Of a stretch of 64,000 nt of DNA, positions 1 to 64,000 are shown one piece after another. The notes below the pieces were generated by a model. It saw only the letters and a program-made list of their open reading frames with translations, had not been told where the DNA came from and did no database searches. Within the stretch, counting starts at the first letter, position 1, and the number at the start of each line of letters is the position of its first letter. Made by a program: the position numbers and the translations under genes. The stretch covers positions 6,165-70,164 of the forward strand of contig MFEJ01000023.1 in assembly GCA_001779915.1 (NCBI GenBank). The letters run 5' to 3'. The stretch is from Candidatus Doudnabacteria bacterium RIFCSPHIGHO2_01_FULL_45_18. Its GTDB lineage: Bacteria > Patescibacteriota > Doudnabacteria > UBA920 > O2-02-FULL-48-8.

Positions 1-418
1 GATCCCGGCGAATTTAAAAAATGTAGTCTGGCCAGTGGGGCGGCTAGACTATTACACCGAAGGCCTTTTAATTCTAACCAATGACGGTGAGTTAACCCAA
101 CTCCTCACCCACCCATCTAAAAAACATGAAAAAGAATACGAAGTCATTCTGGATAAAGAATTATCCGAAGGCCGAATTGAAAAAATTGAGGGCGGGATGA
201 TGATTGATGGAAAAAAAACCGCGCCATCCGATATCCGCACCCAAGGCACAACTGTCTACATCACCATCCGCGAAGGCATGAACCGCCAGGTGCGAAAAAT
301 GTTTGGCAGTTTAGGCTACTCGGTCCGGAACCTCAAGCGCATCCGCATTGGCAAACTTCGGCTAAATGATTTAGAATCAGGACAATATAAGTTTATTACG
401 AAAAAGGACATAATATAA
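1..418 (+). CDS. RNA pseudouridine synthase, RsuA/RluB family (C-terminal part; 5' end lies outside the window)
   Basis: ORF 35..418 stays open in frame back to position 2. Motif GRLDYYTEGLLILTNDGEL...HPS..HEKEY is typical of the RsuA-family catalytic core. Confidence 0.6.
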   Translation, partial: IPANLKNVVWPVGRLDYYTEGLLILTNDGELTQLLTHPSKKHEKEYEVILDKELSEGRIEKIEGGMMIDGKKTAPSDIRTQGTTVYITIREGMNRQVRKMFGSLGYSVRNLKRIRIGKLRLNDLESGQYKFITKKDII

Positions 419-440
419 ATAACAGCATTTGTGGTATAAT
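412..440 (+). promoter_or_regulatory. candidate extended -10 promoter (TGgTATAAT) for the downstream oxidoreductase gene
   Basis: tgtggTATAAT ends at 440, 20 nt upstream of ATG 461. The -35 is weak. Confidence 0.3.
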
Positions 441-460
441 TAACATGTTGTTTTTTTGTC

Positions 461-1696
461 ATGAAACCAAACCAAGAAAAAAAGAATATTGTCATTTTAG
501 GCGGCGGCTACGCCGGAGTCCGCGCAGCTTTGGATTTAAATAACTACTTGCACGATAGTAGTGAATACGAAATCATTCTAATCGACCGCCAAGATTATCA
601 GACTTACTATTCCGGCCTGTATGAAGCGGCTGCCACGGAACATGCGCTCGTGGATGCGAAAAAAGTTAAACGCACGGTGGCCATCCCGTTTACCGAAATT
701 TTCAGCAAAACCCGGGTCAAAGTGTTTAAAGCCTTCATTGACCGGATTGACATCGCGGAGGGAAAAGTGATCACTGATTCGCGGATCATGCCGTTTGACT
801 ATCTGGTGGTCGCCATGGGCTCGGTGGCTGATTTTTATGGCATTCCGAATTTGGATAAATATGGCTTTACGCTCAAAAGCCTGGAAGACGCGATCATGAT
901 CCGCAACCGCGTGGAGGAACTGGTGGTAAAAAAAGATTCCGGACAAATTATTATCGGCGGCGGCGGGTTTGCAGGCGCCGAATTTGCCGGGGAATTACAT
1001 AACCTGCTGAAACACGAATGCCAACAGCACCAGAAAGACCCTAATAATTTTAAAATTTTAGTGGTTGAGGGCGGGTCCAACTTTTTGCCTGGGTTGTCGG
1101 ACAAAGTCTCGGCAATTATCAGCCATCGAACCGCACAAATGGGCATTGAAGCAAAGTTTTCCACCCTGATCACAGAAGCTGGATCCGGATATGTAATTTT
1201 AAATCTGAAGGATCGAATGGAGTGTGATTTGCTGATCTGGACCGGGGGGGTGAAATCCTGCCGCTTGCCGGTGCTCATCAATCTGGAACGTGATAAAAAA
1301 GACCGAACATTGGTGGAGCCAGTGTTAAATCTGAAAAACTACCCGCAGGTGTTTGTGATTGGTGATAACGCCTGCGTAACTGATCCGAAAACCAAAAAGG
1401 CCACAGCCCAAACCGCGCAGGAAGCCATCAACCAAGCCAAGTATACGGCGAAAAATATTTATCGCTCCATCACACAAAAGCCCCTGCTGCCCTATCACGC
1501 CGGCCCTGTTCGGTTTATTATTCCCGTGACTGGTAAATATGCCGTGTTCTATACGCCGAATTTGATCATTGCAGGCTTGGCCGGCTGGGTGGTGCGCAAA
1601 CTTGCCGATCTAAGGTATTTTAGTTCCATCTTGCCAATTTTTACCGCCCTAAAATTCTGGCTATTTGAAAATAAAATCTTCATGAAGAATGATTAG
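461..1696 (+). CDS. ndh: type II NADH dehydrogenase / FAD-dependent pyridine nucleotide-disulfide oxidoreductase
   Basis: Two Rossmann motifs (IVILGGGYAGV and IIIGGGGFAGAEFAGEL); 411 aa, NDH-2-like layout. Confidence 0.65.
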   Translation: MKPNQEKKNIVILGGGYAGVRAALDLNNYLHDSSEYEIILIDRQDYQTYYSGLYEAAATEHALVDAKKVKRTVAIPFTEIFSKTRVKVFKAFIDRIDIAEGKVITDSRIMPFDYLVVAMGSVADFYGIPNLDKYGFTLKSLEDAIMIRNRVEELVVKKDSGQIIIGGGGFAGAEFAGELHNLLKHECQQHQKDPNNFKILVVEGGSNFLPGLSDKVSAIISHRTAQMGIEAKFSTLITEAGSGYVILNLKDRMECDLLIWTGGVKSCRLPVLINLERDKKDRTLVEPVLNLKNYPQVFVIGDNACVTDPKTKKATAQTAQEAINQAKYTAKNIYRSITQKPLLPYHAGPVRFIIPVTGKYAVFYTPNLIIAGLAGWVVRKLADLRYFSSILPIFTALKFWLFENKIFMKND

Positions 1697-1817
1697 CAAT
1701 AAACCTTACTAACCAAGACCTTTAAATTATCATTTTTCTGGATATTTTGTTGATAACTTGTCAGTAACCAGTGTACAAAAAACGGCCCCTATATATCGGA
1801 GCCGTTTGTTTATAGAT

Positions 1818-4658
1818 TTAACTGACTTTCAATTTTTCTTTGAGCACCCTGGCCAAGTATTGGCCGGTATAACTTCGTTTAACCCGCGCGACTTCTTCCG
1901 GCGTACCCACAGCCACCACTTCCCCGCCTTTGTTGCCCCCTTCCGGGCCCAGATCAATCACCCAGTCCGCGGATTTGATGACATCCAAATTATGTTCAAT
2001 CACAAGCACGGTGTTGCCCTTCTCCACTAAACGGCTCAAAACCCTAAGCAATCTTTTCACATCATCAAAATGCAAGCCAGTTGTCGGCTCGTCCAGAATA
2101 TATAAGGTACGGCCGGTTGAAGCGCGGGATAATTCTGAAGATAATTTAATTCGCTGGGCCTCGCCACCGGACAAAGTAGTGGCTTGCTGGCCCAAATGCA
2201 TGTAACCCAAACCCACGAGGGACAAAGTTTCCAGTTTGCGGGCAATCAGCGGGACAGCACGGAAAAACACATGGGCTTCGTCCACAGTCATTTCTAAAAC
2301 ATCCGAAATATTTTTGCCTTTGTAGTGAATGTCCAAGGCTTCCTTGTTATAACGCTTGCCTTTACATTCCTCACATGCCACATACACGTCTGGCAAGAAA
2401 TGCATTTCAATTTTTATAACCCCATCCCCGCCGCAAACCTCGCAGCGGCCACCCTTCACATTAAAGCTAAACCGGCCAGCTTTGTACCCGCGCATTCTAG
2501 CTTCTGGCACTGCCGCAAACAGATCACGGATGTAGGTAAAAACACCAGTATAAGTGGCGGGATTTGATCTGGGAGTGCGGCCAATCGGTGATTGATCAAT
2601 GTTTATAACCTTATCAATATTATCAATGCCTAAAATTTTCTTGTGTTCCCCGGGTGATTCCTTGGCATTATAAAAATATGCAGACAAAGCCTTGGCCAAA
2701 ATTTCGTTAAGCAAGGTTGATTTGCCGGATCCCGACACGCCGGTCAAACACACAAACTTTGACAAGGGAATTTCTACGTCTATATTTTTCAAATTGTTTT
2801 CGGTAGCACCCACGATTTTCAAAGTTTTACTATTGCCCTTTTTTCTGGCTTGCGGCACAGCCACACTTTCCTGACCAGATAAATATTTACCAGTCAAAGA
2901 TTGTTTATCCTTGGCAATCTGGGCGGGCGTGCCCTCGGCCACCACTTCCCCGCCATGCTTGCCCGCTCCGGGACCGATGTCCACCACCCAATCCGATTCC
3001 CAAATCGTTTCTTCGTCATGTTCAACCACAATGACCGTGTTGCCGAGGTCGCGCAGATTTTTCAAAGTCTTAAGCAAGCGTGCATTGTCGCGCTGATGCA
3101 GCCCGATGGAGGGCTCATCCAAAATATACAGAACCCCGGTTAAACCAGAACCGATTTGCGTGGCGAGCCGAATGCGCTGGGCTTCCCCGCCGGACAAAGT
3201 GTCAGCCGAGCGATCTAAGGTTAAGTAATTTAACCCCACATCCAGCAAGAAACTTAACCGCGCCGCGATTTCTTTAAAAATCTGGTGCGCGATTTTCATA
3301 TCTTTTTCGGAAAACTTTTTGGGTAAACTTTCGAAAAACACAACCGCATCATCAATGCTATAATTCGCCACATCCACAATGGATTTATCGTCAATGTGTA
3401 CTGCCAAAAACTCGGGTCGTAAACGCTGGCCTTTGCAAGTGGGACACTTGCTCACCCGCATGTACTGCTCAATCTCGCTGCGCATATAATCTGATTCGGT
3501 TTCTTTATACTTGCGCTCCAAGTTTGGGATCACACCATCAAATGTCGTGTGCCGACCATATCCGGACTCATCTTGAACGTCAATCTTGCGCTCCCCAGTA
3601 CCGTACAGAATCGCGTCCAGAGCTTTTTTAGGTAAATCTCTCACTGGCACATGGACCGAAAAACCATATTCTTTCGTCACAGCTTCCAAAACGCGTGAGT
3701 ACCAAGACAGCCTGGAAGTTGTTTTACTCCATGGACGAATCGCCCCTTCAGCTAAAGTCAATTTTGGATTCGGAATGACCAATTCGTGATCAATTTCCAG
3801 TCTGGTGCCCAAACCCGTACAGTCCGGACAAGCACCGTGCGGTGAATTGAAAGAAAAATTACGCGGATTTAATTCCGGCAAATTCATGTGCCCTTCCGGA
3901 CACGCAAAATTGGACGACAAGAGCATCTCTTCGCCGCCATCTTTCTGAATAATCACGGAGTCGTTGCCTAAATCAAGCGCGGTTTCTAAAGAATCAGCCA
4001 AGCGCGCCCGATCAGAACGATCCAACACAATCCGATCCACCACCACGTCAATCGTATGTTTTTTCTTTTTGTCCACATGAAGCTGCAAAGCTTCGTTCAA
4101 GTCCATGACCGTGCCGTCAAAACGCACGCGCTGGTAGCCGGATTTTTTGGCTTCTTCCAGCAAATGTTTGTGCTCACCCTTCATATCTTTAACCAAAGGG
4201 GCTAAGATTACAAATTTCGTGCCTGTCGGCCAAGCGGAGATCTGATCCACCATTTGGGTCACAGACTGGCCTATAATTTTCTTGCCGCAAACCGGACAAT
4301 GCGGCACACCCACGCGCGCGTAAAGCAACCGCAAGTAGTCGTAAATTTCCGTCACAGTTCCCACGGTTGATCTGGGATTATGAGAAGCGGATTTCTGGTC
4401 AATGGAAATTGCCGGGGATAAGCCTTCAATTTTGTCCACATCCGGTTTGTCCATGAGACCCAAAAACTGTCTGGCATAAGCTGACAAGGATTCCACATAC
4501 CGACGCTGACCTTCGGCATAGATCGTATCAAACGCGAGAGAAGATTTACCGCTACCCGAAAGACCCGTGATCACCACGAGTTTGTTTCTTGGGATATCCA
4601 AGTTGATGTTTTTGAGGTTATGAACCCTGGCGCCCCGAATAACGATTTTTTCTTGCAT
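1818..4658 (-). CDS. uvrA: excinuclease ABC subunit A
   Basis: 946 aa; two ABC ATPase modules ([20 protein letters not shown]), zinc-finger cysteines, LSGGEAQR signature twice. Confidence 0.95.
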
Positions 4659-4744
4659 AAAGAGGTCAGTCTCGGATTCTAAAATTAGCGACGACTATAT
4701 AGCCCTGTTTATAAGGGCTGTAATTAAGCCAACATAGTATATAT

Positions 4745-4785
4745 AAAAAAAATCGCCGGCGCAAGGGGGTGACCTTGGGCCGGCG
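4745..4785 (-). terminator. rho-independent terminator for the 132-aa minus-strand gene
   Basis: Stem CGCCGGC...GCCGGCG (4754-4785) followed on the minus strand by a U-run (A-run 4745-4752 on the plus strand). Confidence 0.5.
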
Positions 4786-4792
4786 AAACAGA

Positions 4793-5191
4793 TCAGTAAA
4801 GCAAAGATCGGAAGTCCTCTACTCCATGCGGACGCTTATAGATGGTCAAATCCTCACCTTCGGGATAAGGACGAACTGTTCCCACTACCACATATAAGCA
4901 ATCGAGGCCGGACCTCCATCGGGATATTCCTGTCTGTTGGTGAAGCGTGATTCCGGGTGCGTCCCACTCAATCTCTTCGACTCGAAACACTCTCGGTCGC
5001 TTGAGCCGACCCATCCGCGAGCCGGAAGCCACCCAGACCCGACTGTCCGGAAACGGCTTGAGTCTATTGAAAGGAATCTTGTGGTTAGCGCGCTTGCAAG
5101 CTATGTCCCTATACTCAAAGTGACCATTGTATACGATGCGCCAGAGCCAAGGATACTCCTTCTCCCACTTTGCCCATTCTGAATATTCCAT
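4793..5191 (-). CDS. hypothetical protein (Trp-rich N-terminus); own terminator; no recognisable domain
   Basis: 132-aa ORF with a downstream terminator and moderately elevated GC; member of a three-gene minus-strand cluster between uvrA and uvrC. Confidence 0.4.
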   Translation of the reverse strand: MEYSEWAKWEKEYPWLWRIVYNGHFEYRDIACKRANHKIPFNRLKPFPDSRVWVASGSRMGRLKRPRVFRVEEIEWDAPGITLHQQTGISRWRSGLDCLYVVVGTVRPYPEGEDLTIYKRPHGVEDFRSLLY

Positions 5192-5306
5192 ACCTGATCC
5201 TCCTGGATCTTTGAGCCATCACGGCAACTGGTAAATGTCTTGCAGCAAAATTACCGCAGGACAGCTCAATATACTATGATCTCATCCTCACCGTCAATAA
5301 CAAATC

Positions 5307-5337
5307 GCATGGAGCATTTTCTGCGCGGCCGAGCAAG
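5307..5337. repeat. 31-bp direct repeat copy A (TTTTCTGCGCGGCCGAGCAAGATTGGACTCA)
   Basis: Matches 5875..5905 with one mismatch (26 bp perfect). A GC-rich repeat in AT-rich intergenic DNA, bracketing gene 5352..5840. Confidence 0.8.
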
Positions 5338-5351
5338 ATTGGACTCACTTG

Positions 5352-5840
5352 CTATTCTAGCAAATTCATTTTCGCGGAAAAAATGCTGATATCACTTTTC
5401 AACTTCAGTTCTTCAATCAAATCTCTGATGTCTTGTGAGATTTCAAATGGACTTAAAAAACAACTCTCTTTGATTTGAGTATAGCCATTCCTGACCAAGA
5501 AGCGTCGGAACATATCACGGGCATTGTGTTTCTCTTCCGGGATATCAAAAATTATCAAAGTCGAAAAGCCGTCCGTCCTTGTTTTCTTCGTAACTGCCTT
5601 GCTTCTTAAAAACTTAGCTTTCTTTGTAATCACAAATACATGGCCATTCGCTGTCTTGGTTTTTTTCACTAAACCATGTTTTTCAAATCTTTTAAGCTTC
5701 TTAAGGTACCCTGACCGAGTTAAATTTATTCCATTCATCTGACCGTACGACTTGAAAACCAATCCCTCAGGTTCCACTTTGCTGATCATCTTAAATAATT
5801 CCCAGGTCAATCTTGCCGCTGCTCTTCTTGAGCTCATCAT
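5352..5840 (-). CDS. winged-helix DNA-binding protein with C-terminal Cas2-like (PaaX_C-like) domain
   Basis: The N-terminal GINLTRSGYLKKLKRFEKHGLV segment is wHTH-like. The C-terminal IIFDIPEEKHNARDMFRRFLVRNGYTQIKESCFLSPF matches the Cas2/PaaX_C pattern. A paralog lies at 53929..54495. Confidence 0.55.
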   Translation of the reverse strand: MMSSRRAAARLTWELFKMISKVEPEGLVFKSYGQMNGINLTRSGYLKKLKRFEKHGLVKKTKTANGHVFVITKKAKFLRSKAVTKKTRTDGFSTLIIFDIPEEKHNARDMFRRFLVRNGYTQIKESCFLSPFEISQDIRDLIEELKLKSDISIFSAKMNLLE

Positions 5841-5874
5841 AATATTTGATTTTAATGATATCTATAGTGTATAC

Positions 5875-5905
5875 TTTTTTGCGCGGCCGAGCAAGATTGG
5901 ACTCA
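5875..5905. repeat. 31-bp direct repeat copy B
   Basis: TTTTTTGCGCGGCCGAGCAAGATTGGACTCA; partner of 5307..5337. Confidence 0.8.
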
Positions 5906-5923
5906 TAAATGTATTATGAAAAT

Positions 5924-5975
5924 AAAAAAACCGCCCTGGTAAGACTCGTCAGATGAGTCAAGATCCTCGGGCGGC
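5924..5975 (-). terminator. rho-independent terminator for the 96-aa minus-strand gene
   Basis: Minus-strand GGGCGG...stem...CCGCCC followed by a run of seven or more T. Confidence 0.5.
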
Positions 5976-5978
5976 GTA

Positions 5979-6269
5979 CTAGTTGTTTAGCGCTTGATGA
6001 TGTCGATCGATCAAGCTTTCCATGAGCATCAATGGGATGCGCTGATCAAGGGCGCTGAACAATTGGGAAAAGGTGATCTCTTCTCCTCTTGCATCCGCCT
6101 GGGCAACTTCGTCATTGATCGCCCGCCGAAAAACTGCAGTAAAGTCATCAACCGTAAGACCCGGTCGCTCTTGAAAGAACTCGGGGTTATCTGCAAAAAA
6201 ATCTTTAAAACCTGCTAGGACAGCTTCGACGACCAGCTCCCATCTTTCGGGAGTCATGGTGATCTCCAT
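5979..6269 (-). CDS. hypothetical small acidic protein
   Basis: 96-aa ORF with its own terminator; no recognisable motif. Confidence 0.35.
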   Translation of the reverse strand: MEITMTPERWELVVEAVLAGFKDFFADNPEFFQERPGLTVDDFTAVFRRAINDEVAQADARGEEITFSQLFSALDQRIPLMLMESLIDRHHQALNN

Positions 6270-6411
6270 GTTCCCTCCTTAGACGTTACTCTTTGAAGAA
6301 AGTATAATACTTCCAGGCGAAAATCGCTAGCGTTTGCTCATGACTAAAGTACTGAGCATGCTACTGAGCAAAGTAAGTACCTATCTCTAGAGATATCTCT
6401 ATACCATTCCT

Positions 6412-8256
6412 ATGAATAAAACCGTCTCGCAAAAACTTAAAAGCCTCCCCCAGAAACCCGGCGTGTATGTTTTTAAAGACGCCAAAGGGTTGGTTCTTTA
6501 TGTGGGCAAGGCGGTGAAATTAAAAAACCGGGTGTCTTCGTATTTCAAAAAAACCGGTGGGGACAACCGCGGCCCCAGAATCCAATTAATGATTTCCCAG
6601 ATCAAGGATCTGGATTATACGGTTTGCGACAATGAGCTCGAAAGTCTGATCCTAGAAAATAACTTTATCAAACAACTCAAGCCCAAATACAACGTCATGC
6701 TGCAGGACGATAAAAACTACCTGTTTCTGAAGATCAATATTAAAGACGAAATTCCGACCATTGGATACGAAAGAAAAATCCTGGATAAATCCGCTCGCTA
6801 CTTCGGCCCGTACACTTCTTCCGTAGCCATCAAAGACACCTTGCGCTTGGTAAGGAAAATTTTTCCATATTGTGCCAATGCCAAGGTTTCCCAGAAACCC
6901 TGTTTTTACTACCACATTGGCAAATGCCCGGGCGTTTGCTTTGGCAAAATCACGCTGGAAGAATACAGAAATAACTACATCAAACCGATTATGCAGTTTT
7001 TAGAAGGTCACCGATCCGAAATTCTCAAAGACTTGCAAGCTCAAATGCGAATTTTTGCCACCCATAAAAAATTCGAAAAAGCGGCAAAAATTCGCGACCA
7101 GATTTTTGCTCTTAATCGCATGCTGGAACGGCAAAAATTAGTGTATCCGAAAAAAATTGACCAAGATGTGTTCTCGATTTTTCAAGATAGGGTGACTTGT
7201 ATCAATTTGTTCATCATCCGAGAAGGCAAAATGATTCAAAAAGAAAACTTTATCCTGGAAAACACCAAACAGCTCTCTCCTGCGGAAATTTTAGAAAACT
7301 TTTTGCCGCGCTACTATCTGGAAGCCAGCAATTGGCCTAAGAAAATTTTGCTACCTGTGGAAATTGATTTCGAACCATTGCGAGGAGTCCGGTCAGATGA
7401 CCGGACGACGAAGCAATCTTACGACAGATCGCCACGCGCCTTCGGCGCTCGCGATGGGCATATTAAAATCGTTATCCCGACCCGAGGCACTAAACTACAG
7501 CTCATGAAACTGGGCGAAAAGAATGCTCAACAGTACTTAGAAGCCCAAGGCGACAAACATTTGCTTGAGGAAGCGCGCCTCTTGTCTTCGCTGAAAGAAC
7601 TCCAGCGCGTGCTGGATTTGCCTGCGCTTCCCGGAAGAATTGAAGCTTATGATATTTCCAACATCCAAGGCACCAATCCGGTCGGATCCATGATTGTCTT
7701 TGATTTCGCAAGGCCAAAAAAATCCGATTACCGCAAATTTAAAATCAAACGCCGGACCGTGTCCGCCGAAGGCTTGCCGAAGGCGGATGACTTTGCCATG
7801 ATGCGGGAAATGCTCGACCGGAGATTCAAAAACGGTTGGTCTAGGCCGGATTTGATCTTAATTGATGGCGGCAAAGGGCAGCTTTCCAGCGCAGTCAGTG
7901 TTCTGAAACAAAATAAGCTAAATATCCCAATTATTGGTCTGGCGAAAAGGCTTGAGGAGATTTTCCTGCCCGCAAAAAAACATCCGATTATGTTGCGCGA
8001 TAATTCCATTGCCCTGTTCCTCCTCCAAAGGATCCGTGATGAAGCGCACCGGTTTGCAGTCAAATACCATCGCCAACTTCGATCAAAAACATCACTCACT
8101 TCGGTTCTGGATCAAATCAGCGGCATTGGGGAAGGGAGAAAGAAACAATTGTTACAAAAATTTGGTTCCCCACGCCTTGTTCGCGAAGCTTCGATCACTG
8201 ACCTGGCCGCGATTGTAGGCAAAACTCTTGCGGAAAAAATCAAAGCCAGCCTGTAA
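6412..8256 (+). CDS. uvrC: excinuclease ABC subunit C, carrying an in-frame repeat-element insertion
   Basis: N-terminal GIY-YIG motif (GVYVFKDAKGLVLYVGKA); UvrC homology region and C-terminal HhH; 614 aa. Confidence 0.9.
   Translation: MNKTVSQKLKSLPQKPGVYVFKDAKGLVLYVGKAVKLKNRVSSYFKKTGGDNRGPRIQLMISQIKDLDYTVCDNELESLILENNFIKQLKPKYNVMLQDDKNYLFLKINIKDEIPTIGYERKILDKSARYFGPYTSSVAIKDTLRLVRKIFPYCANAKVSQKPCFYYHIGKCPGVCFGKITLEEYRNNYIKPIMQFLEGHRSEILKDLQAQMRIFATHKKFEKAAKIRDQIFALNRMLERQKLVYPKKIDQDVFSIFQDRVTCINLFIIREGKMIQKENFILENTKQLSPAEILENFLPRYYLEASNWPKKILLPVEIDFEPLRGVRSDDRTTKQSYDRSPRAFGARDGHIKIVIPTRGTKLQLMKLGEKNAQQYLEAQGDKHLLEEARLLSSLKELQRVLDLPALPGRIEAYDISNIQGTNPVGSMIVFDFARPKKSDYRKFKIKRRTVSAEGLPKADDFAMMREMLDRRFKNGWSRPDLILIDGGKGQLSSAVSVLKQNKLNIPIIGLAKRLEEIFLPAKKHPIMLRDNSIALFLLQRIRDEAHRFAVKYHRQLRSKTSLTSVLDQISGIGEGRKKQLLQKFGSPRLVREASITDLAAIVGKTLAEKIKASL
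7365..7447 (+). repeat. family A palindromic element, copy 1 (in-frame inside uvrC)
   Basis: CCATTGCGAGGAG...GACGAAGCAATC...GCGCCTTCGGCGCTCGCGATGG. Translated as PLRGVRSDDRTTKQSYDRSPRAFGARDG inside the UvrC ORF. Confidence 0.85.
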
Positions 8257-8260
8257 GTAC

Positions 8261-8371
8261 CCATCGCGAGCGACTGCTTGATCATATGGCTTTTATCTTG
8301 GCAGTCGCGTGGCGATCCCTCATAAGAGAGATTGCCACGCCTGCCTGTCCGGTAGGCAGGGCAGGCAGGTC
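8261..8371 (-). repeat. family A element, truncated copy 6, fused to a family B GC palindrome
   Basis: Begins 5 bp after the uvrC stop. CCATCGCGAGCGACTGC...GCAGTCGCGTGGCGATC matches the expanded-loop variant of copy 5; then CTGCCTGTCCGGTAGGCAGGGCAGGCAGG. Confidence 0.7.
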
Positions 8372-8496
8372 GCCGCCAAAATTTAATCTTAACGATACAG
8401 CGGCTCCTCGCAATGGGTTGACGTCTAGCTCTTTTTCTGGCAATATATTTGGGTCTCAAATCTACCAACTACCTACTACTAATTACTCACTAATTT

Positions 8497-8724
8497 ATGC
8501 ATATCTCACAAAACATCCTGACTTTTGCCCTAATCGTTAATAGCGTACTGCTGATCATCACGATTCTTTTGCAACAGCGCGAAGGCGGCCTGTCTACGGT
8601 ATTTGGCGGTGAAGGCGCCATTTACCGACAAAAGCGTGGGTTGGCCAAGGGCCTGCATTATTCCACAATTTTTTTGGTGGTCGTGTTTGTGGCCATCTCG
8701 GTCCTCATCCTATTTCTGAAATAG
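8497..8724 (+). CDS. secG: preprotein translocase subunit SecG
   Basis: 75 aa, two TM segments, LLQQREGGLSTVFGG motif typical of SecG. Confidence 0.6.
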   Translation: MHISQNILTFALIVNSVLLIITILLQQREGGLSTVFGGEGAIYRQKRGLAKGLHYSTIFLVVVFVAISVLILFLK

Positions 8725-8731
8725 ATATCTG

Positions 8732-10474
8732 ATGCGCAATCTTTGGCTGATTATTAAAAATTTTTTCCGTCATCTTTGGCAAGGATTAAGGCTGGTTCCA
8801 TATCTCCGCCGCCAGCAAATTCCACACGTCTTGGAGAACTTTACCAAACGGGAGAGAAACGTCGTCATTGCAAGCCTGCTCGTCATAATTTTGTCTAGCG
8901 GGTTTTTAATTAACGAATTATTTGCGGATGATGGTCTGGGGCCAAACTACGGCGGCGTCTTAACTGAAGGCTTGGTTGGTCAGCCACAATACATTAACCC
9001 CGTGCTTGCTCCCGCCAGTGGCGTGGATTCGGATTTAAGCCGCGTAGTCTATGCCCAGTTGCTGAAATTTGACCAAAACCAAAACCTGCAACCAGATTTG
9101 GCAGCCAATCTGCCTGAAGTCAGCGCTGACCGCAAAACATATACTCTCAAATTGCGTAACAATCTCCAATGGCAGGACGGCAAACCACTAACCGCAGATG
9201 ACGTGGTGTTTACCATCCAAACTATTCAAAATGCCGAATACGAATCTCCGCTGCGGGCCAACTGGACCCGGGTCAAAGTTCAAAAGCTGGATGATGTAAC
9301 GCTCTCGTTCCAAATTCGGGAAGCATCAGCTGGATTTGCGTTAAACTTCACCTTGGGAATTATTCCCAAGCATGTCTGGGGTGAATTGACCCCGCAAAAT
9401 TTTCGGCTATCCGACTATAATCTGAAGGCCGTGGGTTCCGGACCGTTCATGATTACGGAAATTAAAAAAACTTCTGATGGCACCATTAAGTCCGTCAATC
9501 TTAAAAGCCATGCGGACTACTTTGCGGGAGAACCTTTTATCAACCGGCTGACTTTCCGATTCTATGACAGCTATGATAATCTGCTGAATGCATATCAGGG
9601 CAAAGAAATTCAGAGTCTGGGGTTTGTGCCATTTGATAAACAGGCGTTTCTGACCGCCAATGACAAGGTTAACCAATATCAAGCTAATCTTCCGCAATAC
9701 GAAGCGGTATTCTTCAATCTAAGCAAAGCGCCGGTGTCTGAAAAAGCTGTGCGGCAGGCCCTGTGGCTAATGACAGATCGAAGTAAAATCATTGATGAAG
9801 TTTACAAGGGTAATGCTGCGGCTGCTTTCGGTCCGATTTTGCCGGGCAGTCTTGGATACAACGCCAGTATCGAACAAGCAGCGCACTACGACTTAACTGA
9901 AGCCGCGAAAATTCTAGACAAAGCCGGCTGGGTGCTCGGCCCTGGCGCGACCGTGCGCATGAAAAATAAAAAACCTCTGGAATTTACCCTGGCCACGAGC
10001 GGTATGCAAATGCTCAATGTCAAAACCGCGCAGATTCTGCAGAGTCAATGGGAACAGCTGGGCGCGAAAGTGCATCTCAATATCGTCAGTTCCAAAGATC
10101 TGGATCAGAATTACATTCGGTCGCGCAATTTTGATGCGATTCTCGTAGCGGAAAATGTCGGCGCGGATCCGGATCCATATCCGTTCTGGCACTCAAGTCA
10201 ATCGCATGACCCAGGGTTGAACTTGTCTGGATTTAACAACTCGGAAGTAGATAAACTCATTACGGAAGCTAGACTTACTGCGGACGAGAATGTGCGCATA
10301 AAAAATTATGCGCGCTTCCAGGAAATTATTAACGAGCAGTTGCCAGCCATCTTCCTGGTCCGCTCGCTGTATATCTATAACACGCCCAAAAAAATGCTGG
10401 ATGTGAATCTAAGCAACATTGTGGCTCCCTCGGAACGATTCGCTGACATCAGCCACTGGTATTTTAGCGATTAG
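8732..10474 (+). CDS. ABC transporter substrate-binding protein, family 5 (OppA/DppA-like), solo
   Basis: 580 aa with an N-terminal TM anchor and SBP_bac_5-like sequence; no adjacent permease genes. Confidence 0.7.
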   Translation: MRNLWLIIKNFFRHLWQGLRLVPYLRRQQIPHVLENFTKRERNVVIASLLVIILSSGFLINELFADDGLGPNYGGVLTEGLVGQPQYINPVLAPASGVDSDLSRVVYAQLLKFDQNQNLQPDLAANLPEVSADRKTYTLKLRNNLQWQDGKPLTADDVVFTIQTIQNAEYESPLRANWTRVKVQKLDDVTLSFQIREASAGFALNFTLGIIPKHVWGELTPQNFRLSDYNLKAVGSGPFMITEIKKTSDGTIKSVNLKSHADYFAGEPFINRLTFRFYDSYDNLLNAYQGKEIQSLGFVPFDKQAFLTANDKVNQYQANLPQYEAVFFNLSKAPVSEKAVRQALWLMTDRSKIIDEVYKGNAAAAFGPILPGSLGYNASIEQAAHYDLTEAAKILDKAGWVLGPGATVRMKNKKPLEFTLATSGMQMLNVKTAQILQSQWEQLGAKVHLNIVSSKDLDQNYIRSRNFDAILVAENVGADPDPYPFWHSSQSHDPGLNLSGFNNSEVDKLITEARLTADENVRIKNYARFQEIINEQLPAIFLVRSLYIYNTPKKMLDVNLSNIVAPSERFADISHWYFSD

Positions 10475-10535
10475 CGATATACAATAAGTTACTCGGGTAC
10501 GTGGCGGAACTGGCATTATATTGTGTGCAGTTGGC

Positions 10536-10622
10536 GGGCGTGTGGTGGAATTGGCATACACGTACGCTTCAGGAGCGTATAGGCGAAAGCCTGTGAGAGT
10601 TCAAATCTCTCCACGCCCACCA
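10536..10622 (+). tRNA. tRNA-Leu (anticodon CAG)
   Basis: 7-bp acceptor stem GGGCGTG/CACGCCC; D-arm GTGGAATTGGCATACAC; anticodon loop TTCAGGA; long variable arm; T-arm GAGAGTTCAAATCTCTC; encoded CCA. Confidence 0.85.
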
Positions 10623-10755
10623 ACTGCCCATAATGCGTCCCGCCAAAGGCGGGAAAATCCCTGCCTGTCGGCAGGCAGGTCTCCGTACCCACCAGAATAG
10701 AGAAATCTTTAAGGCCCCAAAAGGGCTATTTTTATTGGCTAAAAACGCTTAACTA

Positions 10756-10784
10756 TTGACAAAACCCCTAAAAAGGCGTATACT
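10756..10784 (+). promoter_or_regulatory. consensus sigma70-type promoter TTGACA-N17-TATACT
   Basis: Perfect -35 hexamer, 17-nt spacer, near-consensus -10, about 60 nt upstream of the GC-rich islet gene. Confidence 0.45.
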
Positions 10785-10844
10785 TATATGTTTTGTACAC
10801 TTCACTTCCGAAGTCACAAACGGGCCCAAAGGAGGGCTTAACAG

Positions 10845-11342
10845 ATGAGTATGGAACTCGAGAACTTGATGCGTGGCGCAATCGCTCGAAGCGGACAACT
10901 GCTGGAAGTAATCCTGGTCAACGTGATTTTCAACATTCTCGCCGTGACCATGGGACTGTTCGGTGTGTACCTCGTGGCAGTCGTGCGAACGCCGCAAGCC
11001 TACATGTTTGCGCCGTACGTGATCGCCGGTTCGATGGCACTGGCTGCCAAGGCCGGATTTCTCCTCCATCGCAAATGGAGCGAATACGCGAAAGTGGAAC
11101 GGGTCAGCGAACAGCACGCTGGCGCATTCGTGAACCCGTCGGTCAACGCAAGAAACGAAAGCAGGGTGTCGGTAGGCATCGCCAACTTGATGGCTGTGGC
11201 CGCGATCGCGCTCCCAGTGCTGATCTACAGCTACATGCAGATTTGGACGCAGTCGCCGTCAATGATCGGCGTCCTGCAGGTCCTCCCGTCGCTCGGCATT
11301 ACCATCCTCAGCGTTTGGGCCTGGATTGACTCGGCCCGATAG
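10845..11342 (+). CDS. hypothetical integral membrane protein (about 4 TM) in GC-rich islet
   Basis: RBS AAGGAGGG upstream of the ATG; about 60% GC against a 45% background. Confidence 0.5.
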   Translation: MSMELENLMRGAIARSGQLLEVILVNVIFNILAVTMGLFGVYLVAVVRTPQAYMFAPYVIAGSMALAAKAGFLLHRKWSEYAKVERVSEQHAGAFVNPSVNARNESRVSVGIANLMAVAAIALPVLIYSYMQIWTQSPSMIGVLQVLPSLGITILSVWAWIDSAR

Positions 11343-11382
11343 CTATCCTTTCATCAACACGAGTTTTCACAGGAGCACAGAC

Positions 11383-12189
11383 ATGAACGGACTGATTCGA
11401 TTTGCCGCCTTTCTCGTCGTCACCTCGTTCGCAACGATCGCCACGGCGCAGGAACCGCAGGCCGAACCGCGCGAGCGGTTCACGATCATGGGCGGTGGCG
11501 GGCACAGAACCCTCACCGACTCCTCGTGGGTCGGGTCTGGCGGACCCACCAGCATGACCGACGTGAAGTTCGCCGGCTCAACCGGGGAACTGACGGGCTA
11601 TGCCTGGATCACGAAGAACGCCTTCGTGAAAGGATCCATTGAACGCGGATCCTTAACTCCAGACCGGATGATTTTTAACGGTCAGGGAACTGACGCGTTG
11701 AGATATCAGCGCCACCAGGCGCTGATCGGCTGGGCATTCACCTACGGGTCAATCGCCGGGGGCGTTGATCAGGTTTCTTTCGAACGAAACCAAGCTGGCC
11801 CGTACTCCTGGTCAGCTTGGCGGACGATCACCCGGACCGAAATGTTCGGTCCCGTGCTGGAACTCAATTTGGGATCGACGTTCGGCCGGTTCTATGTCGG
11901 CGAACAGTTCCAGTACAATCCGTTGATGCCGGGAACGTTCCGGCTGATCTCCGGACAAGATGGACTCGCACCGTCCCTGGACCAAGTCCAGAGCGGTCAC
12001 AACTGGTCAGCCTTCGAGCTCGCGATCAAAAGCGAGCTGGAGATCTACCGCGGCGTGGGTCTGACCATGAAGTGGGACATCAGCCGACGTTCCGAAACGG
12101 ACGTCGACACATTTCCCGGCCAAGAAGTGAACCGCCAGAAAGACAGCCAGCGATTCATGGTCGGCGCGATCTATCGATTCGAAAAGTAA
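11383..12189 (+). CDS. secreted beta-barrel-like protein (outer-membrane-protein-like) in GC-rich islet
   Basis: RBS AGGAG 7 nt from the ATG; signal peptide MNGLIRFAAFLVVTSFATIATAQEP; alternating amphipathic beta-strand pattern; C-terminal ...GAIYRFEK. Confidence 0.45.
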   Translation: MNGLIRFAAFLVVTSFATIATAQEPQAEPRERFTIMGGGGHRTLTDSSWVGSGGPTSMTDVKFAGSTGELTGYAWITKNAFVKGSIERGSLTPDRMIFNGQGTDALRYQRHQALIGWAFTYGSIAGGVDQVSFERNQAGPYSWSAWRTITRTEMFGPVLELNLGSTFGRFYVGEQFQYNPLMPGTFRLISGQDGLAPSLDQVQSGHNWSAFELAIKSELEIYRGVGLTMKWDISRRSETDVDTFPGQEVNRQKDSQRFMVGAIYRFEK

Positions 12190-12227
12190 CCATTTTCTTC
12201 GTCTCTCCTCAAGCAAGGGGATAAAAA

Positions 12228-12258
12228 GAGCAGTACGTGCAATACGCTGCTCTTTTTT
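12228..12258 (+). terminator. rho-independent terminator closing the islet
   Basis: Stem GAGCAG...CTGCTC followed by TTTTTT. Confidence 0.5.
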
Positions 12259-12314
12259 CTTGCCCAAATTTTATTTGAATTTTGAATTTTAATTTTTGAA
12301 TTTTCTAGTTAAGG

Positions 12315-12343
12315 TTGACAAGAGGCCCATTCGGGTGTATACT
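12315..12343 (+). promoter_or_regulatory. consensus promoter TTGACA-N17-TATACT upstream of rnj, with a leader of about 180 nt
   Basis: Same hexamers as the promoter at 10756. Confidence 0.45.
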
Positions 12344-12525
12344 ATATATACAGTGAATCTCTTGGAAATCTAAATAATCCGTTCGTTAACAGAAAATAGT
12401 CTGTAATCTTGTATTGACTATTTTGTGTTAATTGAACTTTCAGGCCGTGGGTTTAGCCCCGTTTGAAGTTCTATCTATGTAATTATTTCGTAAAGTAACA
12501 CAGTTACGATGAAGGATTTTTTGCG

Positions 12526-14301
12526 ATGATTTTTCGCAAACCAAACCTGCCTACCGGCAGGCAGGCGCAACCAGTTGCTACGCGCGAAAAAGAAAAAGTA
12601 GCGACACCGCAGACCAAAACCGACAACAAAGCGGCGCTCAAGATTATCCCCTTGGGTGGAATTGAGGAAGTCGGAGAAAACATGACTGTACTCGAGTACG
12701 GTGATGATATTCTTGTCATTGACATGGGACTCGGATTTCCAGACGAGACTATGCCGGGAATTGATTACATCATCCCGAACACCAAATATCTGGAAGATAA
12801 CAAAAAGCGCATCAAAGGCGTGATTATCACTCACGGACATTTGGACCACATTGGCGCCATCCCCTACATCATGCCGAAAATTGGCGACCCGCCGATTTAT
12901 ACCATGAAGTTAACCGGGGAACTGATTAAAAAACGTTTAGAGGAATTTCATCTGCTTGGCCGCTCCCAAATTCACGAACTGAACAAAGATGATGTTCTGA
13001 CTTTGGGGAATTTCCGCATCCGATTCTTCCGAATCAACCACAATATTCCGGATGGCGTGGGTTTGGCGATCAATACGCCAACCGGGCTTCTGATTTACGC
13101 CACGGACTGGAAATTTGACCATACACCTGTAGATGGCCGACCGACGGAATTTGATAAATTGGCCAAATTCGGCGGCGAAGGTGTGGCGCTGCTCATGTCT
13201 GACTCCACCAACGCGGAAAAACCGGGTTATTCCATGTCCGAAAAAACTTTGGGTGATACGATTGATCGAATTATGTCTGATGCGAAAGGCCGCGTAATTT
13301 TCGCGACCTTCTCTACCCTCATTTCCCGTGTCCAGCAAGTGATTGACGCGGCTTATAAATCCAATCGCAAGATTGTGATCACTGGCCGCTCGCTTGTGAA
13401 TAACGTGGAAATTTGTCTGGCCACCAATTATCTAAAAATGCCTGCCAAAGGCATGATCATAAAAATGGAACAGGCCAAGAAACTTCCTGACAATCAAGTC
13501 GTGATCTTAACCACTGGTTCCCAAGGCGAAGAAGCCTCGGCTCTAGCGCGCATCGCCAGAAGCGAACACAAAACGATTGAGATCAAAAAGGGCGACACCT
13601 GCGTGGTGTCTGCTTCCCCGATTCCAGGTAATGAACGAGCCGTGTCGGGAATTTTGTCCAACCTGGCGCGCTTAGGCGCCAAGGTTTTGTACCAAAAAAT
13701 CTTAGACATCCACACTTCCGGACACGCGTATCAGGAAGATTTGAAGCTCATGATTTCTCTGACCAAACCGAAAAACTTCATGCCGATTCACGGCGAGCAC
13801 CACATGTTAGTGGCTCACGCGAATCTCGCGCACGATGTCGGCGTCCCGGATGAAAATATTTTCACCCTGGATAACGGCCAGATGCTTGAGATGTCAGGAT
13901 CAGGAGTCCGCATCCTAGAAGCGAAAATCCCCACCGGCTACGTCTATGTGGACGGACTGGGCGTTGGTGACGTCGGCGAGGTGGTTTTACGCGATCGACA
14001 GGTTATGAGCAAAGATGGCATGTTTGTCATCATCATGACCATTGACCGCAAAACTAGTAAACTTACCCAAGCGCCGGATATTATTTCCAGAGGCTTTATC
14101 TACATGAAAGGCTCGGAAGATTTACTCAAAGAAGTCAAACACGAAGTCCGCAAAGTTGTGGAAAGCAAAGGAAAAAATGGCGGCATGCGTGAACCCAACT
14201 GGGCCTTTGTCCGCTCGGAAGTTCGGGATCAAATCGGCGAATTTCTGTTCCAGAGAACGGAACGAAGACCGATGGTCCTACCAGTTGTGATTGAAGTATA
14301 A
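12526..14301 (+). CDS. rnj: ribonuclease J (metallo-beta-lactamase / beta-CASP)
   Basis: LKIIPLGGIEEVGENMTVLEY start and the HxHxDH motif (ITHGHLDHIGAIP); 591 aa. The roughly 40-aa N-terminal extension contains an in-frame family B palindrome. Confidence 0.85.
   Translation: MIFRKPNLPTGRQAQPVATREKEKVATPQTKTDNKAALKIIPLGGIEEVGENMTVLEYGDDILVIDMGLGFPDETMPGIDYIIPNTKYLEDNKKRIKGVIITHGHLDHIGAIPYIMPKIGDPPIYTMKLTGELIKKRLEEFHLLGRSQIHELNKDDVLTLGNFRIRFFRINHNIPDGVGLAINTPTGLLIYATDWKFDHTPVDGRPTEFDKLAKFGGEGVALLMSDSTNAEKPGYSMSEKTLGDTIDRIMSDAKGRVIFATFSTLISRVQQVIDAAYKSNRKIVITGRSLVNNVEICLATNYLKMPAKGMIIKMEQAKKLPDNQVVILTTGSQGEEASALARIARSEHKTIEIKKGDTCVVSASPIPGNERAVSGILSNLARLGAKVLYQKILDIHTSGHAYQEDLKLMISLTKPKNFMPIHGEHHMLVAHANLAHDVGVPDENIFTLDNGQMLEMSGSGVRILEAKIPTGYVYVDGLGVGDVGEVVLRDRQVMSKDGMFVIIMTIDRKTSKLTQAPDIISRGFIYMKGSEDLLKEVKHEVRKVVESKGKNGGMREPNWAFVRSEVRDQIGEFLFQRTERRPMVLPVVIEV
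12547..12566 (+). repeat. family B GC palindrome CCTGCCTACCGGCAGGCAGG, in-frame in the rnj N-terminal extension
   Basis: Translated PTGRQA; same motif at 10659, 8338, 42393 and 60169. Confidence 0.7.
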
Positions 14302-14302
14302 A

Positions 14303-14388
14303 AGACCTCCCCTACCCCTCCTTTTAAGGAGGGGTATTGTTTTTATCTCTCCTCCTTTTAAGGAGGAGATTAAGAGGAGGTCTAAAAA
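14303..14388 (+). repeat. nested palindrome complex (family C) downstream of rnj
   Basis: Outer stem AGACCTCC...GGAGGTCT encloses CCCCTCCTTTTAAGGAGGGGT and TCTCCTCCTTTTAAGGAGGAGA; the first inner unit also occurs inside valS. Confidence 0.7.
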
Positions 14389-14398
14389 AACAAACCGC

Positions 14399-14424
14399 TC
14401 CGAATGGGACGGTTTTTTGATGCA
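14399..14424 (+). terminator. rho-independent terminator after rnj
   Basis: Hairpin ACCGCTCCGAATGGGACGGT followed by TTTTTT. Confidence 0.5.
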
Positions 14425-14519
14425 AAAAAAGAAGCGCGTGGTGACGAAAGACACCGTCAGGAATCTGACTACAAATAGTAGCACTTTCCAAAGCAAAAAG
14501 CAAGAGCTATAATATCCTC

Positions 14520-15560
14520 ATGCAAGAAACTATCCTTTCTGGTATCCGCGCCTCGGGCAAATTACATCTTGGCAACTATCTAGGTGCTTTAAAGCAATTT
14601 GTGGAATTACAAAATGGAAACTCGTCCGCCGAAGCCTCGGCGAAGGCGGATTGCTATTTTTTTATTGCTGATCTTCACGCACTCACTACCCCGTTTGAAC
14701 CCAAAGAACTGTCACAGAACACGCTGGAAGTAGCCGCTGAATATCTGGCCGCCGGTATTGATCCGGATAAATCGGTGTTTTTTTTGCAAAGCCAAGTTTT
14801 AGAACACGCCCAACTCGCCTGGATCTTTAATTGCCTAACTTCTATAGGCGAACTTGAAAGGATGACTCAATTTAAGGAGAAGACCGAATTTAATGTTACC
14901 GCACGCGGCCGAACTTTAACTATGGGTCACCCAAATAAATTTATAGGCGCTGGGCTTCTAACATATCCGACTCTCATGGCCGCAGACATTTTACTTTACA
15001 AACCTACCGCAGTTCCTGTTGGCGATGACCAAACCCAACATGTGGAATTGACGCGCGACATCGCGAAAAAATTTAACAATCGTTTCGGCGAAACTTTTCC
15101 GATTCCCAAAACTTTTGAACCTGCCCGCCGAAGCCTTGGCGAAGGCGGGAAAAAGCCCCTGCGCATTATGAGCCTAACTGACCCAACCAAAAAAATGAGT
15201 AAGACTGGTGATGAGGCGTTGATGCTTGCTGATTCCCCGGATGAAATTCTGCGCAAACTCAAAAAGGCTGTCACGGCCACCGATACAAACCAAGGCTCAC
15301 CCGGGGTTGATAATCTTAAATTTTTACTGGACCAATTCGGTGGAACTGATCAAGTTCAAGATTTTACTAAATACAATGACGTGAAAGAAACACTTGCTAA
15401 AGTCATTACTAACTACTTTGCTGATTTTCGTGAGAAGAAAGCTAAACTTTTACAAAATCCCAAACAAGTGACTGACATTTTGAATGCTGGCGCGGCCAAA
15501 GCGCAAAAAATCGCATCCCGAACGTTAAACGAAGTGAAGGCAAAAATTGGGTTGATTTAA
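14520..15560 (+). CDS. trpS: tryptophan--tRNA ligase
   Basis: Class I synthetase with a KMSKT (KMSKS) motif and N-terminal GIRASGKLHLGNYLGAL. Confidence 0.8.
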   Translation: MQETILSGIRASGKLHLGNYLGALKQFVELQNGNSSAEASAKADCYFFIADLHALTTPFEPKELSQNTLEVAAEYLAAGIDPDKSVFFLQSQVLEHAQLAWIFNCLTSIGELERMTQFKEKTEFNVTARGRTLTMGHPNKFIGAGLLTYPTLMAADILLYKPTAVPVGDDQTQHVELTRDIAKKFNNRFGETFPIPKTFEPARRSLGEGGKKPLRIMSLTDPTKKMSKTGDEALMLADSPDEILRKLKKAVTATDTNQGSPGVDNLKFLLDQFGGTDQVQDFTKYNDVKETLAKVITNYFADFREKKAKLLQNPKQVTDILNAGAAKAQKIASRTLNEVKAKIGLI

Positions 15561-15751
15561 CTGCCCACTCTTGATTTTTTAAAAAATCAGGAATACAATG
15601 AATATGAGAGAGAAGTGGGGTTTCTGCCCAATGAAACAAACACTGATTATCAAACAAATAGTCCAAAATAACAGCATAAGGATCAACCTGCAAAAGGGCT
15701 AAGTTTTGGTCACACGCGAGTGTGATTTTCGTTTCTTTAGGAGGAACAATC

Positions 15752-16063
15752 ATGTTATGGGTTCAATGCCGGACAGAAGACGACGCGCATCGCCTTCTCG
15801 TATTCGCTCTGGCGGGATCGCTTAACGGTGGGCACTTAACGCCTGCTCGGATCAGCGGTGTATGTCCGCGTAGCGTAGATGTCCTGCTGCCTCCCGAAGA
15901 GGTTCGGGATGACAAAATCCAATGGATTCGTCGCTTCCCATGCGTCGAACAAGCAAACTGGTCCTACGACCCATCTCCCTTCCCTGATTCAGCAACTCTT
16001 CTGCAAGCAGAACTCAATAGCAGTCGATTTGCTCTGGACCCCTCCATCAACCCCGACTACTAA
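15752..16063 (+). CDS. hypothetical small Cys-containing protein in a GC-rich patch (possibly acquired); coding status uncertain
   Basis: Strong RBS TAGGAGGAACAATC before the ATG; GC about 55-57%; terminator-like hairpin at 16088-16120. Confidence 0.3.
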   Translation: MLWVQCRTEDDAHRLLVFALAGSLNGGHLTPARISGVCPRSVDVLLPPEEVRDDKIQWIRRFPCVEQANWSYDPSPFPDSATLLQAELNSSRFALDPSINPDY

Positions 16064-16130
16064 GTTTGGGGTTCTCTTTTTGATTTCGTTTTGCAACCTT
16101 TTGCACGACCGTGCAAAAGGTTGTACATAA

Positions 16131-16931
16131 TTATTTTTGGATTAATCTCCGAATTATCTTTTTTGTTTCTTCTGGACCCGCAACCGGGATATAATCCACG
16201 CCAGTTTTGACGATGGCATAGTCATTACCGCCAGGAAAAATCGCATCGCCGATGAATAACATTTTCTTGATCGGAACTTGAAGATGTTTTTGGATCTGAT
16301 GAATACCGTAAGCCTTATCAATCCCTTTTTTCGTGACATCAATGGAGGTAAATCCCGCGGCTCGAACTTCTAGATCCGGCAGCCGCCTCTGCACGGCTTT
16401 GGCAATTTTCATCTTCAAGTCTTTGTTCTTCCTAAGCCAGGCTTCTTTCATCGCCACGCCCTTTTTCTTACCCAAAATCGCCACCACATCCTGGCCAATG
16501 GCGGAAAAAGTCATTTGCGTCCGTCGATCTTCTAAAACCTTGCCATAGACTTTCTTCGGATGCCTGTAGCCTACTTCCCTCAATCCCTCTTGGAACGCTT
16601 TTCTGATTCTCTGTTTCTGTGATTTCGTGAGTGTCAAAGCGTAAACTTTCTTCCAGCCATTGTGGTAGCGGTAATAAGCCGTGGAAGTTGTGGGAAATAA
16701 AGACAAATCTTTAAAGAAAAATTTCGGGGTTTTCAGATGCCTCAAAAACTGCTCTTGAAAAATCGCGTATTTGCCGCCGCCAATAACCGCCACCTTCTTT
16801 GACATCAGAAGTCTTGTGATCAGTAAGGACATTTCCCGGTCCAGGGCGGACTTGGTCTTGGTGAGTGTCCCATCCAGGTCAAAAACGATTAAATCTTTCG
16901 CCTCAAGTTTTTTCAGATTAGAAATTCTCAT
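16131..16931 (-). CDS. HAD-superfamily hydrolase, subfamily IIB (Cof/PMM-like)
   Basis: FDLDGTL motif and a C-terminal GD motif; 266 aa. Confidence 0.7.
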   Translation of the reverse strand: MRISNLKKLEAKDLIVFDLDGTLTKTKSALDREMSLLITRLLMSKKVAVIGGGKYAIFQEQFLRHLKTPKFFFKDLSLFPTTSTAYYRYHNGWKKVYALTLTKSQKQRIRKAFQEGLREVGYRHPKKVYGKVLEDRRTQMTFSAIGQDVVAILGKKKGVAMKEAWLRKNKDLKMKIAKAVQRRLPDLEVRAAGFTSIDVTKKGIDKAYGIHQIQKHLQVPIKKMLFIGDAIFPGGNDYAIVKTGVDYIPVAGPEETKKIIRRLIQK

Positions 16932-16982
16932 AAGCCACTAAAGTCTACCAAAAAGGGCTAAAAATTGCTAGAATAAATCGTT

Positions 16983-18035
16983 ATGTCATTTTCAGTCGGA
17001 ATCGTTGGGCTACCAAATGTCGGCAAGTCCACATTATTTAACGCTTTAACGAAGCAGCAAGCCGCGGCTTCGAATTTTCCCTTTACCACGATTGATCCGA
17101 ACGTGGGTGTCATTAACGTGCCCGATGAACGGTTGGCGAAACTGGCGGCTTTGGAAAAATCCGAAAAAATTGTGCCCACCTCAATCGAATTCGTGGACAT
17201 TGCCGGGCTGGTCAAGGGTGCTGCCGAAGGCGCTGGCCTTGGCAATAAATTCCTGTCGCACATCCGGGAAGTAGACGCTATTGTCCAGGTGGTGCGTTTT
17301 TTCGAAAATAAAGACATTATTCATGTGGATGGTTCCGTGAATCCAGCGCGAGATATTGAAGTAATCAATATGGAACTCATGCTGGCAGATCTTAATACTG
17401 TTAGTAAACGTCTGGAAAGTTTGCATAAAGAAATCAAAGGTGGGAGTAAAGAAGCCCTGGTCCTCAAATCAGCCTTAGAAAAAATTAAAACCGCTTTGGA
17501 AAAAGGTGATCTGGCTAGATCCGTAAATATGAACGAAGAAGAATCGCGTTTAATGAAAGGCTTAAGTCTCTTAACCATGAAGCCCACATTGTACGTAGCC
17601 AACGCCTCATCTAAGGTTGAGCCGTTGAATGGCATTGAGTTTTTAACGATTGACGTCAAAATTGAATCCGAGCTTGCTGAACTAAAAGACGACGAACGCG
17701 CCGAATACATGAAAGAATTAGGAATAAATGAGTCAGGGCTTGATCGTCTGGCAGCGGCTTCGTATAAACTTTTAAACTTGATCACTTTTATCACAGCCGG
17801 ATCCAAAGAAAGCAAAGCTTGGACAATCGTAGCTGGCACCAAAGCCCCGCAAGCGGCCGGAGTCATCCACACTGACTTTGAAAAAGGCTTTATTCGAGCG
17901 GAAATCATCCAATGGGACAAACTCTTGGAGGCTGGAGGCTACCCAGGTGCTCGCGATAAAGGCTGGCTACGAGTGGAAGGCAAAGAATACGTCATGATGG
18001 ATGGCGATGTCGCGCATTTTCGCTTCAATGTATAG
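16983..18035 (+). CDS. ychF: ribosome-binding ATPase YchF
   Basis: GIVGLPNVGKSTLFNALT G1 motif, TGS domain; 350 aa. Confidence 0.9.
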   Translation: MSFSVGIVGLPNVGKSTLFNALTKQQAAASNFPFTTIDPNVGVINVPDERLAKLAALEKSEKIVPTSIEFVDIAGLVKGAAEGAGLGNKFLSHIREVDAIVQVVRFFENKDIIHVDGSVNPARDIEVINMELMLADLNTVSKRLESLHKEIKGGSKEALVLKSALEKIKTALEKGDLARSVNMNEEESRLMKGLSLLTMKPTLYVANASSKVEPLNGIEFLTIDVKIESELAELKDDERAEYMKELGINESGLDRLAAASYKLLNLITFITAGSKESKAWTIVAGTKAPQAAGVIHTDFEKGFIRAEIIQWDKLLEAGGYPGARDKGWLRVEGKEYVMMDGDVAHFRFNV

Positions 18036-18103
18036 TACTATTCAACTTGTCCCTCTCCCCTTGCGGGAGAGGGTGGCGCGATAGCGCCGGGTGAGGGGTT
18101 ATT

Positions 18104-18502
18104 GTGCAAACAAAAGATAATGCTAAAAAATTAAGACGGTCCCAAACTCCAGAAGAGCTAAAACTTTGGAACCGCTTGAAAAACGGCAGACTAGCTGAGT
18201 ACAAATTTCGTCGCCAAGTCACTATAGATAATTTTATCGTGGACTTCTGTTGTTTTAAAGAACGTCTTATAATTGAACTGGATGGGCAACCGCACCGTGA
18301 GTCTAAGCTTAATGATAAACATAGAGACGAATATTTAAAATCTCAAGGATTTACAGTTATTAGATTTTGGGACGGCCAGATACAAGGAGATTTTGAAAAA
18401 ATTCTAAATATAATCATAAGCGCTCTGGAATCACCCTCATCCGGCCTTCGGCCACCTTCTCCCGTCAAGGGAGAAGGAAAAAATGAAAAATATGAGACCT
18501 AA
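18104..18502 (+). CDS. DUF559 (Vsr-like PD-(D/E)xK) endonuclease domain protein
   Basis: LRRSQTPEELKLWNRLKN...YKFRRQ...IVDFCC...LIIELDGQPH...RDEYLKSQGFTVIRFW matches the DUF559 consensus. Confidence 0.7.
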   Translation: MQTKDNAKKLRRSQTPEELKLWNRLKNGRLAEYKFRRQVTIDNFIVDFCCFKERLIIELDGQPHRESKLNDKHRDEYLKSQGFTVIRFWDGQIQGDFEKILNIIISALESPSSGLRPPSPVKGEGKNEKYET

Positions 18503-19199
18503 AAATAATTCACTCTACGCCTTAGCCATCATTGCGCATCCTGATGATGAAGCCTTTTTGCTGGCTGGCACGTCTTTAAAATTTGCCGACGAAAATAAAA
18601 CAGTGGGAGTGGTTTGCGTGACCAGAGGAGAAAAAGGCGCAGACCGACTTCATCGAAATCTGAGGCAAGATCAAATAGCTAAAATCCGAACGAAAGAACT
18701 GCAAGCAGCTTGTAAGATACTTGGTTGCGAGTGTAAACAAGTCCTTGATTACCCCGATGGAGCCTTGGATCAAGCTGATTTTGAGCAACTGGTCGGCCAA
18801 TTAACCGAAATCGTTAATCATTACCAGCCGCAAGTGGTTTTAACTTTTGGTGAGGAAGGGATTGCCGGCCATAAAGACCATATAACCATCGGCTTGGCCG
18901 CGGTGGCCGCATGCAAAAAAGCTGGTCTGAAGCCAGCGGAAATCTGGTTATCTAGCATCCCATCGTCACTTATCCAAGATTACGAAACCCATATGGAAAA
19001 ACGCAAGGTCCACCATTCTCATTTCGCCCCAAAACGGCTCATGGGCGTGCCTGACGAAAAATTATCCAAAATTGACATTCATAAATACAAAGATTTAAAA
19101 CTCAAGGCCATCGAGGCTCACCAGAGCCAGTACCTACAAGGTGGCGTCTGGCCCGAGGCTTTAAAATCCGAATGGTTTGAGATCGTCAAGCTGACTTGA
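18483..19199 (+). CDS. PIG-L / LmbE-family N-acetylglucosaminyl deacetylase
   Basis: AHPDDE and HKDH motifs. Confidence 0.75.
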   Translation: MKNMRPKNNSLYALAIIAHPDDEAFLLAGTSLKFADENKTVGVVCVTRGEKGADRLHRNLRQDQIAKIRTKELQAACKILGCECKQVLDYPDGALDQADFEQLVGQLTEIVNHYQPQVVLTFGEEGIAGHKDHITIGLAAVAACKKAGLKPAEIWLSSIPSSLIQDYETHMEKRKVHHSHFAPKRLMGVPDEKLSKIDIHKYKDLKLKAIEAHQSQYLQGGVWPEALKSEWFEIVKLT

Positions 19200-19324
19200 C
19201 CATGGTCCATTTTTTTGCTAAAATGGCAAAGCTTTACAAATTAACTCAATATTCGTTCCACCTTGGGCGGGACGATAGTCCGCCAAAGGCGGATCCGCCT
19301 TTGGCGGAAAAGGAACCCCTTTCT

Positions 19325-19777
19325 ATGCCAAAATATGAGCTGATGTATATCTTATCTTCAGCCGTCTCCGATAATGATGTGCCCCAAGTCAGTGAGGAAG
19401 TCAACAAATTCTTAACTGACTCTGGTGCGACACTTCTGGCCCAGGAAATGCTGGGTAAAAAAAAATTGGCCTATCCAATCAAGAAAACCCGGAACGGTTT
19501 TTATGTTGTCCAAACCTTTAACCTGGAAGGTCCTAAATTAACTTCTTTGGATAATAAGCTTCGATCCATGGAACACATAATCCGCTACTTAGTTGCCAAC
19601 ATTGATGAGCAGGAACGCCGAGCCGCGAAAGATAAAACCGTGCAGGAAAAAATGCGCGCCAGCCGCAAACCAATCCCTCGTAAACCAGAACCGGCAGGAC
19701 CCGAAATCAAGTTGACCGACACGGAACTGGAACAACAGATCGAAAAAGCCTTAGAGTCCGAGGATCTATCCAAGTAG
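19325..19777 (+). CDS. rpsF: 30S ribosomal protein S6
   Basis: Homology starts at MPKYELMYIL. The longer listed ORF (19196) only adds a palindromic leader (CCGCCAAAGGCGGATCCGCCTTTGGCGG). Confidence 0.8.
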   Translation: MPKYELMYILSSAVSDNDVPQVSEEVNKFLTDSGATLLAQEMLGKKKLAYPIKKTRNGFYVVQTFNLEGPKLTSLDNKLRSMEHIIRYLVANIDEQERRAAKDKTVQEKMRASRKPIPRKPEPAGPEIKLTDTELEQQIEKALESEDLSK

Positions 19778-19878
19778 TTTACAGTTGTTAGTTAATAATT
19801 TTTAGTGAGTTCTAAATAGTTAATTGTTAATAAAAACTCAATAAAAACTAAAAATTAGAAAATAATTAATTTCATCCT

Positions 19879-20313
19879 ATGGATCTCAATAAAGTCATGC
19901 TCATCGGACGCCTCACCCGCGATCCGGAAATCCGCACCACCCCAACGGGCCAGAATGTCGCGGCGTTTTCCGTGGCCACCAGTTTTAACTGGACTGACCA
20001 GGCCGGCCAGAAAAAGGAACAAACCGAATTTCACAATTGTATTGCCTGGCGCAAATTAGCCGACATCGTGGGACAATATTTGAAAAAAGGTTCCCAAGTT
20101 TACCTGGAAGGCCGCTTACAAACCCGTTCCTGGGATGATAAAACCTCGGGCCAAAAAAAATACCGTACCGAGATTGTGATTGACAACATGATTATGCTCG
20201 GCCGCCCTGTCGGGCAAGCTGGCCAGCCGCAAGCGAAATCAGCGGTTGAGCAGCCAGAACCGCCGCAACCGGAAGCTACGATTCAAATTGATAACGACGA
20301 CCTGCCTTTCTAA
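19879..20313 (+). CDS. ssb: single-stranded DNA-binding protein
   Basis: OB-fold sequence with a C-terminal acidic tail DDLPF. Confidence 0.9.
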   Translation: MDLNKVMLIGRLTRDPEIRTTPTGQNVAAFSVATSFNWTDQAGQKKEQTEFHNCIAWRKLADIVGQYLKKGSQVYLEGRLQTRSWDDKTSGQKKYRTEIVIDNMIMLGRPVGQAGQPQAKSAVEQPEPPQPEATIQIDNDDLPF

Positions 20314-20420
20314 ATCCTTAACTATGAATTAACCTAATTGATCTAATTTCTAAACTTGGAGCTTGGGATTTGGTACTTATTTAGATCAATTAGAAATTAG
20401 TAATTAGAAATTTAACTCTT

Positions 20421-20639
20421 ATGCCTAATAATTTCCCCAAAAAACCCTGTTTGTTCTGTACGGAAAAAATTTCCTATGTCGATTATAAAGACACCCAATT
20501 TATCCGCCGCTTTATGAGCCCATACGCCAAAATCATGTCTTCTCAAAAGACCGGGACCTGCTCCAAGCATCAGCGGATGGTGTCCCAAGCTTTGAAGCGC
20601 GCGCGTCACATGGCGCTTCTGCCATTCGTATCAACGTAA
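20421..20639 (+). CDS. rpsR: 30S ribosomal protein S18
   Basis: Classic rpsF-ssb-rpsR context; 72 aa S18-like. Confidence 0.85.
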   Translation: MPNNFPKKPCLFCTEKISYVDYKDTQFIRRFMSPYAKIMSSQKTGTCSKHQRMVSQALKRARHMALLPFVST

Positions 20640-20739
20640 ATAATTTTAATTTTTGAGTTTTTAATTTCTATTGAATTTTAAATATTTTAATTTAAATTTT
20701 GATATTAAAAATTATAACTATAAATTATAAATTCACTCT

Positions 20740-21312
20740 ATGGCTGTCTTAGACTTTTCCGACCTGAAAAGCACTGGTCACATCATTAAATACAATAATG
20801 AACCATACCAGATCATCTGGTCAAATTTTATGCGTACCGCGCAAAGAAAACCCGTGATCCAGGCCAAACTTCGCAACCTCATGACTGGCAAAGTCATGGA
20901 ATATTCGTTTAAATACGGCGAAAGAATTGACGAAGCAGATGTGGTTAAACGAAAATGCCAATACCTCTACGCAGATGAGGAAGGCGCGCACTTTATGAAT
21001 CCGGAAACTTTCGAAACAATCATGGTGCCTAAAGCCTTAGTCGAAGATCAAGTAAAATTTCTGAAAGAAGGCACGGATACGGTGATTATGTTTTTTGAAG
21101 ATAAACCAATCGCATTGGATCTCCCAGTCAAGATTGATCTGAAAGTCACAGAAACATCCCCAGGAATTAAAGGCGATACGGCCACCGGTGGCACCAAGCC
21201 AGCCACCCTGGAAACCGGACATGTGGTGAACGTGCCCCTGTTTATCAAAAAAGGTGACACGGTTCGGGTGAGTACCCAAACCGGCAACTACGTCGAACGC
21301 GCCAGCCAATAG
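20740..21312 (+). CDS. efp: elongation factor P
   Basis: 190 aa, three-domain EF-P-like. Confidence 0.85.
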   Translation: MAVLDFSDLKSTGHIIKYNNEPYQIIWSNFMRTAQRKPVIQAKLRNLMTGKVMEYSFKYGERIDEADVVKRKCQYLYADEEGAHFMNPETFETIMVPKALVEDQVKFLKEGTDTVIMFFEDKPIALDLPVKIDLKVTETSPGIKGDTATGGTKPATLETGHVVNVPLFIKKGDTVRVSTQTGNYVERASQ

Positions 21313-21342
21313 CATGCTGTTGAAAACTAAATCAACATTTTC

Positions 21343-21367
21343 AAACCCCGAATGATTTGGGGTTTTT
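21343..21367 (+). terminator. rho-independent terminator after efp
   Basis: Hairpin CCCCGAATGATTTGGGG followed by TTTTT. Confidence 0.6.
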
Positions 21368-21421
21368 GACAGCTAAAATTTTCCTGGACTATAATAGAAG
21401 TCCTAAAACTAATTTAATTTT

Positions 21422-21583
21422 ATGTTTATTACAAAAAGTGACATCTGTCATGAAGAAATCAACTATCCCAATCAAATTAACCTAGACTATCGTGGAGATC
21501 ATCCTAAACCTTTTGCTTTTTGCTTGGCTTGTAGTGAAACATTGATCAATTTTCTTAAAAAACACGAACTGTTATACAATTGA
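21422..21583 (+). CDS. hypothetical 53-aa protein with C-x-H...C-x-x-C (possible zinc ribbon)
   Basis: Short ORF (below the ORF-track cutoff) MFITKSDICHEE...FCLACSETL ending at the start of the antitoxin-like gene. Confidence 0.2.
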   Translation: MFITKSDICHEEINYPNQINLDYRGDHPKPFAFCLACSETLINFLKKHELLYN

Positions 21584-21614
21584 CGGATCAGACTGGAAAG
21601 AATTATAATAAAAA

Positions 21615-21780
21615 CATGAAAAATAATAAAGCTCAAATACTAACCATAAAGGATTTGCCCAAATTACGCTATCCTTTACCTGAAAGCCTAATCAAAGCGG
21701 CTGGTTTAATGAAGCATAAACGCAAGGAGTTGGAAGAGCATCTTGAGCAAGTCCGTAATGAATGGGATCGTAAAGTCTAA
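21615..21780 (+). CDS. putative antitoxin (VapB-like) of a type II TA pair
   Basis: Small basic/acidic ORF; its stop TAA is directly followed by the ATG of the PIN-domain gene. ATG 21615 is preferred over TTG 21580. Confidence 0.45.
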
Positions 21781-22152
21781 ATGACTTTAGACGCGAATAT
21801 TGTAATTGCCTATCTAAACGGCGACCCTATTATCGAGGAATTTATTAAAAAGTCTCGATCTGAGGGTCTGCTTTTGTTTTTGCCTACTGTAGCAGAAAGT
21901 GAAGTACTTTCTTTTTCAAATTGGACTCCAGAGGAGCGCAAGGCAACCGAGCAATTCTTAGAAGAGAATTTTACTTCTATAACATTTGACCGCAGTATTG
22001 CCAGGATTGCCGCTGAAATAAGACGAACTGTGAAAATAAAATTTCCTGACGCGGCTATCGCGGCCACGGCATTGTTTACCAAAACACCTCTGCTGACTCG
22101 AAACTTACACGACTTCCAAAACGTTCCTGATCTGCAAATACTATCAATTTAA
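21781..22152 (+). CDS. vapC: PIN-domain toxin, VapC-like
   Basis: N-terminal LDANIVIAYL acidic motif, IAATAL...LLTRNLHDF C-terminal PIN motif; 123 aa. Confidence 0.7.
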   Translation: MTLDANIVIAYLNGDPIIEEFIKKSRSEGLLLFLPTVAESEVLSFSNWTPEERKATEQFLEENFTSITFDRSIARIAAEIRRTVKIKFPDAAIAATALFTKTPLLTRNLHDFQNVPDLQILSI

Positions 22153-22157
22153 AAAAA

Positions 22158-22208
22158 CCCTCCGCCGTCGCATAAAGCTTTGGCGGAGGGTTTTTTTTAT
22201 GATTTTAT
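22158..22208. terminator. bidirectional rho-independent terminator
   Basis: AAAAAACCCTCCGCC...GGCGGAGGGTTTTTTTT, a perfect 9-bp stem with flanking A and T runs. Confidence 0.75.
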
Positions 22209-22579
22209 AATTGCGGTGGTCGCATTTCCACGATCGGTCCGATCGGCATGGCTAGATCTGCCGCGTTGGCTTGGACTAATTCGGAGAAACTATGGCCCCA
22301 GGAGAAAAACACTTCTGGGCTTGGGAAAGCATAACGCAAATCGGTTCCCAGGAAAAAGACTGTGCCAGCCGGGTCGAAGCGGATGGCACTGATTGCATAA
22401 AAAAAACGCCGGAAAAAACAGCGCAAAAAACTAAGAAAAAAACTATACTAATCCAAACTCGAATCCTATAAGCCCCCCCCCTCACTTGGTTTGTTGTACT
22501 CATAAAGCGAGCGATTATTAATTGCTAATTTTACTTTTATATATTATAGCATACTTTCAGATTTTATGCAAGTTAAATT

Positions 22580-23020
22580 TTACTCGGTGACTGTGACGGA
22601 GCCGTATTTGGTGGAGTTCAAATGATCATGATATTTCCAAGTTCCGACTTTATCAAACGTAAATGTCCAACTCGCATCTGCGGCAATGGCTTTTTTCGGA
22701 TCAAATTCCGGATAATCCGTATGTGTTGGATGCGGGGCTGATGCTGGCCAACGATTCTTGGAATCGTTATTGATAAAAGTCACGGTCGTGCCATTGGCAA
22801 TGGTGATGCTTGCCGGTTCAAAGCCGCTGGCGGTAATTTTAACTTCAACATTGGTGCTTTGTGGCTGACTTGGTGCTGGGGTTGGAGTTGGAGTTGGGAC
22901 TGGCGTTGGCGCTGGCGCTGGAGTCGGTGTCGGTGTTGGGGTAGGCGCGGGTGGAGTTGATTTGTTACATGCGGCCGCTAACAACATTAAACCGAGAACT
23001 AAAACTAAAATTTTTCGCAT
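22580..23020 (-). CDS. lipoprotein with Pro/Thr-rich linker and cupredoxin-like beta domain
   Basis: Signal plus lipobox (LLAAAC) after MRKIL; the (PT)n linker is encoded by a GGTGTTGGAGTTGG-type codon repeat; the C-terminal domain is beta-rich. Confidence 0.5.
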   Translation of the reverse strand: MRKILVLVLGLMLLAAACNKSTPPAPTPTPTPTPAPAPTPVPTPTPTPAPSQPQSTNVEVKITASGFEPASITIANGTTVTFINNDSKNRWPASAPHPTHTDYPEFDPKKAIAADASWTFTFDKVGTWKYHDHLNSTKYGSVTVTE

Positions 23021-23032
23021 CGCTGCTCCTGT

Positions 23033-23159
23033 CCATTGCGAGGAGGCCAATTTATTATAAAGCTCTATTCTTGTGGCCGACGCGGCAATCTGACTCTTTG
23101 GTTAGATCGCCACGCGCCTGTCAAGATTTGAGCTTTAATAAAGCAGTCGCTCGCGATGG
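23033..23159 (+). repeat. family A element copy 7 (expanded-loop variant) in the 5' region of the lipoprotein gene
   Basis: CCATTGCGAGGAG...CGACGCGGCAATCT...GATCGCCACGCGCC...AAAGCAGTCGCTCGCGATGG. Confidence 0.75.
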
Positions 23160-23180
23160 TCTTAAAAATATAATTACTTA

Positions 23181-24419
23181 TCAAAGGCCTCGATCGCGCA
23201 TGGCTTGGGCGATACGATTAATAGCTAAAATAAATGCGGCTGTTCGAAAATCGGTCTGATATTTTTCGTGCGTCGCCAAAACCTGCTGCCAGGCTTTCGT
23301 CATATACACTGTCAGTTTTCCCAAAACCACTTTTTTCGTCCACTTCAGCCCTTTGAGATTTTGCGACCATTCAAGGTAAGATGCCGCCACCCCGCCGGAA
23401 TTTGCCAAAACGTCAGGAATCACCCAAACGCCACGTGCATTCAAAATCAGATCAGCTGCTGGCGTGGTTGGTCCATTGGCCATTTCCACAATAATCTTCG
23501 CCCGGATTTTTTTGGCATTTCCTTGATGAATTTGATTTTCTAGGGCGGCCGGGACTAAGACATCCACGGGCAATTCTAATAATTTTTCATTAGTCACTTC
23601 CGCGGCTCCTGGAAAACCGATAAAAGTCTGATGCTGATGTTTATAATCACGCAATTTTTTTAAATCAAGTCCCTTAGGGCTATAAATACCGCTCTTCGAA
23701 TCAGAAACCGCGACCAGTTTAAAGCCGGCCTGGATGGCCACTTCGGAAAAATTGGAACCCACATTACCAAAACCTTGAACGGCCATGGTCGCATGTTTCT
23801 TTAACTTCGCCGCTTTTGCTGCTTGCTTTAAAACTGCCACCCCGCCAAAACCCGTAGCCTCTTCCCGACCCTGACTGCCGCCCATGCTTAAAGGTTTTCC
23901 AGTAATCACGGCGGGCGTAAATTTGCCGACTAACTTGGAATATTCATCCACCATCCAGCCCATAATTTCCGGCGTGGTGTTCACATCCGGCGCCGGCACA
24001 TCAACTTTCGGCCCAATATCTTTATAAATCAAGTCAATAAATTTGCGAGACAGTCGTTCCAGTTCCCGCTTGGACAATTTTTTCGGATCCACCGCAATGC
24101 CGCCCTTGCCGCCGCCGAAAGGAATGTCTACGACCGCATTTTTGATACTCATCCAGAAAGCCAAGGCTTTGACTTCATCCATATCCACCTGTGAATGGTA
24201 TCGCAGGCCCCCTTTGAAGGGTCCGCGCGCATCGTTATATTGCACGCGAAAGCCTTGGAAAACCCGAACCTCGCCATTGTCCAAATTTATCGGCACCGAC
24301 ACAGACAACACCCTGCTCGGGTGTTGCAATTGGACTAAAATTTGTTTATCGAGGTTTAAAATTTTTGCCGCGACATCCAGTTGCTGCATGGCTGATTGAA
24401 ACAGATTGATTTTTGCCAT
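23181..24419 (-). CDS. gdhA: glutamate dehydrogenase (Glu/Leu/Phe/Val dehydrogenase family)
   Basis: GGGKGG catalytic Lys region and a Rossmann domain; 412 aa. Confidence 0.9.
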   Translation of the reverse strand: MAKINLFQSAMQQLDVAAKILNLDKQILVQLQHPSRVLSVSVPINLDNGEVRVFQGFRVQYNDARGPFKGGLRYHSQVDMDEVKALAFWMSIKNAVVDIPFGGGKGGIAVDPKKLSKRELERLSRKFIDLIYKDIGPKVDVPAPDVNTTPEIMGWMVDEYSKLVGKFTPAVITGKPLSMGGSQGREEATGFGGVAVLKQAAKAAKLKKHATMAVQGFGNVGSNFSEVAIQAGFKLVAVSDSKSGIYSPKGLDLKKLRDYKHQHQTFIGFPGAAEVTNEKLLELPVDVLVPAALENQIHQGNAKKIRAKIIVEMANGPTTPAADLILNARGVWVIPDVLANSGGVAASYLEWSQNLKGLKWTKKVVLGKLTVYMTKAWQQVLATHEKYQTDFRTAAFILAINRIAQAMRDRGL

Positions 24420-24423
24420 TACC

Positions 24424-24936
24424 TTACCTTACCTTCTCTGGTCCTTGATCGTAGTAAGCTTGAATAAATTTTAAGATGGCCGACTCATCAAAACTTTCCA
24501 AATTTTGCATATGCCCCCAAGCCGCAAGCGAGATCCGCGTATCGTTCATTTCTCTTGGTTCCACGATAATTTTCGCATAGCGACTAGCAAAATCATTCAG
24601 CCGATTAATCGTATCCTGGTCAACTTGATCCGGTTTATAAGCAATCCAAATGCCGCCATGCTCCAAATTATGAATCAAGCGTTCGTCCGGCTGCCTGACT
24701 TTATAAATCCCCCAAGCCGCGGGCGCTGGCCAATGCCAACCAGAGGTCGGCGGGTTGGAATTATATGCCGGGTGATCAGTGGAACCTTCCGCAATATGCT
24801 CCTGGCCCTGAATTTCAAAAGCCGTTCCTGGTAAATCTTGTGGCGGCTTTTCTGACCCTTCGAACAACCAGAATCCTATTCCAACAAAACCAGCAACTAC
24901 CACCAAATAAATTAAAATTAGTTTAAATTTACCCAT
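24424..24936 (-). CDS. DUF3105-like membrane-anchored protein
   Basis: N-terminal TM and an HNLEHGGIWIAY motif. Confidence 0.45.
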   Translation of the reverse strand: MGKFKLILIYLVVVAGFVGIGFWLFEGSEKPPQDLPGTAFEIQGQEHIAEGSTDHPAYNSNPPTSGWHWPAPAAWGIYKVRQPDERLIHNLEHGGIWIAYKPDQVDQDTINRLNDFASRYAKIIVEPREMNDTRISLAAWGHMQNLESFDESAILKFIQAYYDQGPEKVR

Positions 24937-24962
24937 GTTTAAAGATTATAGCACAAACTTGA

Positions 24963-25892
24963 CTATCCCTGGTCTGCGCCGAGGTATTTTTCTGCATCCA
25001 GTGCAGCCATACAGCCCATCCCAGCCGCGGTCACCGCCTGACGATAATGGTAATCGCGGACATCGCCGGCGACAAACACGCCTGGGATATTGGTTTTAGT
25101 CTGGTCTATCGGCACAATGTATCCTTTTTGGTCTAAATCAATTTGTCCCTGGAAGACTTCGGTATTGGGTTTGTGGCCAATGGCAATAAAAGCGCCTTCC
25201 GTGGCACGTTCCTCCGCACGTGCCTGTTTGATATCTCTAATTTTCACTCCGATTAGTTTTTCATCACCCAAAAATTCTTCCACCACTTTGTTGTATTCAA
25301 TCGTGATCTTCGGATGAGCAAATACCCGATCCTGCATGATTTTAGACGCGCGTAGTTTATCACTGCGATTTAGGATCGTGACTTTTTTTACAAATTTCGT
25401 TAGATACAACGCTTCTTCCATAGCCGCATCCCCACCACCAACCACAATAATCTCTTTATCCTTAAAGAAAAACCCATCGCAGGTCGCACATGCCGAAACC
25501 CCTTTGCCGCGTAATTTTTCTTCAGAAGGCAGGCCCAACCAGATGTTGGAAGCGCCGGTGGCCAAAATCACACTTTTGGTGCTATACAGATTGGTATCCA
25601 CCCAGATCTGGAATGGTGGTTTGCTAAAATCCACTTTCGTAACATCTTCGTATATTATTTTTGCGCCAAATTGTTCAGCCTGGGCAATCATTTTTTGCAT
25701 CAGATCCGGGCCCTGGATGCCTTCGGGAAAACCCGGATAATTTTCCACATCCGTAGTGATCATCAATTGCCCGCCGAAAGTCAGTCCCGCGATAACCAAG
25801 GGCTCCAGATTGGCCCTGGCGGCGTATAAGGCGGCGGTCAGGCCCGCTGGCCCGGAACCGATGATAATCAGCTTGTGAGTATCCATATCCAT
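24963..25892 (-). CDS. trxB: thioredoxin-disulfide reductase
   Basis: FAD motif GSGPAG, redox CATC, NADPH motif VVGGGDAAMEEA. Confidence 0.85.
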   Translation of the reverse strand: MDMDTHKLIIIGSGPAGLTAALYAARANLEPLVIAGLTFGGQLMITTDVENYPGFPEGIQGPDLMQKMIAQAEQFGAKIIYEDVTKVDFSKPPFQIWVDTNLYSTKSVILATGASNIWLGLPSEEKLRGKGVSACATCDGFFFKDKEIIVVGGGDAAMEEALYLTKFVKKVTILNRSDKLRASKIMQDRVFAHPKITIEYNKVVEEFLGDEKLIGVKIRDIKQARAEERATEGAFIAIGHKPNTEVFQGQIDLDQKGYIVPIDQTKTNIPGVFVAGDVRDYHYRQAVTAAGMGCMAALDAEKYLGADQG

Positions 25893-25896
25893 AGTT

Positions 25897-26856
25897 TTAA
25901 CTTTTTACTCTTTTAATTTGCGTCCAATCCGAAGTCAGCCCGTGCTTGCCTTGCTGTCGCATTAAATAATCAAAGCAGGCCAAAGCGGCGGTTGCTCCTT
26001 CGCCGGCGGAAATCACAGCTTGTTTATAAATGCGGTTGGTTGCATCTCCTGCGGCGAAAATACCAGGCAGTGAAGTTGACTGATCGGAGGCCACGATAAT
26101 CTGTTCCTGCTCATCTAACTTTACAATATTTTTGCTAATTTGGGAATCAACCACGTATCCTAACTCCACCAACAGCGCATCCAACGGCAAATCATAGTGC
26201 TGGCCGGTTTTTAGATTGATTAACCCAAGTCCGCTAAGTCGTTGCTCGCCTAAAATTTGCTGAATCTGGACAAATGGCACGAGTGTCACATTTTTTTTGC
26301 GTAGCATCGCTTTGACCAGGGACGGGTGCGCGATCAATTTATCGGTTTTGGAAAGCACATAAACTTTTTTGGCGAATTTTGAGCAAAGCAGAGCCGCATC
26401 AGCCGCAATATCGCCAAGGCCGGCGATGGCCACGATTTTGTTTTTATAAAGCGGGGCGTCACAGTTCGCGCAATACGAAACCCCGCGACCCTTAAGCTCA
26501 TTTTCTCCAGGCACGCCTAAGTCCCTGGGAGTTTTGCCATAAGCCAAAATCAAACTTTTTGCCTTATACTGTTTGCCATAAGCCGTGACGGTAAAAGCTT
26601 GAGCCGCCAGCTTAATTTTAGAAACCTCGGCTTGTATAAATTTAACGCCGTAAGCTTCGGCTTGCGCTTTGATGGAGCTGATCAACGCAAACCCACCGAT
26701 TGGCGCAGCGCCTGGAAAATTTTCAATCTGATCCGTAAAATTGGCTTGGCCGCCAATGTCTTTGCCTAAAACCAAGACTCCCAGTCCGCGACGCGCGCAA
26801 AAGAGTGCGGCAGAAAAACCAGCGACACCACCGCCGATAATTATGACATCAAACAT
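25897..26856 (-). CDS. thioredoxin reductase-like flavoprotein, second copy with a degenerate NAD(P)H motif
   Basis: GGGVAG FAD motif and CANC redox pair; the pyridine-nucleotide GxGxxA motif is replaced by AIAGLGDIAADAA. Start placed at MFDVIIIGGG. Confidence 0.6.
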   Translation of the reverse strand: MFDVIIIGGGVAGFSAALFCARRGLGVLVLGKDIGGQANFTDQIENFPGAAPIGGFALISSIKAQAEAYGVKFIQAEVSKIKLAAQAFTVTAYGKQYKAKSLILAYGKTPRDLGVPGENELKGRGVSYCANCDAPLYKNKIVAIAGLGDIAADAALLCSKFAKKVYVLSKTDKLIAHPSLVKAMLRKKNVTLVPFVQIQQILGEQRLSGLGLINLKTGQHYDLPLDALLVELGYVVDSQISKNIVKLDEQEQIIVASDQSTSLPGIFAAGDATNRIYKQAVISAGEGATAALACFDYLMRQQGKHGLTSDWTQIKRVKS

Positions 26857-27664
26857 GGGGCTTCTCCTTGGCAACTTTAACGACATTAGACAAGAGTTGC
26901 GCCACAGTCACAGGCCCCACCCCGCCCGGAACCGGCGAAACAACTGAAGCGGCCTTTTGTACTGATTCAAGCTCCACATCCCCCACAATCCCGGCTCCGG
27001 ATTCCGCCGTACCGCAATCAATCACCACCGCACCGGGTTTAATCATGTGCCCTTTAATCAAATTTGCCTGACCCGTGCCGGAAATAATCACGTCCGCACT
27101 TATAGTCAGTTTGGCTAAATTTTGAATTTGTGAATCGGCAGTAGTCACTTGGAGGTTGCGGTTTTTCAGCAAGACCGTGACCGGACGGCCGACCAGTTCC
27201 CCTTGTCCCACGACCAAAATTTGAGCGCGGGTTAAATCCAAATTCAACGAATCAAGTATGGTCATAATCGCTGCGGCAGTTGGAGGTGAAAGCCGGGTTT
27301 GAGTTTGATTGAGACAGTCCACATCCACCGCTGTGCCAATGGCGTTTAATACTTGTTGTTTGTCTAAATGGCTTGGCAAGGGCAGCTGGATAATCAAACC
27401 GGCCAGATTTGGATCAAGCTGTTTTTGCTTTAGTTTCAAAATTACATCTTGGGTTGACACTGACTCTGGCAGTTCCACCAGCTCAAATTTCAGCCCAATC
27501 GAGGCGGCGGCGCGCGCTTTAGTGTTCACATACGATCTGGCGACCGAGTCTTGCCCGATCAGCACGTCACAAAACAAGGGCTGAAAAGGCAACAGCGATA
27601 CTTCCTGTTTTAAATTGTTTAAAATCTCAGCGGCAAGCGCCCGTCCGTCAACTAACTTTGTCAT
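26849..27664 (-). CDS. folD: bifunctional methylenetetrahydrofolate dehydrogenase/cyclohydrolase
   Basis: 271 aa, FolD-like throughout. Confidence 0.8.
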   Translation of the reverse strand: MTKLVDGRALAAEILNNLKQEVSLLPFQPLFCDVLIGQDSVARSYVNTKARAAASIGLKFELVELPESVSTQDVILKLKQKQLDPNLAGLIIQLPLPSHLDKQQVLNAIGTAVDVDCLNQTQTRLSPPTAAAIMTILDSLNLDLTRAQILVVGQGELVGRPVTVLLKNRNLQVTTADSQIQNLAKLTISADVIISGTGQANLIKGHMIKPGAVVIDCGTAESGAGIVGDVELESVQKAASVVSPVPGGVGPVTVAQLLSNVVKVAKEKPHV

Positions 27665-27679
27665 GTCAATGATAAATAA

Positions 27680-28438
27680 TTAAGCCGCCAAATATTTGCC
27701 CAAGGCCGTCAAAAAATCATGTCTGATATCCAGTTGTTTCCTGACACCTTCCCACACCAAGGCCTTGGATTCCGGATCAAACACCAGTTTGTCCAAAAGG
27801 TGCGTGGAAAATTTTGCCTGCGGCTGATGAGTTTGAGTAAAAACTTCTAAATCATGGTCAGTCAGACTGGTATTTTGTTTCAGCGCGGAAACATAAATGC
27901 GAAATTCTTCTGATTCAGCCAGTTCCTGCGCAAACATGGTGCCGAGCGCCATCTGCCATTCCGAGTTAGAGTAAACATCGGACAAATCGGCGATATAATT
28001 CCGCGTCATCTCCTTGGCCTGAGCCCGCTCAATCTCTTCCAAACTTAAGCCCAAAGCTTTTAAAAACCGCAGCCACTGTTCACGGGTGGCCGTTTGGATG
28101 ACGTCATTTTCAAGCCTGTGACCGGCCAGTTCATCCTGCCGCTTTTTCTCCAAGATTTCCAAAGATGATTCGGCCAAAGGATCATCGGATTCAGATAGGT
28201 TGGCCAGGGCAAACCGCAAAAAACCCGGATCCCCGCTTTTACGTCCAAACCAGGCTTCGGCCGCCAGAAATCTTTGCACCATAAACTTCTTAAGCTTAGC
28301 AGGCGTTGGATGGACATGACTAATTTGGGCCATAAACGGCCAACTGGCCACCTCTTGCGGGATAAAATTAACCAGCCATTCCACAAATTGCTCACCTATG
28401 TATTCTTCAATGGCTTGGGTGGGGTTGATCAGTGTCAT
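27680..28438 (-). CDS. hypothetical all-alpha protein (possibly heme-oxygenase-like/TenA fold)
   Basis: 252 aa with no clear motif. Confidence 0.35.
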   Translation of the reverse strand: MTLINPTQAIEEYIGEQFVEWLVNFIPQEVASWPFMAQISHVHPTPAKLKKFMVQRFLAAEAWFGRKSGDPGFLRFALANLSESDDPLAESSLEILEKKRQDELAGHRLENDVIQTATREQWLRFLKALGLSLEEIERAQAKEMTRNYIADLSDVYSNSEWQMALGTMFAQELAESEEFRIYVSALKQNTSLTDHDLEVFTQTHQPQAKFSTHLLDKLVFDPESKALVWEGVRKQLDIRHDFLTALGKYLAA

Positions 28439-28598
28439 GTGAGTAGTGTAAAATATGAGGGTTGTTAATGCAACCCTATGTCAGACATTTTTCAGGGAAT
28501 TTTAAACATTATTAAAAGCGGTGTTATTGTTTCGACCTCACAGCTAATCAAAATCGGCCGAAAGATTTTCGGTAAAAATCGCAAACCGCGTCAATAAT

Positions 28599-29366
28599 TT
28601 AAGTAATTTTACGATAGCTTCGGACAGCCAGTGGCACGAAGACGATCAAAATTCCGATAATCCAAATTAGCGAATACCAGGCATTATCACCCACCGGAGT
28701 TCCCAAGATTAATGCCCGGACGGTATTCGCCACATAGCTAATGGGGTTGTGTTCGGCAAAAACTCGCAAGCCATGCCCCATGGTTTCCACAGGCACAAAG
28801 ATGGAGCTGGCAAAAACTAAAGGAAAAACCCAGATGAATCCGGCCGATTGGACGGTTTCCACATTTTTGGCCGCCAAACCAATGGTGGCGGAAATCCAAG
28901 AAAAGGCAAAACCAAAGAACGAAGTCAGCAACAAGGCTAAGACGAAATTACCAAAACCATTTTCAATTGTAAACCCAATAAGCAGACCAACTAGGGTCAT
29001 TAAAATTAGCACAAATACATTCCGGATCAATTCGGTGACGGTTCGGCCAACCAAAACTGCGGAACGAGCGATTGGTAAGGATCGAAACCGATCAATCAGC
29101 CCCTTCGATAGGTCATCTGCCAGACCAACGCCGGTCATCATGGCTCCAAACAAAACGGTTTGGACAAAAATCCCGGGCAACAGATAGTTAACATACTTGG
29201 AAGCCGAGGTGCTAATCGCCCCGCCAAAAACGAAGACAAATAGTAAGACGAACATCACTGGCTGGATGGATGAAAACACGATCAATTGCGGCAACCTCCG
29301 GTAACGCAACAAATTGCGCCCAATCATGACGACCATATCCGATGAAGTTTCGGAAAAGTTTGACAT
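28599..29366 (-). CDS. ABC-2 type transporter permease
   Basis: 6 TM; sits 6 bp downstream of the ATPase gene. Confidence 0.7.
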   Translation of the reverse strand: MSNFSETSSDMVVMIGRNLLRYRRLPQLIVFSSIQPVMFVLLFVFVFGGAISTSASKYVNYLLPGIFVQTVLFGAMMTGVGLADDLSKGLIDRFRSLPIARSAVLVGRTVTELIRNVFVLILMTLVGLLIGFTIENGFGNFVLALLLTSFFGFAFSWISATIGLAAKNVETVQSAGFIWVFPLVFASSIFVPVETMGHGLRVFAEHNPISYVANTVRALILGTPVGDNAWYSLIWIIGILIVFVPLAVRSYRKIT

Positions 29367-29372
29367 AAATTT

Positions 29373-30464
29373 TTACTCTGTTGCGTGGCCAGTTAATTTC
29401 ATAAACACATCATCAAGCGAGGGCCTTCTTAAGATTATATCGAGCACTTTCAAACCTAAAGTATCAAGTTGGCGCACCGCATCTACCAGTACCGCGGAAC
29501 CACCCCGGACAGGAACTGTGACAATGCCCGTGGCAGGATCCGCGTGCGCTTCTTCGGTACCAAATTGTCTGATCGCCACCGCGGCCCGCGCGGCATCCGC
29601 ATGATTGACTAAATGGAGTTCCAAAATATCGCCACCAACTTGGTTTTTGAGCTCATCAGAAGTACCAATGGTGATAATATGGCCACGATCCATGACAAAA
29701 ATCTTATCAGCCAGCTGATCAGCTTCTTCCATGTACTGGGTCGTTAAAAGGACCGTCGTGCCATTGGCCACCAAGTCTCTAATCACGTTCCAAAGCGCGA
29801 AGCGTGATCTCGGGTCAAGGCCAGAGGTTGGTTCGTCCAAAAACAAAACTTGCGGACGAATCACCAAACTGGCGGCCAGATCAAGCCTTCGGCGCATGCC
29901 GCCCGAATAAGTTTTTAGAATCCTGTCGGCCGCATCTTCCAGATTAAACTGATGCAATAATTCTATCGCCCGAGCTTTGGCGGCAGTTCTAGTCAAATGA
30001 TAAAGCCGACCAAACATTTCCAAATTTTCTCGACCGGTCAAGGTTTCATCAACGGCTGCATATTGACCAGCTAATCCGATTATCCCTCGCAATTTCTGGG
30101 CGTCTCGAATAACATCTAATCCAGCCACTGTGACTTGGCCTGATGTGGGTAGTAACAGTGTGGTTAAAATTCGAATCAGAGTGGTTTTGCCGGCGCCATT
30201 GGGACCCAAAAGGGCAGTGACCTGGCCGCGATGAATTTTTAAACTGATATTATCCAAAGCCTTGACCTGGCCGTAAGATTTAGACAGATTTTCAACTAAA
30301 ATCACGGGAGGAGTAGCCACGGCCGTTGGTTTTGGTTCGATAATCAAATCCAAAAGATCGTGCACTTGCCAACCAGCTTGAGTCAGCTCCTGCATGATCT
30401 GTTGGTTGCTCATCCCGGCCTGATGCGCATCCTTAATGTATACTTGTAGCGCTTGTTTACTCAT
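29373..30464 (-). CDS. ABC transporter ATP-binding protein (DrrA-like) with an N-terminal extension of about 50 aa
   Basis: Walker A GPNGAGKTT, signature LSGGMRRR, Walker B LFLDEP. Confidence 0.8.
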   Translation of the reverse strand: MSKQALQVYIKDAHQAGMSNQQIMQELTQAGWQVHDLLDLIIEPKPTAVATPPVILVENLSKSYGQVKALDNISLKIHRGQVTALLGPNGAGKTTLIRILTTLLLPTSGQVTVAGLDVIRDAQKLRGIIGLAGQYAAVDETLTGRENLEMFGRLYHLTRTAAKARAIELLHQFNLEDAADRILKTYSGGMRRRLDLAASLVIRPQVLFLDEPTSGLDPRSRFALWNVIRDLVANGTTVLLTTQYMEEADQLADKIFVMDRGHIITIGTSDELKNQVGGDILELHLVNHADAARAAVAIRQFGTEEAHADPATGIVTVPVRGGSAVLVDAVRQLDTLGLKVLDIILRRPSLDDVFMKLTGHATE

Positions 30465-30568
30465 AAATGATTGCTTTGACGTCTAGACATTCTAGCCTAA
30501 ATCCCTCGGCGTGTCAATAGCTGAGGTTGATCTATACGCGTTTTTATTATATAATCTTGAAGCTTTGA

Positions 30569-30643
30569 GGCCCTATCGTCTAACGGTCAGGACGCCAGGT
30601 TTTCATCCTGGTAATCCGGGTTCGATTCCCGGTGGGGTCACCA
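30569..30643 (+). tRNA. tRNA-Glu (anticodon TTC)
   Basis: Acceptor GGCCCTA/TGGGGTC; anticodon loop TTTTCAT; T-arm CCGGGTTCGATTCCCGG; CCA encoded. Confidence 0.85.
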
Positions 30644-31020
30644 AGAAAAAACATGACGCAAAACTAAAAACCGCCTCATCCCTCATCCTATGAGACGGCT
30701 TTAGCGTAAATGGGTCGAATTCATTTTAATCTTGCGTTCTCTAAATATTTTTTAATAAAAGGCTTACCGCCTTTGAGGTTAACGCAAGTTGCATTTGACT
30801 CACCTGCGAACTTCATCTTTTCCATCTGGTTTGTGATATTTAATTATGAAATAAATTTGTTTTCTCCTCCATCACCTCCTTCCTTTCTCACCATAACCCT
30901 GGTGATTTTTTTTGTCAAGGATATTTTGTTAATAAGTTGTGCATAAATACTTCGGTATTATAAGTTAAAGATAGACGTTGACCAACAATGTCACAAATTG
31001 CTAAACTTTGTTAGGATCAT

Positions 31021-32100
31021 ATGAAAAAAATTCTGAAAATTTTAAGTATAGAAACCAGTTGCGACGAGACTGCGGCGGCGGTGATTGTTAATGGCACGAT
31101 TAAATCCAACATTATTGCCTCCCAAGTCAAGCTGCACGCAAAATTTGGCGGGGTCGTCCCAGAAGTAGCCGCTCGCGAACATCTAATGGCTATCATCCCG
31201 ACTATAGATTTGGCTTTAAAAACTGCAAAAACAAATTTGGAAGACCTGGATTACATCGCAGTCACACAAGGACCTGGGCTTGCGACCTCGCTTATGGTCG
31301 GCATTGATACCGCGAAAGCCTTAGGCGCGGCTTTGGATATCCCGGTTATCCCCATCAATCATTTGGAAGCGCATATATACGCGAACTTCGTTAAACCTTT
31401 AACCATTGCGAGGAGCGTAGCGACGAAGCAATCTTACGATAGATCGCCACGCGCCTTCGGCGCTCGCGATGGTAATATTTTCCCCTCCCTGATTCTCATC
31501 GTCTCTGGCGGGCACACGCTTTTGGTCCAAATGAGGGATCATGGCCAATATCATATTTTAGGTGAGACGGTGGATGATGCTGCGGGGGAAGCCTTTGATA
31601 AAACCGCCAAGATGTTGGGGTTGGGTTATCCTGGCGGGCCAGCGCTTTCCAAATTGGCAAAATCTGGTAACCCAACAGCCTTTAATTTCCCGCGCCCCAT
31701 GCTTAACTCGGCTAATTTTGAATTCAGTTTCTCGGGGCTGAAGACCGCCGTGCTGTACAAAATCATGGAACATGAAACATGGAACATGAAACAGAAAGCA
31801 GATATAGCCGCCTCGGTCCAGGCCGCGATCGTGGATGTCTTAATCGCTAAATTAGAAAAAGCTATCCAAAGATACCACCCGAAAACCATTATGTTAGGCG
31901 GTGGGGTGGCGGCCAACGAACTTTTGCGCCAGCGTTTCAAGTTTCAAGCTTCACGTTTCAAAATTCATTGCTCTATTCCAGCACTGGAGTACTGCACTGA
32001 CAATGCAGCCATGATCGGACTCGCAGCTTACCATCGTTTGATCAGAAAAAAACCGCAAACAAAAAATTTCTCGGCTCAACCCAATCTGAGCTTAAAATGA
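31021..32100 (+). CDS. tsaD: tRNA N6-adenosine threonylcarbamoyltransferase TsaD, carrying an in-frame repeat-element insertion
   Basis: SIETSCDETAAAV and a GGH metal motif; the insertion encodes TIARSVATKQSYDRSPRAFGARDGN. Confidence 0.9.
   Translation: MKKILKILSIETSCDETAAAVIVNGTIKSNIIASQVKLHAKFGGVVPEVAAREHLMAIIPTIDLALKTAKTNLEDLDYIAVTQGPGLATSLMVGIDTAKALGAALDIPVIPINHLEAHIYANFVKPLTIARSVATKQSYDRSPRAFGARDGNIFPSLILIVSGGHTLLVQMRDHGQYHILGETVDDAAGEAFDKTAKMLGLGYPGGPALSKLAKSGNPTAFNFPRPMLNSANFEFSFSGLKTAVLYKIMEHETWNMKQKADIAASVQAAIVDVLIAKLEKAIQRYHPKTIMLGGGVAANELLRQRFKFQASRFKIHCSIPALEYCTDNAAMIGLAAYHRLIRKKPQTKNFSAQPNLSLK
31403..31472 (+). repeat. family A palindromic element copy 2 (in-frame inside tsaD)
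   Basis: CCATTGCGAGGAGCGTAGCGACGAAGCAATCTTACGATAGATCGCCACGCGCCTTCGGCGCTCGCGATGG. Confidence 0.85.
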
Positions 32101-32112
32101 TATAATACTGGC

Positions 32113-34293
32113 ATGCGAGAAATTCCGAAAACTTACGACCAATCCAAAGAAACGGACATCTACCAACTCTGGGAATCATCCGGGTTTTTTAATCCTGACA
32201 ATCTTTCGGGCAAACCGTTTACCATCATGATGCCGCCACCCAATGCCACAGGCACGCTACATATTGGGCACGCGTTTGAAACATCAATCCAAGATATCTT
32301 GATTCGCTACCACAGGATGAAGGGAGAAAAAACGCTATGGTTACCGGGCACTGATCACGCCGCTATTGCCACAAATACCAAAGTTGAAAAAATTTTGATT
32401 AAGGAAACCGGCAAAAACCGCCATGATATTGGCCGCGAGGCATTTGTAAAAAAAGTTGAAGAGTTTGTGGAAAAAAGTCGTGGTACGATTCAACAACAAT
32501 TGCGAACTGTGGGTGCTTCCGCCGACTGGTCGCGCGAAGCGTTTACATTTGATGAACCCCGCAACCTGGCGATCCGAACCGCGTTTAAGAAAATGTTTGA
32601 GGCTGGGCTGATTTATCGCGGTATCCGCGTGATCAACTGGGATCCGAAAGGTCAGACTTCGGTTTCGGATGACGAAGTCGTCCATAAATCCGAAAAAGCC
32701 CAGCTATATACGTTTAAATATTCGAAAGACTTTCCAATTGCTATCGCAACCACTCGGCCGGAAACTAAAGTGGGTGATGTGGCAGTGGCCGTACATCCTG
32801 CTGATGTTCGCTATAAAAAATTTGTAGGCCAAGAATTCAAAGTCAATTTTGCTGGCGCTGATTTAAATATCAAAATCGTGGCCGATGAATCCGTGGACCC
32901 AGAATTTGGCACAGGTGCGGTTGGAGTTACGCCCGCACATAGCATGGCAGACTTTGACATTGCTCAAAGACACAATTTGCCAGCGCCACAAGTGATCAAC
33001 GAATTTGCAAAAATGACCGACACGGCCGGTTCTTTGATTGCTGGTAAAAAAACCAAAGAAGCTCGTGAGATAATAGTCGCTTGGCTAACTGAACAAGGCT
33101 TGTTAGAAAAAACTGAAGCCATAGATATCAATCTTGCTACTGCGGAACGAAGCGGCGGTACGATTGAACCTTTACCAAAACTCCAATGGTTTGTAAATGT
33201 AAACAAGGCCGTGGCCGAACGGAGCGGAAAAACGCTGAAAGAGCTAATGCGTGACGCTGTAGCAAGTGGCAAAATAAAAATCCTCCCAGAACGATTTGAA
33301 AAAACATATTTTCATTGGATAGATAATTTACGCGATTGGAACATCAGCCGCCAGCTTTGGTACGGCCACCGGATTCCGGTTTGGTACAAAGGTGAGGAAA
33401 TTTATTCCGGGATTGAAGAACCGGAAGGCAGTGGCTGGTCGCAAGACGAAGACACTTTAGACACTTGGTTCTCCTCGGCACTTTGGACGTTCTCGACTTT
33501 AGGTTGGCCAAACGAAACTGCTGATCTCAAAACATTCCACCCAACAGATGTCATGGCACCTGGGTACGAAATTCTGTTTTTCTGGGTAGCGCGCATGATT
33601 CTTATGAGCACGTTTCTGCTTGACGACGTGCCGTTTAAAACCGTTTATCTGCATGGCATTGTTCGCGATATCCAAGGCAAAAAGTTCAGCAAATCTCTAG
33701 ACAATGGGATTGATCCAGTAGAAGTCATTAAACAATACGGCGCCGATGCCTTACGCATGGGTTTGGTCGTGGGGGTGGGTGCAGGCAATGACAGTAAATA
33801 TGACCAAATGAAAGTGAAAGGCTATCGCAATTTCGCGAACAAAATTTGGAATGCAGCTAGATTTGTCATGCAAAACACTCAAGACATGACCCCCTCTAAC
33901 TCCCCCTTAAAAGGGGGAGAGAAAAAGAACCCCCCTCCTTTTAAGGAGGGGTTGGGGGAGGTCAAACTCACCCCCGAAGACCAAGCTATTCTCTACGAAC
34001 TTAATCAACTCTTGGCCAAAACTACTATACAAATGGACAACTTTGACTTTGCGCATGCGGCGGAAAACCTGTATCACTACTTCTGGCACACTTTTGCGGA
34101 CAAAATCCTCGAAGAATCAAAAGTCAAACTTGCGAATGAGAAAACAAAAGCCTCGGCGCAACTCATGCTCAAAACCATCCTGGAAACTTCGTTAAAACTT
34201 CTGCATCCGTTCATGCCATTTGTCACTGAAACCATCTGGCAACTGGATCACAAGGATCTGCTGATGATAGAGAAGTGGCCCCGCCTGCGCTAA
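32113..34293 (+). CDS. valS: valine--tRNA ligase (short form, 726 aa), carrying an in-frame family C palindrome
   Basis: HIGH (LHIGHA) and KMSKS (KFSKS) motifs and an editing domain. Confidence 0.85.
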   Translation: MREIPKTYDQSKETDIYQLWESSGFFNPDNLSGKPFTIMMPPPNATGTLHIGHAFETSIQDILIRYHRMKGEKTLWLPGTDHAAIATNTKVEKILIKETGKNRHDIGREAFVKKVEEFVEKSRGTIQQQLRTVGASADWSREAFTFDEPRNLAIRTAFKKMFEAGLIYRGIRVINWDPKGQTSVSDDEVVHKSEKAQLYTFKYSKDFPIAIATTRPETKVGDVAVAVHPADVRYKKFVGQEFKVNFAGADLNIKIVADESVDPEFGTGAVGVTPAHSMADFDIAQRHNLPAPQVINEFAKMTDTAGSLIAGKKTKEAREIIVAWLTEQGLLEKTEAIDINLATAERSGGTIEPLPKLQWFVNVNKAVAERSGKTLKELMRDAVASGKIKILPERFEKTYFHWIDNLRDWNISRQLWYGHRIPVWYKGEEIYSGIEEPEGSGWSQDEDTLDTWFSSALWTFSTLGWPNETADLKTFHPTDVMAPGYEILFFWVARMILMSTFLLDDVPFKTVYLHGIVRDIQGKKFSKSLDNGIDPVEVIKQYGADALRMGLVVGVGAGNDSKYDQMKVKGYRNFANKIWNAARFVMQNTQDMTPSNSPLKGGEKKNPPPFKEGLGEVKLTPEDQAILYELNQLLAKTTIQMDNFDFAHAAENLYHYFWHTFADKILEESKVKLANEKTKASAQLMLKTILETSLKLLHPFMPFVTETIWQLDHKDLLMIEKWPRLR
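33900..33952 (+). repeat. family C palindromes (CTCCCCCTTAAAAGGGGGAG + CCCCTCCTTTTAAGGAGGGGT) in-frame in valS
   Basis: The second unit matches 14315..14335 exactly; translated SPLKGGEKKNPPPFKEGLG. Confidence 0.75.
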
Positions 34294-34390
34294 AGCTTCG
34301 GCGGGCAGGCAAAATAAAAAGTACTGAGCATGCTCAGTAGCAACCTCAGGAGATGCCTCCTGAGATAAACACTTGCTAAAACAAGTGTTT

Positions 34391-34418
34391 AAAAAAAGAG
34401 CCTCAAGGCTCTTTTTTT
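34391..34418. terminator. bidirectional terminator
   Basis: AAAAAAAGAGCCTCAAGGCTCTTTTTTT. Confidence 0.6.
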
Positions 34419-34424
34419 AAATTC

Positions 34425-34997
34425 TTATTTAAATCTCACTGGTACGGCAAACGAAGAGTCAAATTCGGGTAACCCCGAGGGATTATCTTTTTCAATAATC
34501 AACACGCCGTATTCCGCATCACCTGGATCAAACGGTAAACTTACGGCGAAAGGCACATAGTCACTAGTCATCCAATCGCCTAGAGCTTGTGCTCCGACTT
34601 GGAATAAAATATTACCCTTATCATCTTTCAGGATGATTGGCAGGTTCGCTTCAAAATACCAAAAACCGCGGGCACGACCCATGACAGCCATAGGACTCGT
34701 GACAAGTTCACCAAACGCAGGTGTATCCACAATCACTTCCGGTTCATTATGTTCGGCTTCGTTAAATACCAAACCTCGGTATTCACATTTCACCGGTTCA
34801 CCGTCAATAATGATCCCGCCGGCCAGTTCACAAGATTGAAAATCCGTCACTTCCGGCCCAACTTTTCTCTGGATGATAAATAAAGCTAATCCGGCCAGGA
34901 TAATCAACACGCCAATTTGTAGCAACCGATTATTCATAAAGGCAGTATAATTAGTAATTAGTAAGGAGTAAAGAGCGACGAAAAAACAAAAAACCAT
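34425..34997 (-). CDS. membrane-anchored hypothetical protein (possible Gmad2-like Ig domain)
   Basis: N-terminal TM; start ambiguous (ATG at 34997 inside the repeat terminus, or a downstream MNNRLL). Confidence 0.4.
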   Translation of the reverse strand: MVFCFFVALYSLLITNYTAFMNNRLLQIGVLIILAGLALFIIQRKVGPEVTDFQSCELAGGIIIDGEPVKCEYRGLVFNEAEHNEPEVIVDTPAFGELVTSPMAVMGRARGFWYFEANLPIILKDDKGNILFQVGAQALGDWMTSDYVPFAVSLPFDPGDAEYGVLIIEKDNPSGLPEFDSSFAVPVRFK

Positions 34998-35077
34998 TGC
35001 GAGGAGTCCTGGTTGCTCGGGACGACGAAGCAATCTATCCTAATGACAGATCGCCACGGCCTTCGGCCTCGCGATGG
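34994..35077 (+). repeat. family A element copy 3 (between rpoC and the downstream gene)
   Basis: CCATTGCGAGGAGTCCTGGTTGCTCGGGACGACGAAGCAATC...GGCCTTCGGCCTCGCGATGG. Confidence 0.8.
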
Positions 35078-35100
35078 TTAGTATTCTTCTTATTACTATT

Positions 35101-38100
35101 TTATAAGTTATCTGCCACTTCGGCCGCTTCTTTTTCACCCAAGGCCTCGGCGCGATACCCGGTGCCGGCCGGGATGAGTTTGCCGATGATGACGTTTTCT
35201 TTCAAACCTCGCAGGTAATCAGTTTTGGCAGTGATGGCGGCCTCAATCAGGACACGGGTAGTTTCTTGGAAACTTGCCGCAGCCAAGAATGATTCCGTGT
35301 TTAGAGATGACTTCGTAATGCCCATGAGCAGCTGCTCAACTTCAGCCTTGCGTCCCTTGGCCGCAACTTTGGCATTGGATAATTTTAGCCGAGATTTATC
35401 AATCAAATCCCCAACCAAGGTATCGGTATCACCCGGCTCGGTGATGCGGACTTTGGAAAACATCTGCCGGACGATAATCTCAATGTGCTTTTCGTTGACA
35501 TTCTGCCCTTGGGAAGAATAAATTTCCTGCACGTCTTTGATGATATAGTCCTGACAAGCTTCAATGCCTTTGAGCGCGAACACCTGATGTAAGTTGAGGT
35601 TACCTTCGGTCAAAGGTTGGCCTTTGGTGATTAGAGATTTCTCTTTAACAATCACGCTATATCCAGAGGGGACAGTGTATTCCTTAAAATTCTCACCTTC
35701 GCGCACCACAGTCAGTTTATCCTTACCAAGCTTAACTATCCCTGCCGCCTTGGCTTTGACGATCACACCTTTAATATTGGTGAACAATGGATCGCCTTCG
35801 TTAACTTTCTCCCCGTCAGTCAGCTGTAATTTCCCGCCTGGCAGCAAATATTCATCCTTGACCACATCCTTGGTTTCCACCCGAATAGTGGTTTCTTTAT
35901 TCGTGGCTTTGATGTTGGTCACAAATCCGTCAATTTCAGAAATCAAGGCTTGTCCTTTTGGCTCTCTGGCTTCCAGCAACTCCTCAACCCGCGGCAATCC
36001 TTGGGTGATATCTAAACCCGCCACACCGCCGGTGTGGAAAGTTCGCATGGTCAGCTGGGTGCCTGGTTCGCCAATGGCTTGGGCCGCCACAATTCCCACA
36101 GCCGCGCCCAGCTCCACCGGTTTGTTAAATCCTAAATCGTAACCATAACATTTGGCGCACACGCCGCGTGTGAGGGTACAGCGAAGCACGGTGCGAACTT
36201 CTGCCTCCGCTGCGGTAGACTTGTCAATTTCCTGAGCCAATTTTTCATCAATCATGGACCCGGCTTTGGCCACAACTAAACTCTTGGCGTCTTTGACGTC
36301 AGAAGCAAGTACTCGGCCAAAAATTCGACGGGCCAGCGGCCGGCCCAAGGCTTCCGAAGAAACTCTGGTAATGACGCGCCCGGAATCAATTTCACAATCA
36401 TCCGCGTTAATCACAATGTCTTGCGCCACATCCACCAAACGACGAGTCAGGTACCCGGCGTCAGCCGTACGAAGGGCGGTGTCGGTCATCCCTTTTCTGG
36501 ACCCGTGGGTGGAAATAAAATATTCCAAAATATTCAAACCTTCTTTAAACGAATCACGAGCTGGGAGTTCAATAACTTCTCCGGCCGGATTGGTCACGAG
36601 TCCCTTCATGCCGGCCATTTGGGCGACCTGGGAGACTGAACCTCTGGCTCCGGAGTTGACCATCTGATACACCGTGCCGTATTCGTCCAAAGTCGTGGTG
36701 ATGGCCTCGGTCACCTTATCGCGAACCTCGGCCCAAATTTCAATGACCCGGTTATAACGCTCCTGCGCGGTGAGCAACCCTTGCTGATACTGTTCCAGGG
36801 TTTTTAAAACTTCCTCATCAGCTTTTACCAACAGCTCTTTTTTGATCTCTGGGACTTTCAAATCATCCATACCCCAAGAAATTCCTGATTTGGTCACATA
36901 ATGAAACCCGACACCCTTGATATCATCCAGAAGTTGCGCCGTGCGCTCAATTCCATAATCGCGGTAGCAAACCTGCACCACTTGCTGTAAGCGTTTCTTA
37001 TCCATGACATCATTGTTAAACCGCATGCCTTCAGGCAAAACCTGATTGAAAATAATCCGGCCCACACAAGTCTCTAGACGCTGCTTATTGCCCCAGCTTT
37101 CATCTAACCGCACGGAAATTTTCGCTTTCAAACTAATAATCTCGGAAAGATAAGCCAAAAGGGCTTCATCGGCTGATCCAAAAAACTTGCCTTCCCCTTT
37201 TTCTTTCGGATGAATCCGGGTCAACCAATAACAACCCAAGACCATGTCCTGGTTCGGGCCCATGATCGGCTCACCGGAAGCCGGCTTGAGCAAATTTTTG
37301 GCAGACAGCATGATGTTGCGAGCTTCTTCTTGGGCCGGAGCGGTTAAAGAAACGTGTACCGCCATCTGGTCCCCGTCAAAGTCCGCGTTAAAAGCCGGAC
37401 AGACCAAAGGATGAATCTGAATAGCTTTGCCTTCAATCAAAACCGGCAAGAAAGCCTGGAAACCCAAACGGTGCAAGGTTGGCGCGCGGTTTAAAAGCAC
37501 ATAATGTCCTTTGGTCACTTCTTCCAAAATATCGTAGACCACGGTCGCGCCCTGTTCAATGAGCCGATTCGCCGACCTCACATTGTGCGCGTATTCGCGC
37601 TGAATAAGCTTGGAAGTCACAAATGGCTTAAATAATTCTAAAGCCATTTTTTTAGGAAGACCGCATTGGTGCAGTTTCAAACTCGGTCCCCCGACAATAA
37701 CGGAACGACCGGAATAGTCCACTCGTTTACCTAAAAGATTTTGTCGGAAACGGCCTTGTTTACCTTTGAGCATGTCCGCCAAAGATCGGAGCTTGCGTTT
37801 TTGTCCGGTCGAGGCAGTCACTTCCTTGCCGTGCCTGATGGAATTATCAATCAGGGCGTCCACGGCTTCCTGCAGCATGCGCTTTTCATTACGGGTGATT
37901 ACTTCCGGCGCGCCGATTTCCAAAAGTTTTTTTAGTCGATTGTTGCGATTAATGACCCGGCGATACAAATCATTTAAATCAGACGCAGCAAACCGGCCGC
38001 CGTCTAACTGCACCATTGGGCGCAAATCCGGCGGAATCACCGGTAGGTTGTTGATGATCATCCACTCCGGACGAATAGCAGCCTTGATCATGGATTTGAC

Positions 38101-38931
38101 GAGTTTCAACCGTTTGATCAATTTACGCTTATATACGCCTTCGGCGATTACGATTTCTTCATGAAGTTGCGTAAATAATTTTTCCAAATCAATTTCTTCG
38201 ACGAGTTGGGTAATCGCCGCGGCTCCAATCCCGGCCGCGAATACTGGCCCATATTTTAAAGACAGGTCACGATATTCAAGTTCGGAAATAATCTGGTATT
38301 TTTTAATGGACTTAAGTTCAGAGCGCGCCAGATCGCGGATGCTTTCCAAATGTTCAACTTCCTTGCCCCACATGTCGCGCACGCGCACGGTTTCCGGATC
38401 AGAGGAATTGTTTTGTTTAACCAAATTCTCATATCGGCTGTCAATTTCCCGGCGCTTAGCTTTGAATTCCCGTTCAATCTGCTCGGTCGTTTGGGCCCGG
38501 GCATCTTCATCCACACTGGTAATAATGTAAGAAGCAAAGTAAACAACTTTTTCCAGTTCCTGTACTGACAGATCTAGGATTAATCCTAAACGGGAAGGCA
38601 CGCCTCGTAAAAACCAGATGTGGGCCACCGGGGCGGCCAGCTTAATATGGCCCATGCGTTCGCGCCTGACCGAGGCGCGGGTCACTTCCACCCCGCACTT
38701 GTCGCAAACAATACCTTTGTAGCGGATACGTTTATATTTACCACAATAACATTCCCAGTCTTTGATCGGGCCGAAAATCTTTTCATCAAATAGCCCATCT
38801 TTTTCCGGCCGCTGGGTCCGGTAGTTGATCGTTTCCGGCTTGGTCACCTCACCATAAGACCAATTCAAAATATCCGCGGGAGAAGCGAGTCTCAAACGAA
38901 CAGCTTTAAATTCTTCGGTCTGTTGGAGCAT
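35101..38931 (-). CDS. rpoC: DNA-directed RNA polymerase subunit beta'
   Basis: 1276 aa with the NADFDGD catalytic motif. Confidence 0.95.
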
Positions 38932-38943
38932 AAAAGTTAAAAA

Positions 38944-41900
38944 TTATTTCTTGGCTTTTCGCTTTTTATCTGATTTGTCTTCGGCAAATTCCAGAACTTT
39001 TTCATCCAAGCGATCCGTGGTCGCCATTTCCTTAAGCTCCCCGGCGGTGTCAGTCTCGGCAGACAATTTTTCACCAATCAGTTCTACATTTAAACAAAGC
39101 GATTGCAGTTCTTTGACCAAAACTCGGAACGATTCCGGGACATTCGGTTTTTTAATCGGCTCGTCTTTAACAATTGATTCATAGGTTTTGGCCCGTCCGA
39201 CGACGTCGTCGGATTTGATGGTCAGCATTTCCTGCAACGTGTGCGCGGCACCATAACCTTCCAAGGCCCAAACTTCCATTTCGCCAAACCGCTGGCCGCC
39301 AAACTGGGCTTTCCCGCCCAAAGGCTGCTGGGTGATCAAAGAATAAGGACCAGTGGAACGAGCGTGCATTTTATCATCAACCAAGTGATGCAGTTTTAAC
39401 ATATAAATAATGCCCACCGTGATTTTCGAGCTAAAGGCCGCGCCGGTCTTGCCATCATACATCGTGACCTTACCGTCTTCGGGAAACCCCGCTTTCTTAA
39501 GTTCCTGTTTAATCACTTCTTCCGGCACCCCGTCGAGTGCTGGCGAAGCGACTTTGTAACCAAGTTTTTTGGCAGCCAAACCCAAATGCGTTTCCAAAAT
39601 CTGACCAATGTTCATGCGACTAGCTACTCCCAAAGGATTTAAAATCAGATCCACCGGGGTCCCATCTTGCATAAACGGCATGTTCTCCACTGGGATAACT
39701 TGGGAGATCACGCCCTTGTTGCCGTGTCGGCCAGCCATTTTGTCGCCAACTTGAATTTTACGAAGCACGGCCACGGAAACCTGAATGGACTTAATCACGC
39801 CCGAAGGCAGTTTGTCTCCCGCTTCACGGGAAAATTCGCGAATGTTCACGACTTTACCATACTCGCCATGCGGCAGAGTCAGCGAAGTGTCTTTCACGTC
39901 CCGGGACTTTTCTCCGAAAATCACGCGCAATAATTTTTCTTCGGCCGTCAGATCAGTTTCACCTTTCGGTGTAATTTTGCCAACCAAAATATCTCCGGCC
40001 TTAATCTGCGCCCCGATCCGGATCACACCGTTCTCGTCCAAGTCCTTCAATTTTTCTTCACCAACATTCGGAATATCACGGGTGATAATTTCCGGGCCCA
40101 GTTTCGTATCGCGCAGATCGACTTTAAAATCTTCAATATGAATCGACGAGTAACGATCTTCTTCCACCACCCGAGATGAAATTAAAATGGCATCTTCGTA
40201 GTTGCCGCCCTCCCAAGACATAAATGCCACCAACATGTTTTGGCCCAAAGCCAATTCGCCTTGTTCAATAGCCGCGCCATCGGCGATGGGTTGGCCGGCT
40301 TTAATTGCTTGTCCTTTCACAACTGTGGGATGCTGGTTAATGGAAGTCGAGGTATTGGAACGGATAAATTTTTGCAATAAATATTCTTTTTTCTTGCCAC
40401 CCTTGGACTCGCCAAGCACAATTTTATCGCCAGTCACGCTTAAAACCACACTGTCACTTTCCGCAATCACAACCTGGCCGGAATCATAAGCCGCCTTGGC
40501 TTCCACCCCGGTGCCGACGACCGGCGAATCGGGTTTAATGCAAGACACGGCCTGACGTTGCATGTTGGAACCCATCAACGCGCGGTTCGCGTCGTCGTGC
40601 TCCAAGAAAGGAATCAGGGAAGTGGTGACGGAAATAATTTGTTTGGGTGAAACTTCCACATAATCAATTTCCGAAGTTTCCGTGATGGAAGGCTCGCCAT
40701 GGACGCGCACGGAAGCCCGCGGTTCGGTAAAAAATTCTTTGTCATCCACGTCAATCGTGGCCTGGGCAATCACGGCAAACTGCTCTTCATAAGCGTCTAG
40801 GTAAACAATTTCGTTAGTCACCTGGGAGCGGGCATGAGGAACCTTTTTCACCTTGCGATAAGGAGTTTCAATAAATCCAAAATCATTGATCCGAGCATAG
40901 CTGGCCAAGTGCGCCACCAGACCGATGTTGGGGCCTTCTGGCGTGGTAATCGGGCAAAGCCGGCCATAGTGGGAACGATGTACGTCACGAACTTCAAACC
41001 CGGCGCGTTCGCGTGACAGTCCGCCCGGACCCATAGCCGAAAGCCTTCGCTTGTGTTCCAGTTCCGCCAACGGATTAGTCTGATCCATAAACTGGGACAG
41101 CTGGGAAGAAGAGAAAAATTCCTGAATCACGGCTACGATCGGGCGCACATGAATCAGTTGCGCTGGTGTCACTGTCTCCATGTCAGCCAAACTCATCCGG
41201 TCCTTGGCAATCCGGCTCATCCGGGCCAGCCCAATGCGAAATTTGCTTTGAATCAGCTCCCCCACAGCCCTGACACGTCGGTTAGACAGATGATCAATAT
41301 CATCCCAAGTCCCTTGGGAATTATTAAGCTGAATGACTTCGCGGATAATGTCGGTTAAATCCTGTTTGGTTAAAATCCGATCCGCGCGGTCGTTGATTTT
41401 TAGTCTTTGATTAAGTTTATAGCGGCCGACTTCGGAAAGATCATAGCGGTCCGCGTGAAAAAACATAGCTTCAATTAAAGATCTGGCATTGTCCACGGTG
41501 GCTAAATCTCCCGGCCGGATTCGTTTATAAACTTCCTTAAAACCTTCGTCTGCGGTTTTGGACGGGTCCTTTTCCAAAGTATTTTGGATGTAGCGCATAT
41601 CCGGATTGGTGTCCACATCCACAAAGGCCGCCAAAATTTCCTCGTCTGATCCAAATTTAAAGACACGCATAAGGGCCGTGATAGGAATCCGGCGCTTGCG
41701 GTCAATCTTCACACTGATAATGCCGTTTAAATCGGTTTCCACTTCCAGCCACGCGCCGCGGTTAGGAATAATTTTCGCGCCATACCAATTCCGGCCACGC
41801 ACTGTTTCACCGGAAAAAAACACACCTGGGGATTTGACCAGTTGCGAGACGACAACGCGCTCGACGCCATTAATCACAAACGTGCCGCGCGGCGTCATCA

Positions 41901-42285
41901 GTGGAAAATCACCCAAGTAGACATCCTGAGTTTTAGTTTTGCCACTGACCTTGTTAATCAGTTTGACGGAAACATAAAGGGGCGCTTCAAAAGTCGTGTT
42001 GCGCTCCTTGGCGGTTTTTTCATCATACTTCGGCTTATCCAAAAAGTATTCCCCAAACTGCAGTTCCAAATTCTTGCCAGTAAAATCTTTAATGGAATTA
42101 ATCTCGGCAAACAGCTCTTTTAAGCCTCTTTCCAAAAACCATTTATAACTCCGAAGCTGGGCTTCGATCAAGTGAGGCATCTCCATAACGTCATGGAAGG
42201 CGGTAAAAAAATTCCGATGGCCTTTTTGACCCATGGGGCTTGCTAAATTTAGGCTTAAATTAGCCATTTTCTTTTTTGGAGACAT
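38944..42285 (-). CDS. rpoB: DNA-directed RNA polymerase subunit beta
   Basis: 1113 aa, conserved Rpb2 domains. Confidence 0.95.
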
Positions 42286-42392
42286 AAAATAATCCCTCTT
42301 TTTCGCATACGCAAAAAAGAGCCGCTAGTGGCTATACTCTTATTAAATTAGATATCACACTTACATCTTAAGCTATATGGAAAAATTGTCAA

Positions 42393-42406
42393 GCCTGCCG
42401 GCAGGC
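42393..42406. repeat. family B-related perfect palindrome GCCTGCCGGCAGGC between the MFS gene stop and the rpoB start
   Basis: Perfect 14-bp palindrome. Confidence 0.6.
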
Positions 42407-42412
42407 ACATAC

Positions 42413-43615
42413 CTATATAATTGGTTTAGGACGAGTCCCCAACCCGAACATCACCAACACCAAGCCGAGGCCGGCCATAATGAATCCCAAGGAAATTTGA
42501 TCTGCCAAAACCCCAACTAGGATCGTAGGCGTAGTTGCGGATAACTGCAGCAAGACATGCAGGGATCCATAAACCCTGCCGCGGATGTGTGAAAGCGCGT
42601 GGGTCTGTAAAAGTGAATGGGCAGGGGCGAAAATATGCGCATTGAAAAAACCAATGACAAAACCGATGACCGAATAATAAATATATTTATGCACAAAAAG
42701 TTCGATAAACGATAACGCAAACAACATGAGACCCATGCCTAAAAATCCCATAAGAATTAAGCTGGGTTTCGAAAGAAAACGTGATTCCCAACCTAAACTT
42801 AAAGCGCCGACAAGAATTCCGAGACCCAGCGGCACCACGACAAAAATCGAACCGGTATTTAAATTAATGCCGATGGCTTTCTCCATAAACGCCGGCGCGA
42901 TAGTAATCAGCATACCGTTCACGATCTGAATGGAAACCAAACTCACGAGCGGAAAATGCAAGGGCTTGTTCGCCCAAAAATGAACAATCCCTTCCCGAAA
43001 CTCCCACCAAACATGCGGGTGCTTTTGGACAACCTCGGGTTTTAAGGAAGGTAAAGACAAAGTTGCCAAACCCGCGATAGTCAGCAAAACCACACCCACG
43101 ATAAACGGTGCGGCTTGACCGAAAGCCTGCGACATGGGCCCGGCAGCTGCAAATCCGATGATCAGAGAAGCCGAATTAGTAAACGCAAAATAGCTATTGG
43201 CTATCAAAATCTGATCATGAGGGACCAAATTCGGAATGGACGGGGCTTCCGCCGGCAAATAAAATTGATTCAAAGAAGCATATAAAAATGTAATCAAAAA
43301 CAAACCCCAAAAATCCGAGCCAACCACAAAATACAGGGCAATTGCGCCGGCTTGCAGGAAATTAATAATGGTCAAAAGCCACTTGCGGTCAAATCGGTCG
43401 GCATAAACTCCGGCCAAACTTCCAAACAACACCGTGGCCAAACCAAAAGCCATGATAATCAAGGCCACGGACAGGGACGAACTGGTCAACTGAAACACTT
43501 TGATTAAAATCGCGAAGCTTAAAATGTAATTGGTCAGTTGCGAGGTCGCCTGTGAAATCCAAAGCTTGGTAAAATCCCAATTTTTTAAAACCGCGACGTA
43601 GGATTGAAAACTCAT
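42413..43615 (-). CDS. MFS transporter
   Basis: 12 TM, 400 aa. Confidence 0.75.
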   Translation of the reverse strand: MSFQSYVAVLKNWDFTKLWISQATSQLTNYILSFAILIKVFQLTSSSLSVALIIMAFGLATVLFGSLAGVYADRFDRKWLLTIINFLQAGAIALYFVVGSDFWGLFLITFLYASLNQFYLPAEAPSIPNLVPHDQILIANSYFAFTNSASLIIGFAAAGPMSQAFGQAAPFIVGVVLLTIAGLATLSLPSLKPEVVQKHPHVWWEFREGIVHFWANKPLHFPLVSLVSIQIVNGMLITIAPAFMEKAIGINLNTGSIFVVVPLGLGILVGALSLGWESRFLSKPSLILMGFLGMGLMLFALSFIELFVHKYIYYSVIGFVIGFFNAHIFAPAHSLLQTHALSHIRGRVYGSLHVLLQLSATTPTILVGVLADQISLGFIMAGLGLVLVMFGLGTRPKPII

Positions 43616-43935
43616 GAGCGTTTTTTAGGCCTGGTGATGTTGGGCGCTCGACTATACGTGGACTCTATCAAATCTTGCGAAAGTTTCAAACCAAATGCCA
43701 GGGCATTGGCCGTAGCCACCACGGTGCGGGTTTTGGAAAAATGACCAGGATCGGCCTGGACTTCAATTTTAGTTAAATCAGAAAGTTTGATTTTTTGTTT
43801 TCGACAAAACTTTTTGATTTCTAAAAGCAGGTTTTCTGATAAATTTTGATTTTGAAAATGGTGTTCCCTAATCCTGTTTTTTGAAACTAAAGCCAACCGC
43901 GCCAACTCGGGATTAATAATATCAATCAACAACAT
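43612..43935 (-). CDS. minimal TsaB/YeaZ-like protein (N-terminal domain only)
   Basis: MLLIDI... then DPGHFSKTRTVVATANALAFGL, resembling the TsaB GPGSFTGLRIG...GLA motif; 107 aa; ATGA overlap with the MFS gene. Confidence 0.4.
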   Translation of the reverse strand: MLLIDIINPELARLALVSKNRIREHHFQNQNLSENLLLEIKKFCRKQKIKLSDLTKIEVQADPGHFSKTRTVVATANALAFGLKLSQDLIESTYSRAPNITRPKKRS

Positions 43936-43940
43936 AATAA

Positions 43941-44513
43941 TTACAACACCTCTTCTTTCCTCGGATGTTTTTGTTTATCATTCAGTTTGATCAGTTTTAC
44001 GACTTTATCAATTAGCTTTTTCGGATCCGCATCAAACACCACGCGTCGGCGTCCCCGCTTGGCCAATTTTAAAATTCGATCAATTTCCGGTTCCACCCCC
44101 CCGGTACCTGTCAGCACGCCAACCACCCGCTTATCCTCAAACGCGGACGTAAACTCGTTTAGGGTCCCGATCCGGCCGCAAACCACAATAATGGCATCAG
44201 CCGATCTGGTCATCAGCATATTCCGGCCGGAATAATCAAAACCCGTATAAATAATCAGATCCATGTAACGGGTCGGCAACCGGTAACTGTGCACATGTGA
44301 TTGTTTGGAAACCGCCGGCGATAATCCGATAGAAATGCCACCCACGGACTTGGCGCCTCTCGTTGCCCATTCCGGCACGCCGATGGTCGCGCCAGTGATC
44401 AAGACACAGCTATGTAAAGCAATTTGCCGGCCGACTTCGTAGGCTTTTTTAAACGCGCCCTTGGTGCAGTTGTTGATGGCCGAACCGGACACCGCGATTT
44501 TGTATTGGATCAT
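43941..44513 (-). CDS. TIGR00725/LOG-like Rossmann-fold protein
   Basis: IAVSGSA...GVLTGTGG pattern; 190 aa. Confidence 0.45.
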   Translation of the reverse strand: MIQYKIAVSGSAINNCTKGAFKKAYEVGRQIALHSCVLITGATIGVPEWATRGAKSVGGISIGLSPAVSKQSHVHSYRLPTRYMDLIIYTGFDYSGRNMLMTRSADAIIVVCGRIGTLNEFTSAFEDKRVVGVLTGTGGVEPEIDRILKLAKRGRRRVVFDADPKKLIDKVVKLIKLNDKQKHPRKEEVL

Positions 44514-45445
44514 TTTTTAATTAGATTGCGAACCAGTCTTACTTGCTTATAAACATTATACCAAATTGGCGAGAAAATCAGATCAAACGCGCCTGGAAAC
44601 ATAACTTCCAGTCCGCCGAAGCCTTTTTTAAATCTCGTAATCCCGGCCCAGGCTTGGGTTTGATCGCTACTTCCTGCAATCCCTCCAAAATCGTAAAACT
44701 TCAAGCCGGAATTTTTTGCCAACCGAATCGCTTCCCAGTGCAGTAAATAAGACGCCTGCGCTTCTTTCATTTTGCTGCTGGAACCGCCATGCAAAAAAGT
44801 TGCCGTCTCGCCAAAGCGGCTGACAAATATCGCAGCCAAGGGTTCGCCTTTATATTCGGCGATTAAAATTTTCAGAAATTTGGGAGACAAATGCTCCCAC
44901 ATTTGTAAATAATAATTTTGCGCGTGCAATTTATATCCATTTCGGCCGGCTGTTTCTAAAAATAATTTCCAGGCCATGATCAGATCCGCCTTGGTCCCTT
45001 CCCTGACGACCACACCTTTGCGTTGGGCCAGATTGATATTATACCGGGTTTTGGGTTTCATGCCGATCAATAATTCTTCTTCAGTTTTTTCTAAATCCAA
45101 AACCCAATTATGCAACGGCTGCATGTCTTTCACGGCTTTCGGTAAACTGACGGCTTGTATCGGTTCAATTCGAGAAAAAATAATGCTATGATCAGACTCA
45201 AATTTTCTTAAATCTGCCAAAGCGGCTTCCACCTTGCCTACCGGCCCCCTCGGACAATAAAGATATTTTTTGCCAGCCGGCAAAGCAATTTCAAAAGCCA
45301 GACAAAGATAATCACTGCCTGAAAAACGGTAAATTTTTTGGCCCAGAGCTTGCTGAAATTCACCCCAAGCCCATGCTTGCAAAATCGACCCACCGAGGTC
45401 GATAACTTTTTTATCCCAAGCTTCTGGCGAGAGATTTGAAATCAT
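44510..45445 (-). CDS. FemAB-family peptidoglycan-bridge aminoacyltransferase
   Basis: 311 aa, FemAB/GNAT-like C-terminal region. Confidence 0.65.
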   Translation of the reverse strand: MISNLSPEAWDKKVIDLGGSILQAWAWGEFQQALGQKIYRFSGSDYLCLAFEIALPAGKKYLYCPRGPVGKVEAALADLRKFESDHSIIFSRIEPIQAVSLPKAVKDMQPLHNWVLDLEKTEEELLIGMKPKTRYNINLAQRKGVVVREGTKADLIMAWKLFLETAGRNGYKLHAQNYYLQMWEHLSPKFLKILIAEYKGEPLAAIFVSRFGETATFLHGGSSSKMKEAQASYLLHWEAIRLAKNSGLKFYDFGGIAGSSDQTQAWAGITRFKKGFGGLEVMFPGAFDLIFSPIWYNVYKQVRLVRNLIKK

Positions 45446-45621
45446 TTTCGTTTCTTCGTCCTTGCATCCCGAATCACAATCGCGCCGTTGATTTTCCGAA
45501 CCAGCATGCGCTGATGCTCGCGCAAGCTTAAAGCGCGAACAATGTCGGCCGGAATGATTACCGACAAAGAACCATTGCCAATCTTTTGGAGTTTTCTAAT
45601 CGAATTTGTGGGTCTAGCCAT
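45442..45621 (-). CDS. AbrB/MazE (SpoVT-AbrB) family small DNA-binding protein
   Basis: 59-aa ORF MARPTNSIRKLQKIGNGSLSVIIPADIVRALSL...; its stop overlaps the femAB ATG (ATGA). Confidence 0.4.
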   Translation of the reverse strand: MARPTNSIRKLQKIGNGSLSVIIPADIVRALSLREHQRMLVRKINGAIVIRDARTKKRK

Positions 45622-45821
45622 ATGATTTAATTATATAACTAATTATATAATTATCTATATAATTAATAAATACTGAGTAATCTCCTGCGGCACCACTTTT
45701 TTCTGGAAATTTGCCGCTGTCCGAGCATGATAAATCCGGTTAGATTTGTCCGTTCATGCGAGTCCGGCAAATTTCCGACTTTTTTCCGCCTCTTTTTTCT
45801 AGAAAAAAGAGGCTAAAGAAA

Positions 45822-46388
45822 TCATTTACTTAAAGCTTTCAGGGCAATCTTAACTTTCTCCTGCAAATTCGCGACATTTTTCGGCACACTCTGAAGTGCC
45901 TCGCGAGCCTGCTGCTGGTTGTACCCAAGCGCTATGAGCGCATCCATGGCATCCGAGTGCTCGCGCGCGACAGGCGTGCTGTCTGTTTCGTCTTTGAGCT
46001 TTTCTTTGAGTTCCACGATCACCCGTTCCGCGGTTTTGCGGCCAATGCCAGAGACTTTCGTAAATACGCCCGCATCTCCGGAGACAATCGCGGATTTGAT
46101 CATCTCCAAGCCGGACAGCGACATGATCCCCAGCGCGGATTTGGGCCCCACACCTGATACGGTCAAAAGTAGTTCAAAAAATTCCAGATCTGGCAAGGTT
46201 TGAAAGCCGTACAAAGTCAGCTGGTCTTCCCGCACATACGTATGCGTGACTAAACTTACGTCTTGATTGGGCTTTAAGGTCAGAAAAAAAACTTGCGGCA
46301 AAAAAACTTTGTAACCAATGCCATTGGTTTCCACAATGATATAATTGCTACTTTTATGACTAATTTTGCCCTTGATTGATCCGATCAT
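45822..46388 (-). CDS. ruvA: Holliday junction DNA helicase RuvA
   Basis: OB-fold N-terminus MIGSIKGKI...GYKVFLP and an HhH pair. Confidence 0.85.
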   Translation of the reverse strand: MIGSIKGKISHKSSNYIIVETNGIGYKVFLPQVFFLTLKPNQDVSLVTHTYVREDQLTLYGFQTLPDLEFFELLLTVSGVGPKSALGIMSLSGLEMIKSAIVSGDAGVFTKVSGIGRKTAERVIVELKEKLKDETDSTPVAREHSDAMDALIALGYNQQQAREALQSVPKNVANLQEKVKIALKALSK

Positions 46389-46447
46389 ATGGTCATTATA
46401 CGCAAATTTCGGGCATAAAAAAAGAGCCGGAGCTGAAGCTTCGGCTG

Positions 46448-47386
46448 TTACTGGGCTTTTTCAGACGGCTTGCTGAACTTTAGGGAAAAGCCCATCAGAT
46501 CCGCGCCGCTTGATATGTCCTTGATAATGCTGAAATACAAAGCTGACGGCACCCTGGCGCTTGATGCCGGAAACGGAAGGATGAAACTCTTCAGTCTGAT
46601 TGCTGCTCCCCAGGTAATGCCGATCTCGCCGGCCTTCCCGCTTCCGCCCATGAACATAATTCCGGGTAAGCGACCTTCAACCCGGCCATGAGTCAAAGGA
46701 ATATCTATACCGGGAGCAAGACCGAGTAGTCCCACCACCCTGCCTGGATCAGTCGTTGGTGCGTAGATGAAGTCGAGCATCAAATACTTGAGTATAATCG
46801 ACTGCGTCACCAACACTTCTTTGCGCTGGATCTGCACCATCGTCTGAAGCATATCCTGCCCTTGACGCAAACGATTGGCAAGGCTGGGGTCTTTCCAAAT
46901 CCGAAGCCATTGGCAGGGTTGAACCAGATCAGCGTTATTATCAACGCTTCCGGTCAACTCCTCGCATGCACGCCCTAGAAATGCTGGAGGCGTTGGCTCC
47001 TGTTCAAACAGCTCACCGTTAAGGCTCTGAAATAGTGACCACCAAGGATAACTTTCGATCGTGGCAATCCGTCTCCATTGCCAGAATCTCCAAGAGTATC
47101 CAATGGGATAACGATTCAGATTCGTCGGAGCTTGTTTCATCCAAGATGCATAAAGCTCGGACCAATCATTTCCCATCAGCAAGTTCTCAAGCGTAATCAC
47201 AAACAATGCCGGGGCTTCGGCGACATCTTGGCTGACAGACGACGGAGTTTCGGGTGTAGTCACCTCTTGGGCTTGGACTGTTGCGCCCAAGCAGATCCAG
47301 GCGACAACCATATAAACAACCTTATTGCGCACACAGTCCTCCCTTCGCATTTTCCCCATTCTAGACCCTAGCCAAAAGTTTGCCAA
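46448..47386 (-). CDS. hypothetical secreted/membrane-anchored protein, Trp-rich
   Basis: Hydrophobic signal-anchor region VVYMVVAWICLGATVQA; start ambiguous; GC slightly elevated. Confidence 0.35.
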   Translation of the reverse strand: MANFWLGSRMGKMRREDCVRNKVVYMVVAWICLGATVQAQEVTTPETPSSVSQDVAEAPALFVITLENLLMGNDWSELYASWMKQAPTNLNRYPIGYSWRFWQWRRIATIESYPWWSLFQSLNGELFEQEPTPPAFLGRACEELTGSVDNNADLVQPCQWLRIWKDPSLANRLRQGQDMLQTMVQIQRKEVLVTQSIILKYLMLDFIYAPTTDPGRVVGLLGLAPGIDIPLTHGRVEGRLPGIMFMGGSGKAGEIGITWGAAIRLKSFILPFPASSARVPSALYFSIIKDISSGADLMGFSLKFSKPSEKAQ

Positions 47387-47412
47387 GTCTGCTAAAATGA
47401 AATTTAGACAAC

Positions 47413-49413
47413 ATGAAATTTAAACTTCAGTCCGAATTCAAACCGGCCGGCGACCAGCCGCAGGCCATTGAAAAGCTGATCCAGGGTTTGGGCAAAAAAT
47501 TCCGGTATCAAACCTTGTTGGGTGTCACAGGTAGTGGCAAAACTTTTACCATGGCTAATGTCGTGGAAAAAATCCAGCGGCCAACGCTCGTCATTTCGCA
47601 TAATAAGACTTTGGCTGCGCAACTAGCAAGCGAATTCCAAAATTTTTTTCCGGACAATGCCGTGCATTATTTTGTGTCTTACTATGACTACTATCAGCCA
47701 GAAGCGTATATTCCTAGATCAGATACCTATATCGAAAAAGAAACCGAGATCAACGAAGAAATTGATAAATTGCGAAACGCGGCCACGCAAAGTTTATTGT
47801 CCCGCAAAGACGTTTTGATCGTCGCGTCTGTGTCCTGTATTTACGGGCTGGGTAATCCGGGCGACTATTTGGATTTGTCCATCCCGATTAAAGTTGGCGC
47901 GAGTATCAAACGCGATAAATTTTTGCGTCGCTTAACTGACCTGCAATTTACTCGCAATGATCTCAACCTGACCCGCGGCACATTTCGCGTGCGTGGGGAT
48001 GTGGTGGAGTTGATCCCTGCTTCCGCTGACAAAATCCTACGTTTAAATTTTTATGGGGATGAGATCGAGAAAATTTCCGAGCATGACCCCTTAACTGGAC
48101 AAGATTTCGGCAACCGCAAGGACCTAACCATCTTTCCGGCCAAGCATTTCGTAACCACCAAAGAAAAATTATTGGCTGCCGTCGAAAATATCCGCGCGGA
48201 ACTGCGGGACCAAATCAAACTTTTTAAAAAACAGGATAAACCCATTGAAGCCCAGCGCATTGAACAGCGCACCAACTTTGACATTGAGATGATGCTGGAG
48301 ACCGGGTTTGTATCAGGCATTGAAAACTACTCCCGCCACTTGGATTTTCGCAAACCCGGTGAGCCACCTTCCACGCTACTGGATTATTTTCCGGATAATT
48401 TTTTACTTTTCATCGACGAATCCCACATGACTCTGCCGCAAATTGGTGGGATGTATCTGGGGGATCAGTCGCGAAAGAAAACTTTGGTGGATTATGGCTT
48501 TCGACTCCCTTCCGCTATGGATAACCGACCCCTGAAGTTTGAAGAATTTGAAAAAATCATTGATCAAACAATCTTTGTCTCGGCCACCCCGACCAAAGAG
48601 CGGGAAATTAAAGTTTCCAAACAAGTGGCGGAACAGCTGATCCGCCCAACCGGCTTACTTGATCCAGAAATTGAAATCCGGCCAACCAAAAATCAGGTGG
48701 ATGATCTCATGGAAGAAATTCAGAAACGAGTTAAAAAGAAGCAGCGCGTGCTGGTGACCACGCTTACCAAAAATATGGCCGAGGAATTATCGAATTACTT
48801 AGTGGAATATGGCATCCGTGGGCATTACCTGCATTCTGACATTCAAACTTTGGAGCGGCTGGAAATTCTACGCGATTTGCGGCTGGGAGTTTATGATGTC
48901 GTAATTGGCATCAACCTCCTACGGGAAGGGTTGGACTTGCCAGAAGTGTCCCTGGTCGCCATCCTGGACGCCGACAAAGAAGGGTTCCTGCGCTCCGATA
49001 CGTCCCTCATCCAAACCATGGGCCGGGCCGCGCGCCACATTGACGGCCATGTCATTATGTATGCTGATCGCGTCACTGGATCTATGCAGCGAGCCATGGA
49101 TGAGGTCTTACGGCGCCGAAAAAATCAGCAAGACTATAATAAAAAGCATGATATTATTCCGCAAGGCATTCAAAAATCCATCAAAGAAACTCGCTTGGCC
49201 GGTATGAAAGCCGTGGAAGAAAAAACCGACACTTCCAAAGAAATGGACTTAACGAAAATGACCAAACAGGATATCGCGTATGCGATTGAGGAGCTACGAG
49301 ATCAGATGGATTTGGCTTCCCGCAACCTGGATTTCGAAAAAGCCGCCGCCTTGCGCGATCAAATCACGGCGATCCGCAATAAGACTCGAATGAAAAAACA
49401 TAAGTTTAAATAA
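47413..49413 (+). CDS. uvrB: excinuclease ABC subunit B
   Basis: Helicase motifs (GVTGSGKT); C-terminal UVR domain; 666 aa. Confidence 0.95.
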
Positions 49414-50031
49414 CTAAAACCCTAATTTTTCGTTCACGAATATTACACGCACCTGGCGGCCCATTCGCTGGTTCTCCCTGTGAAAAATCAAAACCTTGGA
49501 CATCATGGTGTGGGCCTGATATACGGCGAACAATCGCTTATCTTCCAGAGGCACCACATATTCTTCTAATCTTTTTATGGCATCAGGTAGGGTTGGCATA
49601 ATTTTCTGGGCCCCGACCACAAAGATTAAGTTCGGCGCAGTATTCACAATATAAGGTAATTGACTGCCGGTGTTGGATGCAATCACCATTTCTCCAGTTT
49701 CAGAAACCGCATGCACAGAACCCAAATAATAATCTGATAAGACGGCTTGGCGGCGCATTTCCATCTGTCTGGCCGGATCTTTTTCAGCTAAAATTCCGGC
49801 GTGCAAATTATTCCATCCGTGCAAGCCGGATTGAAGATACTCCACAAAGCCAATTTGTTCGAGCGTTCGTGACGAACCATTCATCACGGACGAGCCTGCT
49901 GGAATTAATTCTTTGATTTTTGCCAAAGCTTCTTTTTTGGTCGCGACTAATTCAGCTTCCACACCATGTTCTTTCAACGCTTGGATGGTTTTTTGAATAC
50001 TATCTTGCGAGGCTAAGGTATCGTAGTTCAT
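49414..50031 (-). CDS. LUD-domain (LutC/YkgG-like) protein
   Basis: 205 aa, DUF162/LUD-like sequence. Confidence 0.55.
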   Translation of the reverse strand: MNYDTLASQDSIQKTIQALKEHGVEAELVATKKEALAKIKELIPAGSSVMNGSSRTLEQIGFVEYLQSGLHGWNNLHAGILAEKDPARQMEMRRQAVLSDYYLGSVHAVSETGEMVIASNTGSQLPYIVNTAPNLIFVVGAQKIMPTLPDAIKRLEEYVVPLEDKRLFAVYQAHTMMSKVLIFHRENQRMGRQVRVIFVNEKLGF

Positions 50032-50110
50032 ATATTTCTTAATTCTTATTTGCAGTCTAACATTTAAAGGACTTGATTACCACCCTGATTTCTGCTATTA
50101 TCTCAAAGCT

Positions 50111-50374
50111 ATGCCGAATACTAAATCAGCAATCAAGGCCGCCAGGCAAAATATCAAACGCCGGGTGGTAAACCTCAAGGCCCTGGACCAGATTAAGAAA
50201 ACCGCGAAGGCGGTTCGGAAATTCACCGCCGCCGCGAATAAATCCGAAGCCCAGAAGGCCTTATCTTTGGCGTTTGCCGCGCTGGATAAAGCCGCCAAGA
50301 AAAACATTATTCACAAGAATAACGCCAATCGCCACAAATCCCGACTAGCCGACATGGTCGCGAAAGTAAAATAA
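50111..50374 (+). CDS. rpsT: 30S ribosomal protein S20
   Basis: 87 aa, basic helical protein. Confidence 0.85.
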   Translation: MPNTKSAIKAARQNIKRRVVNLKALDQIKKTAKAVRKFTAAANKSEAQKALSLAFAALDKAAKKNIIHKNNANRHKSRLADMVAKVK

Positions 50375-50383
50375 TCGGAAACT

Positions 50384-50408
50384 AAAAACCGCCTTCGGGC
50401 GGTTTTTT
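50384..50408. terminator. bidirectional terminator (serves rpsT on the plus strand and ppa on the minus strand)
   Basis: AAAAACCGCCTTCGGGCGGTTTTTT with a UUCG-type loop. Confidence 0.65.
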
Positions 50409-50841
50409 AAATCATTGCTTTCTTAATCTCCTCTTCGGTCTGATCCGCGCCTTCAAATCCTGTAATCTCAATGATCTTTTGCTTTTGGCGGGCCACTTCG
50501 GCATAAAACTTTCGAAGTGCTTCCGGGTCGTACTTCTCATCTGGCGCGGATGCTTCGACGGCGATGATTTTATCATCCTGCTCTCCTCGGTCCAGCATCC
50601 GCATAATCCCAATTGCCCTCGCTTTGACCATACTGCCGGAAGCAATTGGCTTGTCCCCAAGTAAAATTACATCGAGCGTGTCCCCATCTCCACCTAGGGT
50701 GTTTGGAATAAACCCGTAATTAAATAAAAACTTCAGACCATCCTTAAACACAAAATCCAAAACCATAGCTTTTTTGACTTCGTCATACTCATATTTGTTT
50801 TCCGAGCCTTTCGGAATTTCCACCATGACATCAAAGGTCAT
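50407..50841 (-). CDS. ppa: inorganic pyrophosphatase (family I)
   Basis: Family I PPase homology begins at MTFDVMVEIPKGS; start at MTFDV, whose ATG overlaps the polA stop TGA (ATGA). Confidence 0.8.
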   Translation of the reverse strand: MTFDVMVEIPKGSENKYEYDEVKKAMVLDFVFKDGLKFLFNYGFIPNTLGGDGDTLDVILLGDKPIASGSMVKARAIGIMRMLDRGEQDDKIIAVEASAPDEKYDPEALRKFYAEVARQKQKIIEITGFEGADQTEEEIKKAMI

Positions 50842-53366
50842 ATTTCTGTCATCTCCGCCCAATTAAGGCCGGCTTTGGCTGCCACCACAATTGGCACTTT
50901 TAATTTATAGACTGATTCCATGATATATCGAAGCTTCGGCGCAATTTTTTTCGCTTCATCTTGATCTACTTCAAAGACTAATTCATCGTGGACAGATAAA
51001 ATCATGTTAGCTTCTGGGTACTTCCTCTCAATTTCAATCATGGCCATCTTCATAATATCCGCGGCTAAGGATTGCAGCGGCATATTCACGGCCGCGCGCT
51101 CGGCGCCACCACGAACCGCAAAATTTGAAGAGTTAATTTCCGGAAAATATCGGATCCGACCCAAAGGATTTCTGATAAACCCATCTTTATGCGCCGAATC
51201 TTTCATTTTATCGATAAATTCTTTCAATCTTGGAAAGGCTTCATAGTATTTCTGGATATATTCCTGCGCTTCACCGCGTTCCATCTCGGATCGTTCGGAT
51301 AATCCAAACGCCGAAACACCATAGAGAATGCTAAAATTTATGGTTTTAGCATCGCGCCTTTGGTTCGGCGTGATTTTATCTTCTTTCACGCCGAAAATTT
51401 TCGCCGCAGTGGCGGAATGAAAATCTTCGCCGGATTTAAATATGCGCATCATCTCTTTATCTTGGGACATGGAGGCCGCAATGCGAAGTTCAATCTGTGA
51501 ATAATCCAGTGAGAGCAAAGCCTTGCCTTGTTCTGCCACAAACGCCTTCCGAACTTCGTTTCCCAGATCCGAACGGATGGGAATATTCTGCAAATTAGGA
51601 TTCAGCGACGACAATCGGCCGGTCGCGGCTATAGTTTGGTTATAAGTTGTATGAATCCGGCCGTCATCAGGAAAAACTAATTCTGGCAAAGCATCTACAT
51701 AAGTGGATTTAAGCTTGGTTAATTCCCGGTATTCGAAAATTGAATCAATGATTGGGTGTAGGCCGCGTAATTTTTCCAATTGTTCCGCTGCCGTGGATAA
51801 TTCTTTAGTTTTGCCAGTTTTTTTTAGATTATCCGTCGGGATTTTTAACTTTTCAAACAAAATTTCCCGCAGTTGAATCGGTGAGGCGATATTAAATTTA
51901 CTCTTGGCTTGCTTGTGAATCTCTTTCGTCAATTTTGTGATACGAGTTTCAAGCTTCAAGCTTAAAGCTTTTAGCCAGGCTTTATCGAGCTTAATCCCGC
52001 GCGCTTCCATTTTGATCAGCACGGCAAGCAGCGGCATTTCAATATCTTCAAAAATCTGGGTGAGTTTCTTTTCTTTCAATTCCGAGCCAATGCTGTGATA
52101 GAGGCGAAACACCGAAGCCGCGTCTTTGCCGTCCAGCAAATAATGGCGGCGACCCGGGTCAGCCAGAAACATGGCAATCTGCGTATCAAATGACAGTGGC
52201 GTTAACTCAATTCCTGCTTTTCGCAAATCGGAATAATTAACTTTCAAATCGTGGCCAATTTTTTGGATATCTTCATCTTCTAACACTCCTTTGATGCGAG
52301 TAGGTGTTGTAAATTTATAACTGTGTTCCCCGCTTGTCGCCACCGACACCCCTGACGCATCCGTAAAAATCGCTAAAGCTTTTTTATCTGACAGTGATTT
52401 AATCAATTTGGGCAGATGATCTTCATCCACAATTTCCACAGGTGATATCTTTTCGGCCTTCTTTTCAGCCTTGGCTTCCGCTTCTTGGCTCAATTTTGGC
52501 AATCTAGCAATGAGGGCGCGAATGCCAAGGGCATGCAGCAGTTCCGTAACCTTGTTTTTTTCATAATCACCAATTTCAGTATCTTTAAAATCAAAGTCTA
52601 AATGATCCTTCTGATCAATCGTAGCCAGTTTCTGGGACAGATAAGCTTTGGCTTTGCCGGCAACTAATTTTTTGAGCGTGCCGTCTTTAATTTTTTTTGA
52701 TCCTTTATCTGCAGCCTCATATACCCCATCCAAACTGCCAAAGGTCTTCATCAACTCCAGTGCGCCCTTCTCCCCAATCCCTGGCACGCCAGGAATATTA
52801 TCCGAGGTATCCCCCCGAATCGCTTTATAATCCACCCACTGACTCGGATGCAAACCGTAGATTTCTACCATTTTGTCCGCATCAAAAATTTGAATATCGG
52901 AAAAGCCGATTTTAAATCGATAAACTTGCGTATGGTTATCAATCAACTGCAATAAATCCAAATCCCCGGTCACGATGATGTTCAAAACATCTTTCGGAGT
53001 TTTATGGCAAATAATTCCCAGTAAATCATCAGCTTCAAAACCGGCTTTTTCATAAATTGGCATATTCAAAGCTTTGAGAATTTCTTTCAGTTTCGGTAGC
53101 TGAACCATCATGGCCTCATCTGGCGCTTTTCTGGTGGCTTTATAATCGGCGGACAATTTATCACGAAAAGTCGGACCCTTTACATCAAACGTCACCAGCG
53201 CGTGCGTGGGCTTAATATCTGCTAAGGCTTTCAGAAACATGGATAAAAATCCAAAAATCGCGCCGGTTGGAAACCCACCCGGCCCGGTCATGTTGGGCAG
53301 GGCATGATAAGCGCGATGAAACAGCGCATGCCCATCAATTAAGAGTAATTTTTTCTTAAAATCCAT
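50838..53366 (-). CDS. polA: DNA polymerase I
   Basis: 5'-3' exonuclease N-terminal domain; polymerase motifs A, B and C; 842 aa. Confidence 0.9.
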   Translation of the reverse strand: MDFKKKLLLIDGHALFHRAYHALPNMTGPGGFPTGAIFGFLSMFLKALADIKPTHALVTFDVKGPTFRDKLSADYKATRKAPDEAMMVQLPKLKEILKALNMPIYEKAGFEADDLLGIICHKTPKDVLNIIVTGDLDLLQLIDNHTQVYRFKIGFSDIQIFDADKMVEIYGLHPSQWVDYKAIRGDTSDNIPGVPGIGEKGALELMKTFGSLDGVYEAADKGSKKIKDGTLKKLVAGKAKAYLSQKLATIDQKDHLDFDFKDTEIGDYEKNKVTELLHALGIRALIARLPKLSQEAEAKAEKKAEKISPVEIVDEDHLPKLIKSLSDKKALAIFTDASGVSVATSGEHSYKFTTPTRIKGVLEDEDIQKIGHDLKVNYSDLRKAGIELTPLSFDTQIAMFLADPGRRHYLLDGKDAASVFRLYHSIGSELKEKKLTQIFEDIEMPLLAVLIKMEARGIKLDKAWLKALSLKLETRITKLTKEIHKQAKSKFNIASPIQLREILFEKLKIPTDNLKKTGKTKELSTAAEQLEKLRGLHPIIDSIFEYRELTKLKSTYVDALPELVFPDDGRIHTTYNQTIAATGRLSSLNPNLQNIPIRSDLGNEVRKAFVAEQGKALLSLDYSQIELRIAASMSQDKEMMRIFKSGEDFHSATAAKIFGVKEDKITPNQRRDAKTINFSILYGVSAFGLSERSEMERGEAQEYIQKYYEAFPRLKEFIDKMKDSAHKDGFIRNPLGRIRYFPEINSSNFAVRGGAERAAVNMPLQSLAADIMKMAMIEIERKYPEANMILSVHDELVFEVDQDEAKKIAPKLRYIMESVYKLKVPIVVAAKAGLNWAEMTEI

Positions 53367-53839
53367 TATCTTAATTTTACCTCTATTCTCTTATCCACAT
53401 GATGTCCATTAATTTTATCAGCAGTATTTATCCAAACTTGTTTAGGTACTGCTTTATAGACTCTCCGAGGACTTTCTTGTATAAAATCAGTAACGGGTCT
53501 TGTTGGTTTATTTTTTCGTCCATATTGATACTTTAAGATGCGTTCAATTTCTTGTTTATCTATAATCATGGACGCTTCTGCTTGGATATAAACCCCACGA
53601 CCGGTTCCTTCCTTCGCCGTAGAATCGTAGATTGCTAAAAAGACGTTTTTATTACTGGCAATATTTTTTGAATGCTGCGAGTACTGATCGGACACCCAGA
53701 AAAAATTATATTCCTCGTCGAACGAAGAGTAAACCGGTGTATTCCAAGGTTCACCATTTGGACTCACTGTCGCGATAGTGATATACAAAATCTTATTTAT
53801 AATTTCTTTAGCCTGTACACTATAGTCTTCCATACCCAA
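53366..53839 (-). CDS. pyridoxamine 5'-phosphate oxidase-family FMN-binding protein
   Basis: ILYITIATVSPNGEPWNTPV split-barrel motif. Confidence 0.6.
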   Translation of the reverse strand: MGMEDYSVQAKEIINKILYITIATVSPNGEPWNTPVYSSFDEEYNFFWVSDQYSQHSKNIASNKNVFLAIYDSTAKEGTGRGVYIQAEASMIIDKQEIERILKYQYGRKNKPTRPVTDFIQESPRRVYKAVPKQVWINTADKINGHHVDKRIEVKLR

Positions 53840-53878
53840 ATCATACCAAAAAATCGCCTCTTTATCGAGCCCTTAGAC

Positions 53879-53919
53879 TTGACAATTATTACCGACGTTA
53901 TAATATTAACTATAGTTAA
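53879..53919 (+). promoter_or_regulatory. promoter (TTGACA ... TATAAT) with an overlapping palindromic operator TTAACTATAGTTAA
   Basis: -35 at 53879-53884, -10 at 53899-53904, palindrome at 53906-53919, immediately upstream of the wHTH regulator gene. Confidence 0.45.
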
Positions 53920-53928
53920 GTTTATAAC

Positions 53929-54495
53929 GTGCCACGAAAACCAAACGAACACTTATCTGTTTATCTTCTAAAGCTTGTGGGACTGGGAAGCTTGTTTTTG
54001 TTAGTTTCAATTTTATCTCCACAACTGCCCTATTTGGTAATCAAAGCCCTATTAAAGAAACGGTTCGGGGCTAAGTATAACAATAAACAAATTGGACATT
54101 CTATTCGATATCTTAAACGAAAAAAATTTATAGCTCTTGAAAATAAATCCGGTAAGATACAGATGGTCCTGACTAAGCTTGGGTTGAAACATTTACAAAA
54201 TGCTGACCTTGATATGATCAAAATTGCTCCTCATGCCTGGGATGCCAAGTGGCGAATAGTTATGTTTGATATCCCTGAAGAACATAAACCAGCTCGGCAT
54301 GTCTTTCGCAGGAAACTTAAAGAGTTGGGATTTGTTCATTTCCAAAGAAGCGTCTTTTTACTCCCATTCAAGTGTGAAAAAGAAATATACGAACTGGCTG
54401 AGCATCTTTCAATCAGTTCTTATGTCCACATATTATCCGCAGATCGCTTTCCAAACGATAAATCGCTTCTGAAAAGATGCCAAATCACCCACTGA
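53929..54495 (+). CDS. winged-helix + Cas2-like (PaaX_C-like) protein, paralog of 5352..5840
   Basis: KWRIVMFDIPEEHKPARHVFRRKLKELGFVHFQRSVFLLPF aligns with the paralog's IIFDIPEEKHNARDMFRRFLVRNGYTQIKESCFLSPF; non-ATG start (GTG) likely. Confidence 0.5.
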   Translation: MPRKPNEHLSVYLLKLVGLGSLFLLVSILSPQLPYLVIKALLKKRFGAKYNNKQIGHSIRYLKRKKFIALENKSGKIQMVLTKLGLKHLQNADLDMIKIAPHAWDAKWRIVMFDIPEEHKPARHVFRRKLKELGFVHFQRSVFLLPFKCEKEIYELAEHLSISSYVHILSADRFPNDKSLLKRCQITH

Positions 54496-54582
54496 TAATA
54501 ATGTTAACGATAGTGAAATTTATTATCATCTCAAAAATCATATAATAAAACCGCCTTTTGGGCGATTCAGTTAATACGTATC

Positions 54583-54596
54583 TAACTACGTAGTTA
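54583..54596. repeat. palindrome TAACTACGTAGTTA, related to the operator-like TTAACTATAGTTAA upstream of the same gene
   Basis: Shares the half-site TAACTA..TAGTTA with 53906-53919. Confidence 0.5.
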
Positions 54597-54597
54597 A

Positions 54598-54798
54598 TTA
54601 CAGACTTAACTCCGGAGCTACCTCCTGAGTTATTTTTTCGTATTCTCGTCCGATATAAATACCGAGTAATAACACCAAGATAAATACTATGACGGCGACA
54701 AGCTTACTATACCAAGTCACTTTGTTCCATTGGATTTTCATCTTAATTTGCCCGAAATCCCGGGCCCTTTCTTCGGTCATCCATTTTTTTCTGAACAT
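54598..54798 (-). CDS. hypothetical small membrane protein (overlaps the next ORF; possible frameshift)
   Basis: 66 aa with one TM. Confidence 0.2.
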   Translation of the reverse strand: MFRKKWMTEERARDFGQIKMKIQWNKVTWYSKLVAVIVFILVLLLGIYIGREYEKITQEVAPELSL

Positions 54799-55012
54799 CG
54801 GCTCTTCTTTGTTGGTCTTCTTCGCGTCGTTTTCGACTTTTCAGATCGCTAAGGCCCAGTTTTTTGCGCGCCAATTCTTCTTCCAATTTTTTTACTTCTT
54901 CTGGAGTACCTGTCAATTTTTTGGCAGACAAATCCGACTCTATTCTTCGGACTTCGGCCTCCAAATATTTTATCTCGTTATCGTTCACCATAAATTTATT
55001 CCTCGGTGACAC
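54743..55012 (-). CDS. hypothetical coiled-coil protein immediately downstream of pilB
   Basis: 89 aa, charged heptad-like sequence, overlaps the pilB stop. Confidence 0.3.
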   Translation of the reverse strand: MSPRNKFMVNDNEIKYLEAEVRRIESDLSAKKLTGTPEEVKKLEEELARKKLGLSDLKSRKRREEDQQRRADVQKKMDDRRKGPGFRAN

Positions 55013-56627
55013 GGAAGACTTCCTCCACGTCCGTAATTCCTTGCAAAGCTTTCAAAAGACCGTCTTGCGCCATGGTCAGCATGCCATCCACAATGGCCTG
55101 CTTTTTTATTTCCGTGGTGGTTGCCATTTTAATAATTAATTTTTCAATCGCATCATTGATCACAAACATTTCGTACACCCCGATCCGGCCCTTGTAGCCC
55201 AACCCTTGGCATTTATCGCATCCTGGCGAGTGATAAAAAATTAATTTTGAGGGGATTTCTGCTCGAGATGCTTTAGGAATAGTTTTTAAAATCATTTCCA
55301 CCCGACTCTGCAAGTTAGCAGGCAGTTGGTAAACAACCTTGCAAGACTGACAAATTTTCCGCACCAATCTCTGAGCAATAATGGCGTTAATCGCCGGTCC
55401 CAATACAAAAGGTTTCACTCCCAAGTCCAAAAGTCTGGGAAGGGTCGCGGCGGCGTCATTCGTGTGCAAAGTTGATAACACAATATGCCCAGTCAGGGCC
55501 GCCTGACAGGCGGTTTCCGCGGTTTCCAGATCGCGCATTTCCCCAACCATGACAATGTCCGGATCTTGGCGCAGAATTGCCCGCAGACCGGCTGCAAATG
55601 TCATACCCACACGCGCATCGATCGGCGTTTGCGTAATCCCTGTTAATTTATACTCCACTGGATCTTCCAGAGTGATAATTTTTACCCCTGGCTCATTCAG
55701 TTTGTTCAAAATTGCATAAAGCGTTGTGGTTTTCCCGCTGCCTGTCGGGCCAGTCGTCAGAATCATGCCGTTTGGTTTCTGGATTTCCTGCAACATCTGT
55801 TCTTTCGCCAAGCCCGTAAGACCAAGTTCATCAAATTGGAGAGAGCCTTTGTCTTGTCGCAAAATTCGCATAACCACGGATTCGCCAAACGCGGACGGAA
55901 TCACCGAGACGCGAATGTCGATGGGAGCCGAATCCAAGGTTAAGCTGAAACTTCCGTCTTGGGGAGTGTTCGTAACGTTCAACTTCACTTTAGATAGAAT
56001 TTTGACGCGCGAAATAATTTGCTGATAAATATTTTGTGGTAAGGTCGCCGCGTCCTGCAAGACCCCGTCAATCCGAAACCGAATTTTCGAAGCACCTGCT
56101 TCCGGCTCGATGTGAACATCCGAAGCGGCTAGGTGCAAACCGAATCCTAGGATACTTTCAATCATCCCGGTGGCCGAAGTCCCGGAAAATTTCGCGGCTA
56201 ATTCAGAAAGTGCCCCGATTTGATAATCCGAACTTTTCAAAATAATTGCTTCGGATTTATGTTTGCTCACAATCACCTTGGAGTATTCATCCAAGGCGTG
56301 CTGCAAGCTACTATTCGAGATCATCACCACATCAACCAAGTATCCTTGCGCTGACAACTCTTTCAGAAGTTTACTGGCCTCGTCCGTGCGCTGTGTGATC
56401 CCGACTTTCAGATGATTTTTTTCTTTCAAAAAAATTGCCGCCCCCAAAGTCTGAGCGCGATCAAACGACACCAAAGCTAAAGCTTGCGGATCAATGGGAA
56501 AACCATACAAATTCAGATACGCAATTTTTTGATCAGTTGCTTTGGTTTGGGTTTCTTCTTCTTCAAACTTGCGATTAAGCTCGGTGTAAACCTGCTTAAC
56601 CTTGGCGGCTTTATCCAAAGGCTGCAT
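54996..56627 (-). CDS. pilB: type II/IV secretion system ATPase (PilB/GspE family)
   Basis: Walker A GPTGSGKTTT, Asp/His boxes, C-terminal zinc CxxC pair. Confidence 0.85.
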   Translation of the reverse strand: MQPLDKAAKVKQVYTELNRKFEEEETQTKATDQKIAYLNLYGFPIDPQALALVSFDRAQTLGAAIFLKEKNHLKVGITQRTDEASKLLKELSAQGYLVDVVMISNSSLQHALDEYSKVIVSKHKSEAIILKSSDYQIGALSELAAKFSGTSATGMIESILGFGLHLAASDVHIEPEAGASKIRFRIDGVLQDAATLPQNIYQQIISRVKILSKVKLNVTNTPQDGSFSLTLDSAPIDIRVSVIPSAFGESVVMRILRQDKGSLQFDELGLTGLAKEQMLQEIQKPNGMILTTGPTGSGKTTTLYAILNKLNEPGVKIITLEDPVEYKLTGITQTPIDARVGMTFAAGLRAILRQDPDIVMVGEMRDLETAETACQAALTGHIVLSTLHTNDAAATLPRLLDLGVKPFVLGPAINAIIAQRLVRKICQSCKVVYQLPANLQSRVEMILKTIPKASRAEIPSKLIFYHSPGCDKCQGLGYKGRIGVYEMFVINDAIEKLIIKMATTTEIKKQAIVDGMLTMAQDGLLKALQGITDVEEVFRVTEE

Positions 56628-56660
56628 AGACTTAAGCTTAAGTAATTTATGTTTATTATA

Positions 56661-57824
56661 TCACAATTTGGCCCTTAAGACTTCGTTGCCAAGGATTTGA
56701 AGCACTTGTTTTTCAGTTTCCATCAGGGGTTTCAAGATGGTGAACTTAATTGTTTGGTGGTTGAAACTCTCCGGTTGAAATTGGCTAAACATGGAAGCGA
56801 GTGGCAGGGGCAAGTGACTTTGACAAAATACGGTCGTGGTTGCGTTGGCTTCTTCTTTGAGAAACACGAAAATTTTAGCAAAGCCCAAATTCGCAGCCAT
56901 CTCTTTAATAATGCTGTTTGCATCCTCCTGTGTCGCTTGCGCTTTATCCAGATCAGATTGATTCACTGCGGAATAAACCAGTAAATTATTAAAGTCCTGT
57001 TTTAAGCGCGCCAAAACCCTGCCCCATAATTTTAAAAGTCCTAGACTTTTACTCTTATATAAGTGATTGATGATCTCCTGTTGTTTGGCTCCCAGACTTA
57101 CCAGCTGGGAAGCTTTCAGAAAAGTTTGAGGGGTCGTGCGTACATGCTGGAAACTGTTGGTCTCCGCGATAATGCCGGCTAAAAGTTGCGTGGCCATGGA
57201 TTCGTCAAGTAAAGTGCTTTCAAATTTATTAATTAAATCCAAAACAATTTCGCTGCAGGAAGTCGCGGTTAAGTCCACCAGATTAAATTGCGCGTAATTT
57301 TCATTACTGCCACGAAAGTCAATGTTCAAAATTGGGGTCTCGAAAAACAACGGCGCGTTTTGGTTATAAAATTCGCCCAGTTGTTCCAGCGCCGACACGC
57401 CGATTAAAATCACCAACTCAAAAGGGAAATTCGAACTGCCAAACGAGATGTCAGTCGGCCCAAACTCGCCCTTCACGGGTTTTAAGTATATGGACAGCTG
57501 GTCAGTCTGCTTTTTGTAACTAAGTTCCTCTAAACGCGTGCGTCCGGTTGCAACATTAATTACAAAGCTTTTGGTCAGATCAATCTGTTGGGAAACCCCG
57601 GAGGTCCCTTCCAAAAAACCAAATCGCGGATTGATTTGAGTGTAACTTAAGAGCTTAACCTCTTTTTCCAGCTTGCTTAAAAAAGCCTGCAGGGCAAGCC
57701 CGGAAGCAAGACCGTCTCCAGTATTCCCTGCTGTGATAATCAGAATACTTTGGACCTGGGAAACTTTATTAATGAGAGTTTGGGTGGAATCCATAAATTT
57801 GAGGTGATTTGGCAACCAAATCAT
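56661..57824 (-). CDS. DHH-family phosphoesterase (NrnA-like)
   Basis: Motif LLAGIIAETNSF (DHH motif III-like) and a DHHA1-like C-terminus. Start placed at an internal Met to avoid a divergent overlap with tsaE. Confidence 0.5.
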   Translation of the reverse strand: MIWLPNHLKFMDSTQTLINKVSQVQSILIITAGNTGDGLASGLALQAFLSKLEKEVKLLSYTQINPRFGFLEGTSGVSQQIDLTKSFVINVATGRTRLEELSYKKQTDQLSIYLKPVKGEFGPTDISFGSSNFPFELVILIGVSALEQLGEFYNQNAPLFFETPILNIDFRGSNENYAQFNLVDLTATSCSEIVLDLINKFESTLLDESMATQLLAGIIAETNSFQHVRTTPQTFLKASQLVSLGAKQQEIINHLYKSKSLGLLKLWGRVLARLKQDFNNLLVYSAVNQSDLDKAQATQEDANSIIKEMAANLGFAKIFVFLKEEANATTTVFCQSHLPLPLASMFSQFQPESFNHQTIKFTILKPLMETEKQVLQILGNEVLRAKL

Positions 57825-57876
57825 AGTACTATAATAGGTTTTACTCCATTCGTCAACTAATGTTAATATAACCCTG

Positions 57877-58296
57877 ATGCAATTCAAAAATCTCGCTTTG
57901 GTTCAGGTTAAAAAACTAGCCCAAAATTTGGCAAAGGAAGTCAAAAAAACAGGCATGGTCATTGGCCTGACTGGCAATTTAGGCAGCGGCAAAACGACTT
58001 TTGTCAAAGCTTTTGCCACCAAATTAGGCTTTAAAAAAATTCACAGCCCAACGTTTGTGATTTCGCATCAATACCGATTGGGTTCTAAATTTTTATACCA
58101 TTTAGATTTCTATCGGCTTGCTCATCTCAAGCAACTAGCCCCCTTAGGTTTAGAAGAAATCATTGGTGGCAAAAACATTGTCCTGATTGAATGGGTGGAC
58201 AAATTTCCGAAAATTTTCAAACAATGCGATCTTGTTATTCACTTTCAAGTTAAACCTTATGATCAACGCGATATTACAATCAAGTTTCAAAATTAG
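57877..58296 (+). CDS. tsaE: tRNA threonylcarbamoyladenosine biosynthesis ATPase TsaE
   Basis: GLTGNLGSGKTTFVKAF P-loop; 139 aa. Confidence 0.8.
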   Translation: MQFKNLALVQVKKLAQNLAKEVKKTGMVIGLTGNLGSGKTTFVKAFATKLGFKKIHSPTFVISHQYRLGSKFLYHLDFYRLAHLKQLAPLGLEEIIGGKNIVLIEWVDKFPKIFKQCDLVIHFQVKPYDQRDITIKFQN

Positions 58297-59473
58297 GACC
58301 ATTGCGAGGAGGAACGTTCCGACGAAGCAATCTTTAAAAAAGATCGCCACGGCCTTCGGCCTCGCGATGGTTATTTATTTATTTATCGTGCCTAATCTTG
58401 CATCGGCCAAAACCTTGCTCTTTTTCGACAAAACTTGGGAAGTTTTACCGTTCCCGTCAGGCACGGTTAACCTCCTGCCCATCAGAAACGACCTGGACTT
58501 AACTATGCTTGCCAAGCAAGCTATTTTGGGGCGCGAGGAACTGGCTCAGACCTGGCTCTTAGACGAAATCTCGATCAAACAACTGGATGATATCAGTAGT
58601 CAGGTCAACCAAGTCGGCCAAGATGCCAAACTGGTTATGGACGGAAATCGCGCCGCGGAATTTAATCCGGGACAAAACGGCCAGGCTTTGGATTTATATA
58701 CGCTTAAAATTCTGCTACGGTCAGACCAAGCGGAAATCAGTCTGCCAGTTTTAATCAGCGAACCGGCGGTTAAATTATCCGACACGAACCGTCTTGGGAT
58801 TAACGAGCTGGTGGCTGTGGGTGAATCGGATTTTGCAGGTTCACCAAAAAACCGGATTCACAACCTGACGGTAGGAGCGAATAAATTCAATGGCCTCATC
58901 ATAGAGCCGGGTGAAGTATTTTCGTTTAATAAGTATTTGGGTGACGTGGATGGCGAGCACGGCTTTTTACCGGAACTGGTGATTAAAGCTGGCGGCGTGA
59001 CCCCAGAATTCGGCGGTGGGCTTTGCCAAGTTTCCTCCACGACCTTCCGGGCGGCCATGAACGCCGGTTTGCCGATTACGGCTAGACGAAACCACAGCTT
59101 TGCGGTACAATACTATGCTCCCCAGGGAACGGATGCCACGATCTATCCCGGAGCCGTAGATTTAAAATTTGTTAATAATTTGCCAAGCAAATTGTTGATT
59201 CAAACCAAAATTGTGGGAACCAAATTATATTTTAACTTGTACGCCACGAAAGATAATCGAACGGTAAGCTTTGAAGGCCCCACCCAATACGATCAGAAGC
59301 CTGATGGATCCATGAAAGCGATCTGGACCAGGCATGTGACCCTTAATGGCCAAACTACGGATCAAGAGTTTAAAAGCGCGTATTCCCCGCCAGCGCTGTA
59401 TCATCGCGATTCATCAGAACAAAGCGCAACTCCCAATCCTGATGCGCAACCAGATCCACAACCGACCACTTAA
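58259..59473 (+). CDS. VanW-family protein; its N-terminal tail/TM runs through a family A element
   Basis: GGGLCQVSSTTFRAAMNAGL VanW motif; start uncertain (ATG 58259 overlapping tsaE, or ATG 58363 inside the repeat terminus). Confidence 0.65.
   Translation: MINAILQSSFKIRTIARRNVPTKQSLKKIATAFGLAMVIYLFIVPNLASAKTLLFFDKTWEVLPFPSGTVNLLPIRNDLDLTMLAKQAILGREELAQTWLLDEISIKQLDDISSQVNQVGQDAKLVMDGNRAAEFNPGQNGQALDLYTLKILLRSDQAEISLPVLISEPAVKLSDTNRLGINELVAVGESDFAGSPKNRIHNLTVGANKFNGLIIEPGEVFSFNKYLGDVDGEHGFLPELVIKAGGVTPEFGGGLCQVSSTTFRAAMNAGLPITARRNHSFAVQYYAPQGTDATIYPGAVDLKFVNNLPSKLLIQTKIVGTKLYFNLYATKDNRTVSFEGPTQYDQKPDGSMKAIWTRHVTLNGQTTDQEFKSAYSPPALYHRDSSEQSATPNPDAQPDPQPTT
58299..58370 (+). repeat. family A element copy 4
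   Basis: CCATTGCGAGGAGGAACGTTCCGACGAAGCAATCTTTAAAAAAGATCGCCACGGCCTTCGGCCTCGCGATGG. Confidence 0.85.
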
Positions 59474-59482
59474 ACATTCTTT

Positions 59483-60928
59483 ATGATCAAAATAAGTACG
59501 AACAAAACCATTCAGACTGATCTAATCATTCTGCCCTTGTTCGAAAAAGACCAATCACCAATCGCGCTACCACAGGCAGTGCTTTTGGATTTCAAAAATA
59601 CTTTAGGGGCAACCCAAATGGTTTACTCCAATCAAGGCCAGAAGCGGATTTTGCTTGTAGGGCTCGGCCACAAGCAAAAGTTTGGACCCCAAGCCTGGCG
59701 GCAAGCCATACACAGCATCATGTCTTATATCAGAACCTTGGATGTGGCCCAAGCATCATTGGTTCTGCCCAAAGTTTCTAAACTTTCACCAGTGAAGTTC
59801 ATGGAACTGACGGCTTTTGGCGTAATTTTCAGCCACTACCATTTTGACGAATATAAACAAGAAAAAACTCCAAGAAAACTTCAAAGCCTGGAACTAATTA
59901 CCAAAATAAGCGGCAAAAAAATCAATCAGGCCATCGAACACGGCATCATTATCGGCCTGGCCGCCAATGAAGCCCGAAGTCTTGCCAACCATCCAGGCAA
60001 CTTGGTCACCCCAAGCCATTTAGCCAAATACGCGCAGGAGTTAGCGCGAAAATATAAATTCGCCTGTAAAATTTTAGGCCCTGCCGAAATCAAGAAAGAA
60101 AAAATGGGCCTGCTTGCCGGTGTGGCTAAGGGTTCGGATGAACCAGCTAGATTTATAGTGCTCGAATACCTGCCTGCCGGCAGGCAGGCGGAAAATAAAA
60201 AACTTGAACCAATTGTCTTAATCGGCAAGGGGCTGACTTTTGATTCCGGCGGCATATCTATTAAGCCGGCGGATCGCATGGAAGAAATGAAATATGACAT
60301 GTGTGGCGCCGCTGACGTCCTGGCAATTTTTGAAGCCGTCAGTCAACTGAAATTACCAATCCACCTTATTGGTTTAATTCCCTCGACCGAGAACTTAATT
60401 TCTGGCCAAGCCACCAAGCCGGGCGACATTTTAATTTCCAAATCAGGAGTCAGTGTGGAGATTGTTAACACCGATGCCGAAGGCCGCCTGGTGCTGGCGG
60501 ATGCAATTGATTACGCCAGAGCGCACTTTCAACCAAAGCTCATTATTGATTACGCCACCTTAACCGGCGCCGTGCTTGTGGCCTTAGGAGATCAGCTAGC
60601 CGGATTTTTTGCCAATACCAAATCGTATGACGCCGGATTTAAAAAAGCGGCGGCGACAGCTGCGGAAAATTTTTGGCCTCTCCCCATGCCAGAAGAATAT
60701 AAAGAACATATTAAAAGCCAAGTGGCTGATATCCGAAACGTGGGGGAAAAAGGATTGGCCGGAGCAACAGCCGGCGCCATGTTTTTAGAACATTTCATCG
60801 GCACAACCCCTTGGATCCACTTAGATATCGCCGGCACGGCCTGGACCATGCGGCCTAAACCATCGCTGGCGGTTGGGGCCACGGCCTGGGGGGTTTATCT
60901 AACCGTGGACTTTTTGCGCAACCTTTAG
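59483..60928 (+). CDS. pepA: leucyl aminopeptidase (M17)
   Basis: NTDAEGRL motif; 481 aa. Confidence 0.85.
   Translation: MIKISTNKTIQTDLIILPLFEKDQSPIALPQAVLLDFKNTLGATQMVYSNQGQKRILLVGLGHKQKFGPQAWRQAIHSIMSYIRTLDVAQASLVLPKVSKLSPVKFMELTAFGVIFSHYHFDEYKQEKTPRKLQSLELITKISGKKINQAIEHGIIIGLAANEARSLANHPGNLVTPSHLAKYAQELARKYKFACKILGPAEIKKEKMGLLAGVAKGSDEPARFIVLEYLPAGRQAENKKLEPIVLIGKGLTFDSGGISIKPADRMEEMKYDMCGAADVLAIFEAVSQLKLPIHLIGLIPSTENLISGQATKPGDILISKSGVSVEIVNTDAEGRLVLADAIDYARAHFQPKLIIDYATLTGAVLVALGDQLAGFFANTKSYDAGFKKAAATAAENFWPLPMPEEYKEHIKSQVADIRNVGEKGLAGATAGAMFLEHFIGTTPWIHLDIAGTAWTMRPKPSLAVGATAWGVYLTVDFLRNL
60169..60188 (+). repeat. family B palindrome CCTGCCTGCCGGCAGGCAGG in-frame inside pepA
   Basis: Translated LPAGRQA; perfect 20-bp palindrome. 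Confidence 0.7.
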
Positions 60929-60933
60929 TCAAC

Positions 60934-61042
60934 CCATCGCGAGCGACTGCTTTATATATTCAGCTTAACCCTTGGCAGTCGCGTGGCGATCTTAATTAAG
61001 ATTGCTTCGTCGTCCCGATAAATCGGGACTCCTCGCAATGGG
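60934..61042 (-). repeat. family A element copy 5 (reverse orientation, expanded-loop variant) between pepA and ruvB
   Basis: The reverse complement reads CCATTGCGAGGAGTCCCGATTTATCGGGACGACGAAGCAATC...GCGACTGCC...AAAGCAGTCGCTCGCGATGG. Confidence 0.8.
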
Positions 61043-61065
61043 CCACACATGATATACTAAAACAA

Positions 61066-62103
61066 ATGATTAACCAAGACTCGGTTGAAATAGACATCAT
61101 CAACCCAAGCGCAGCTTCCGACGAAACCCTGTTTGAGGCGACTTTACGGCCGCAAAAATTAGCCGAGTATGTGGGTCAAGAAAAAATCAAGGCAAACCTT
61201 AAAATCTTGGTGGATGCGGCTCATGCCCGCAAAGAAACTCTCGAGCATATCCTACTTTATGGCCCACCGGGACTTGGGAAAACCACTTTGGCGCACATTA
61301 TCGCCCGTGAGGTTGGCGCAAATATCAAAATCACATCCGGCCCGGCCATTGAAAAAGCTGGCGACGTGGCCGCACTCTTAACCAATCTTTCGGAAAACGA
61401 TATTTTGTTCATTGACGAAATTCATCGCTTAAATAAAATCGTGGAAGAGGTTTTGTACCCGGCCATGGAGGATTATTGCCTGGATATTGTCTTGGGTAAA
61501 GGCGCTGGCGCCAAGGCCTTGCGTTTGGATTTGCCGAAATTTACCCTGATTGGCGCGACCACCAGAATTGGTCTCTTAACCGCTCCCCTGCGCGATCGGT
61601 TCGGCATGACTTACCGCTTAGATTACTACGAGGTGCCGGAAATTGAACAAATTATCAAACGCGCGGCCAAAATTTTAAACATCACAATTGATGAAGGTGG
61701 CCGAGCGGAGATTGCGAAACGCGCCAGACGCACGCCGCGTGTGGCCAACCGGCTGCTCAAACGTGTGCGCGATTTTGCGCAAGTCAAAGCCAAAGGGGAA
61801 ATCAACCAGCGTATAGCCCAAGAAGCCCTGGCGCTTTTGGAGGTTGACGATTTAGGACTAGACAACAATGACCGAAGAATTTTAGAAGCGTTAATTGATA
61901 AATTCGCCGGCGGCCCAGTTGGGGTTTCATCTCTAGCCGCGGCAACCTCGGAAGATTCCGGCACCATTGAAGACATTTATGAACCCTACCTTCTGAGGCT
62001 GGGGTTGATTGCTCGCACACCCAAGGGACGTGTGGCCACTCCGGCCGCATATGAGCATTTAAAGAAACCCGTTAAGAAACCGGGCACTCAAACTCTGCTA
62101 TAA
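61066..62103 (+). CDS. ruvB: Holliday junction DNA helicase RuvB
   Basis: AAA+ Walker [10 protein letters not shown], sensor motifs; 345 aa. Confidence 0.95.
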
Positions 62104-62199
62104 TTGTTAATTTTCAGTTTTTAGTTTCTAGTGAATTTTAATTATATAATTAGTTATTAAAAACTCACTAAAAACTAGAAATTCGTAACTAAAAAATCT

Positions 62200-62421
62200 A
62201 TGAACGCATACCAACCAACTAGTCTTGGTACCACAATCCTTACTTTGGTGTTTTATATCACCATAATTGGATTTGCGATCTATTCCCTGATTGCGCTTTA
62301 TGCGCTTTTACGTTTCGGCCGATCTAAAATTCTATCTATGACGATCACAATTTTATACTTAATTATAGCCGCGGGGCTGTATGCGGCGGCGATCACGAAT
62401 CTTCATGCAATTAGGTTCTAA
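62200..62421 (+). CDS. hypothetical small membrane protein (2 TM)
   Basis: 73 aa, hydrophobic. Confidence 0.3.
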   Translation: MNAYQPTSLGTTILTLVFYITIIGFAIYSLIALYALLRFGRSKILSMTITILYLIIAAGLYAAAITNLHAIRF

Positions 62422-62956
62422 TCCGCACAATTTATTCCCTGGCCAGCAGGAGAACGAAGAGGTTCTGCTTATCACCCGGCCGCATTGGATGGTATTTTTA
62501 GGCAAAATTATTTTTTGGATGATCTTTGTGGGAATCCTGTTTTTAGCTGACTGGGCGATCGCCAACTATGCGCCTATCCTGAATACCGAACCCCATGTGA
62601 ACTGGATCAATCTGCTCAAAAACATCTATTTAATGTTTTTGATTTTGGGTTTACTGATTCTGTGGGTCATGTATTATTTGAATTTACAAATTATTACCAA
62701 CGAGCGAGTAGTGGACGTCACTCAAACTTCCCTGTTGCACCATACGGTGTCGGAACTGCACTTAAGTAACATTGAGGACGTGACGGCCGAGACCAAGGGC
62801 TTGCTGGGAACATTTTTGGATTATGGTAATGTCTATGTGCAGACAGCCGCCGAAACTACCCGCTTTGTGTTTGATCGCGTCCCCAACCCCGCAGCTGTCG
62901 AAAAATTGATTCTAGATCTCTACGAAGCCCTACCACCGGATCAAAAAGGTGAATAA
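62405..62956 (+). CDS. membrane protein with bacterial PH-like (YdbS/YdbT) domain
   Basis: Two TM segments followed by a beta-rich domain. Confidence 0.45.
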   Translation: MQLGSNPHNLFPGQQENEEVLLITRPHWMVFLGKIIFWMIFVGILFLADWAIANYAPILNTEPHVNWINLLKNIYLMFLILGLLILWVMYYLNLQIITNERVVDVTQTSLLHHTVSELHLSNIEDVTAETKGLLGTFLDYGNVYVQTAAETTRFVFDRVPNPAAVEKLILDLYEALPPDQKGE

Positions 62957-63077
62957 ATATTAAACACTTGCTAAAACACTTGCCTAAACAAGTGTTTTTT
63001 AACGCTTGAAAAAAATCCCCAAACCTGTTAGTTTAATCAAACTACGTTGTTTACCAAACCTTCCGGAGGATTGAGAA

Positions 63078-64000
63078 ATGAAAAAACCAGTCGCGCTGGT
63101 TCTAGGCAGTGGCTCAAGAGAACATTCGGTGGTTGAAAGCGTGGCCAGAAGCGCCAATGTCTTCTGGTATCCTGGCAATGGCATCACTGGTGTAGTGGGT
63201 TTAAGACCCTTGATTAAGCCTGGCCACACTCCGCTAGTTACGAATCCGATGGAAATGCTTGGGCTTGCAGGTTACGTGAATGCCGACCTGACTTTCGTTG
63301 GCCCAGAGGCTCCGCTGGATGCCGGGATCGCAGATCAGTTCGCTGCCGCAGGCAGTTTACTTCTCGGCCCAACTCGTGCCGCCGCCCGACTTGAAACCAG
63401 TAAGGTGTTTGCCAAAGAGTTCATGCGCCGGCACAACATTCTAACTGCTGACTTTAGGGTTTTTGAGGATGCGGACGAAGCTTTGGCCTACGTCCGAAAC
63501 CGGAACTGCTCGCTGGTCGTAAAAGCTGACGGACTCGCCGACGGTAAGGGGGTTTACGTCTGTGACGACGCGCAACAAGCTCAAAGGGCTGTGTTGGAAC
63601 TCATGGTTGAGAAAGTCCATGGGAAAGCTGGCGAGCGAATTGTGATCGAAGAAAAACTCAACGGCGAAGAGTGCTCGTTCTTCGTCCTCTGCGATGGCAC
63701 GGTAGCGATTGAGTTTGGAACAGCCGGCGACCACAAACGGGCCTTTGATGGCGACCTCGGACCAAACACCGGCGGCATGGGAGCTTTCGCTCCCCATCCT
63801 GCCATGGCCGACCTTGGGCTTCGTGAACGGATCATGCGCGAGATCATCTACCCCACCCTAGAAGGCATGAAAGCGGAAGGCTATCCTTTCCGGGGATTTC
63901 TGTACGTGGGGCTCATGCTGACAGACGAAGGACCAAAGGTGATCGAGTTCAATGTTCGACTCGGTGACCCAGAGGCGCAGGTGATTCTCCCACTACTTGA
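63078..64000 (+). CDS. purD: phosphoribosylamine--glycine ligase (N-terminal about 300 aa; 3' end outside window)
   Basis: RBS GGAGGA; ATP-grasp motifs (VVKADGLADGKGV; EFNVRLGDPE); GC higher than the window average. Confidence 0.8.
   Translation, partial: MKKPVALVLGSGSREHSVVESVARSANVFWYPGNGITGVVGLRPLIKPGHTPLVTNPMEMLGLAGYVNADLTFVGPEAPLDAGIADQFAAAGSLLLGPTRAAARLETSKVFAKEFMRRHNILTADFRVFEDADEALAYVRNRNCSLVVKADGLADGKGVYVCDDAQQAQRAVLELMVEKVHGKAGERIVIEEKLNGEECSFFVLCDGTVAIEFGTAGDHKRAFDGDLGPNTGGMGAFAPHPAMADLGLRERIMREIIYPTLEGMKAEGYPFRGFLYVGLMLTDEGPKVIEFNVRLGDPEAQVILPLL

What the first reader, a model, noticed from the sequence alone, without database searches (positions are those of the whole stretch)
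5307..5905. A 31-bp direct repeat (one mismatch) bracketing a single-gene cassette that encodes a wHTH + Cas2-like protein, with two small terminator-equipped ORFs on either side
TTTT(C/T)TGCGCGGCCGAGCAAGATTGGACTCA occurs at 5307-5337 and 5875-5905, exactly flanking the 162-aa gene 5352..5840. Its C-terminal half (FDIPEE..AR..FRR.L...GY.Q...S.FL.PF) fits the Cas2/PaaX_C-like fold and its N-terminal half is winged-helix. The repeat is GC-rich in AT-rich spacer DNA. It is too long for a transposon target-site duplication and too far apart (537-bp spacer) for a CRISPR repeat. It looks like att-type repeats of a mini integrative cassette, or paired operator sites. Both flanking small genes (4793..5191 and 5979..6269) lack recognisable domains. 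The three-gene cluster sits between uvrA and uvrC, and each small gene has its own terminator.
Basis: partly seen in the sequence, partly recalled or inferred. Interest (0 to 1): 0.7.

Follow-up and report, generated by a model that had tools for sequence, protein, structure and literature searches.

The report
Twin operators bracketing a mini-PaaX repressor
The 31-bp repeat is most likely the binding site of the small regulator encoded between its two copies, and this "site–gene–site" layout recurs across a large uncharacterised regulator family in ultra-small (CPR) bacteria, with no sign of a mobile cassette.

Summary
The repeat is real: 30 of 31 bases match and it occurs only twice in 64 kb. 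The first copy lies at 5317-5347, not 5307-5337. It flanks gene 5352..5840(-), which encodes a winged-helix plus Cas2-like (Pfam PaaX_M) protein.

Each copy is most of a ~38-bp operator. Outer half-sites (clade consensus TGTWTC…GAKACA) lie 26 bp apart around a CG-rich centre, TTGCTCGGCCG(C/A)GCA. E. coli PaaX sites have the same geometry (TGATTC-N27-GAATCG).

All seven REG1 lineages and all five REG2 loci examined carry an upstream site and a second one 1-40 nt after the stop codon. Across 73 family genes, 41 share a word of at least 12 nt between their two flanks, against 7 of 400 mismatched controls. The core changes with protein subfamily, so the sites belong to the encoded protein rather than to LexA or another common factor.

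The window copies do not fold as RNA. No integrase, tRNA, CRISPR array, phage or plasmid relative was found. The family holds about 3,000-5,600 clusters at 50% identity.

Best reading: an autoregulated mini-PaaX repressor with paired operators. Binding was not tested, and the role of the downstream site is unresolved.

The parts
5868..5905 (-). Upstream operator of REG1 (contains repeat copy 2, 5875-5905). On the gene strand it reads TGAGTCCAATC TTGCTCGGCCGCGCAA AAAAGTATACA. It has outer half-sites TGAGTC and TATACA 26 bp apart and a CG-rich centre. The right half-site overlaps a -10-like hexamer TACACT, 17 nt after TTGCTC.
   Evidence: The alignment of 13 ortholog sites has invariant TTG.TCG..CG.GCA.AAA and outer TG/A.A positions. 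E. coli Pa shows the same geometry, TGATTC-N27-GAATCG. No single-strand fold (z = +1.2). Promoter assignment is inferred.
5310..5347 (-). Downstream operator (contains repeat copy 1, 5317-5347). It starts 4 nt after the REG1 stop codon. The left half-site and core are the same as upstream, but the core ends in G instead of A and the right half-site is degenerate (GCTCCA). It lies 13 bp upstream of the promoter-like site of the 132-aa gene.
   Evidence: A downstream twin is present in all REG1 lineages and in 44% or more of family members, against 0.8% of control windows. No fold (z = +0.3).
5352..5840 (-). REG1: a 162-aa winged-helix plus Cas2-like (PaaX_M) protein that lacks the PaaX C-terminal domain. 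It is the predicted repressor that binds the two operators.
   Evidence: Orthologs are in Candidatus Doudnabacteria.
5268..5297 (-). Promoter-like site TTGACG-18-TATATT for the 132-aa gene, just downstream of the second operator.
   Evidence: consensus scan only, 10 of 12 matches.
4793..5191 (-). 132-aa orphan gene, the candidate target of the downstream operator.
   Evidence: No domain hits. Only one homolog found (61% identity), in a related uvrC-uvrA interval without REG1.
4744..4786 (-). Intrinsic terminator of the 132-aa gene (hairpin plus U-run).
   Evidence: (-24.4 kcal/mol, z = -4.9).
5923..5975 (-). Intrinsic terminator of the upstream 96-aa gene. It insulates REG1 from read-through.
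   Evidence: -22.2 kcal/mol, z = -3.7.
5979..6269 (-). 96-aa orphan ORF upstream. It is a neighbour, not a conserved partner: relatives have a 65-aa gene or other genes at this position.
53929..54495 (+). REG2: a second family member in the same window (188 aa) with its own, different pair of palindromic sites.
53895..53930 (+). REG2 upstream 36-nt palindrome ACGTTATAATATTAACTATAGTTAAGTTTATAACGT. It overlaps the -10 of promoter-like site TTGACA-16-TAATAT.
54493..54528 (+). REG2 downstream 36-nt palindrome TGATAATAATGTTAACGATAGTGAAATTTATTATCA. It begins at the stop codon.

Best explanation
The gene encodes a truncated PaaX-type repressor (winged helix plus a Cas2-like dimerisation domain, without the PaaX C-terminal domain). 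The two repeat copies are its own operators.

Proposed mechanism:
- A dimer binds each ~38-bp site.
- The two winged helices read the outer hexamers (TGTWTC / GAKACA in this clade), which lie 26 bp apart.
- The Cas2-like dimer sits over the CG-rich centre.
- The upstream site overlaps the gene's promoter and gives negative autoregulation.
- The downstream site, placed directly after the stop codon, controls what lies beyond it. Here that is the orphan 132-aa gene; in relatives it is ruvA or small secreted or membrane proteins.
- Where the next gene is convergent, the downstream site would act as a bound roadblock, or as the second anchor of a ~550-bp repression loop around the regulator gene.

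Shown: the protein's domains, the conservation and co-variation of the paired sites across the family, their PaaX-like geometry, and the lack of RNA structure in this clade.

Inferred: binding itself, which domain contacts which part of the site, the promoter position, and the role of the downstream site.
For: 1) Domains. PaaX_M E 1.3e-15. The AF2 model's best fold match is E. coli PaaX across both domains. hhalign to E. coli PaaX residues 59-176 gives 91% probability.

2) REG1 orthologs. The upstream-plus-downstream layout is found in all seven lineages: window/L001, L003, L005 (3 sites), L009, L023, L101 and L102. For L102 the evidence is only a 27-nt word shared between its two flanks; its core differs (TTGACCGGCCGGACAA), it was not in the alignment, and the downstream copy was only partly captured. 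In the other six the core is invariant while the surrounding DNA diverges (proteins 42-70% identical to the window's). All 13 sites aligned from those six lineages share one orientation.

3) REG2 orthologs. All five loci examined have paired sites.

4) Whole family. Of 73 diverse family genes, 41 share a word of at least 12 nt between the upstream and downstream flank, against 7 of 400 mismatched pairs. Palindromes with at least 14 of 18 pairs occur in 37% of upstream and 30% of downstream flanks, against 1.1% and 0.4% of control windows.

5) Co-variation. The core differs between subfamilies (CTCGGCCGAG, CACGGCCGTG, GACGGCCGTC, AACGGCCGTT, CACGATCGTG, GCGTACGC, CGCTATAGCG, and others) but is the same on both sides of each gene.

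6) Geometry. Arm symmetry extends to position 18 from the centre and stops at position 20. The review PMC9493321 gives the E. coli PaaX site as TGATTC-N27-GAATCA. I found TGATTC-N27-GAATCG at Pa and TGTTTC-N28-GAATCA at Pz in E. coli K-12. The REG1 clade has TGTTTC-N26-GATACA.

7) Promoter. All six upstream sites carry a TAnAnT hexamer 17 nt after TTGCTC. Only one of seven downstream sites matches even the looser TAnnnT.

8) Additional sites. Extra sites with the same arms occur elsewhere in genomes that encode a family member, for example L076 alongside L028.
Against: No binding experiment exists, and no transcription start sites are known.

Distant members (L028, L048, L054, L135) share the window's exact 16-bp core although their recognition helices differ. 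The core may therefore be read by the conserved Cas2-like domain or by something else.

In some loci the outer arms differ between the two copies while each copy stays palindromic (L054, L130, L156, L170). That pattern looks like a base-pairing constraint.

The gene downstream is co-directional in only 37 of 65 cases, so the second site is not simply the next gene's operator.

The window's downstream copy lacks the right half-site.

Neighbours of solo sites show no common theme.
Confidence: 0.72

Rival explanations
1. Mobile or integrative mini-cassette. The two repeats are recombination (att-like) or element-end sequences, and the unit repeat-gene-repeat moves as a block.
For: The unit sits at different places in related Doudnabacteria: between rpsT and uvrB, between uvrB and ruvA, after the LOG-family (lysine decarboxylase-like) gene, and between uvrC and uvrA.

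A related uvrC-uvrA interval (L189) lacks the gene and both repeats. A solo site sits after uvrB in L034.

Neighbours across the family are unrelated housekeeping genes. Several paralogs occur per genome.
Against: No integrase, transposase or tRNA lies nearby. There are no relatives in 2.9 million viral contigs or 72,556 plasmids. No near-identical copies appear in different contexts.

The position differences are between genomes whose proteins are only 42-70% identical to the window's, where ordinary rearrangement is a sufficient explanation.

The L189 'empty' interval has no clean boundary, and its upstream small gene differs too.

Co-variation of the core with the protein, and the PaaX geometry, are both explained by operator function.
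Confidence: 0.08
2. The Cas2-like domain is an active nuclease. The palindromes are its cleavage or processing sites, making this a self-bracketed toxin, homing or recombination module rather than a plain repressor.
For: The family keeps the Cas2 signature FDIPE..R..RR.L...G..Q.S, including the Asp at the end of strand 1, which E. coli PaaX has lost. Sequence matches to solved Cas2 proteins (E 2e-5) are stronger than to PaaX (1.7e-3).
Against: Conservation of the Asp is not proof of catalysis. The best fold and profile matches over the whole protein are to the repressor PaaX. No partner antitoxin or cas gene is present. The sites are stably conserved, which would be unexpected if they were cleaved.
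Confidence: 0.06
3. RNA-level element. The palindromes act as hairpins in the transcript, as terminators, stabilisers or binding sites for the protein on its own mRNA.
For: In many subfamilies the sites are perfect 36-38-nt palindromes. In some loci the arms co-vary between the two copies. The downstream site always follows the stop codon closely.
Against: The window copies and their clade have no fold better than shuffled sequence (z = +1.2 and +0.3), yet they are strongly conserved in sequence.

The central 4-6 nt are always self-complementary (GGCC, GATC, GTAC, TATA). A hairpin loop does not need that, but a two-fold symmetric DNA site does.

No U-run follows the palindromes. Upstream copies also sit between divergent genes (L003, L009, L057). 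Rfam finds nothing.
Confidence: 0.05
4. The sites are operators of another regulator, for example a LexA-type SOS box. This was suggested by the uvr/ruv neighbourhood and by a TGCNC-N4-GNGCA-like core. The gene would then be merely a regulon member.
For: REG1 orthologs lie next to uvrA, uvrB, uvrC or ruvA in every lineage. From memory, the core resembles the Fibrobacter LexA box.
Against: The core changes with the subfamily of the enclosed protein across the family, which a shared regulator would not produce. Family members outside Doudnabacteria have unrelated neighbours.

uvrA, uvrC and uvrB promoters in the window carry no such site.

PMC7739468 cites the Patescibacteria study (Sanchez-Osuna et al. 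2017) among its examples of LexA proteins that evolved direct-repeat motifs. I could not read that study.

No LexA-like ORF was found in any fetched locus.
Confidence: 0.04

Closest known systems
PaaX, the phenylacetyl-CoA-responsive repressor of the paa catabolon (E. coli, Pseudomonas; PDB 8A39, 3L09)
   Same: Both have an N-terminal winged helix followed by the Cas2-like PaaX_M domain, and PaaX is the best fold match over both domains. The operator geometry is the same: two inverted hexamers about 27 bp apart (TGATTC-N27-GAATCG in E. coli, TGTTTC-N26-GATACA here). PaaX also represses its own promoter.
   Different: The C-terminal PaaX_C domain is absent, so the reported effector-binding region is missing. 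REG1 scores far below the PaaX equivalog threshold (24.5 against 264.55 bits). No paa genes are nearby. The centre of the site is a conserved CG-rich palindrome. A second site follows the stop codon. The Cas2 signature residues that E. coli PaaX has lost are retained.
Cas2 (CRISPR adaptation protein) and its VapD-like relatives
   Same: The C-terminal half has the ferredoxin-like beta-alpha-beta-beta-alpha-beta fold and the Cas2 motif, including the Asp at the end of strand 1. NCBI annotates many family members as Cas2.
   Different: Scores fall below the Cas2 profile thresholds. The domain is fused to a DNA-binding domain. There is no cas1 and no CRISPR array. The repeats are 2-3 copies about 550 bp apart with genes in between.
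Repressors that use two distant operators and DNA looping (GalR, LacI, DeoR, AraC)
   Same: Two cognate sites hundreds of bp apart, one of them at the promoter.
   Different: Here the loop, if it forms, would enclose the regulator's own coding sequence, and this layout is conserved across a whole family. Oligomerisation beyond a dimer was not tested. The hint of helical phasing is weak.
REP elements flanking RAYT transposase genes, and IS200/IS605 (a small gene between subterminal palindromes)
   Same: A single small gene with an RRM-like or ferredoxin-like fold is bracketed by palindromes, with a few solo palindromes elsewhere in the genome.
   Different: There is no HUH or tyrosine catalytic motif. 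Only 2-3 sites per genome were detected with the strict pattern, not hundreds. The sites have PaaX operator geometry. There are no relatives on mobile replicons.

Membership tests
PaaX (TIGR02277 equivalog) | Central Cas2-like PaaX_M domain (PF20803) | tested here: met
   E 1.3e-15, 57.7 bits against a 24-bit cut-off, residues 89-158.
PaaX (TIGR02277 equivalog) | [quoted passage not shown] | tested here: met
   The AF2 model shows H4-20, H42-54 and a wing at E58-71. PDB profile hits to AspA and MarR-type winged-helix proteins. hhalign to PaaX residues 59-176.
PaaX (TIGR02277 equivalog) | C-terminal PaaX_C helical domain (PF08223) | tested here: not met
   The protein ends at residue 162, directly after the Cas2-like domain, and has no PF08223 hit. 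Only the most distant relatives (P0251, P0252) carry it.
PaaX (TIGR02277 equivalog) | Whole-protein score above the equivalog cut-off (264.55 bits) | tested here: not met
   24.5 bits.
PaaX (TIGR02277 equivalog) | Location in or next to paa catabolic genes | tested here: not met
   Neighbours are uvrA, uvrC and two orphan ORFs. Across the family, neighbours are diverse housekeeping genes.
PaaX (TIGR02277 equivalog) | Operator made of two inverted hexamers about 27 bp apart | tested here: met
   Window: TGAGTC-N26-TATACA. Clade: TGTTTC-N26-GATACA. E. coli: TGATTC-N27-GAATCG. Binding itself was not tested.
PaaX (TIGR02277 equivalog) | Release from DNA by phenylacetyl-CoA | not testable with these tools
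   No effector can be inferred. The domain reported to bind it is absent.
Cas2 | Score above the Cas2 profile thresholds | tested here: not met
   TIGR01573: 22.4 against 24.5 bits. PF09827: 14.9 against 23.8 bits.
Cas2 | Ferredoxin-like fold with a conserved Asp at the end of strand 1 | tested here: met
   The AF2 model, Foldseek matches to Cas2 with probability 1.0, and the invariant F98-D99.
Cas2 | Encoded next to cas1 and a CRISPR array | tested here: not met
   No array-like repeat family occurs in the window, and no cas genes appear among neighbours in any locus.
CRISPR array | Three or more repeats of 23-47 bp separated by non-coding spacers of similar length | tested here: not met
   Two copies (three in L005) spaced 536-617 bp apart, each interval holding a gene.
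Integrative cassette with att or attC sites | A site-specific recombinase, plus empty sites that retain one repeat copy | tested here: not met
   No recombinase ORF adjacent. The related interval without the gene has no repeat copy. No viral or plasmid relatives.
Intrinsic terminator or RNA hairpin element | A stable stem-loop, followed by a U-run in the case of a terminator | tested here: not met
   Fold z-scores of +1.2 and +0.3 for the two window copies. An A-run, not a U-run, follows on the gene strand. No Rfam match.
LexA SOS box | One shared motif upstream of lexA, recA and uvr genes across the genome | tested here: not met
   The motif varies with the enclosed protein's subfamily. It is absent from the uvrA, uvrB and uvrC promoters in the window.

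The most novel reading that the evidence does not exclude
The family keeps the Cas2 catalytic-type signature that the true repressor PaaX has lost, and each member is bracketed by ~36-38-bp palindromic direct repeats, the size and style of CRISPR repeats.

The evidence does not exclude that these proteins are sequence-guided Cas2-type nucleases or DNA-processing proteins acting on their own flanking repeats. That would make them a self-bracketed selfish or addiction module. It could also be a relic of how a Cas2-like protein first became coupled to palindromic repeats.
Probability: 0.06. Interest if true: 0.85.

Novelty: new variant of a known kind. Interest (0 to 1): 0.5.

Why it matters
Almost nothing is known about gene regulation in CPR/Patescibacteria, because these bacteria are almost entirely uncultured. 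This analysis links a large regulator family to cognate DNA sites that can be read straight from the sequence.

- **Family size.** About 3,000 clusters at E ≤ 1e-10 and about 5,600 at E ≤ 1e-3 (50% identity clustering).
- **Annotation.** Members are often labelled 'Cas2' or 'PaaX'. Neither label passes the membership tests above.
- **Testable predictions.** Each protein comes with a predicted ~38-bp operator, which gives dozens of naturally orthogonal pairs that could be tested in vitro or in E. coli.
- **PaaX biology.** The conserved CG-rich centre suggests how the Cas2-like domain of PaaX-type proteins might sit on DNA. The 2022 review consulted (PMC9493321) reports no PaaX-operator complex structure.
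- **Open question.** A repressor gene enclosed by its own two operators is an unusual, conserved design. Whether it works by looping, roadblock or insulation is unresolved.

Tried and rejected
- **tRNA 3' end or att site.** ARAGORN finds only tRNA-Leu at 10.5 kb and tRNA-Glu at 30.6 kb, and there is no integrase. Rejected.
- **Generic genomic repeat (REP or MITE).** Only two copies occur in 64 kb. A 19-nt degenerate pattern found about 90 stretches in 596 Gb, roughly the ~70 I estimated by chance (my own calculation, no shuffle control for that scan). Only about a dozen were in CPR genomes, 1-3 per genome. Rejected.
- **LexA box.** Considered because of the uvr neighbourhood and the TGCNC-N4-GNGCA form. 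Rejected because the core co-varies with the enclosed protein.
- **Terminator or RNA motif.** Rejected on the folds and Rfam.
- **Conserved functional partner genes.** Pfam on 81 neighbours gave only diverse housekeeping families. Genes next to solo sites show no theme.
- **Conserved three-gene cluster.** The 132-aa protein has a single homolog. Relatives carry unrelated small genes in the same position.
- **Helical phasing of the two sites.** R = 0.42 at 10.3 bp, p about 0.008 before correction for seven periods tested. Inconclusive.
- **A simple recognition code between helix residues and arm or core bases.** None was evident in 85 sequences.
- **Literature.** Searches for this family (PaaX with Cas2-like, PaaX-like, CPR with LexA) found no description. 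The Patescibacteria SOS paper is not held.
- **My own correction.** My first reading of a 'perfect TTGACA-17-TATAAT' promoter for REG2 was wrong. The scan gives TTGACA-16-TAATAT.
Full report
**1. Observation**

The sequence TTTT(C/T)TGCGCGGCCGAGCAAGATTGGACTCA occurs at 5317-5347 and 5875-5905 on the + strand, with 30 of 31 bases identical. The 26-nt core is found nowhere else in the 64-kb window, even with three mismatches, and none is expected by chance.

The copies bracket ORF 5352..5840 on the minus strand. One copy ends 4 nt after the stop codon. The other lies 35 nt upstream of the ATG.

The flanking genes are uvrA (1818..4658, -) and uvrC (6412..8256, +). The two small ORFs (96 and 132 aa) have no hit above threshold in Pfam, NCBIfam, PADLOC or PHROGs. 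Each is followed by a genuine hairpin plus U-run, with z-scores of -3.7 and -4.9.

**2. The protein**

The 162-aa product, called REG1 here, matches Pfam PaaX_M, the 'Cas2-like central domain of PaaX', at E 1.3e-15. It falls just under the Cas2 thresholds.

An AlphaFold2 model (pLDDT 79.5) shows a winged helix-turn-helix followed by a beta-alpha-beta-beta-alpha-beta domain. Its best structural match, over both domains, is E. coli W PaaX (8A39), followed by many Cas2 structures.

REG1 lacks the PaaX C-terminal domain and scores 24.5 bits against the 264.55-bit PaaX equivalog cut-off. It is therefore not a PaaX ortholog.

Unlike E. coli PaaX, it keeps the Cas2-type motif FDIPE..R..RR.L...G..Q.S.

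Close homologs come from Candidatus Doudnabacteria in the Candidate Phyla Radiation (CPR). A profile search of 1.84 billion cluster representatives finds 5,622 relatives at E ≤ 1e-3 and 2,988 at E ≤ 1e-10. Most are 150-200 aa long. NCBI labels many of them 'CRISPR-associated endonuclease Cas2'.

**3. What the repeat is**

On the gene strand each copy reads TGAGTCCAATC-TTGCTCGGCCGCGCA(A/G)-AAAA. The middle is a near-palindrome.

I fetched the DNA around orthologs (42-70% protein identity). In every lineage the gene has one such site upstream and another starting 1-9 nt after its stop codon:
- L003: 5948 and 6500
- L005: three sites, one before each of three consecutive genes
- L009: central bases GATC instead of GGCC
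- L023 and L101
- L102: supported only by a 27-nt word shared between its two flanks. Its core differs (TTGACCGGCCGGACAA), it was not in the alignment, and the downstream copy was only partly captured.

In an alignment of 13 sites from six of these lineages, TTG.TCG..CG.GCA.AAA and the outermost TG…A.A positions are invariant while the rest of the intergenic DNA diverges. All sites have the same orientation relative to the gene.

**4. Generality across the family**

The window holds a second family member, REG2 (53929..54495, +; 24% identical to REG1). It has a different pair of 36-nt palindromes. One overlaps the -10 of a TTGACA-16-TAATAT promoter-like site, and one begins at the stop codon. 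Four REG2-type homologs in other genomes all have twin sites.

A metagenome scan gave 80 more loci. Results for 73 distinct family genes with adequate flanks:
- 41 share an identical word of at least 12 nt between the 200 nt upstream and the 120 nt downstream, against 7 of 400 mismatched upstream/downstream pairs.
- Palindromes with at least 14 of 18 complementary pairs occur in 37% of upstream and 30% of downstream flanks, against 1.1% and 0.4% of control windows from the same contigs.

The shared word is a palindrome whose core depends on the subfamily. Examples are CTCGGCCGAG, CACGGCCGTG, GACGGCCGTC, AACGGCCGTT, CACGATCGTG, GCGTACGC, CGCTATAGCG and GCGGCCGC.

A site that is the same on both sides of each gene, but differs between paralogs, is what one expects of the encoded protein's own recognition site. 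It excludes a shared factor such as LexA. I had considered LexA because REG1 orthologs lie next to uvr and ruv genes.

**5. Geometry**

Averaged over 40 sites, complementarity between the two arms stays at 0.7-0.9 out to position 18 from the centre and falls to background at position 20. Sequence information at positions 13-18 is low. The central 4-6 nt are always self-complementary (GGCC, GATC, GTAC, TATA).

A review gives the E. coli PaaX site as TGATTC-N27-GAATCA (PMC9493321). In E. coli K-12 I found TGATTC-N27-GAATCG upstream of paaA and TGTTTC-N28-GAATCA upstream of paaZ.

The REG1 clade has TGTTTC-N26-GATACA, and the window has TGAGTC-N26-TATACA. The repeat is therefore a PaaX-geometry operator with widely spaced hexamers for the two winged helices.

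The difference from E. coli is a conserved CG-rich centre. I infer, without a test, that the Cas2-like dimer contacts this centre, because both the CG..CG positions and the Cas2-like motif are invariant across the family.

**6. Not RNA structure, not a mobile element**

The two window copies fold no better than shuffled sequence (z = +1.2 and +0.3). An A-run rather than a U-run follows them, and Rfam finds nothing. Upstream copies also occur between divergent genes (L003, L009).

No integrase or tRNA lies nearby. No family member was found in 2.9 million viral contigs or 72,556 plasmids.

The unit does sit at different spots of a conserved polA-rpsT-uvrB-ruvA-femAB-LOG block in different Doudnabacteria, and between uvrC and uvrA here. 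Those genomes are distant from one another.

The single homolog of the 132-aa protein lies in a related uvrC-uvrA interval that lacks REG1 and both repeats. Homology with the window starts only about 55 nt before the 132-aa start codon, and the upstream small gene is different. This is a variable interval, not a clean excision scar.

**7. Mechanism**

*Shown:* the domains, the paired and co-varying sites, the PaaX-like geometry, and a TAnAnT hexamer 17 nt after TTGCTC in six of six upstream sites. Only one of seven downstream sites matches even the looser TAnnnT.

*Inferred:* a REG1 dimer binds each site. The upstream site overlaps the promoter and gives autorepression.

The downstream site gates what follows. 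Here that is the orphan 132-aa gene, whose promoter-like site TTGACG-18-TATATT begins 13 bp beyond the operator. In relatives it is ruvA (L009), small secreted or membrane proteins (L005), or a CAP-domain protein (L054).

The next gene is co-directional in only 37 of 65 cases. In L003 and L101 the site is the only element between two convergent stop codons. The second site must therefore also serve the regulator itself, most plausibly as a roadblock or insulator, or as the second anchor of a 500-700-bp loop. A hint of 10.3-bp phasing is not robust.

**8. Unexplained points**

- Distant members share the window's exact 16-bp core despite different recognition helices.
- In some loci the arms differ between the two copies yet each copy stays palindromic.
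- In this clade the upstream copy almost always ends ..GCAA and the last copy ..GCAG.
- A few solo sites occur without a family gene, including one in the window at 16092-16125.
- REG1 orthologs are always near uvrA, uvrB or ruvA, although no uvr promoter in the window carries the site.

**9. Verdict**

The protein call is right.

The finding is a new variant of a known kind: a truncated, Cas2-motif-retaining PaaX-type regulator family with self-bracketing operators. It is widespread in CPR bacteria and, as far as the searchable literature shows, undescribed.

Noticed in passing
window 7406-7464 (inside uvrC), 31421-31479 (inside ORF 31021..32100), 58325-58386 (inside ORF 58187..59473), 35032-35093, 23095-23176: A GC-rich hairpin repeat family, ...GATCGCCACG(C)GCCTTCGGC(G)CTCGCGATGG..., sits in frame inside protein-coding genes. 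It adds nearly the same peptide (TKQSYDRSPRAFGARDG) to UvrC and to an unrelated ORF. It resembles the small palindromic insertion elements known from Rickettsia (RPE-like).
   Followed up: partly
window 7756-7786 (uvrC), 14619-14649 and 15118-15148 (trpS-like ORF 14520..15560); 12545-12570 and 60168-60193 (two other ORFs), 10659-10684: Two further short palindromic repeat families lie inside ORFs. CCGCCGAAGSCTYGGCGAAGGCGG encodes SAEASAKAD-like peptides, and ACCTGCCTGCCGGCAGGCAGG encodes LPAGRQA.
   Followed up: partly
window 16092-16125: A 34-nt palindrome, tgcaaccttttgcacgACcgtgcaaaaggttgta, has the same build as the family's sites (arms, A/T tract, TTGCACG..CGTGCAA core). No family gene is next to it. 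It lies between convergent ORFs.
   Followed up: partly
window 5321-5336 vs 5879-5894; L003, L005, L009, L101: The single mismatch between the two copies is conserved across lineages. Upstream copies end ..GCAA (5 of 6) and the last copy ends ..GCAG (6 of 7). This suggests a functional difference between the two sites rather than drift.
   Followed up: partly
window 1818-8256 and 44500-54500; L003, L005, L009, L023, L034, L101: REG1 orthologs always lie within a few genes of uvrA, uvrB, uvrC or ruvA, at different positions in different genomes. REG2 follows polA in the window. No uvr promoter in the window carries the site, and REG2 homologs elsewhere have other neighbours. The association is unexplained.
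   Followed up: partly
L034 7302-7317 (Doudnabacteria MFEY01000007.1): A solo copy of the TTGCTCGGCCGAGCAA site lies about 35 nt after the uvrB stop codon and about 60 nt upstream of the promoter-like region of a secreted-protein gene. No family gene is in the 700 nt available.
   Followed up: partly
window 5192-5245 vs L189 495-548: The leader of the orphan 132-aa gene (GCCGTGAYGGCTCAAAGATCCAGGAGGATCAGGT-ATG) is almost identical in a relative whose protein is only 61% identical. The leader is better conserved than the coding sequence.
   Followed up: no
L005 3085, 4223, 4326, 4842; window 5923-5945; L189 ~385-410: The same terminator tail, CTT(G/A)CCAGGGCGG followed by a T-run, follows several unrelated small genes in the variable interval next to uvrA in different genomes.
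   Followed up: no
window 11000-12000, next to tRNA-Leu 10536-10622: An island of 59% G+C in a 45% G+C background lies directly after a tRNA gene. It was not examined.
   Followed up: no
P0020, P0183, P0190, P0193, P0208, P0213, P0230: Public annotation names many members of this family 'CRISPR-associated endonuclease Cas2', and JGI names them 'PaaX'. Neither label passes the membership tests above.
   Followed up: partly

Follow-up and report, generated by a model that had tools for sequence, protein, structure and literature searches.

A bacterium of the candidate phyla radiation (CPR) carries, within the reading frame of its uvrC gene, a palindromic sequence that recurs elsewhere in the 64 kb stretch of DNA analysed here (the window), which raises the question of what kind of element this is and how it comes to lie inside an essential gene. 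The genomes of this group are very small and are considered poor in selfish DNA. We consider it probable that the copies are dimers of REP-type units, and that these units represent a widespread family within the REP superfamily tagged with CGTC (in reverse complement 'ATGAC'; Di Nocera, De Gregorio and Rocco 2013, BMC Genomics 14:522, PMC3733652).

Copies of the repeat in the window

The repeat family is real. As a preliminary description of this DNA had proposed, the window contains seven copies with shared, exact ends, and all seven pairs of ends are present; every copy is full, with lengths of 70 to 156 bp and ends identical over 13 nt and 10 nt (Table 1). CCATTGCGAGGAG occurs exactly seven times, and each of the seven occurrences of CTCGCGATGG is partnered with a CCATTGCGAGGAG left end, against a chance expectation of about 0 to 1 matches for those ends. 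With up to two mismatches allowed to CCATTGCGAGGAG, shuffled sequences average 1.5 matches and none of 100 shuffles gets to eight. The conserved blocks are free of mismatches in every copy, with the exception of a 14-nt core (two mismatches in c3 and four in c2).

Table 1. Positions of the repeat copies, their parts and the two interrupted genes in the window
Feature	Position	Strand	Description
uvrC	6412-8256	+	Host gene of c1; 614 aa, intact across c1; TIGR00194, 541 bits
c1	7375-7457	+	83 bp dimer, in frame within uvrC (aa 322-349)
c1 left unit	7375-7419		Followed by spacer TACGAC
c1 right unit	7426-7457		
c2	8261-8416	-	156 bp full dimer; 4 nt past uvrC stop, upstream of secG
c2 left unit	8329-8416		
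c2 right unit	8261-8318		
c2 additional nested hairpin	8340-8369		CCTGCCTG...CAGGCAGG
c3	23033-23159	+	127 bp long-form dimer; between gdh stop (23181) and lipoprotein start ATG (23020), both genes on the minus strand
tsaD	31021-32100	+	Host gene of c4; 359 aa, intact across c4; TIGR03723, 409 bits
c4	31403-31472	+	70 bp minimal dimer, in frame within tsaD (aa 128-151); left-unit hairpin GC-GTA-GC
c5	34994-35077	+	84 bp dimer; between rpoC stop (35101, minus strand) and Gmad2-domain gene
c6	58299-58370	+	72 bp dimer; begins 3 nt past tsaE stop
c7	60934-61041	-	108 bp dimer; between pepA (stop 60928) and ruvB (start 61066)

Some boundaries required revision. The lead copy had been placed at 7365-7447, a shift of 10 nt from its true position (7375-7457), and the copy given as truncated at 8261-8336 proved to be a full 156-bp element on the minus strand that extends to 8416. 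Copy c6, earlier assigned to the tsaE/VanW junction, does not lie inside the VanW-domain gene; its terminal ATGG holds an in-frame ATG (58367-58369) of that open reading frame (ORF), which is the likely VanW start. The CCAT end of c5 is likewise the source of the ATG (34997-34995, minus strand) chosen by the gene caller. Around c2, relatives share the gene order uvrC-secG-SBP. The loops of the two units of c3 are mutually complementary, and the left-unit hairpin of c7, TCCCGATTTATCGGGA, is found again in other phyla. A T-run follows c5 on the minus strand; T-runs after c2 and c5 had suggested that these copies act as terminators, for which a simple terminator scan around both gave no support.

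Anatomy of the hairpin unit

In every element two hairpin units of the REP type are joined as a dimer with their tags facing outward ('head-head'). A unit reads 5'-(Y)GTC-AT(T/C)GC-GAG-[variable hairpin]-CG(AA/TG)-GC(A/G)AT-CTC-3', a minimal form being GTCATTGCGAGCGAAGCGAAGCAATCTC, and comprises in order a short 5' tag that is unpaired, a lower stem of five conserved base pairs, an internal motif, an upper hairpin that varies, and a short tail, again unpaired. The lower stem opens with A-T and T-A pairs and is ATTGC/GCAAT or ATCGC/GCGAT in all units, including the 14 of 14 in the window. It covaries within the unit: of 236 unique units, drawn from the window and from about 270 loci, 176 have T-A and 57 have C-G as the third pair, and three have a pair that is not Watson-Crick. 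The internal motif is purine-rich, with GAG facing CGAA or CGTG, and can form tandem G.A pairs; readings of GAG/CGAA as a K-turn or loop E were dropped, the bulge geometry being unsuitable. The variable insert is closed by at least 3 bp in 47% of units as opposed to 3.4% of shuffles, by 28 different closing stems.

The preliminary description had also pointed to a GC hairpin closed by a CUUCGG tetraloop. A C(UUCG)G loop would break the stem register, and GCGCCTTCGGCGC instead forms a triloop, TTC, on a stem of 5 bp, a hairpin present in only four of the seven window copies. On one strand the loops of the units are G-N-A triloops closed by C-G (GAA, GTA, GCA and GGA), which we take to be the motif of d(GCGNAGC) DNA mini-hairpins; such mini-hairpins, associated with the names Hirao and Yoshizawa, are reportedly unusually stable.

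Tags in a set of viral contigs are mostly TGTC (126 of 243 units, 52%) or CGTC (98 of 243, 40%), with similar frequencies in a genome set (37 and 29 of 71 respectively), and tails are most often CTC (94 of 243 units), CCA (67) or CCC (26). The window units end in CTT, CTG, CTA or CTC and are preceded by ACC, CCC or TCC, so that the canonical tag is absent and its final C alone is retained (NNCC-AT as opposed to YGTC-AT); a relative in Omnitrophota (locus L059) has a CC tag variant like that of the window copies. All seven window copies are tags-outside heterodimers of a T/A-type and a C/G-type unit with spacers of 6 to 12 nt, shorter than the usual 20 to 100 nt. By arrangement, 36 dimers have their tags outside, six have them inside and 11 are in tandem, with a modal spacer of 24 to 25 nt. 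An apparent excess of mixed (T/A plus C/G) dimers was withdrawn as an ascertainment artefact because the scan of genome contigs had demanded that a C/G-type unit come after one of T/A type; its pattern, with 17 fixed bases, was also too loose and returned mostly chance matches. In the viral-contig set, which was selected on one unit only, 35 of 36 dimers are of the same type. The covariation within units is untouched by this bias. Tandem runs at two loci (L083 and L173) were considered as CRISPR-like arrays, but the spacers of L083 are identical and the runs are therefore plain tandem duplications.

Ends of the element and the search for a transposase

The ends CCATTGCGAG and CTCGCGATGG are mutually inverted and exact in all seven window copies, and had been described as terminal inverted repeats. 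Such ends are what would be expected of a classical MITE, whose terminal inverted repeats of 10 to 13 nt would be recognised by a DDE transposase from another part of the genome, but each end in fact contributes one strand to the lower stem of its own hairpin unit, and the bases of the supposed terminal repeats pair within units. Single units of 22 to 34 nt without a partner are also common, and the internal layout varies freely among copies, which combine long and short units and two types of lower stem. Target-site duplication is absent: of 23 unique dimers, 13 lack any, and overall the distribution is like that of a shuffled-partner control. No transposase, HUH or integrase domain was found in the approximately 55 ORFs of the window, nor any Y1_Tnp, RAYT or IS200-like domain with Pfam. 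A phmmer search for RAYT/IS200 proteins across about 2 Mb of loci was likewise without a match, a weak negative given that the query sequences were approximate. On these grounds we regard a MITE as very improbable.

In-frame copies in UvrC and TsaD

The uvrC and tsaD ORFs, both identified by NCBIfam equivalog models, each run in a single frame across c1 and c4 respectively, as first described, and the peptide encoded by c1 is PLRGVRSDDRTTKQSYDRSPRAFGARDG, exactly as originally reported. Most TsaD and UvrC orthologues align without the inserted residues, which bears out their reading as insertions, and AlphaFold models render the insert as a low-confidence coil (pLDDT below 50 at TsaD residues 128-149 and UvrC residues 331-348), so that the inserts are predicted to sit in disordered loops of both proteins. 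Exactly this TsaD protein, insert included, is found encoded on 12 contigs of several assemblies and is therefore no assembly artefact, a concern raised at the outset. Since neither c1 (83 nt) nor c4 (70 nt) is a multiple of three, the stretch that keeps the frame needs one or two extra bases or a small compensating indel. Comparison of the inserted peptides with NCBIfam at E<=10 returned no match to an RPE or any other domain.

From the continuous frames, the inserts are probably translated as part of UvrC and TsaD. Tryptic peptides expected on read-through include SPRAFGAR, QSYDR and DGNIFPSLILIVSGGH... An intervening sequence, like a mini-intron or intein, that is cut out of either the RNA or the protein would leave mature proteins without the insert and would fit the strong structure, the precise conserved ends and the location in essential genes. 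Clean excision of 83 or 70 nt would shift the frame, however, and the two halves of UvrC and of TsaD share a frame only on read-through; in addition, no ribozyme or intron family was matched, the elements are far below intein size and most copies are intergenic. Removal of this kind is scarcely credible.

Orthologues of the two proteins also bear on the age of the insertions. In UvrC of four Doudnabacteria lineages, a dimer of this family occupies one and the same site, where the adjoining RPAF.GR residues have been lost, and the dimers at this site differ in make-up. The shared site and the lost residues would be expected if the elements are not currently mobile, being old vertical insertions kept alike by gene conversion or hairpin-templated repair, with apparent hot spots reflecting common ancestry followed by divergence. 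The same debate, hot spot or common origin, surrounds RPE-4, -6 and -7, for which one locus carries different element groups or none in different orthologues (PMC3767692), and no empty/filled (presence/absence) polymorphism was found here. Against this stands the distribution of the UvrC insert, which is missing in closer orthologues (73-74% identity) and present in more distant ones (65-71%), and the ends are 100% identical in the seven copies as compared with about 70% protein identity for the flanking genes of relatives. Moreover, the corresponding loop of the closest TsaD orthologue is occupied by an unrelated family of repeats, and near-identical units occur in distant phyla. We therefore think it quite unlikely that the elements are not currently mobile, although the orthologous inserts could be old.

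At least three repeat families, unrelated to one another, have independently struck the TsaD loop after HIYANFV and the UvrC linker. Both are natural markers of permissive sites, and in the annotation of metagenomes such loops give rise to spurious "hypothetical" peptides and to odd calls of start codons.

DNA or RNA hairpins

A tetraloop of the UUCG type had prompted the suggestion that the element may also act at the RNA level, which loses its basis with the corrected stem register. The broader possibility is that the dimer is an RNA structure, namely a four-way junction or cloverleaf the size of a tRNA, acting in the transcript as, for example, a regulator, processing site or stabiliser, with its repetition in DNA being secondary. 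Whole dimers do fold strongly (z-scores of -2.6 to -8.3 relative to shuffles) into P1-P2-P3-P4 junctions, the minimum-free-energy fold favouring a four-way junction through end-to-end pairing, which is thus a physically possible fold; stem sequences vary while pairing is kept, and the intergenic copies directly past stop codons are located where REP RNAs act. Both strands of the dimers fold about equally well, however, and in an unbiased set the orientation of units relative to the upstream gene shows no bias (19 versus 22). The pairing within units is Watson-Crick, whereas the end-to-end pairing that makes the junction helices yields T.G and A.C in mixed dimers. Single units are common, two of the copies are read through as part of a coding sequence, what was taken for a UUCG tetraloop is in fact a triloop, and no Rfam family was matched either at the gathering threshold or at E<=10. 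We accordingly judge a primary role as structured RNA unlikely. The loop type and the orientation statistics point to hairpins of DNA rather than RNA, and the intergenic copies may have an RNA-level effect on the side.

Distribution and a possible route of spread

The hairpin unit is found in many phyla, in collections of viral contigs and in plasmids of cultured bacteria, and hardly changes in sequence between CPR bacteria, alphaproteobacteria, cyanobacteria and phage-like contigs. Further intragenic hosts are DNA ligase (twice), PolA, UvrD, DnaX, PrmC and phage portal proteins. A co-occurring enzyme was sought by clustering the ORFs of 120 viral loci and was not found; nothing was recovered beyond structural genes of phages and clusters of alphaproteobacterial gene-transfer agents.

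These observations are consistent with the REP-type units being non-autonomous selfish DNA that would be copied in trans to new sites, leaving no target duplication and having no transposase gene nearby. The likeliest intermediate would be a single-stranded DNA hairpin processed by a putative enzyme. Copies would survive only at harmless sites, that is, a few bases past the stop codons of packed operons or in disordered surface loops. Read-through would be possible because the elements are G+C-rich, poor in stop codons and variable in hairpin length: where the total inserted length is a multiple of three, they would be translated as about 24 to 28 extra residues, as in uvrC and tsaD. A more specific proposal is that the units spread by some novel mechanism linked to the single-stranded DNA of replication or repair, which would explain their landing in repair and replication genes. 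We hold this to be doubtful, but if true, the landings in UvrC, PolA, UvrD, DnaX and DNA ligase, together with those in the repair and replication hosts described earlier, would reflect the mechanism, or selection on it, and not merely permissive loops.

Comparison with known systems

The preliminary description held that such a family was undescribed for this kind of genome. This appears to stand for CPR, in that searches of the literature with nucleotide and peptide strings and for CPR plus palindromes retrieved nothing relevant and no paper on such repeats in CPR. It does not stand for the class of element, which was published in 2013 complete with in-frame copies in repair genes. The superfamily is defined by a CGTC tag that is often TGTC or CCTC, AT-first stems and a CCA-like tail, and occurs mostly as HH dimers, commonly heterodimers, with no associated transposase (PMC3733652). 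Its intragenic copies encode 20-30 aa, often in replication or repair genes, and the in-frame hosts include uvrC of Xanthobacter and polA of Micavibrio (PMC3733652); repair and replication hosts described earlier are uvrA, uvrB, uvrC, polA and dnaE. The present family has in common with it the unpaired CGTC/TGTC 5' tag in relatives of the window unit, the stem beginning with A-T and T-A, a short unpaired C-rich tail, the occurrence as singles or tags-outward HH dimers (often heterodimers) just downstream of genes, the want of a linked transposase among the window ORFs and of target duplication, and the in-frame copies in repair and replication genes. It differs in the ..CC tags and short spacers of the window copies.

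Four families have been distinguished, CGTC-1 to CGTC-4, with simple 8-9 bp stems, loops of 4-5 nt and the encoded peptides VIPAKAGIQ, VIPGLDPGIH, VIPVLDTGI and VILDGRNIEF, from five phyla that do not include CPR (PMC3733652). Our unit, with ATTGC/GCAAT or ATCGC/GCGAT followed by GAG/CGAA and a variable upper hairpin, is unlike these in both stem and encoded peptides, a distinction drawn from the text of that paper. ATTGCGAG and CTCGCAAT are absent from its main text and supplements, and the shorter ATTGC from its main text. Judged by its sequence, then, this is a new family within an already described class, its stem being unlike those of the four published families as given in the paper's text, and the candidate phyla radiation is a group of hosts new to the class. 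The known range of tagged REP repeats, and of their in-frame lodging in essential genes, is thereby extended to CPR.

The likeness to Rickettsia palindromic elements, put forward at first as a parallel, goes beyond analogy, as RPE-4 and RPE-6 have been equated with CGTC-4 and CGTC-1 and so are members of the same tagged-REP superfamily (PMC3733652). Rickettsia palindromic elements likewise lie in frame in housekeeping genes at solvent-exposed sites (PMC3767692) and share the motif ATGAC, the reverse complement of GTCAT (tag plus start of the stem). With RPE-1 to RPE-8, only ATGAC/GTCAT is shared by the wider family, with no peptide match in NCBIfam; the stem sequence is different, and the window copies end in ATGG, not ATGAC. 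Their hosts are obligate intracellular alphaproteobacteria, whereas the host here is a free-living or episymbiotic groundwater CPR bacterium.

REPINs and the BIMEs of E. coli similarly consist of two inverted REP hairpins with a short spacer and partners that often differ (Bertels and Rainey 2011, PMC3116915), and the long forms c2, c3 and c7 can also fold whole into one long hairpin. REPINs have a GTAG tag and a single-copy RAYT gene flanked by REPs, and their sequences are lineage-specific (PMC3116915). The tag in the window is not GTAG, and the present unit is nearly identical across phyla.

The Neisseria repeats dRS3 and NIME presumably resemble our unit in their tag, AT-first stem, loop of the C-GAAA-G or C-GCAG-G type and clustering, and presumably differ from it in their stem, ATTCCCGC/GCGGGAAT. 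The dRS3 repeat doubles as a phage integration site. Both have been identified with CGTC-1 (PMC3733652). What moves CGTC-type REPs, which have no transposase of their own, has been a question since 2013, and a well-defined unit that recurs across phyla provides a handle on it.

Copies and architecture of family A

The window holds seven copies of one palindromic repeat family, family A, as had been proposed: the 13-mer CCATTGCGAGGAG has seven exact matches, every one with CTCGCGATGG 70 to 156 nt beyond it, and at up to two mismatches it has eight matches against a shuffle mean of 1.5 (0 of 100 shuffles reach eight). Four conserved blocks of 13, 14, 10 and 10 nt show no mismatches across copies with the exception of the 14-nt core, which has two in c3 and four in c2. 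The segments between blocks vary in length and sequence and nearly always keep self-complementarity, bearing out the view that they are usually hairpins. The finding is real and was mostly well described in the preliminary description, which nevertheless started c1 10 nt too low (7365-7447) and took c2 for a truncated copy at 8261-8336; c6, listed there at the tsaE/VanW junction, does not lie within the VanW-domain gene. What was reported there as a CUUCGG tetraloop (GCGCCTTCGGCGC) forms a stem of five base pairs capped by a TTC triloop, since a C(UUCG)G tetraloop would break the next base pair, and the RNA-level role argued from it is not supported.

Copies of family A in the window
Copy	Position	Strand	Context
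c1	7375-7457	+	in frame in uvrC
c2	8261-8416	-	full length, 156 bp
c3	23033-23159	+	
c4	31403-31472	+	in frame in tsaD
c5	34994-35077	+	CCAT end provides ATG of Gmad2-domain gene
c6	58299-58370	+	starts 3 nt past tsaE stop
c7	60934-61041	-	

The left half of the element reads CCATTGC-GAGGAG-hairpin-CGACGAA-GCAATCT, with a 5-bp lower stem ATTGC/GCAAT, and the right half AGATCGC-CACG-hairpin-CTC-GCGATGG, with a 5-bp lower stem ATCGC/GCGAT, each half being a hairpin in its own right and each copy a dimer of two REP-type hairpin units. On the GAG...CGAA strand the unit is 5'-tag-AT(T/C)GC-GAG(GAG)-variable hairpin-(CGA)CG(AA/TG)-GC(A/G)AT-tail-3'. At the third position of the lower stem, 176 of 236 unique units (taken from the window and from loci of many organisms) have T-A, 57 have C-G and 3 a non-Watson-Crick pair. 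In 47% of these units, against 3.4% of shuffles, the variable insert has a closing stem of at least 3 bp, and 28 different closing stems occur. The terminal inverted repeats of the preliminary description do not hold up, as end-to-end pairing gives T.G and A.C precisely where the units pair Watson-Crick. Energy minimisation of whole dimers prefers a four-way junction, with both strands about equal, and such a fold is physically possible, but the comparative evidence does not favour it. Short loops are GAA (23), GTA (10), GCA (9), AAA (8) and GGA (6); C-G-closed G-N-A triloops and tandem G.A pairs are reported, in work by Hirao and Yoshizawa, to be characteristic of DNA mini-hairpins with unusual stability, for example d(GCGAAGC).

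Nested between CGA and CGTG in the left unit of c2 is one additional hairpin with a perfect 8-bp stem (CCTGCCTG...CAGGCAGG, 8340-8369), which suggests that hairpins can be added within units. An apparent large excess of dimers joining a T/A-type and a C/G-type unit (named for the third lower-stem pair) was withdrawn because our genome-collection scan pattern demanded that combination; in a viral set selected on one unit, 35 of 36 dimers among the matches listed are same-type. Within-unit covariation is unaffected by this bias as the non-selected half of the unit was free to vary.

In-frame copies and an insertion hot spot

The claim that family A lies in frame inside uvrC (6412-8256) and tsaD (31021-32100) is upheld, both being single intact ORFs with homology on either side of the element and equivalog scores of 541 bits (UvrC, TIGR00194) and 409 bits (TsaD, TIGR03723). 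Alignment confirms that the extra residues are absent from most orthologues: 27 residues separate HIYANFV from FPAxILIVSGGH in the window TsaD against 4 in most of 120 orthologues, and UvrC reads ...DFEPLRGVRSDDRTTKQSYDRSPRAFGARDGHIKI... where most orthologues have ...NEEELRPAFIGRKFPKI.... AlphaFold2 models of TsaD and UvrC (mean pLDDT 90.5 and 86.1) place residues 128-149 and 331-348, respectively, in segments with pLDDT below 50 and without regular structure. Clean removal of the 83-nt (c1) or 70-nt (c4) element would cause a frameshift, which together with the single-frame ORFs favours read-through translation, and we infer that both inserts are translated in this way. The exact 359-aa TsaD including its insert recurs on 12 contigs of several independent Rifle aquifer assemblies, excluding an assembly artefact. 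The nearest named homologues of both proteins are from Candidatus Doudnabacteria, a lineage of the candidate phyla radiation (CPR).

At the UvrC site, three other Doudnabacteria (L125, L126 and L127) have family A dimers of differing make-up, closer orthologues have none, and in still others an unrelated repeat of SPQPPLKLRGG type occupies it. The closest TsaD orthologue (78% identity) has an unrelated repeat family in the same loop, which runs from HIYANFV to FPAxILIVSGGH and is, on these comparisons, a hot spot for insertions. At least four unrelated insert types were observed at TsaD residues 124-155 (31390-31485) across orthologues P0002-P0120, namely family A, SPSPSLKGG..SPPFKGELEGV, EKSEGKTKGKQK.VPFSLP and the 8-aa IQKSKFKN / IRNPKSEI.

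A second palindromic repeat, unrelated to family A, was seen at 33887-33964 (TGACCCCCTCTAACTCCCCCTTAAAAGGGGG ... CCTCCTTTTAAGGAGGGGTTGGGGGAGGTCA), in frame within a class-I aminoacyl-tRNA synthetase gene (32113-34293; peptide TPSNSPLKGGEKKNPPPFKEGLGEV). Members of its family also occupy the TsaD loop in the closest orthologue (L282), as well as the UvrC site in other Doudnabacteria. The rpsF ORF has two adjoining perfect 15-nt palindromes (TCCGCCAAAGGCGGA TCCGCCTTTGGCGGA, 19279-19308) in an N-terminal extension upstream of the S6 domain, and downstream of a PIN-domain gene lies a perfect inverted repeat of 16 bp (AAAAAAACCCTCCGCC ... GGCGGAGGGTTTTTTT, 22151-22197) which, with the A-run and T-run that flank it, looks like a bidirectional intrinsic terminator.

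ATGG is read outward from either dimer end, and c5 and c6 appear to lend their neighbours' called start codons. The terminal ATGG of c6 provides an in-frame ATG at 58367-58369 for the VanW-domain gene, and the ATG at 34997-34995 (minus strand) in c5 was chosen by the gene caller; either the new N-termini are real, or the calls are annotation traps.

Distribution beyond the window

A single genome-collection scan, with too loose a pattern, returned 120 loci of which about 40 contain clear units. Their hosts are Curtissbacteria and Daviesbacteria (CPR), Omnitrophota, Aminicenantes, Nitrospirota, Zixibacteria, Fibrobacteres, Ignavibacteria-like bacteria, Firmicutes, Syntrophorhabdus, gammaproteobacteria and cultured Bradyrhizobium. 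Scanning IMG/VR with GTCATTGCGAG-N(4-34)-CGAAGCAATC gave at least 244 units in at least 120 loci. Among the matches listed, about 18-20 of 120 loci are RcGTA-type gene-transfer-agent clusters (GTA_TIM, Phage_BR0599, phiJL001 Gp84), whose hosts are probably alphaproteobacterial judging from the Pfam families, so that the unit's "viral" occurrence is partly chromosomal; others listed bear portal, capsid and terminase genes. By BLAST, one 35-nt unit has 88-100% matches, none annotated, on plasmids of Methylosinus, Methylocystis, Novosphingobium, Halomonas, Calothrix, Aulosira and Legionella, while in curated phages its matches are limited to three records of uncultured "Bacteriophage sp.". Copies with the exact arrangement of the window (CC tag, a long T/A-type unit joined to a C/G-type unit) are rare: the JGI metagenome collection has 34 such stretches, which come from few metagenomes, including Rifle sample C687J35174. 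Most of these copies lie in A+T-rich intergenic DNA immediately past TAA stops; a PrmC-like gene holds one unique copy in frame. Arrays of three units at L083 (1578-1690; 43-nt period, identical spacers) and four at L173 (2695-2818; 33-nt period) were considered as CRISPR-like and rejected, being plain tandem duplications.

Host genes and proposed mobilisation

In unrelated loci, units occur in frame in cellular genes for ATP-dependent DNA ligase (L005, L152), PolA (L027), UvrD (L046), DnaX (L268), UvrC (window and three relatives), PrmC (L264) and TsaD (window); several phage genes for portal, capsid and terminase proteins hold them too. This list independently reproduces the repair and replication gene bias noted for other tagged REPs (Di Nocera et al., 2013; PMC3733652), and is given as a lead because the sample is small and uncorrected for gene length and linker content or disorder.

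The approximately 55 window ORFs are all housekeeping (uvrA/B/C, polA, ruvA/B, rpoB/C, aminoacyl-tRNA synthetases and others), with no transposase, HUH or integrase domain among them, so that the window lacks a Y1/HUH gene. Also noted were two small proteins containing a PaaX central Cas2-like domain (5352-5840, 53929-54495) and a DUF559 (Vsr-like endonuclease) protein (18104-18502). Searches with phmmer using approximate RAYT and IS200 queries found no match across roughly 2 Mb of loci that carry units, a weak negative, and when the ORFs near units were clustered, the only groups to emerge were structural genes of phages and gene-transfer agents. DNA-type loops on one strand, absence of target-site duplication at dimers, lack of orientation bias relative to transcription (19 versus 22 single units downstream of stops) and the tight packing of copies after stops and in disordered loops support a working model in which units would be copied in trans via single-stranded DNA hairpins and then survive at harmless sites only. 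Intergenic copies may also act as RNA hairpins by analogy with E. coli REPs; T-runs follow c5 and c2 in the upstream gene's direction, and a simple scan found no terminator at either.

Relationship to known repeat families

The analogy to Rickettsia palindromic elements (RPEs) is correct and stronger than first claimed. Orthologues at the same Rickettsia locus have different RPE groups or none, a pattern that may mean "hot spot or common origin" (Matsutani et al., 2013; PMC3767692), and across orthologues the UvrC and TsaD sites likewise hold different inserts or none. RPE-4/6/7 share ATGAC (Matsutani et al., 2013), the reverse complement of the tag plus stem start, and R. conorii RPE-6 and RPE-4 are equated with CGTC-1 and CGTC-4 of the CGTC-tagged REPs (Di Nocera et al., 2013), placing them in the same superfamily as family A. 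Members of that superfamily have a terminal CGTC often altered to TGTC or CCTC, stems whose first residues are almost invariably complementary A-T, short unpaired tails that resemble CCA, and mostly "HH" dimers (tags outside), often heterodimers; they lie downstream of genes without an associated transposase, with one dimer listed in Xanthobacter uvrC and one in Micavibrio polA (Di Nocera et al., 2013). Our units share the defining features: among the matches listed the 5' flank is TGTC (52%) or CGTC (40%), the 3' flank CTC or CCA, dimers with tags outside, inside or in tandem number 36, 6 and 11, and the modal spacer is 24-25 nt.

Unlike CGTC-1 to CGTC-4, whose peptides are VIPAKAGIQ, VIPGLDPGIH, VIPVLDTGI and VILDGRNIEF (Di Nocera et al., 2013), family A encodes peptides of VIASEAKQS or PLRG..KQS type and has a stem comprising the 5-bp lower stem, GAG/CGAA motif and variable upper hairpin. 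Neither ATTGCGAG nor CTCGCAAT, both characteristic of family A, appears in the main text or supplements of PMC3733652, and ATTGC alone does not appear in its main text. Window copies further differ in a degenerate tag (..CC) and short spacers of 6-12 nt, and CPR is not one of the five reported phyla. The earlier statement that such a family is not described for this kind of genome stands insofar as our literature search found no description in CPR, and falls in that the class was already known. Going by these differences from the published text, supplements and peptides, we class family A as a new member family of a known superfamily, found in a host group new to that superfamily, to which it makes modest additions: the family itself, a tag variant, occurrence in CPR, and several repeat families reusing the same protein loops.

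Follow-up and report, generated by a model that had tools for sequence, protein, structure and literature searches.

The GC-rich islet between tRNA-Leu(CAG) and the RNase J gene in the window (the whole 64,000-nucleotide stretch of a Candidatus Doudnabacteria contig analysed here) is probably a genuine accessory cassette of about 1.65 kb, spanning roughly positions 10655–12306. It occupies a variable slot between the tRNA gene and the RNase J promoter and would belong to a lineage-restricted pool of GC3-rich cassettes that encode exported or membrane proteins behind paralogous RNase J promoters. The islet is real, stably assembled and fixed in the population, and lies in a hotspot with empty and variously filled sites in relatives. 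It is best read as a lineage-restricted, fast-diversifying envelope-protein cassette. This reading does not explain the persistent GC3 bias.

The original prediction had described an islet adjoining tRNA-Leu(CAG), with its own TTGACA-N17-TATACT promoter, strong ribosome-binding sites and a closing terminator, and each of these elements was recovered (Table 1). ORF1 is preceded by AGGAGG at 10830–10835, 9 nt ahead of its ATG at 10845. ORF2 is preceded by AGGAG at 11371–11375, 7 nt ahead of the ATG at 11383, which is its true start rather than the TTG further upstream at 11326. The terminator hairpin occupies 12223–12257, and its 90-nt segment folds at −21.2 kcal/mol (z = −3.1). Homology to relatives after the tRNA stops near 10654, and homology to their RNase J upstream region begins at about 12307. 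The RNase J promoter and leader region is conserved with L025, an empty site, and with L063, L012, L072 and L008; the leader includes a hairpin at 12386–12431, detected as an inverted repeat, and has no Rfam match. The 20-nt palindrome that follows the tRNA has a second copy in frame within RNase J (12546–12565) and a third in frame in an M17 aminopeptidase gene, and none at any other species' locus. Although the first two copies bracket the islet, they were rejected as att-like sites, the palindrome being a species-specific dispersed repeat, and are not counted as a mobility mechanism.

Table 1. Features of the locus from the solute-binding protein gene to RNase J, in window coordinates
Feature	Coordinates	Strand	Evidence and remarks
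Left anchor gene, family-5 solute-binding protein (SBP_bac_5)	8732–10474	+	Pfam E = 4.7e-75; syntenic hotspot neighbour
tRNA-Leu(CAG), left hotspot border	10536–10622	+	ARAGORN; Rfam tRNA 54.7 bits
Post-tRNA hairpins	10638–10727	+	Fold −43.1 kcal/mol, z = −3.0; terminator scan; palindrome search. Hairpin 10638–10654; 20-nt palindrome 10660–10679; terminator-like stem 10713–10727, then T-run
Cassette promoter TTGACA-N17-TATACT	10756–10784	+	11/12 consensus positions; conserved spacer, extended motif TTGACAAAACCnCnAAAAAGGnGTATA
ORF1, 165-aa membrane protein, four predicted helices	10845–11342	+	GC3 0.741; ORF list, AF2, homologs
ORF2, 268-aa predicted exported OMP-type beta-barrel	11383–12189	+	GC3 0.725; AF2, Foldseek, relative P0006
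Cassette intrinsic terminator	12223–12263	+	11-bp outer stem 12223–12233 / 12247–12257, then U6; inverted repeat
AT-rich junction, right insert edge	12270–12306	.	Short TTTTGAA-type direct repeats
Native RNase J promoter (12315–12343) and ~180-nt conserved leader	12315–12525	+	Promoter scan; conservation in relatives
Right anchor gene, RNase J	12526–14301	+	Pfam RNase_J_b_CASP E = 4.7e-44

The two co-oriented genes (10845–12189) have about 58% GC. The sharp GC rise described from the raw sequence was reproduced. In 200-nt segments GC is 0.54–0.665 across 10800–12199, against 0.43–0.50 in the left flank and 0.34–0.43 in the right, and the richest of the 64 1-kb bins is 11001–12000 (0.589). The islet is also the sole long unbroken run of 300-nt windows at GC ≥0.56 (mean of the window 0.46, sd 0.048). 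The excess is located at third codon positions, which rules out amino-acid composition as its source. The 48 native ORFs have a GC3 of 0.487 ± 0.063 and a maximum of 0.576, placing ORF1 and ORF2 at z ~4, and the proposed codon-usage comparison found both unlike every native gene (0.73–0.74 against 0.49). Translational selection of the kind that acts on highly expressed genes was rejected, since native S6, SSB and EF-P have GC3 of only 0.50–0.57. Another GC-rich patch, at 63.1–64 kb, belongs to the beginning of an unexceptional PurD-like gene. The islet had been said to start 170 bp past the tRNA; more exactly, GC starts to climb at about 10800–10850, and the promoter lies 134 nt and ORF1 222 nt past the tRNA end.

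The order SBP, tRNA-Leu, RNase J is kept in about 45 species-level Doudnabacteria loci. The tRNA lies in the gap of 44 of the 45 syntenic loci and is inverted in six. At empty sites only ~300–540 bp separate the SBP stop from the RNase J start, so that relative to many sister genomes the islet is an insertion, as first proposed. The gap ranges from ~300 bp to 5.6 kb and reaches ~11 kb in L072, and empty and filled slots alike keep the RNase J promoter and its leader. Slot cargo varies between relatives. The P0003 contig carries an ORF1 homolog (62% identity) flanked by the SBP gene and the gene after it; the 41-nt spacing recurs there, but the second gene is a different one of 157 aa. L072 carries, in order, an ORF1 homolog (41%), a barrel and a 549-aa secreted protein. 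L012 and L016 also have barrel-family members at this hotspot, and the L012 barrel links the two subfamilies. GC3-rich cargo is recurrent (0.72–0.93 against contig backgrounds of 0.38–0.63), and almost every cassette protein carries a signal peptide or transmembrane segments.

Cassette proteins diverge faster than their surroundings. Between the window and L072, identity is 86% for RNase J, 66% for the SBP and 41% for ORF1, and the barrels have no BLASTP match. L069 and L071 are 86–87% identical over the ribosome-binding site and signal peptide and again just past the stop codon, whereas the mature barrel part is unalignable; here the mature barrel region has been replaced between conserved flanks, an allelic replacement. 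Close homologs at the same locus in sister genomes had been proposed as the mark of a native gene. Homologs at that locus were found for ORF1 in two other lineages, and none in 61 species representatives; this makes the cassette accessory to a sub-clade, so that neither "native" nor "foreign" describes it on its own. This few-lineage distribution may also reflect repeated gain.

The promoter motif occurs once in the window at ≤3 mismatches. Across 824 kb of loci 13 copies were found, all on the + strand, 12 of them between tRNA-Leu and RNase J; the remaining copy, in L071, precedes a GC-rich gene. The L008 copy is an ortholog of the RNase J promoter, of which the cassette promoter is a paralog. 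In relatives, a ~110-nt attenuator-like leader lies between promoter and ORF, with a copy ahead of each cassette ORF; it is absent from the window's cassette. This leader has covarying stems and mutually exclusive anti-terminator/terminator pairings followed by a U-tract, and in these features and its position it resembles attenuator and riboswitch-type leaders. It differs from them in being present once per cassette ORF and in matching no Rfam family at E ≤1 over L071, L063, L013, L072, L019 and L069; the scan of those six loci returned only tRNAs and chance-level leader matches elsewhere. No Rfam cis-regulatory match was found in window positions 10300–12700. The relatives' leader RNA is so far undescribed.

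The GC-richness may have been made or kept inside Doudnabacteria, by codon or mRNA selection or by GC-biased gene conversion at a frequently recombining locus, in a cassette family that is old and lineage-private; this is a credible possibility, held tentatively. GC3 is in excess in every lineage even though synonymous sites are saturated, and the excess is confined to the coding parts of cassettes, leaders and spacers being AT-rich. The GC-richer host L019 has a still higher cassette GC3 (0.93 against 0.63), recombinational replacement is seen in L069/L071, and an outside donor was not found. The unremarkable GC3 of the highly expressed native genes S6, SSB and EF-P argues against this reading, as does the natively exported SBP, which is not GC-rich. 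Gene conversion should enrich the homology-providing flanks too. GC skew is ~0 throughout the islet, and L007 and the L016 fragment, with lower GC3 (0.59 and 0.60), look partly ameliorated, meaning that not every copy has kept the bias.

A recent arrival from a high-GC diderm, through a tRNA-Leu-targeting element that brought in an inner-membrane protein gene and an OMP gene, whose integrase and att sites were since lost and whose GC is not yet ameliorated, is unlikely and poorly supported. The codon usage of the islet, its OMP-type fold and the many empty sites would fit such an event, as would the terminal Phe of the related barrels P0007 and L072b, which is like that of diderm OMPs. Deviant composition together with presence/absence at a conserved site, a classical genomic-island trait, is found here. 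Relatives have tRNA inversions, an IS1595 transposase at the same locus (in one relative) and partial tRNA-Leu 3′ copies; the last, in L012, L020, L019, L055 and L051, lie directly after the tRNA and not distal to the cargo. Cargo of very different GC, such as the AT-rich cargo of L024, indicates that the slot does receive foreign DNA, and islands of horizontally transferred genes are common in Patescibacteria (PMC12455944). However, the best matches in high-GC diderms that the original prediction expected were not found: a single ORF2 relative turned up among 1.84 billion cluster representatives, ORF1 has three relatives, and every relative with readable context is in a Doudnabacteria-type or AT-richer setting. 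Viral contigs, phages and plasmids held no cassette relatives, and an origin from any of these was rejected. Synonymous divergence of ORF1 is saturated, yet its GC3 is 0.74 in the window and L072 alike. The promoter is a paralog of a host promoter, and the spacers are AT-rich. As noted from the raw sequence, neither an integrase nor a tRNA 3′ att repeat is present. From 10623 to 12525 the only ORFs likely to be coding are ORF1 and ORF2, which lack recombinase domains; the other listed ORFs overlap these two in other frames. Smith-Waterman comparison of the tRNA with 10623–12560 on both strands scored no better than shuffles. An old, decayed insertion, as had been suggested, is a poor fit as well: both ORFs are intact, promoter and terminator are present, and ORF1 dN/dS is 0.19–0.33.

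A chimeric assembly or mis-binned foreign fragment, for which the abrupt composition steps would speak, is extremely improbable and an assembly artefact is effectively refuted: 10475–12526, with both junctions, is 100% identical in six fetched contigs (L001–L006, several samples and assemblers) among at least 12 ORF2-carrying contigs assembled from different samples (ENA, JGI and Logan), both genes are present in 10/10 contigs whose RNase J is identical, the synteny of both flanks extends to ~45 related genomes, and the promoter type is the host lineage's own. The window itself has no polymorphism across samples, and the compositional or assembly anomaly that had been considered was not borne out.

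ORF1 is predicted to be a four-helix membrane protein, the AF2 model having four long helices (pLDDT 68). This model and that of ORF2 (pLDDT 64) rest on alignments of 3–4 sequences. The ORF1 structure has no Foldseek match at E ≤1e-3, and assignments to Pfam DUF4383 (E = 0.009) or to NCBIfam families were rejected as chance-level matches. Homologs of ORF1 have 41–62% identity to it, and its dN/dS of 0.19–0.33 indicates purifying selection. Adjacency alone suggests that ORF1 and ORF2 may be partners; against this pairing, the partner differs in P0003 and ORF1 is unaccompanied in L007.

ORF2 is predicted, with moderate confidence, to be a 10–12-stranded outer-membrane-type beta-barrel. The OMP likeness proposed for the second gene is upheld at the fold level, in that the AF2 model has ~12 strands (pLDDT 63.8, pTM 0.62) and the best 50 of 102 Foldseek matches in PDB (E ≤1e-3) are all integral outer-membrane barrels. 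Among these are OmpT (E = 4e-7) and OpcA (TMt 0.63), with TM of 0.5–0.63 and 8–13% identity. The signal-peptide-like N-terminus and the ...GAIYRFEK end noted at the outset are both present. A hydrophobic segment with a predicted signal peptide covers residues 1–22 (nt 11383–11448; ATA|Q), and ORF2 and its relative P0006 (...YDVPFKR) have Phe at −3, where P0007 (...HVGF) and L072b (...NIKF) end in Phe. P0006 (E = 4.8e-12) is the sole relative among the cluster representatives searched, and in an index of 5.8 billion proteins ORF2 finds only itself. P0006 aligns with profile positions 2–173 of 175 of Pfam OMP_b-brl (PF13505; E = 1.2e-5). This family is the best or only Pfam match of four relatives, each below the gathering threshold of 28.7 bits (P0006 26.0, L012 20.0, L072b 18.3, P0007 13.3). 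ORF2 itself has no match to OMP_b-brl at E ≤10 and no Pfam, NCBIfam or PDB-sequence match, and a profile of the barrel family has no match among PDB sequences.

ORF2 could instead be a soluble or wall-associated secreted all-beta protein with a generic resemblance to OMPs, which we consider improbable. Amphipathicity from dyads is clear only in the C-terminal strands, and the predicted N-terminal strands lack a clearly hydrophobic face. Model confidence is moderate, two of five AF2 models failed, and no curated OMP family gives a match that reaches its threshold. CPR bacteria, moreover, reportedly have neither an outer membrane nor outer-membrane-linked systems (PMC6744442), and the host is presumed to be the same. 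The uniform barrel identity of the top Foldseek matches and the alignment of the whole OMP_b-brl profile to P0006 weigh against this alternative. Strands 148–167, 206–222 and 225–241 alternate strongly, and the composition is aromatic-rich, Cys-free and 12% Gly.

On the preferred reading, that of an envelope-protein cassette, the near-consensus sigma-70-type promoter at 10756 would drive a bicistronic mRNA ending at the terminator. ORF1 would enter the cytoplasmic membrane. ORF2 would be exported by Sec, with its signal peptide probably cleaved after ATA, and the mature protein would form a barrel at the cell surface. The barrel might reside in the cell's own envelope or in the outer membrane of a partner cell, and at the surface ORF2 may be a fast-diversifying envelope component such as an adhesin, pore or receptor.

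The cassette shares its tRNA neighbour, deviant GC and codon usage, patchy presence and variable cargo with tRNA-adjacent genomic islands of Patescibacteria (PMC12455944), and the transposase in one relative and partial tRNA copies in several add to the likeness. It differs in its size of only 1.65 kb, in having no integrase, att duplication or mobility gene in the window, in a promoter derived from the neighbouring host gene, and in homologous cargo within one phylum-level lineage with no donor found. Unlike integron cassettes, the window cassette lacks IntI and attC, is preceded by a promoter of its own and ends in an ordinary terminator; the structured elements of relatives, absent from the window, lie 5′ of ORFs and have terminator U-tracts. 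With OMP_b-brl, the OmpT/Pla omptins and OpcA, ORF2 shares a predicted signal peptide and a predicted ~250-aa mature all-beta meander of 10–12 strands. Its aromatic-rich, Cys-free composition is also that of diderm outer-membrane barrels, and its C-terminal ...Y-R-F (terminal Phe in relatives) resembles theirs; it differs from them in matching no curated family at threshold, in the two residues after the C-terminal Phe, and in a host lineage believed to have neither outer membrane nor BAM. Hypervariable surface loci change by allelic replacement or gene conversion, as in neisserial OMP loci and Borrelia vls, and the vls cassettes are also GC-richer than their genome. The cassettes resemble these loci in fast protein divergence relative to flanks and in deviant composition, and L069/L071 in a replaced centre between a conserved 5′ module (leader and signal peptide) and 3′ flank; here no silent cassette archive, repeats flanking the variable part or GC skew were seen.

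CPR/Patescibacteria are regarded as episymbionts, enclosed by a single membrane, that attach to host cells and draw on their resources. A wider proposal, which we regard as doubtful, is that Doudnabacteria, in a radiation believed to lack an outer membrane, keep and rapidly diversify private Sec-exported outer-membrane-type barrels, accompanied by small membrane proteins, as cassettes that replace one another in a single slot, run from duplicated RNase J promoters and, in the majority of lineages, are gated by the new attenuator RNA. The barrels might act at the partner-cell interface, for example as a pore or adhesin in the outer membrane of a diderm host, or mark an unrecognised outer layer, and the GC3 excess would stem from locus-specific recombination or selection and not from foreign origin. 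For island callers the locus is a caution: deviant GC occurs here without a detectable donor and persists despite saturated synonymous sites, which challenges the usual equation of GC-anomalous with recently imported. The exported OMP-fold family provides concrete candidates for the CPR–host interface that are amenable to expression and localisation. Their genes lie at a defined hotspot that has a promoter type of its own, and to this relatives add a new structured leader RNA.

The two-gene GC-rich islet downstream of tRNA-Leu, present where the original prediction placed it, is best read as belonging to a pool of envelope-protein cassettes that diversify fast, are restricted to the lineage and occupy one slot. 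ORF1 encodes a predicted small membrane protein and ORF2 a predicted outer-membrane-protein (OMP)-type barrel; the promoter, ribosome-binding sites and terminator are as first described. GC is 0.54–0.665 across 10800–12199 and 0.34–0.43 directly past the islet (200-nt windows). The highest-GC 1-kb bin of the entire window is 11001–12000, and the islet is the sole long stretch of the 64 kb in which 300-nt windows stay at GC ≥0.56. Codon usage sets it outside the native range, with GC3 of 0.741 (ORF1) and 0.725 (ORF2) versus 0.487 ± 0.063 (maximum 0.576) in 48 native ORFs. C-ending two-fold codons make up a fraction of 0.76 versus a median of 0.37 (maximum 0.515). The GC excess is a codon-usage signature located at third codon positions, which rules out an amino-acid effect as its source. 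As predicted, the ORF list and a search for partial tRNA copies revealed neither an integrase nor a tRNA repeat at the islet. A 22-nt stretch just 5′ of tRNA-Leu (10495–10516) resembles tRNA-Leu 5′ ends of other species (L020, L023, L032, L035, L058) at 95% and could be what is left of an earlier tRNA copy.

Coordinates of islet and related features, with GC3 of cargo genes at related loci
Locus	Feature	Position	Details
Window	tRNA-Leu(CAG)	10536–10622	
Window	Cassette promoter	10756–10784	11/12 consensus positions
Window	ORF1	10845–11342	co-oriented with ORF2; 165 aa
Window	ORF2	11383–12189	co-oriented with ORF1; 268 aa from ATG with Shine-Dalgarno site
Window	Cassette terminator	12223–12257 + U6	fold z = −3.1
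Window	Palindrome copies	10660–10679; 12546–12565; 60169–60188	
L071	Leader copies	327–440; 1162–1267	
L063	Leader copy	4980–5086	
L072	Leader copies	10743–10855; 11850–11956	
L019	Leader copy	4623–4721	
L013	Leader copy	4130–4233	
L069	Leader copy	1–91	
L012	Partial tRNA-Leu 3′ copy	1133–1195	
L020	Partial tRNA-Leu 3′ copy	5430–5493	
L019	Partial tRNA-Leu 3′ copy	2579–2626	
L055	Partial tRNA-Leu 3′ copy	2766–2810	
L051	Partial tRNA-Leu 3′ copy	337–376	
L012	Barrel		GC3 0.767; contig background 0.38
L013	382-aa signal-peptide protein		GC3 0.759; contig background 0.44
L019	278-aa and 506-aa proteins		GC3 0.932 and 0.771; contig background 0.63
L063	176-aa TM protein		GC3 0.812; contig background 0.46
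L072	Three genes		GC3 0.74–0.81; contig background 0.39–0.62
L071	Two genes		GC3 0.785 each; adjoining DnaX-like gene 0.53
L069	P0006		GC3 0.804; non-gene GC 0.47

Using RNase J as anchor, 61 loci were fetched from species-representative genomes, all Doudnabacteria or Doudnabacteria-type contigs assigned to other bins. Five contigs with Doudnabacteria-type RNase J and synteny (L008, L013, L016, L062, L068) are deposited in MAGs that bear the names of GC-rich diderm groups (Methylomirabilota, Verrucomicrobiia, Binatia, Acidobacteriaceae and Deltaproteobacteria). Mis-binning is the probable cause; less likely, their abundance co-varies with that of such diderms. ORF1 and ORF2 are encoded in none of the 61 (tblastn, E ≤1e-3). 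The order family-5 solute-binding protein (SBP), tRNA-Leu(CAG), RNase J is conserved in about 45 of the 61. The SBP stop and RNase J start are about 300–540 bp apart at many “empty” sites, which supports the islet as an insertion, and 0.7–5.6 kb apart at filled sites with unrelated cargo. The RNase J promoter and its ~180-nt leader (12307–12551) align upstream of RNase J at empty and filled sites and are therefore native. Similarity to relatives beyond the tRNA stops near 10654, so the insert spans roughly 10655–12306. Other cargo includes TSP3-repeat, DUF2339, GDYXXLXY and lipoprotein-like proteins and an F420-ligase-like enzyme. The slot of Doudnabacteria RIFCSPHIGHO2_02_FULL_42_25 (L012) holds an IS1595-family transposase at 1496–2290 (DDE_Tnp_IS1595, E = 5.8e-13, plus zinc ribbon). 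L024, the nearest relative as judged by RNase J (94%), has in this slot an AT-rich ORF without Pfam match (4860–5738), with GC3 of 0.31 versus a background of 0.57; the hotspot therefore also takes cargo of opposite compositional bias. Partial tRNA-Leu 3′ copies lie 30–40 nt past the intact tRNA at five loci, and six loci have tRNA-Leu in the opposite orientation to SBP and RNase J (L008, L009, L010, L014, L018, L019). Both are putative traces of recombination, and no integrase is seen near them.

A 20-nt palindrome, CCTGCCTnnCGGCAGGCAGG, occurs three times in the window (0 expected), and two copies bracket the islet. In-frame copies encode LPTGRQA at the RNase J N-terminus and LPAGRQA in an M17 aminopeptidase. 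It was found in no other species' locus and is species-specific.

ORF1 has three relatives at 59–64% identity in an index of 5.8e9 proteins. The contig of one, P0003, has the same synteny (UvrC-SecG-SBP-ORF1 homolog) and the window's 41-nt spacing to a second gene, which encodes a different, 157-aa protein. Another, P0004, is by itself on the 1-kb contig L007. Scanning metagenomes further yielded L072, with the order SBP, tRNA-Leu, 3 kb of native-GC membrane genes, ORF1 homolog (41%), 285-aa signal-peptide protein (L072b) and 549-aa secreted protein, and about 11 kb from tRNA to RNase J. Identity between window and L072 is 86% for RNase J, 66% for SBP and 41% for ORF1, and the barrels have no BLASTP match to each other. 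Comparison of ORF1 with its homologs gave dN/dS of 0.19–0.33, with dS saturated. The ORF1 model has four long helices (pLDDT 68) and no neighbor in a structural search.

ORF2 matched only itself in the indexed search. An exhaustive scan of 1.84e9 cluster representatives found one relative only: P0006, which is colinear end to end at 27% identity (E = 4.8e-12). The family profile adds P0007 on contig L071, L072b, a 287-aa protein in the L012 hotspot and a fragment immediately upstream of RNase J in L016. The L012 barrel links both subfamilies (E = 8e-8 to P0006, 4e-4 to L072b). Viral contigs, phage genomes and plasmids contained no relatives. In the AF2 model of ORF2 (pLDDT 63.8, pTM 0.62), a signal helix precedes some 12 long antiparallel strands. 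Foldseek gave 102 PDB matches at E ≤1e-3, and the best 50 of these are all integral outer-membrane barrels; those matched include OmpT, Pla, OpcA (TMt 0.63, rmsd 5.4), FadL, autotransporter beta-domains and a Legionella porin. The full Pfam OMP_b-brl profile aligns to P0006 (E = 1.2e-5, 26.0 bits versus a 28.7-bit cut-off) and is the best, below-threshold match for three further members. The predicted fold supports the OMP-like character first proposed for ORF2. ORF2 itself reached no curated family, and its family profile matched no PDB sequence. The C-terminal strands alternate strongly in hydrophobicity, the N-terminal ones weakly. P0007 and L072b end in Phe like diderm OMPs; ORF2 and P0006 extend two residues past it. 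ORF2 probably functions like, and probably descends from, small outer-membrane barrels.

The spacer of the ORF1 promoter is conserved, and its motif, TTGACAAAACCnCnAAAAAGGnGTATA, is found once in the window at ≤3 mismatches. The 13 approximate copies in 824 kb of loci are all on the + strand. Six lie 190–380 nt upstream of RNase J (L008, L018, L038, L051, L053, L055) and seven directly 5′ of GC-rich genes (window, L012, L013, L019, L063, L072, L071). Cassette promoters are read as RNase J promoter paralogs because the L008 copy aligns as an orthologous RNase J promoter. An AT-rich leader of ~110 nt comes directly after the promoter in L071, L063, L013, L072, L019 and L069. A covariance model detects additional copies that precede second or third cassette genes, scoring 48.7 bits in L071 and 38.8 bits in L072. 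The stems of this leader covary: P2/P3 is 91.8% paired with both-sided changes in 8/17 pairs, values reached by 0/500 shuffles; slid controls are 32–44% paired. The P2 3′ arm can alternatively pair downstream; the resulting terminator-type hairpin folds at −15 to −22 kcal/mol and, in four leaders, precedes a U-tract. These competing pairings are a predicted attenuator architecture. The structured leader RNA has no Rfam match at E ≤1 and is undescribed. The model finds no copy in the window, whose cassette therefore has only the promoter and a short 62-nt leader. The RNase J leader (12344–12525) is conserved at the corresponding place in L025, L063, L012, L072 and L008; it contains invariant blocks such as CTTGTGTTAA and GGTTnAGCC, as well as a 16-bp hairpin (12386–12431). 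It has no Rfam match and is possibly autoregulatory.

Deviant GC3 recurs in cargo at related loci (seven tabulated), and nearly all GC3-rich cargo proteins have a signal peptide or TM segments. Cassette intergenic spacers are AT-rich (GC 0.37–0.47). Intermediate GC3 was found in L007 (0.589) and the L016 fragment (0.598). The L071 cassette (promoter, leader, 208-aa gene, leader, P0007) adjoins tRNA-Gln (91–165, minus strand) with the DnaX-like gene, not RNase J, on its far side; these cassettes therefore have more than one chromosomal slot. L069 and L071 share 86–87% identity over the ribosome-binding site and signal-peptide region and again directly past the stop codon, and the ~720 nt for the mature barrel are unalignable, which shows that the variable barrel part was replaced between conserved flanks. 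Recent import from a high-GC diderm bacterium would account for the codon usage and OMP-type fold but is unlikely: no donor was found, the promoter is of Doudnabacteria type, and GC3-rich homologs recur though synonymous sites are saturated. An artefact or assembly anomaly, also raised originally, is refuted by junctions covered at 100% identity (10475–12526) in six fetched contigs and by both islet genes in 10/10 contigs with identical RNase J; ORF2 is on at least 12 contigs from different samples in ENA, JGI and Logan assemblies. The window itself belongs to a Candidatus Doudnabacteria MAG of the RIFCSPHIGHO2 series.

Candidate causes of the GC bias are selection, biased conversion and recurrent import out of an unsampled pool. 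That Patescibacteria often carry genomic islands is established (PMC12455944). TonB-ExbBD, PilQ and a Gram-negative envelope are reported to be missing from CPR bacteria (PMC6744442), which makes it a real puzzle where an OMP-type barrel would go.
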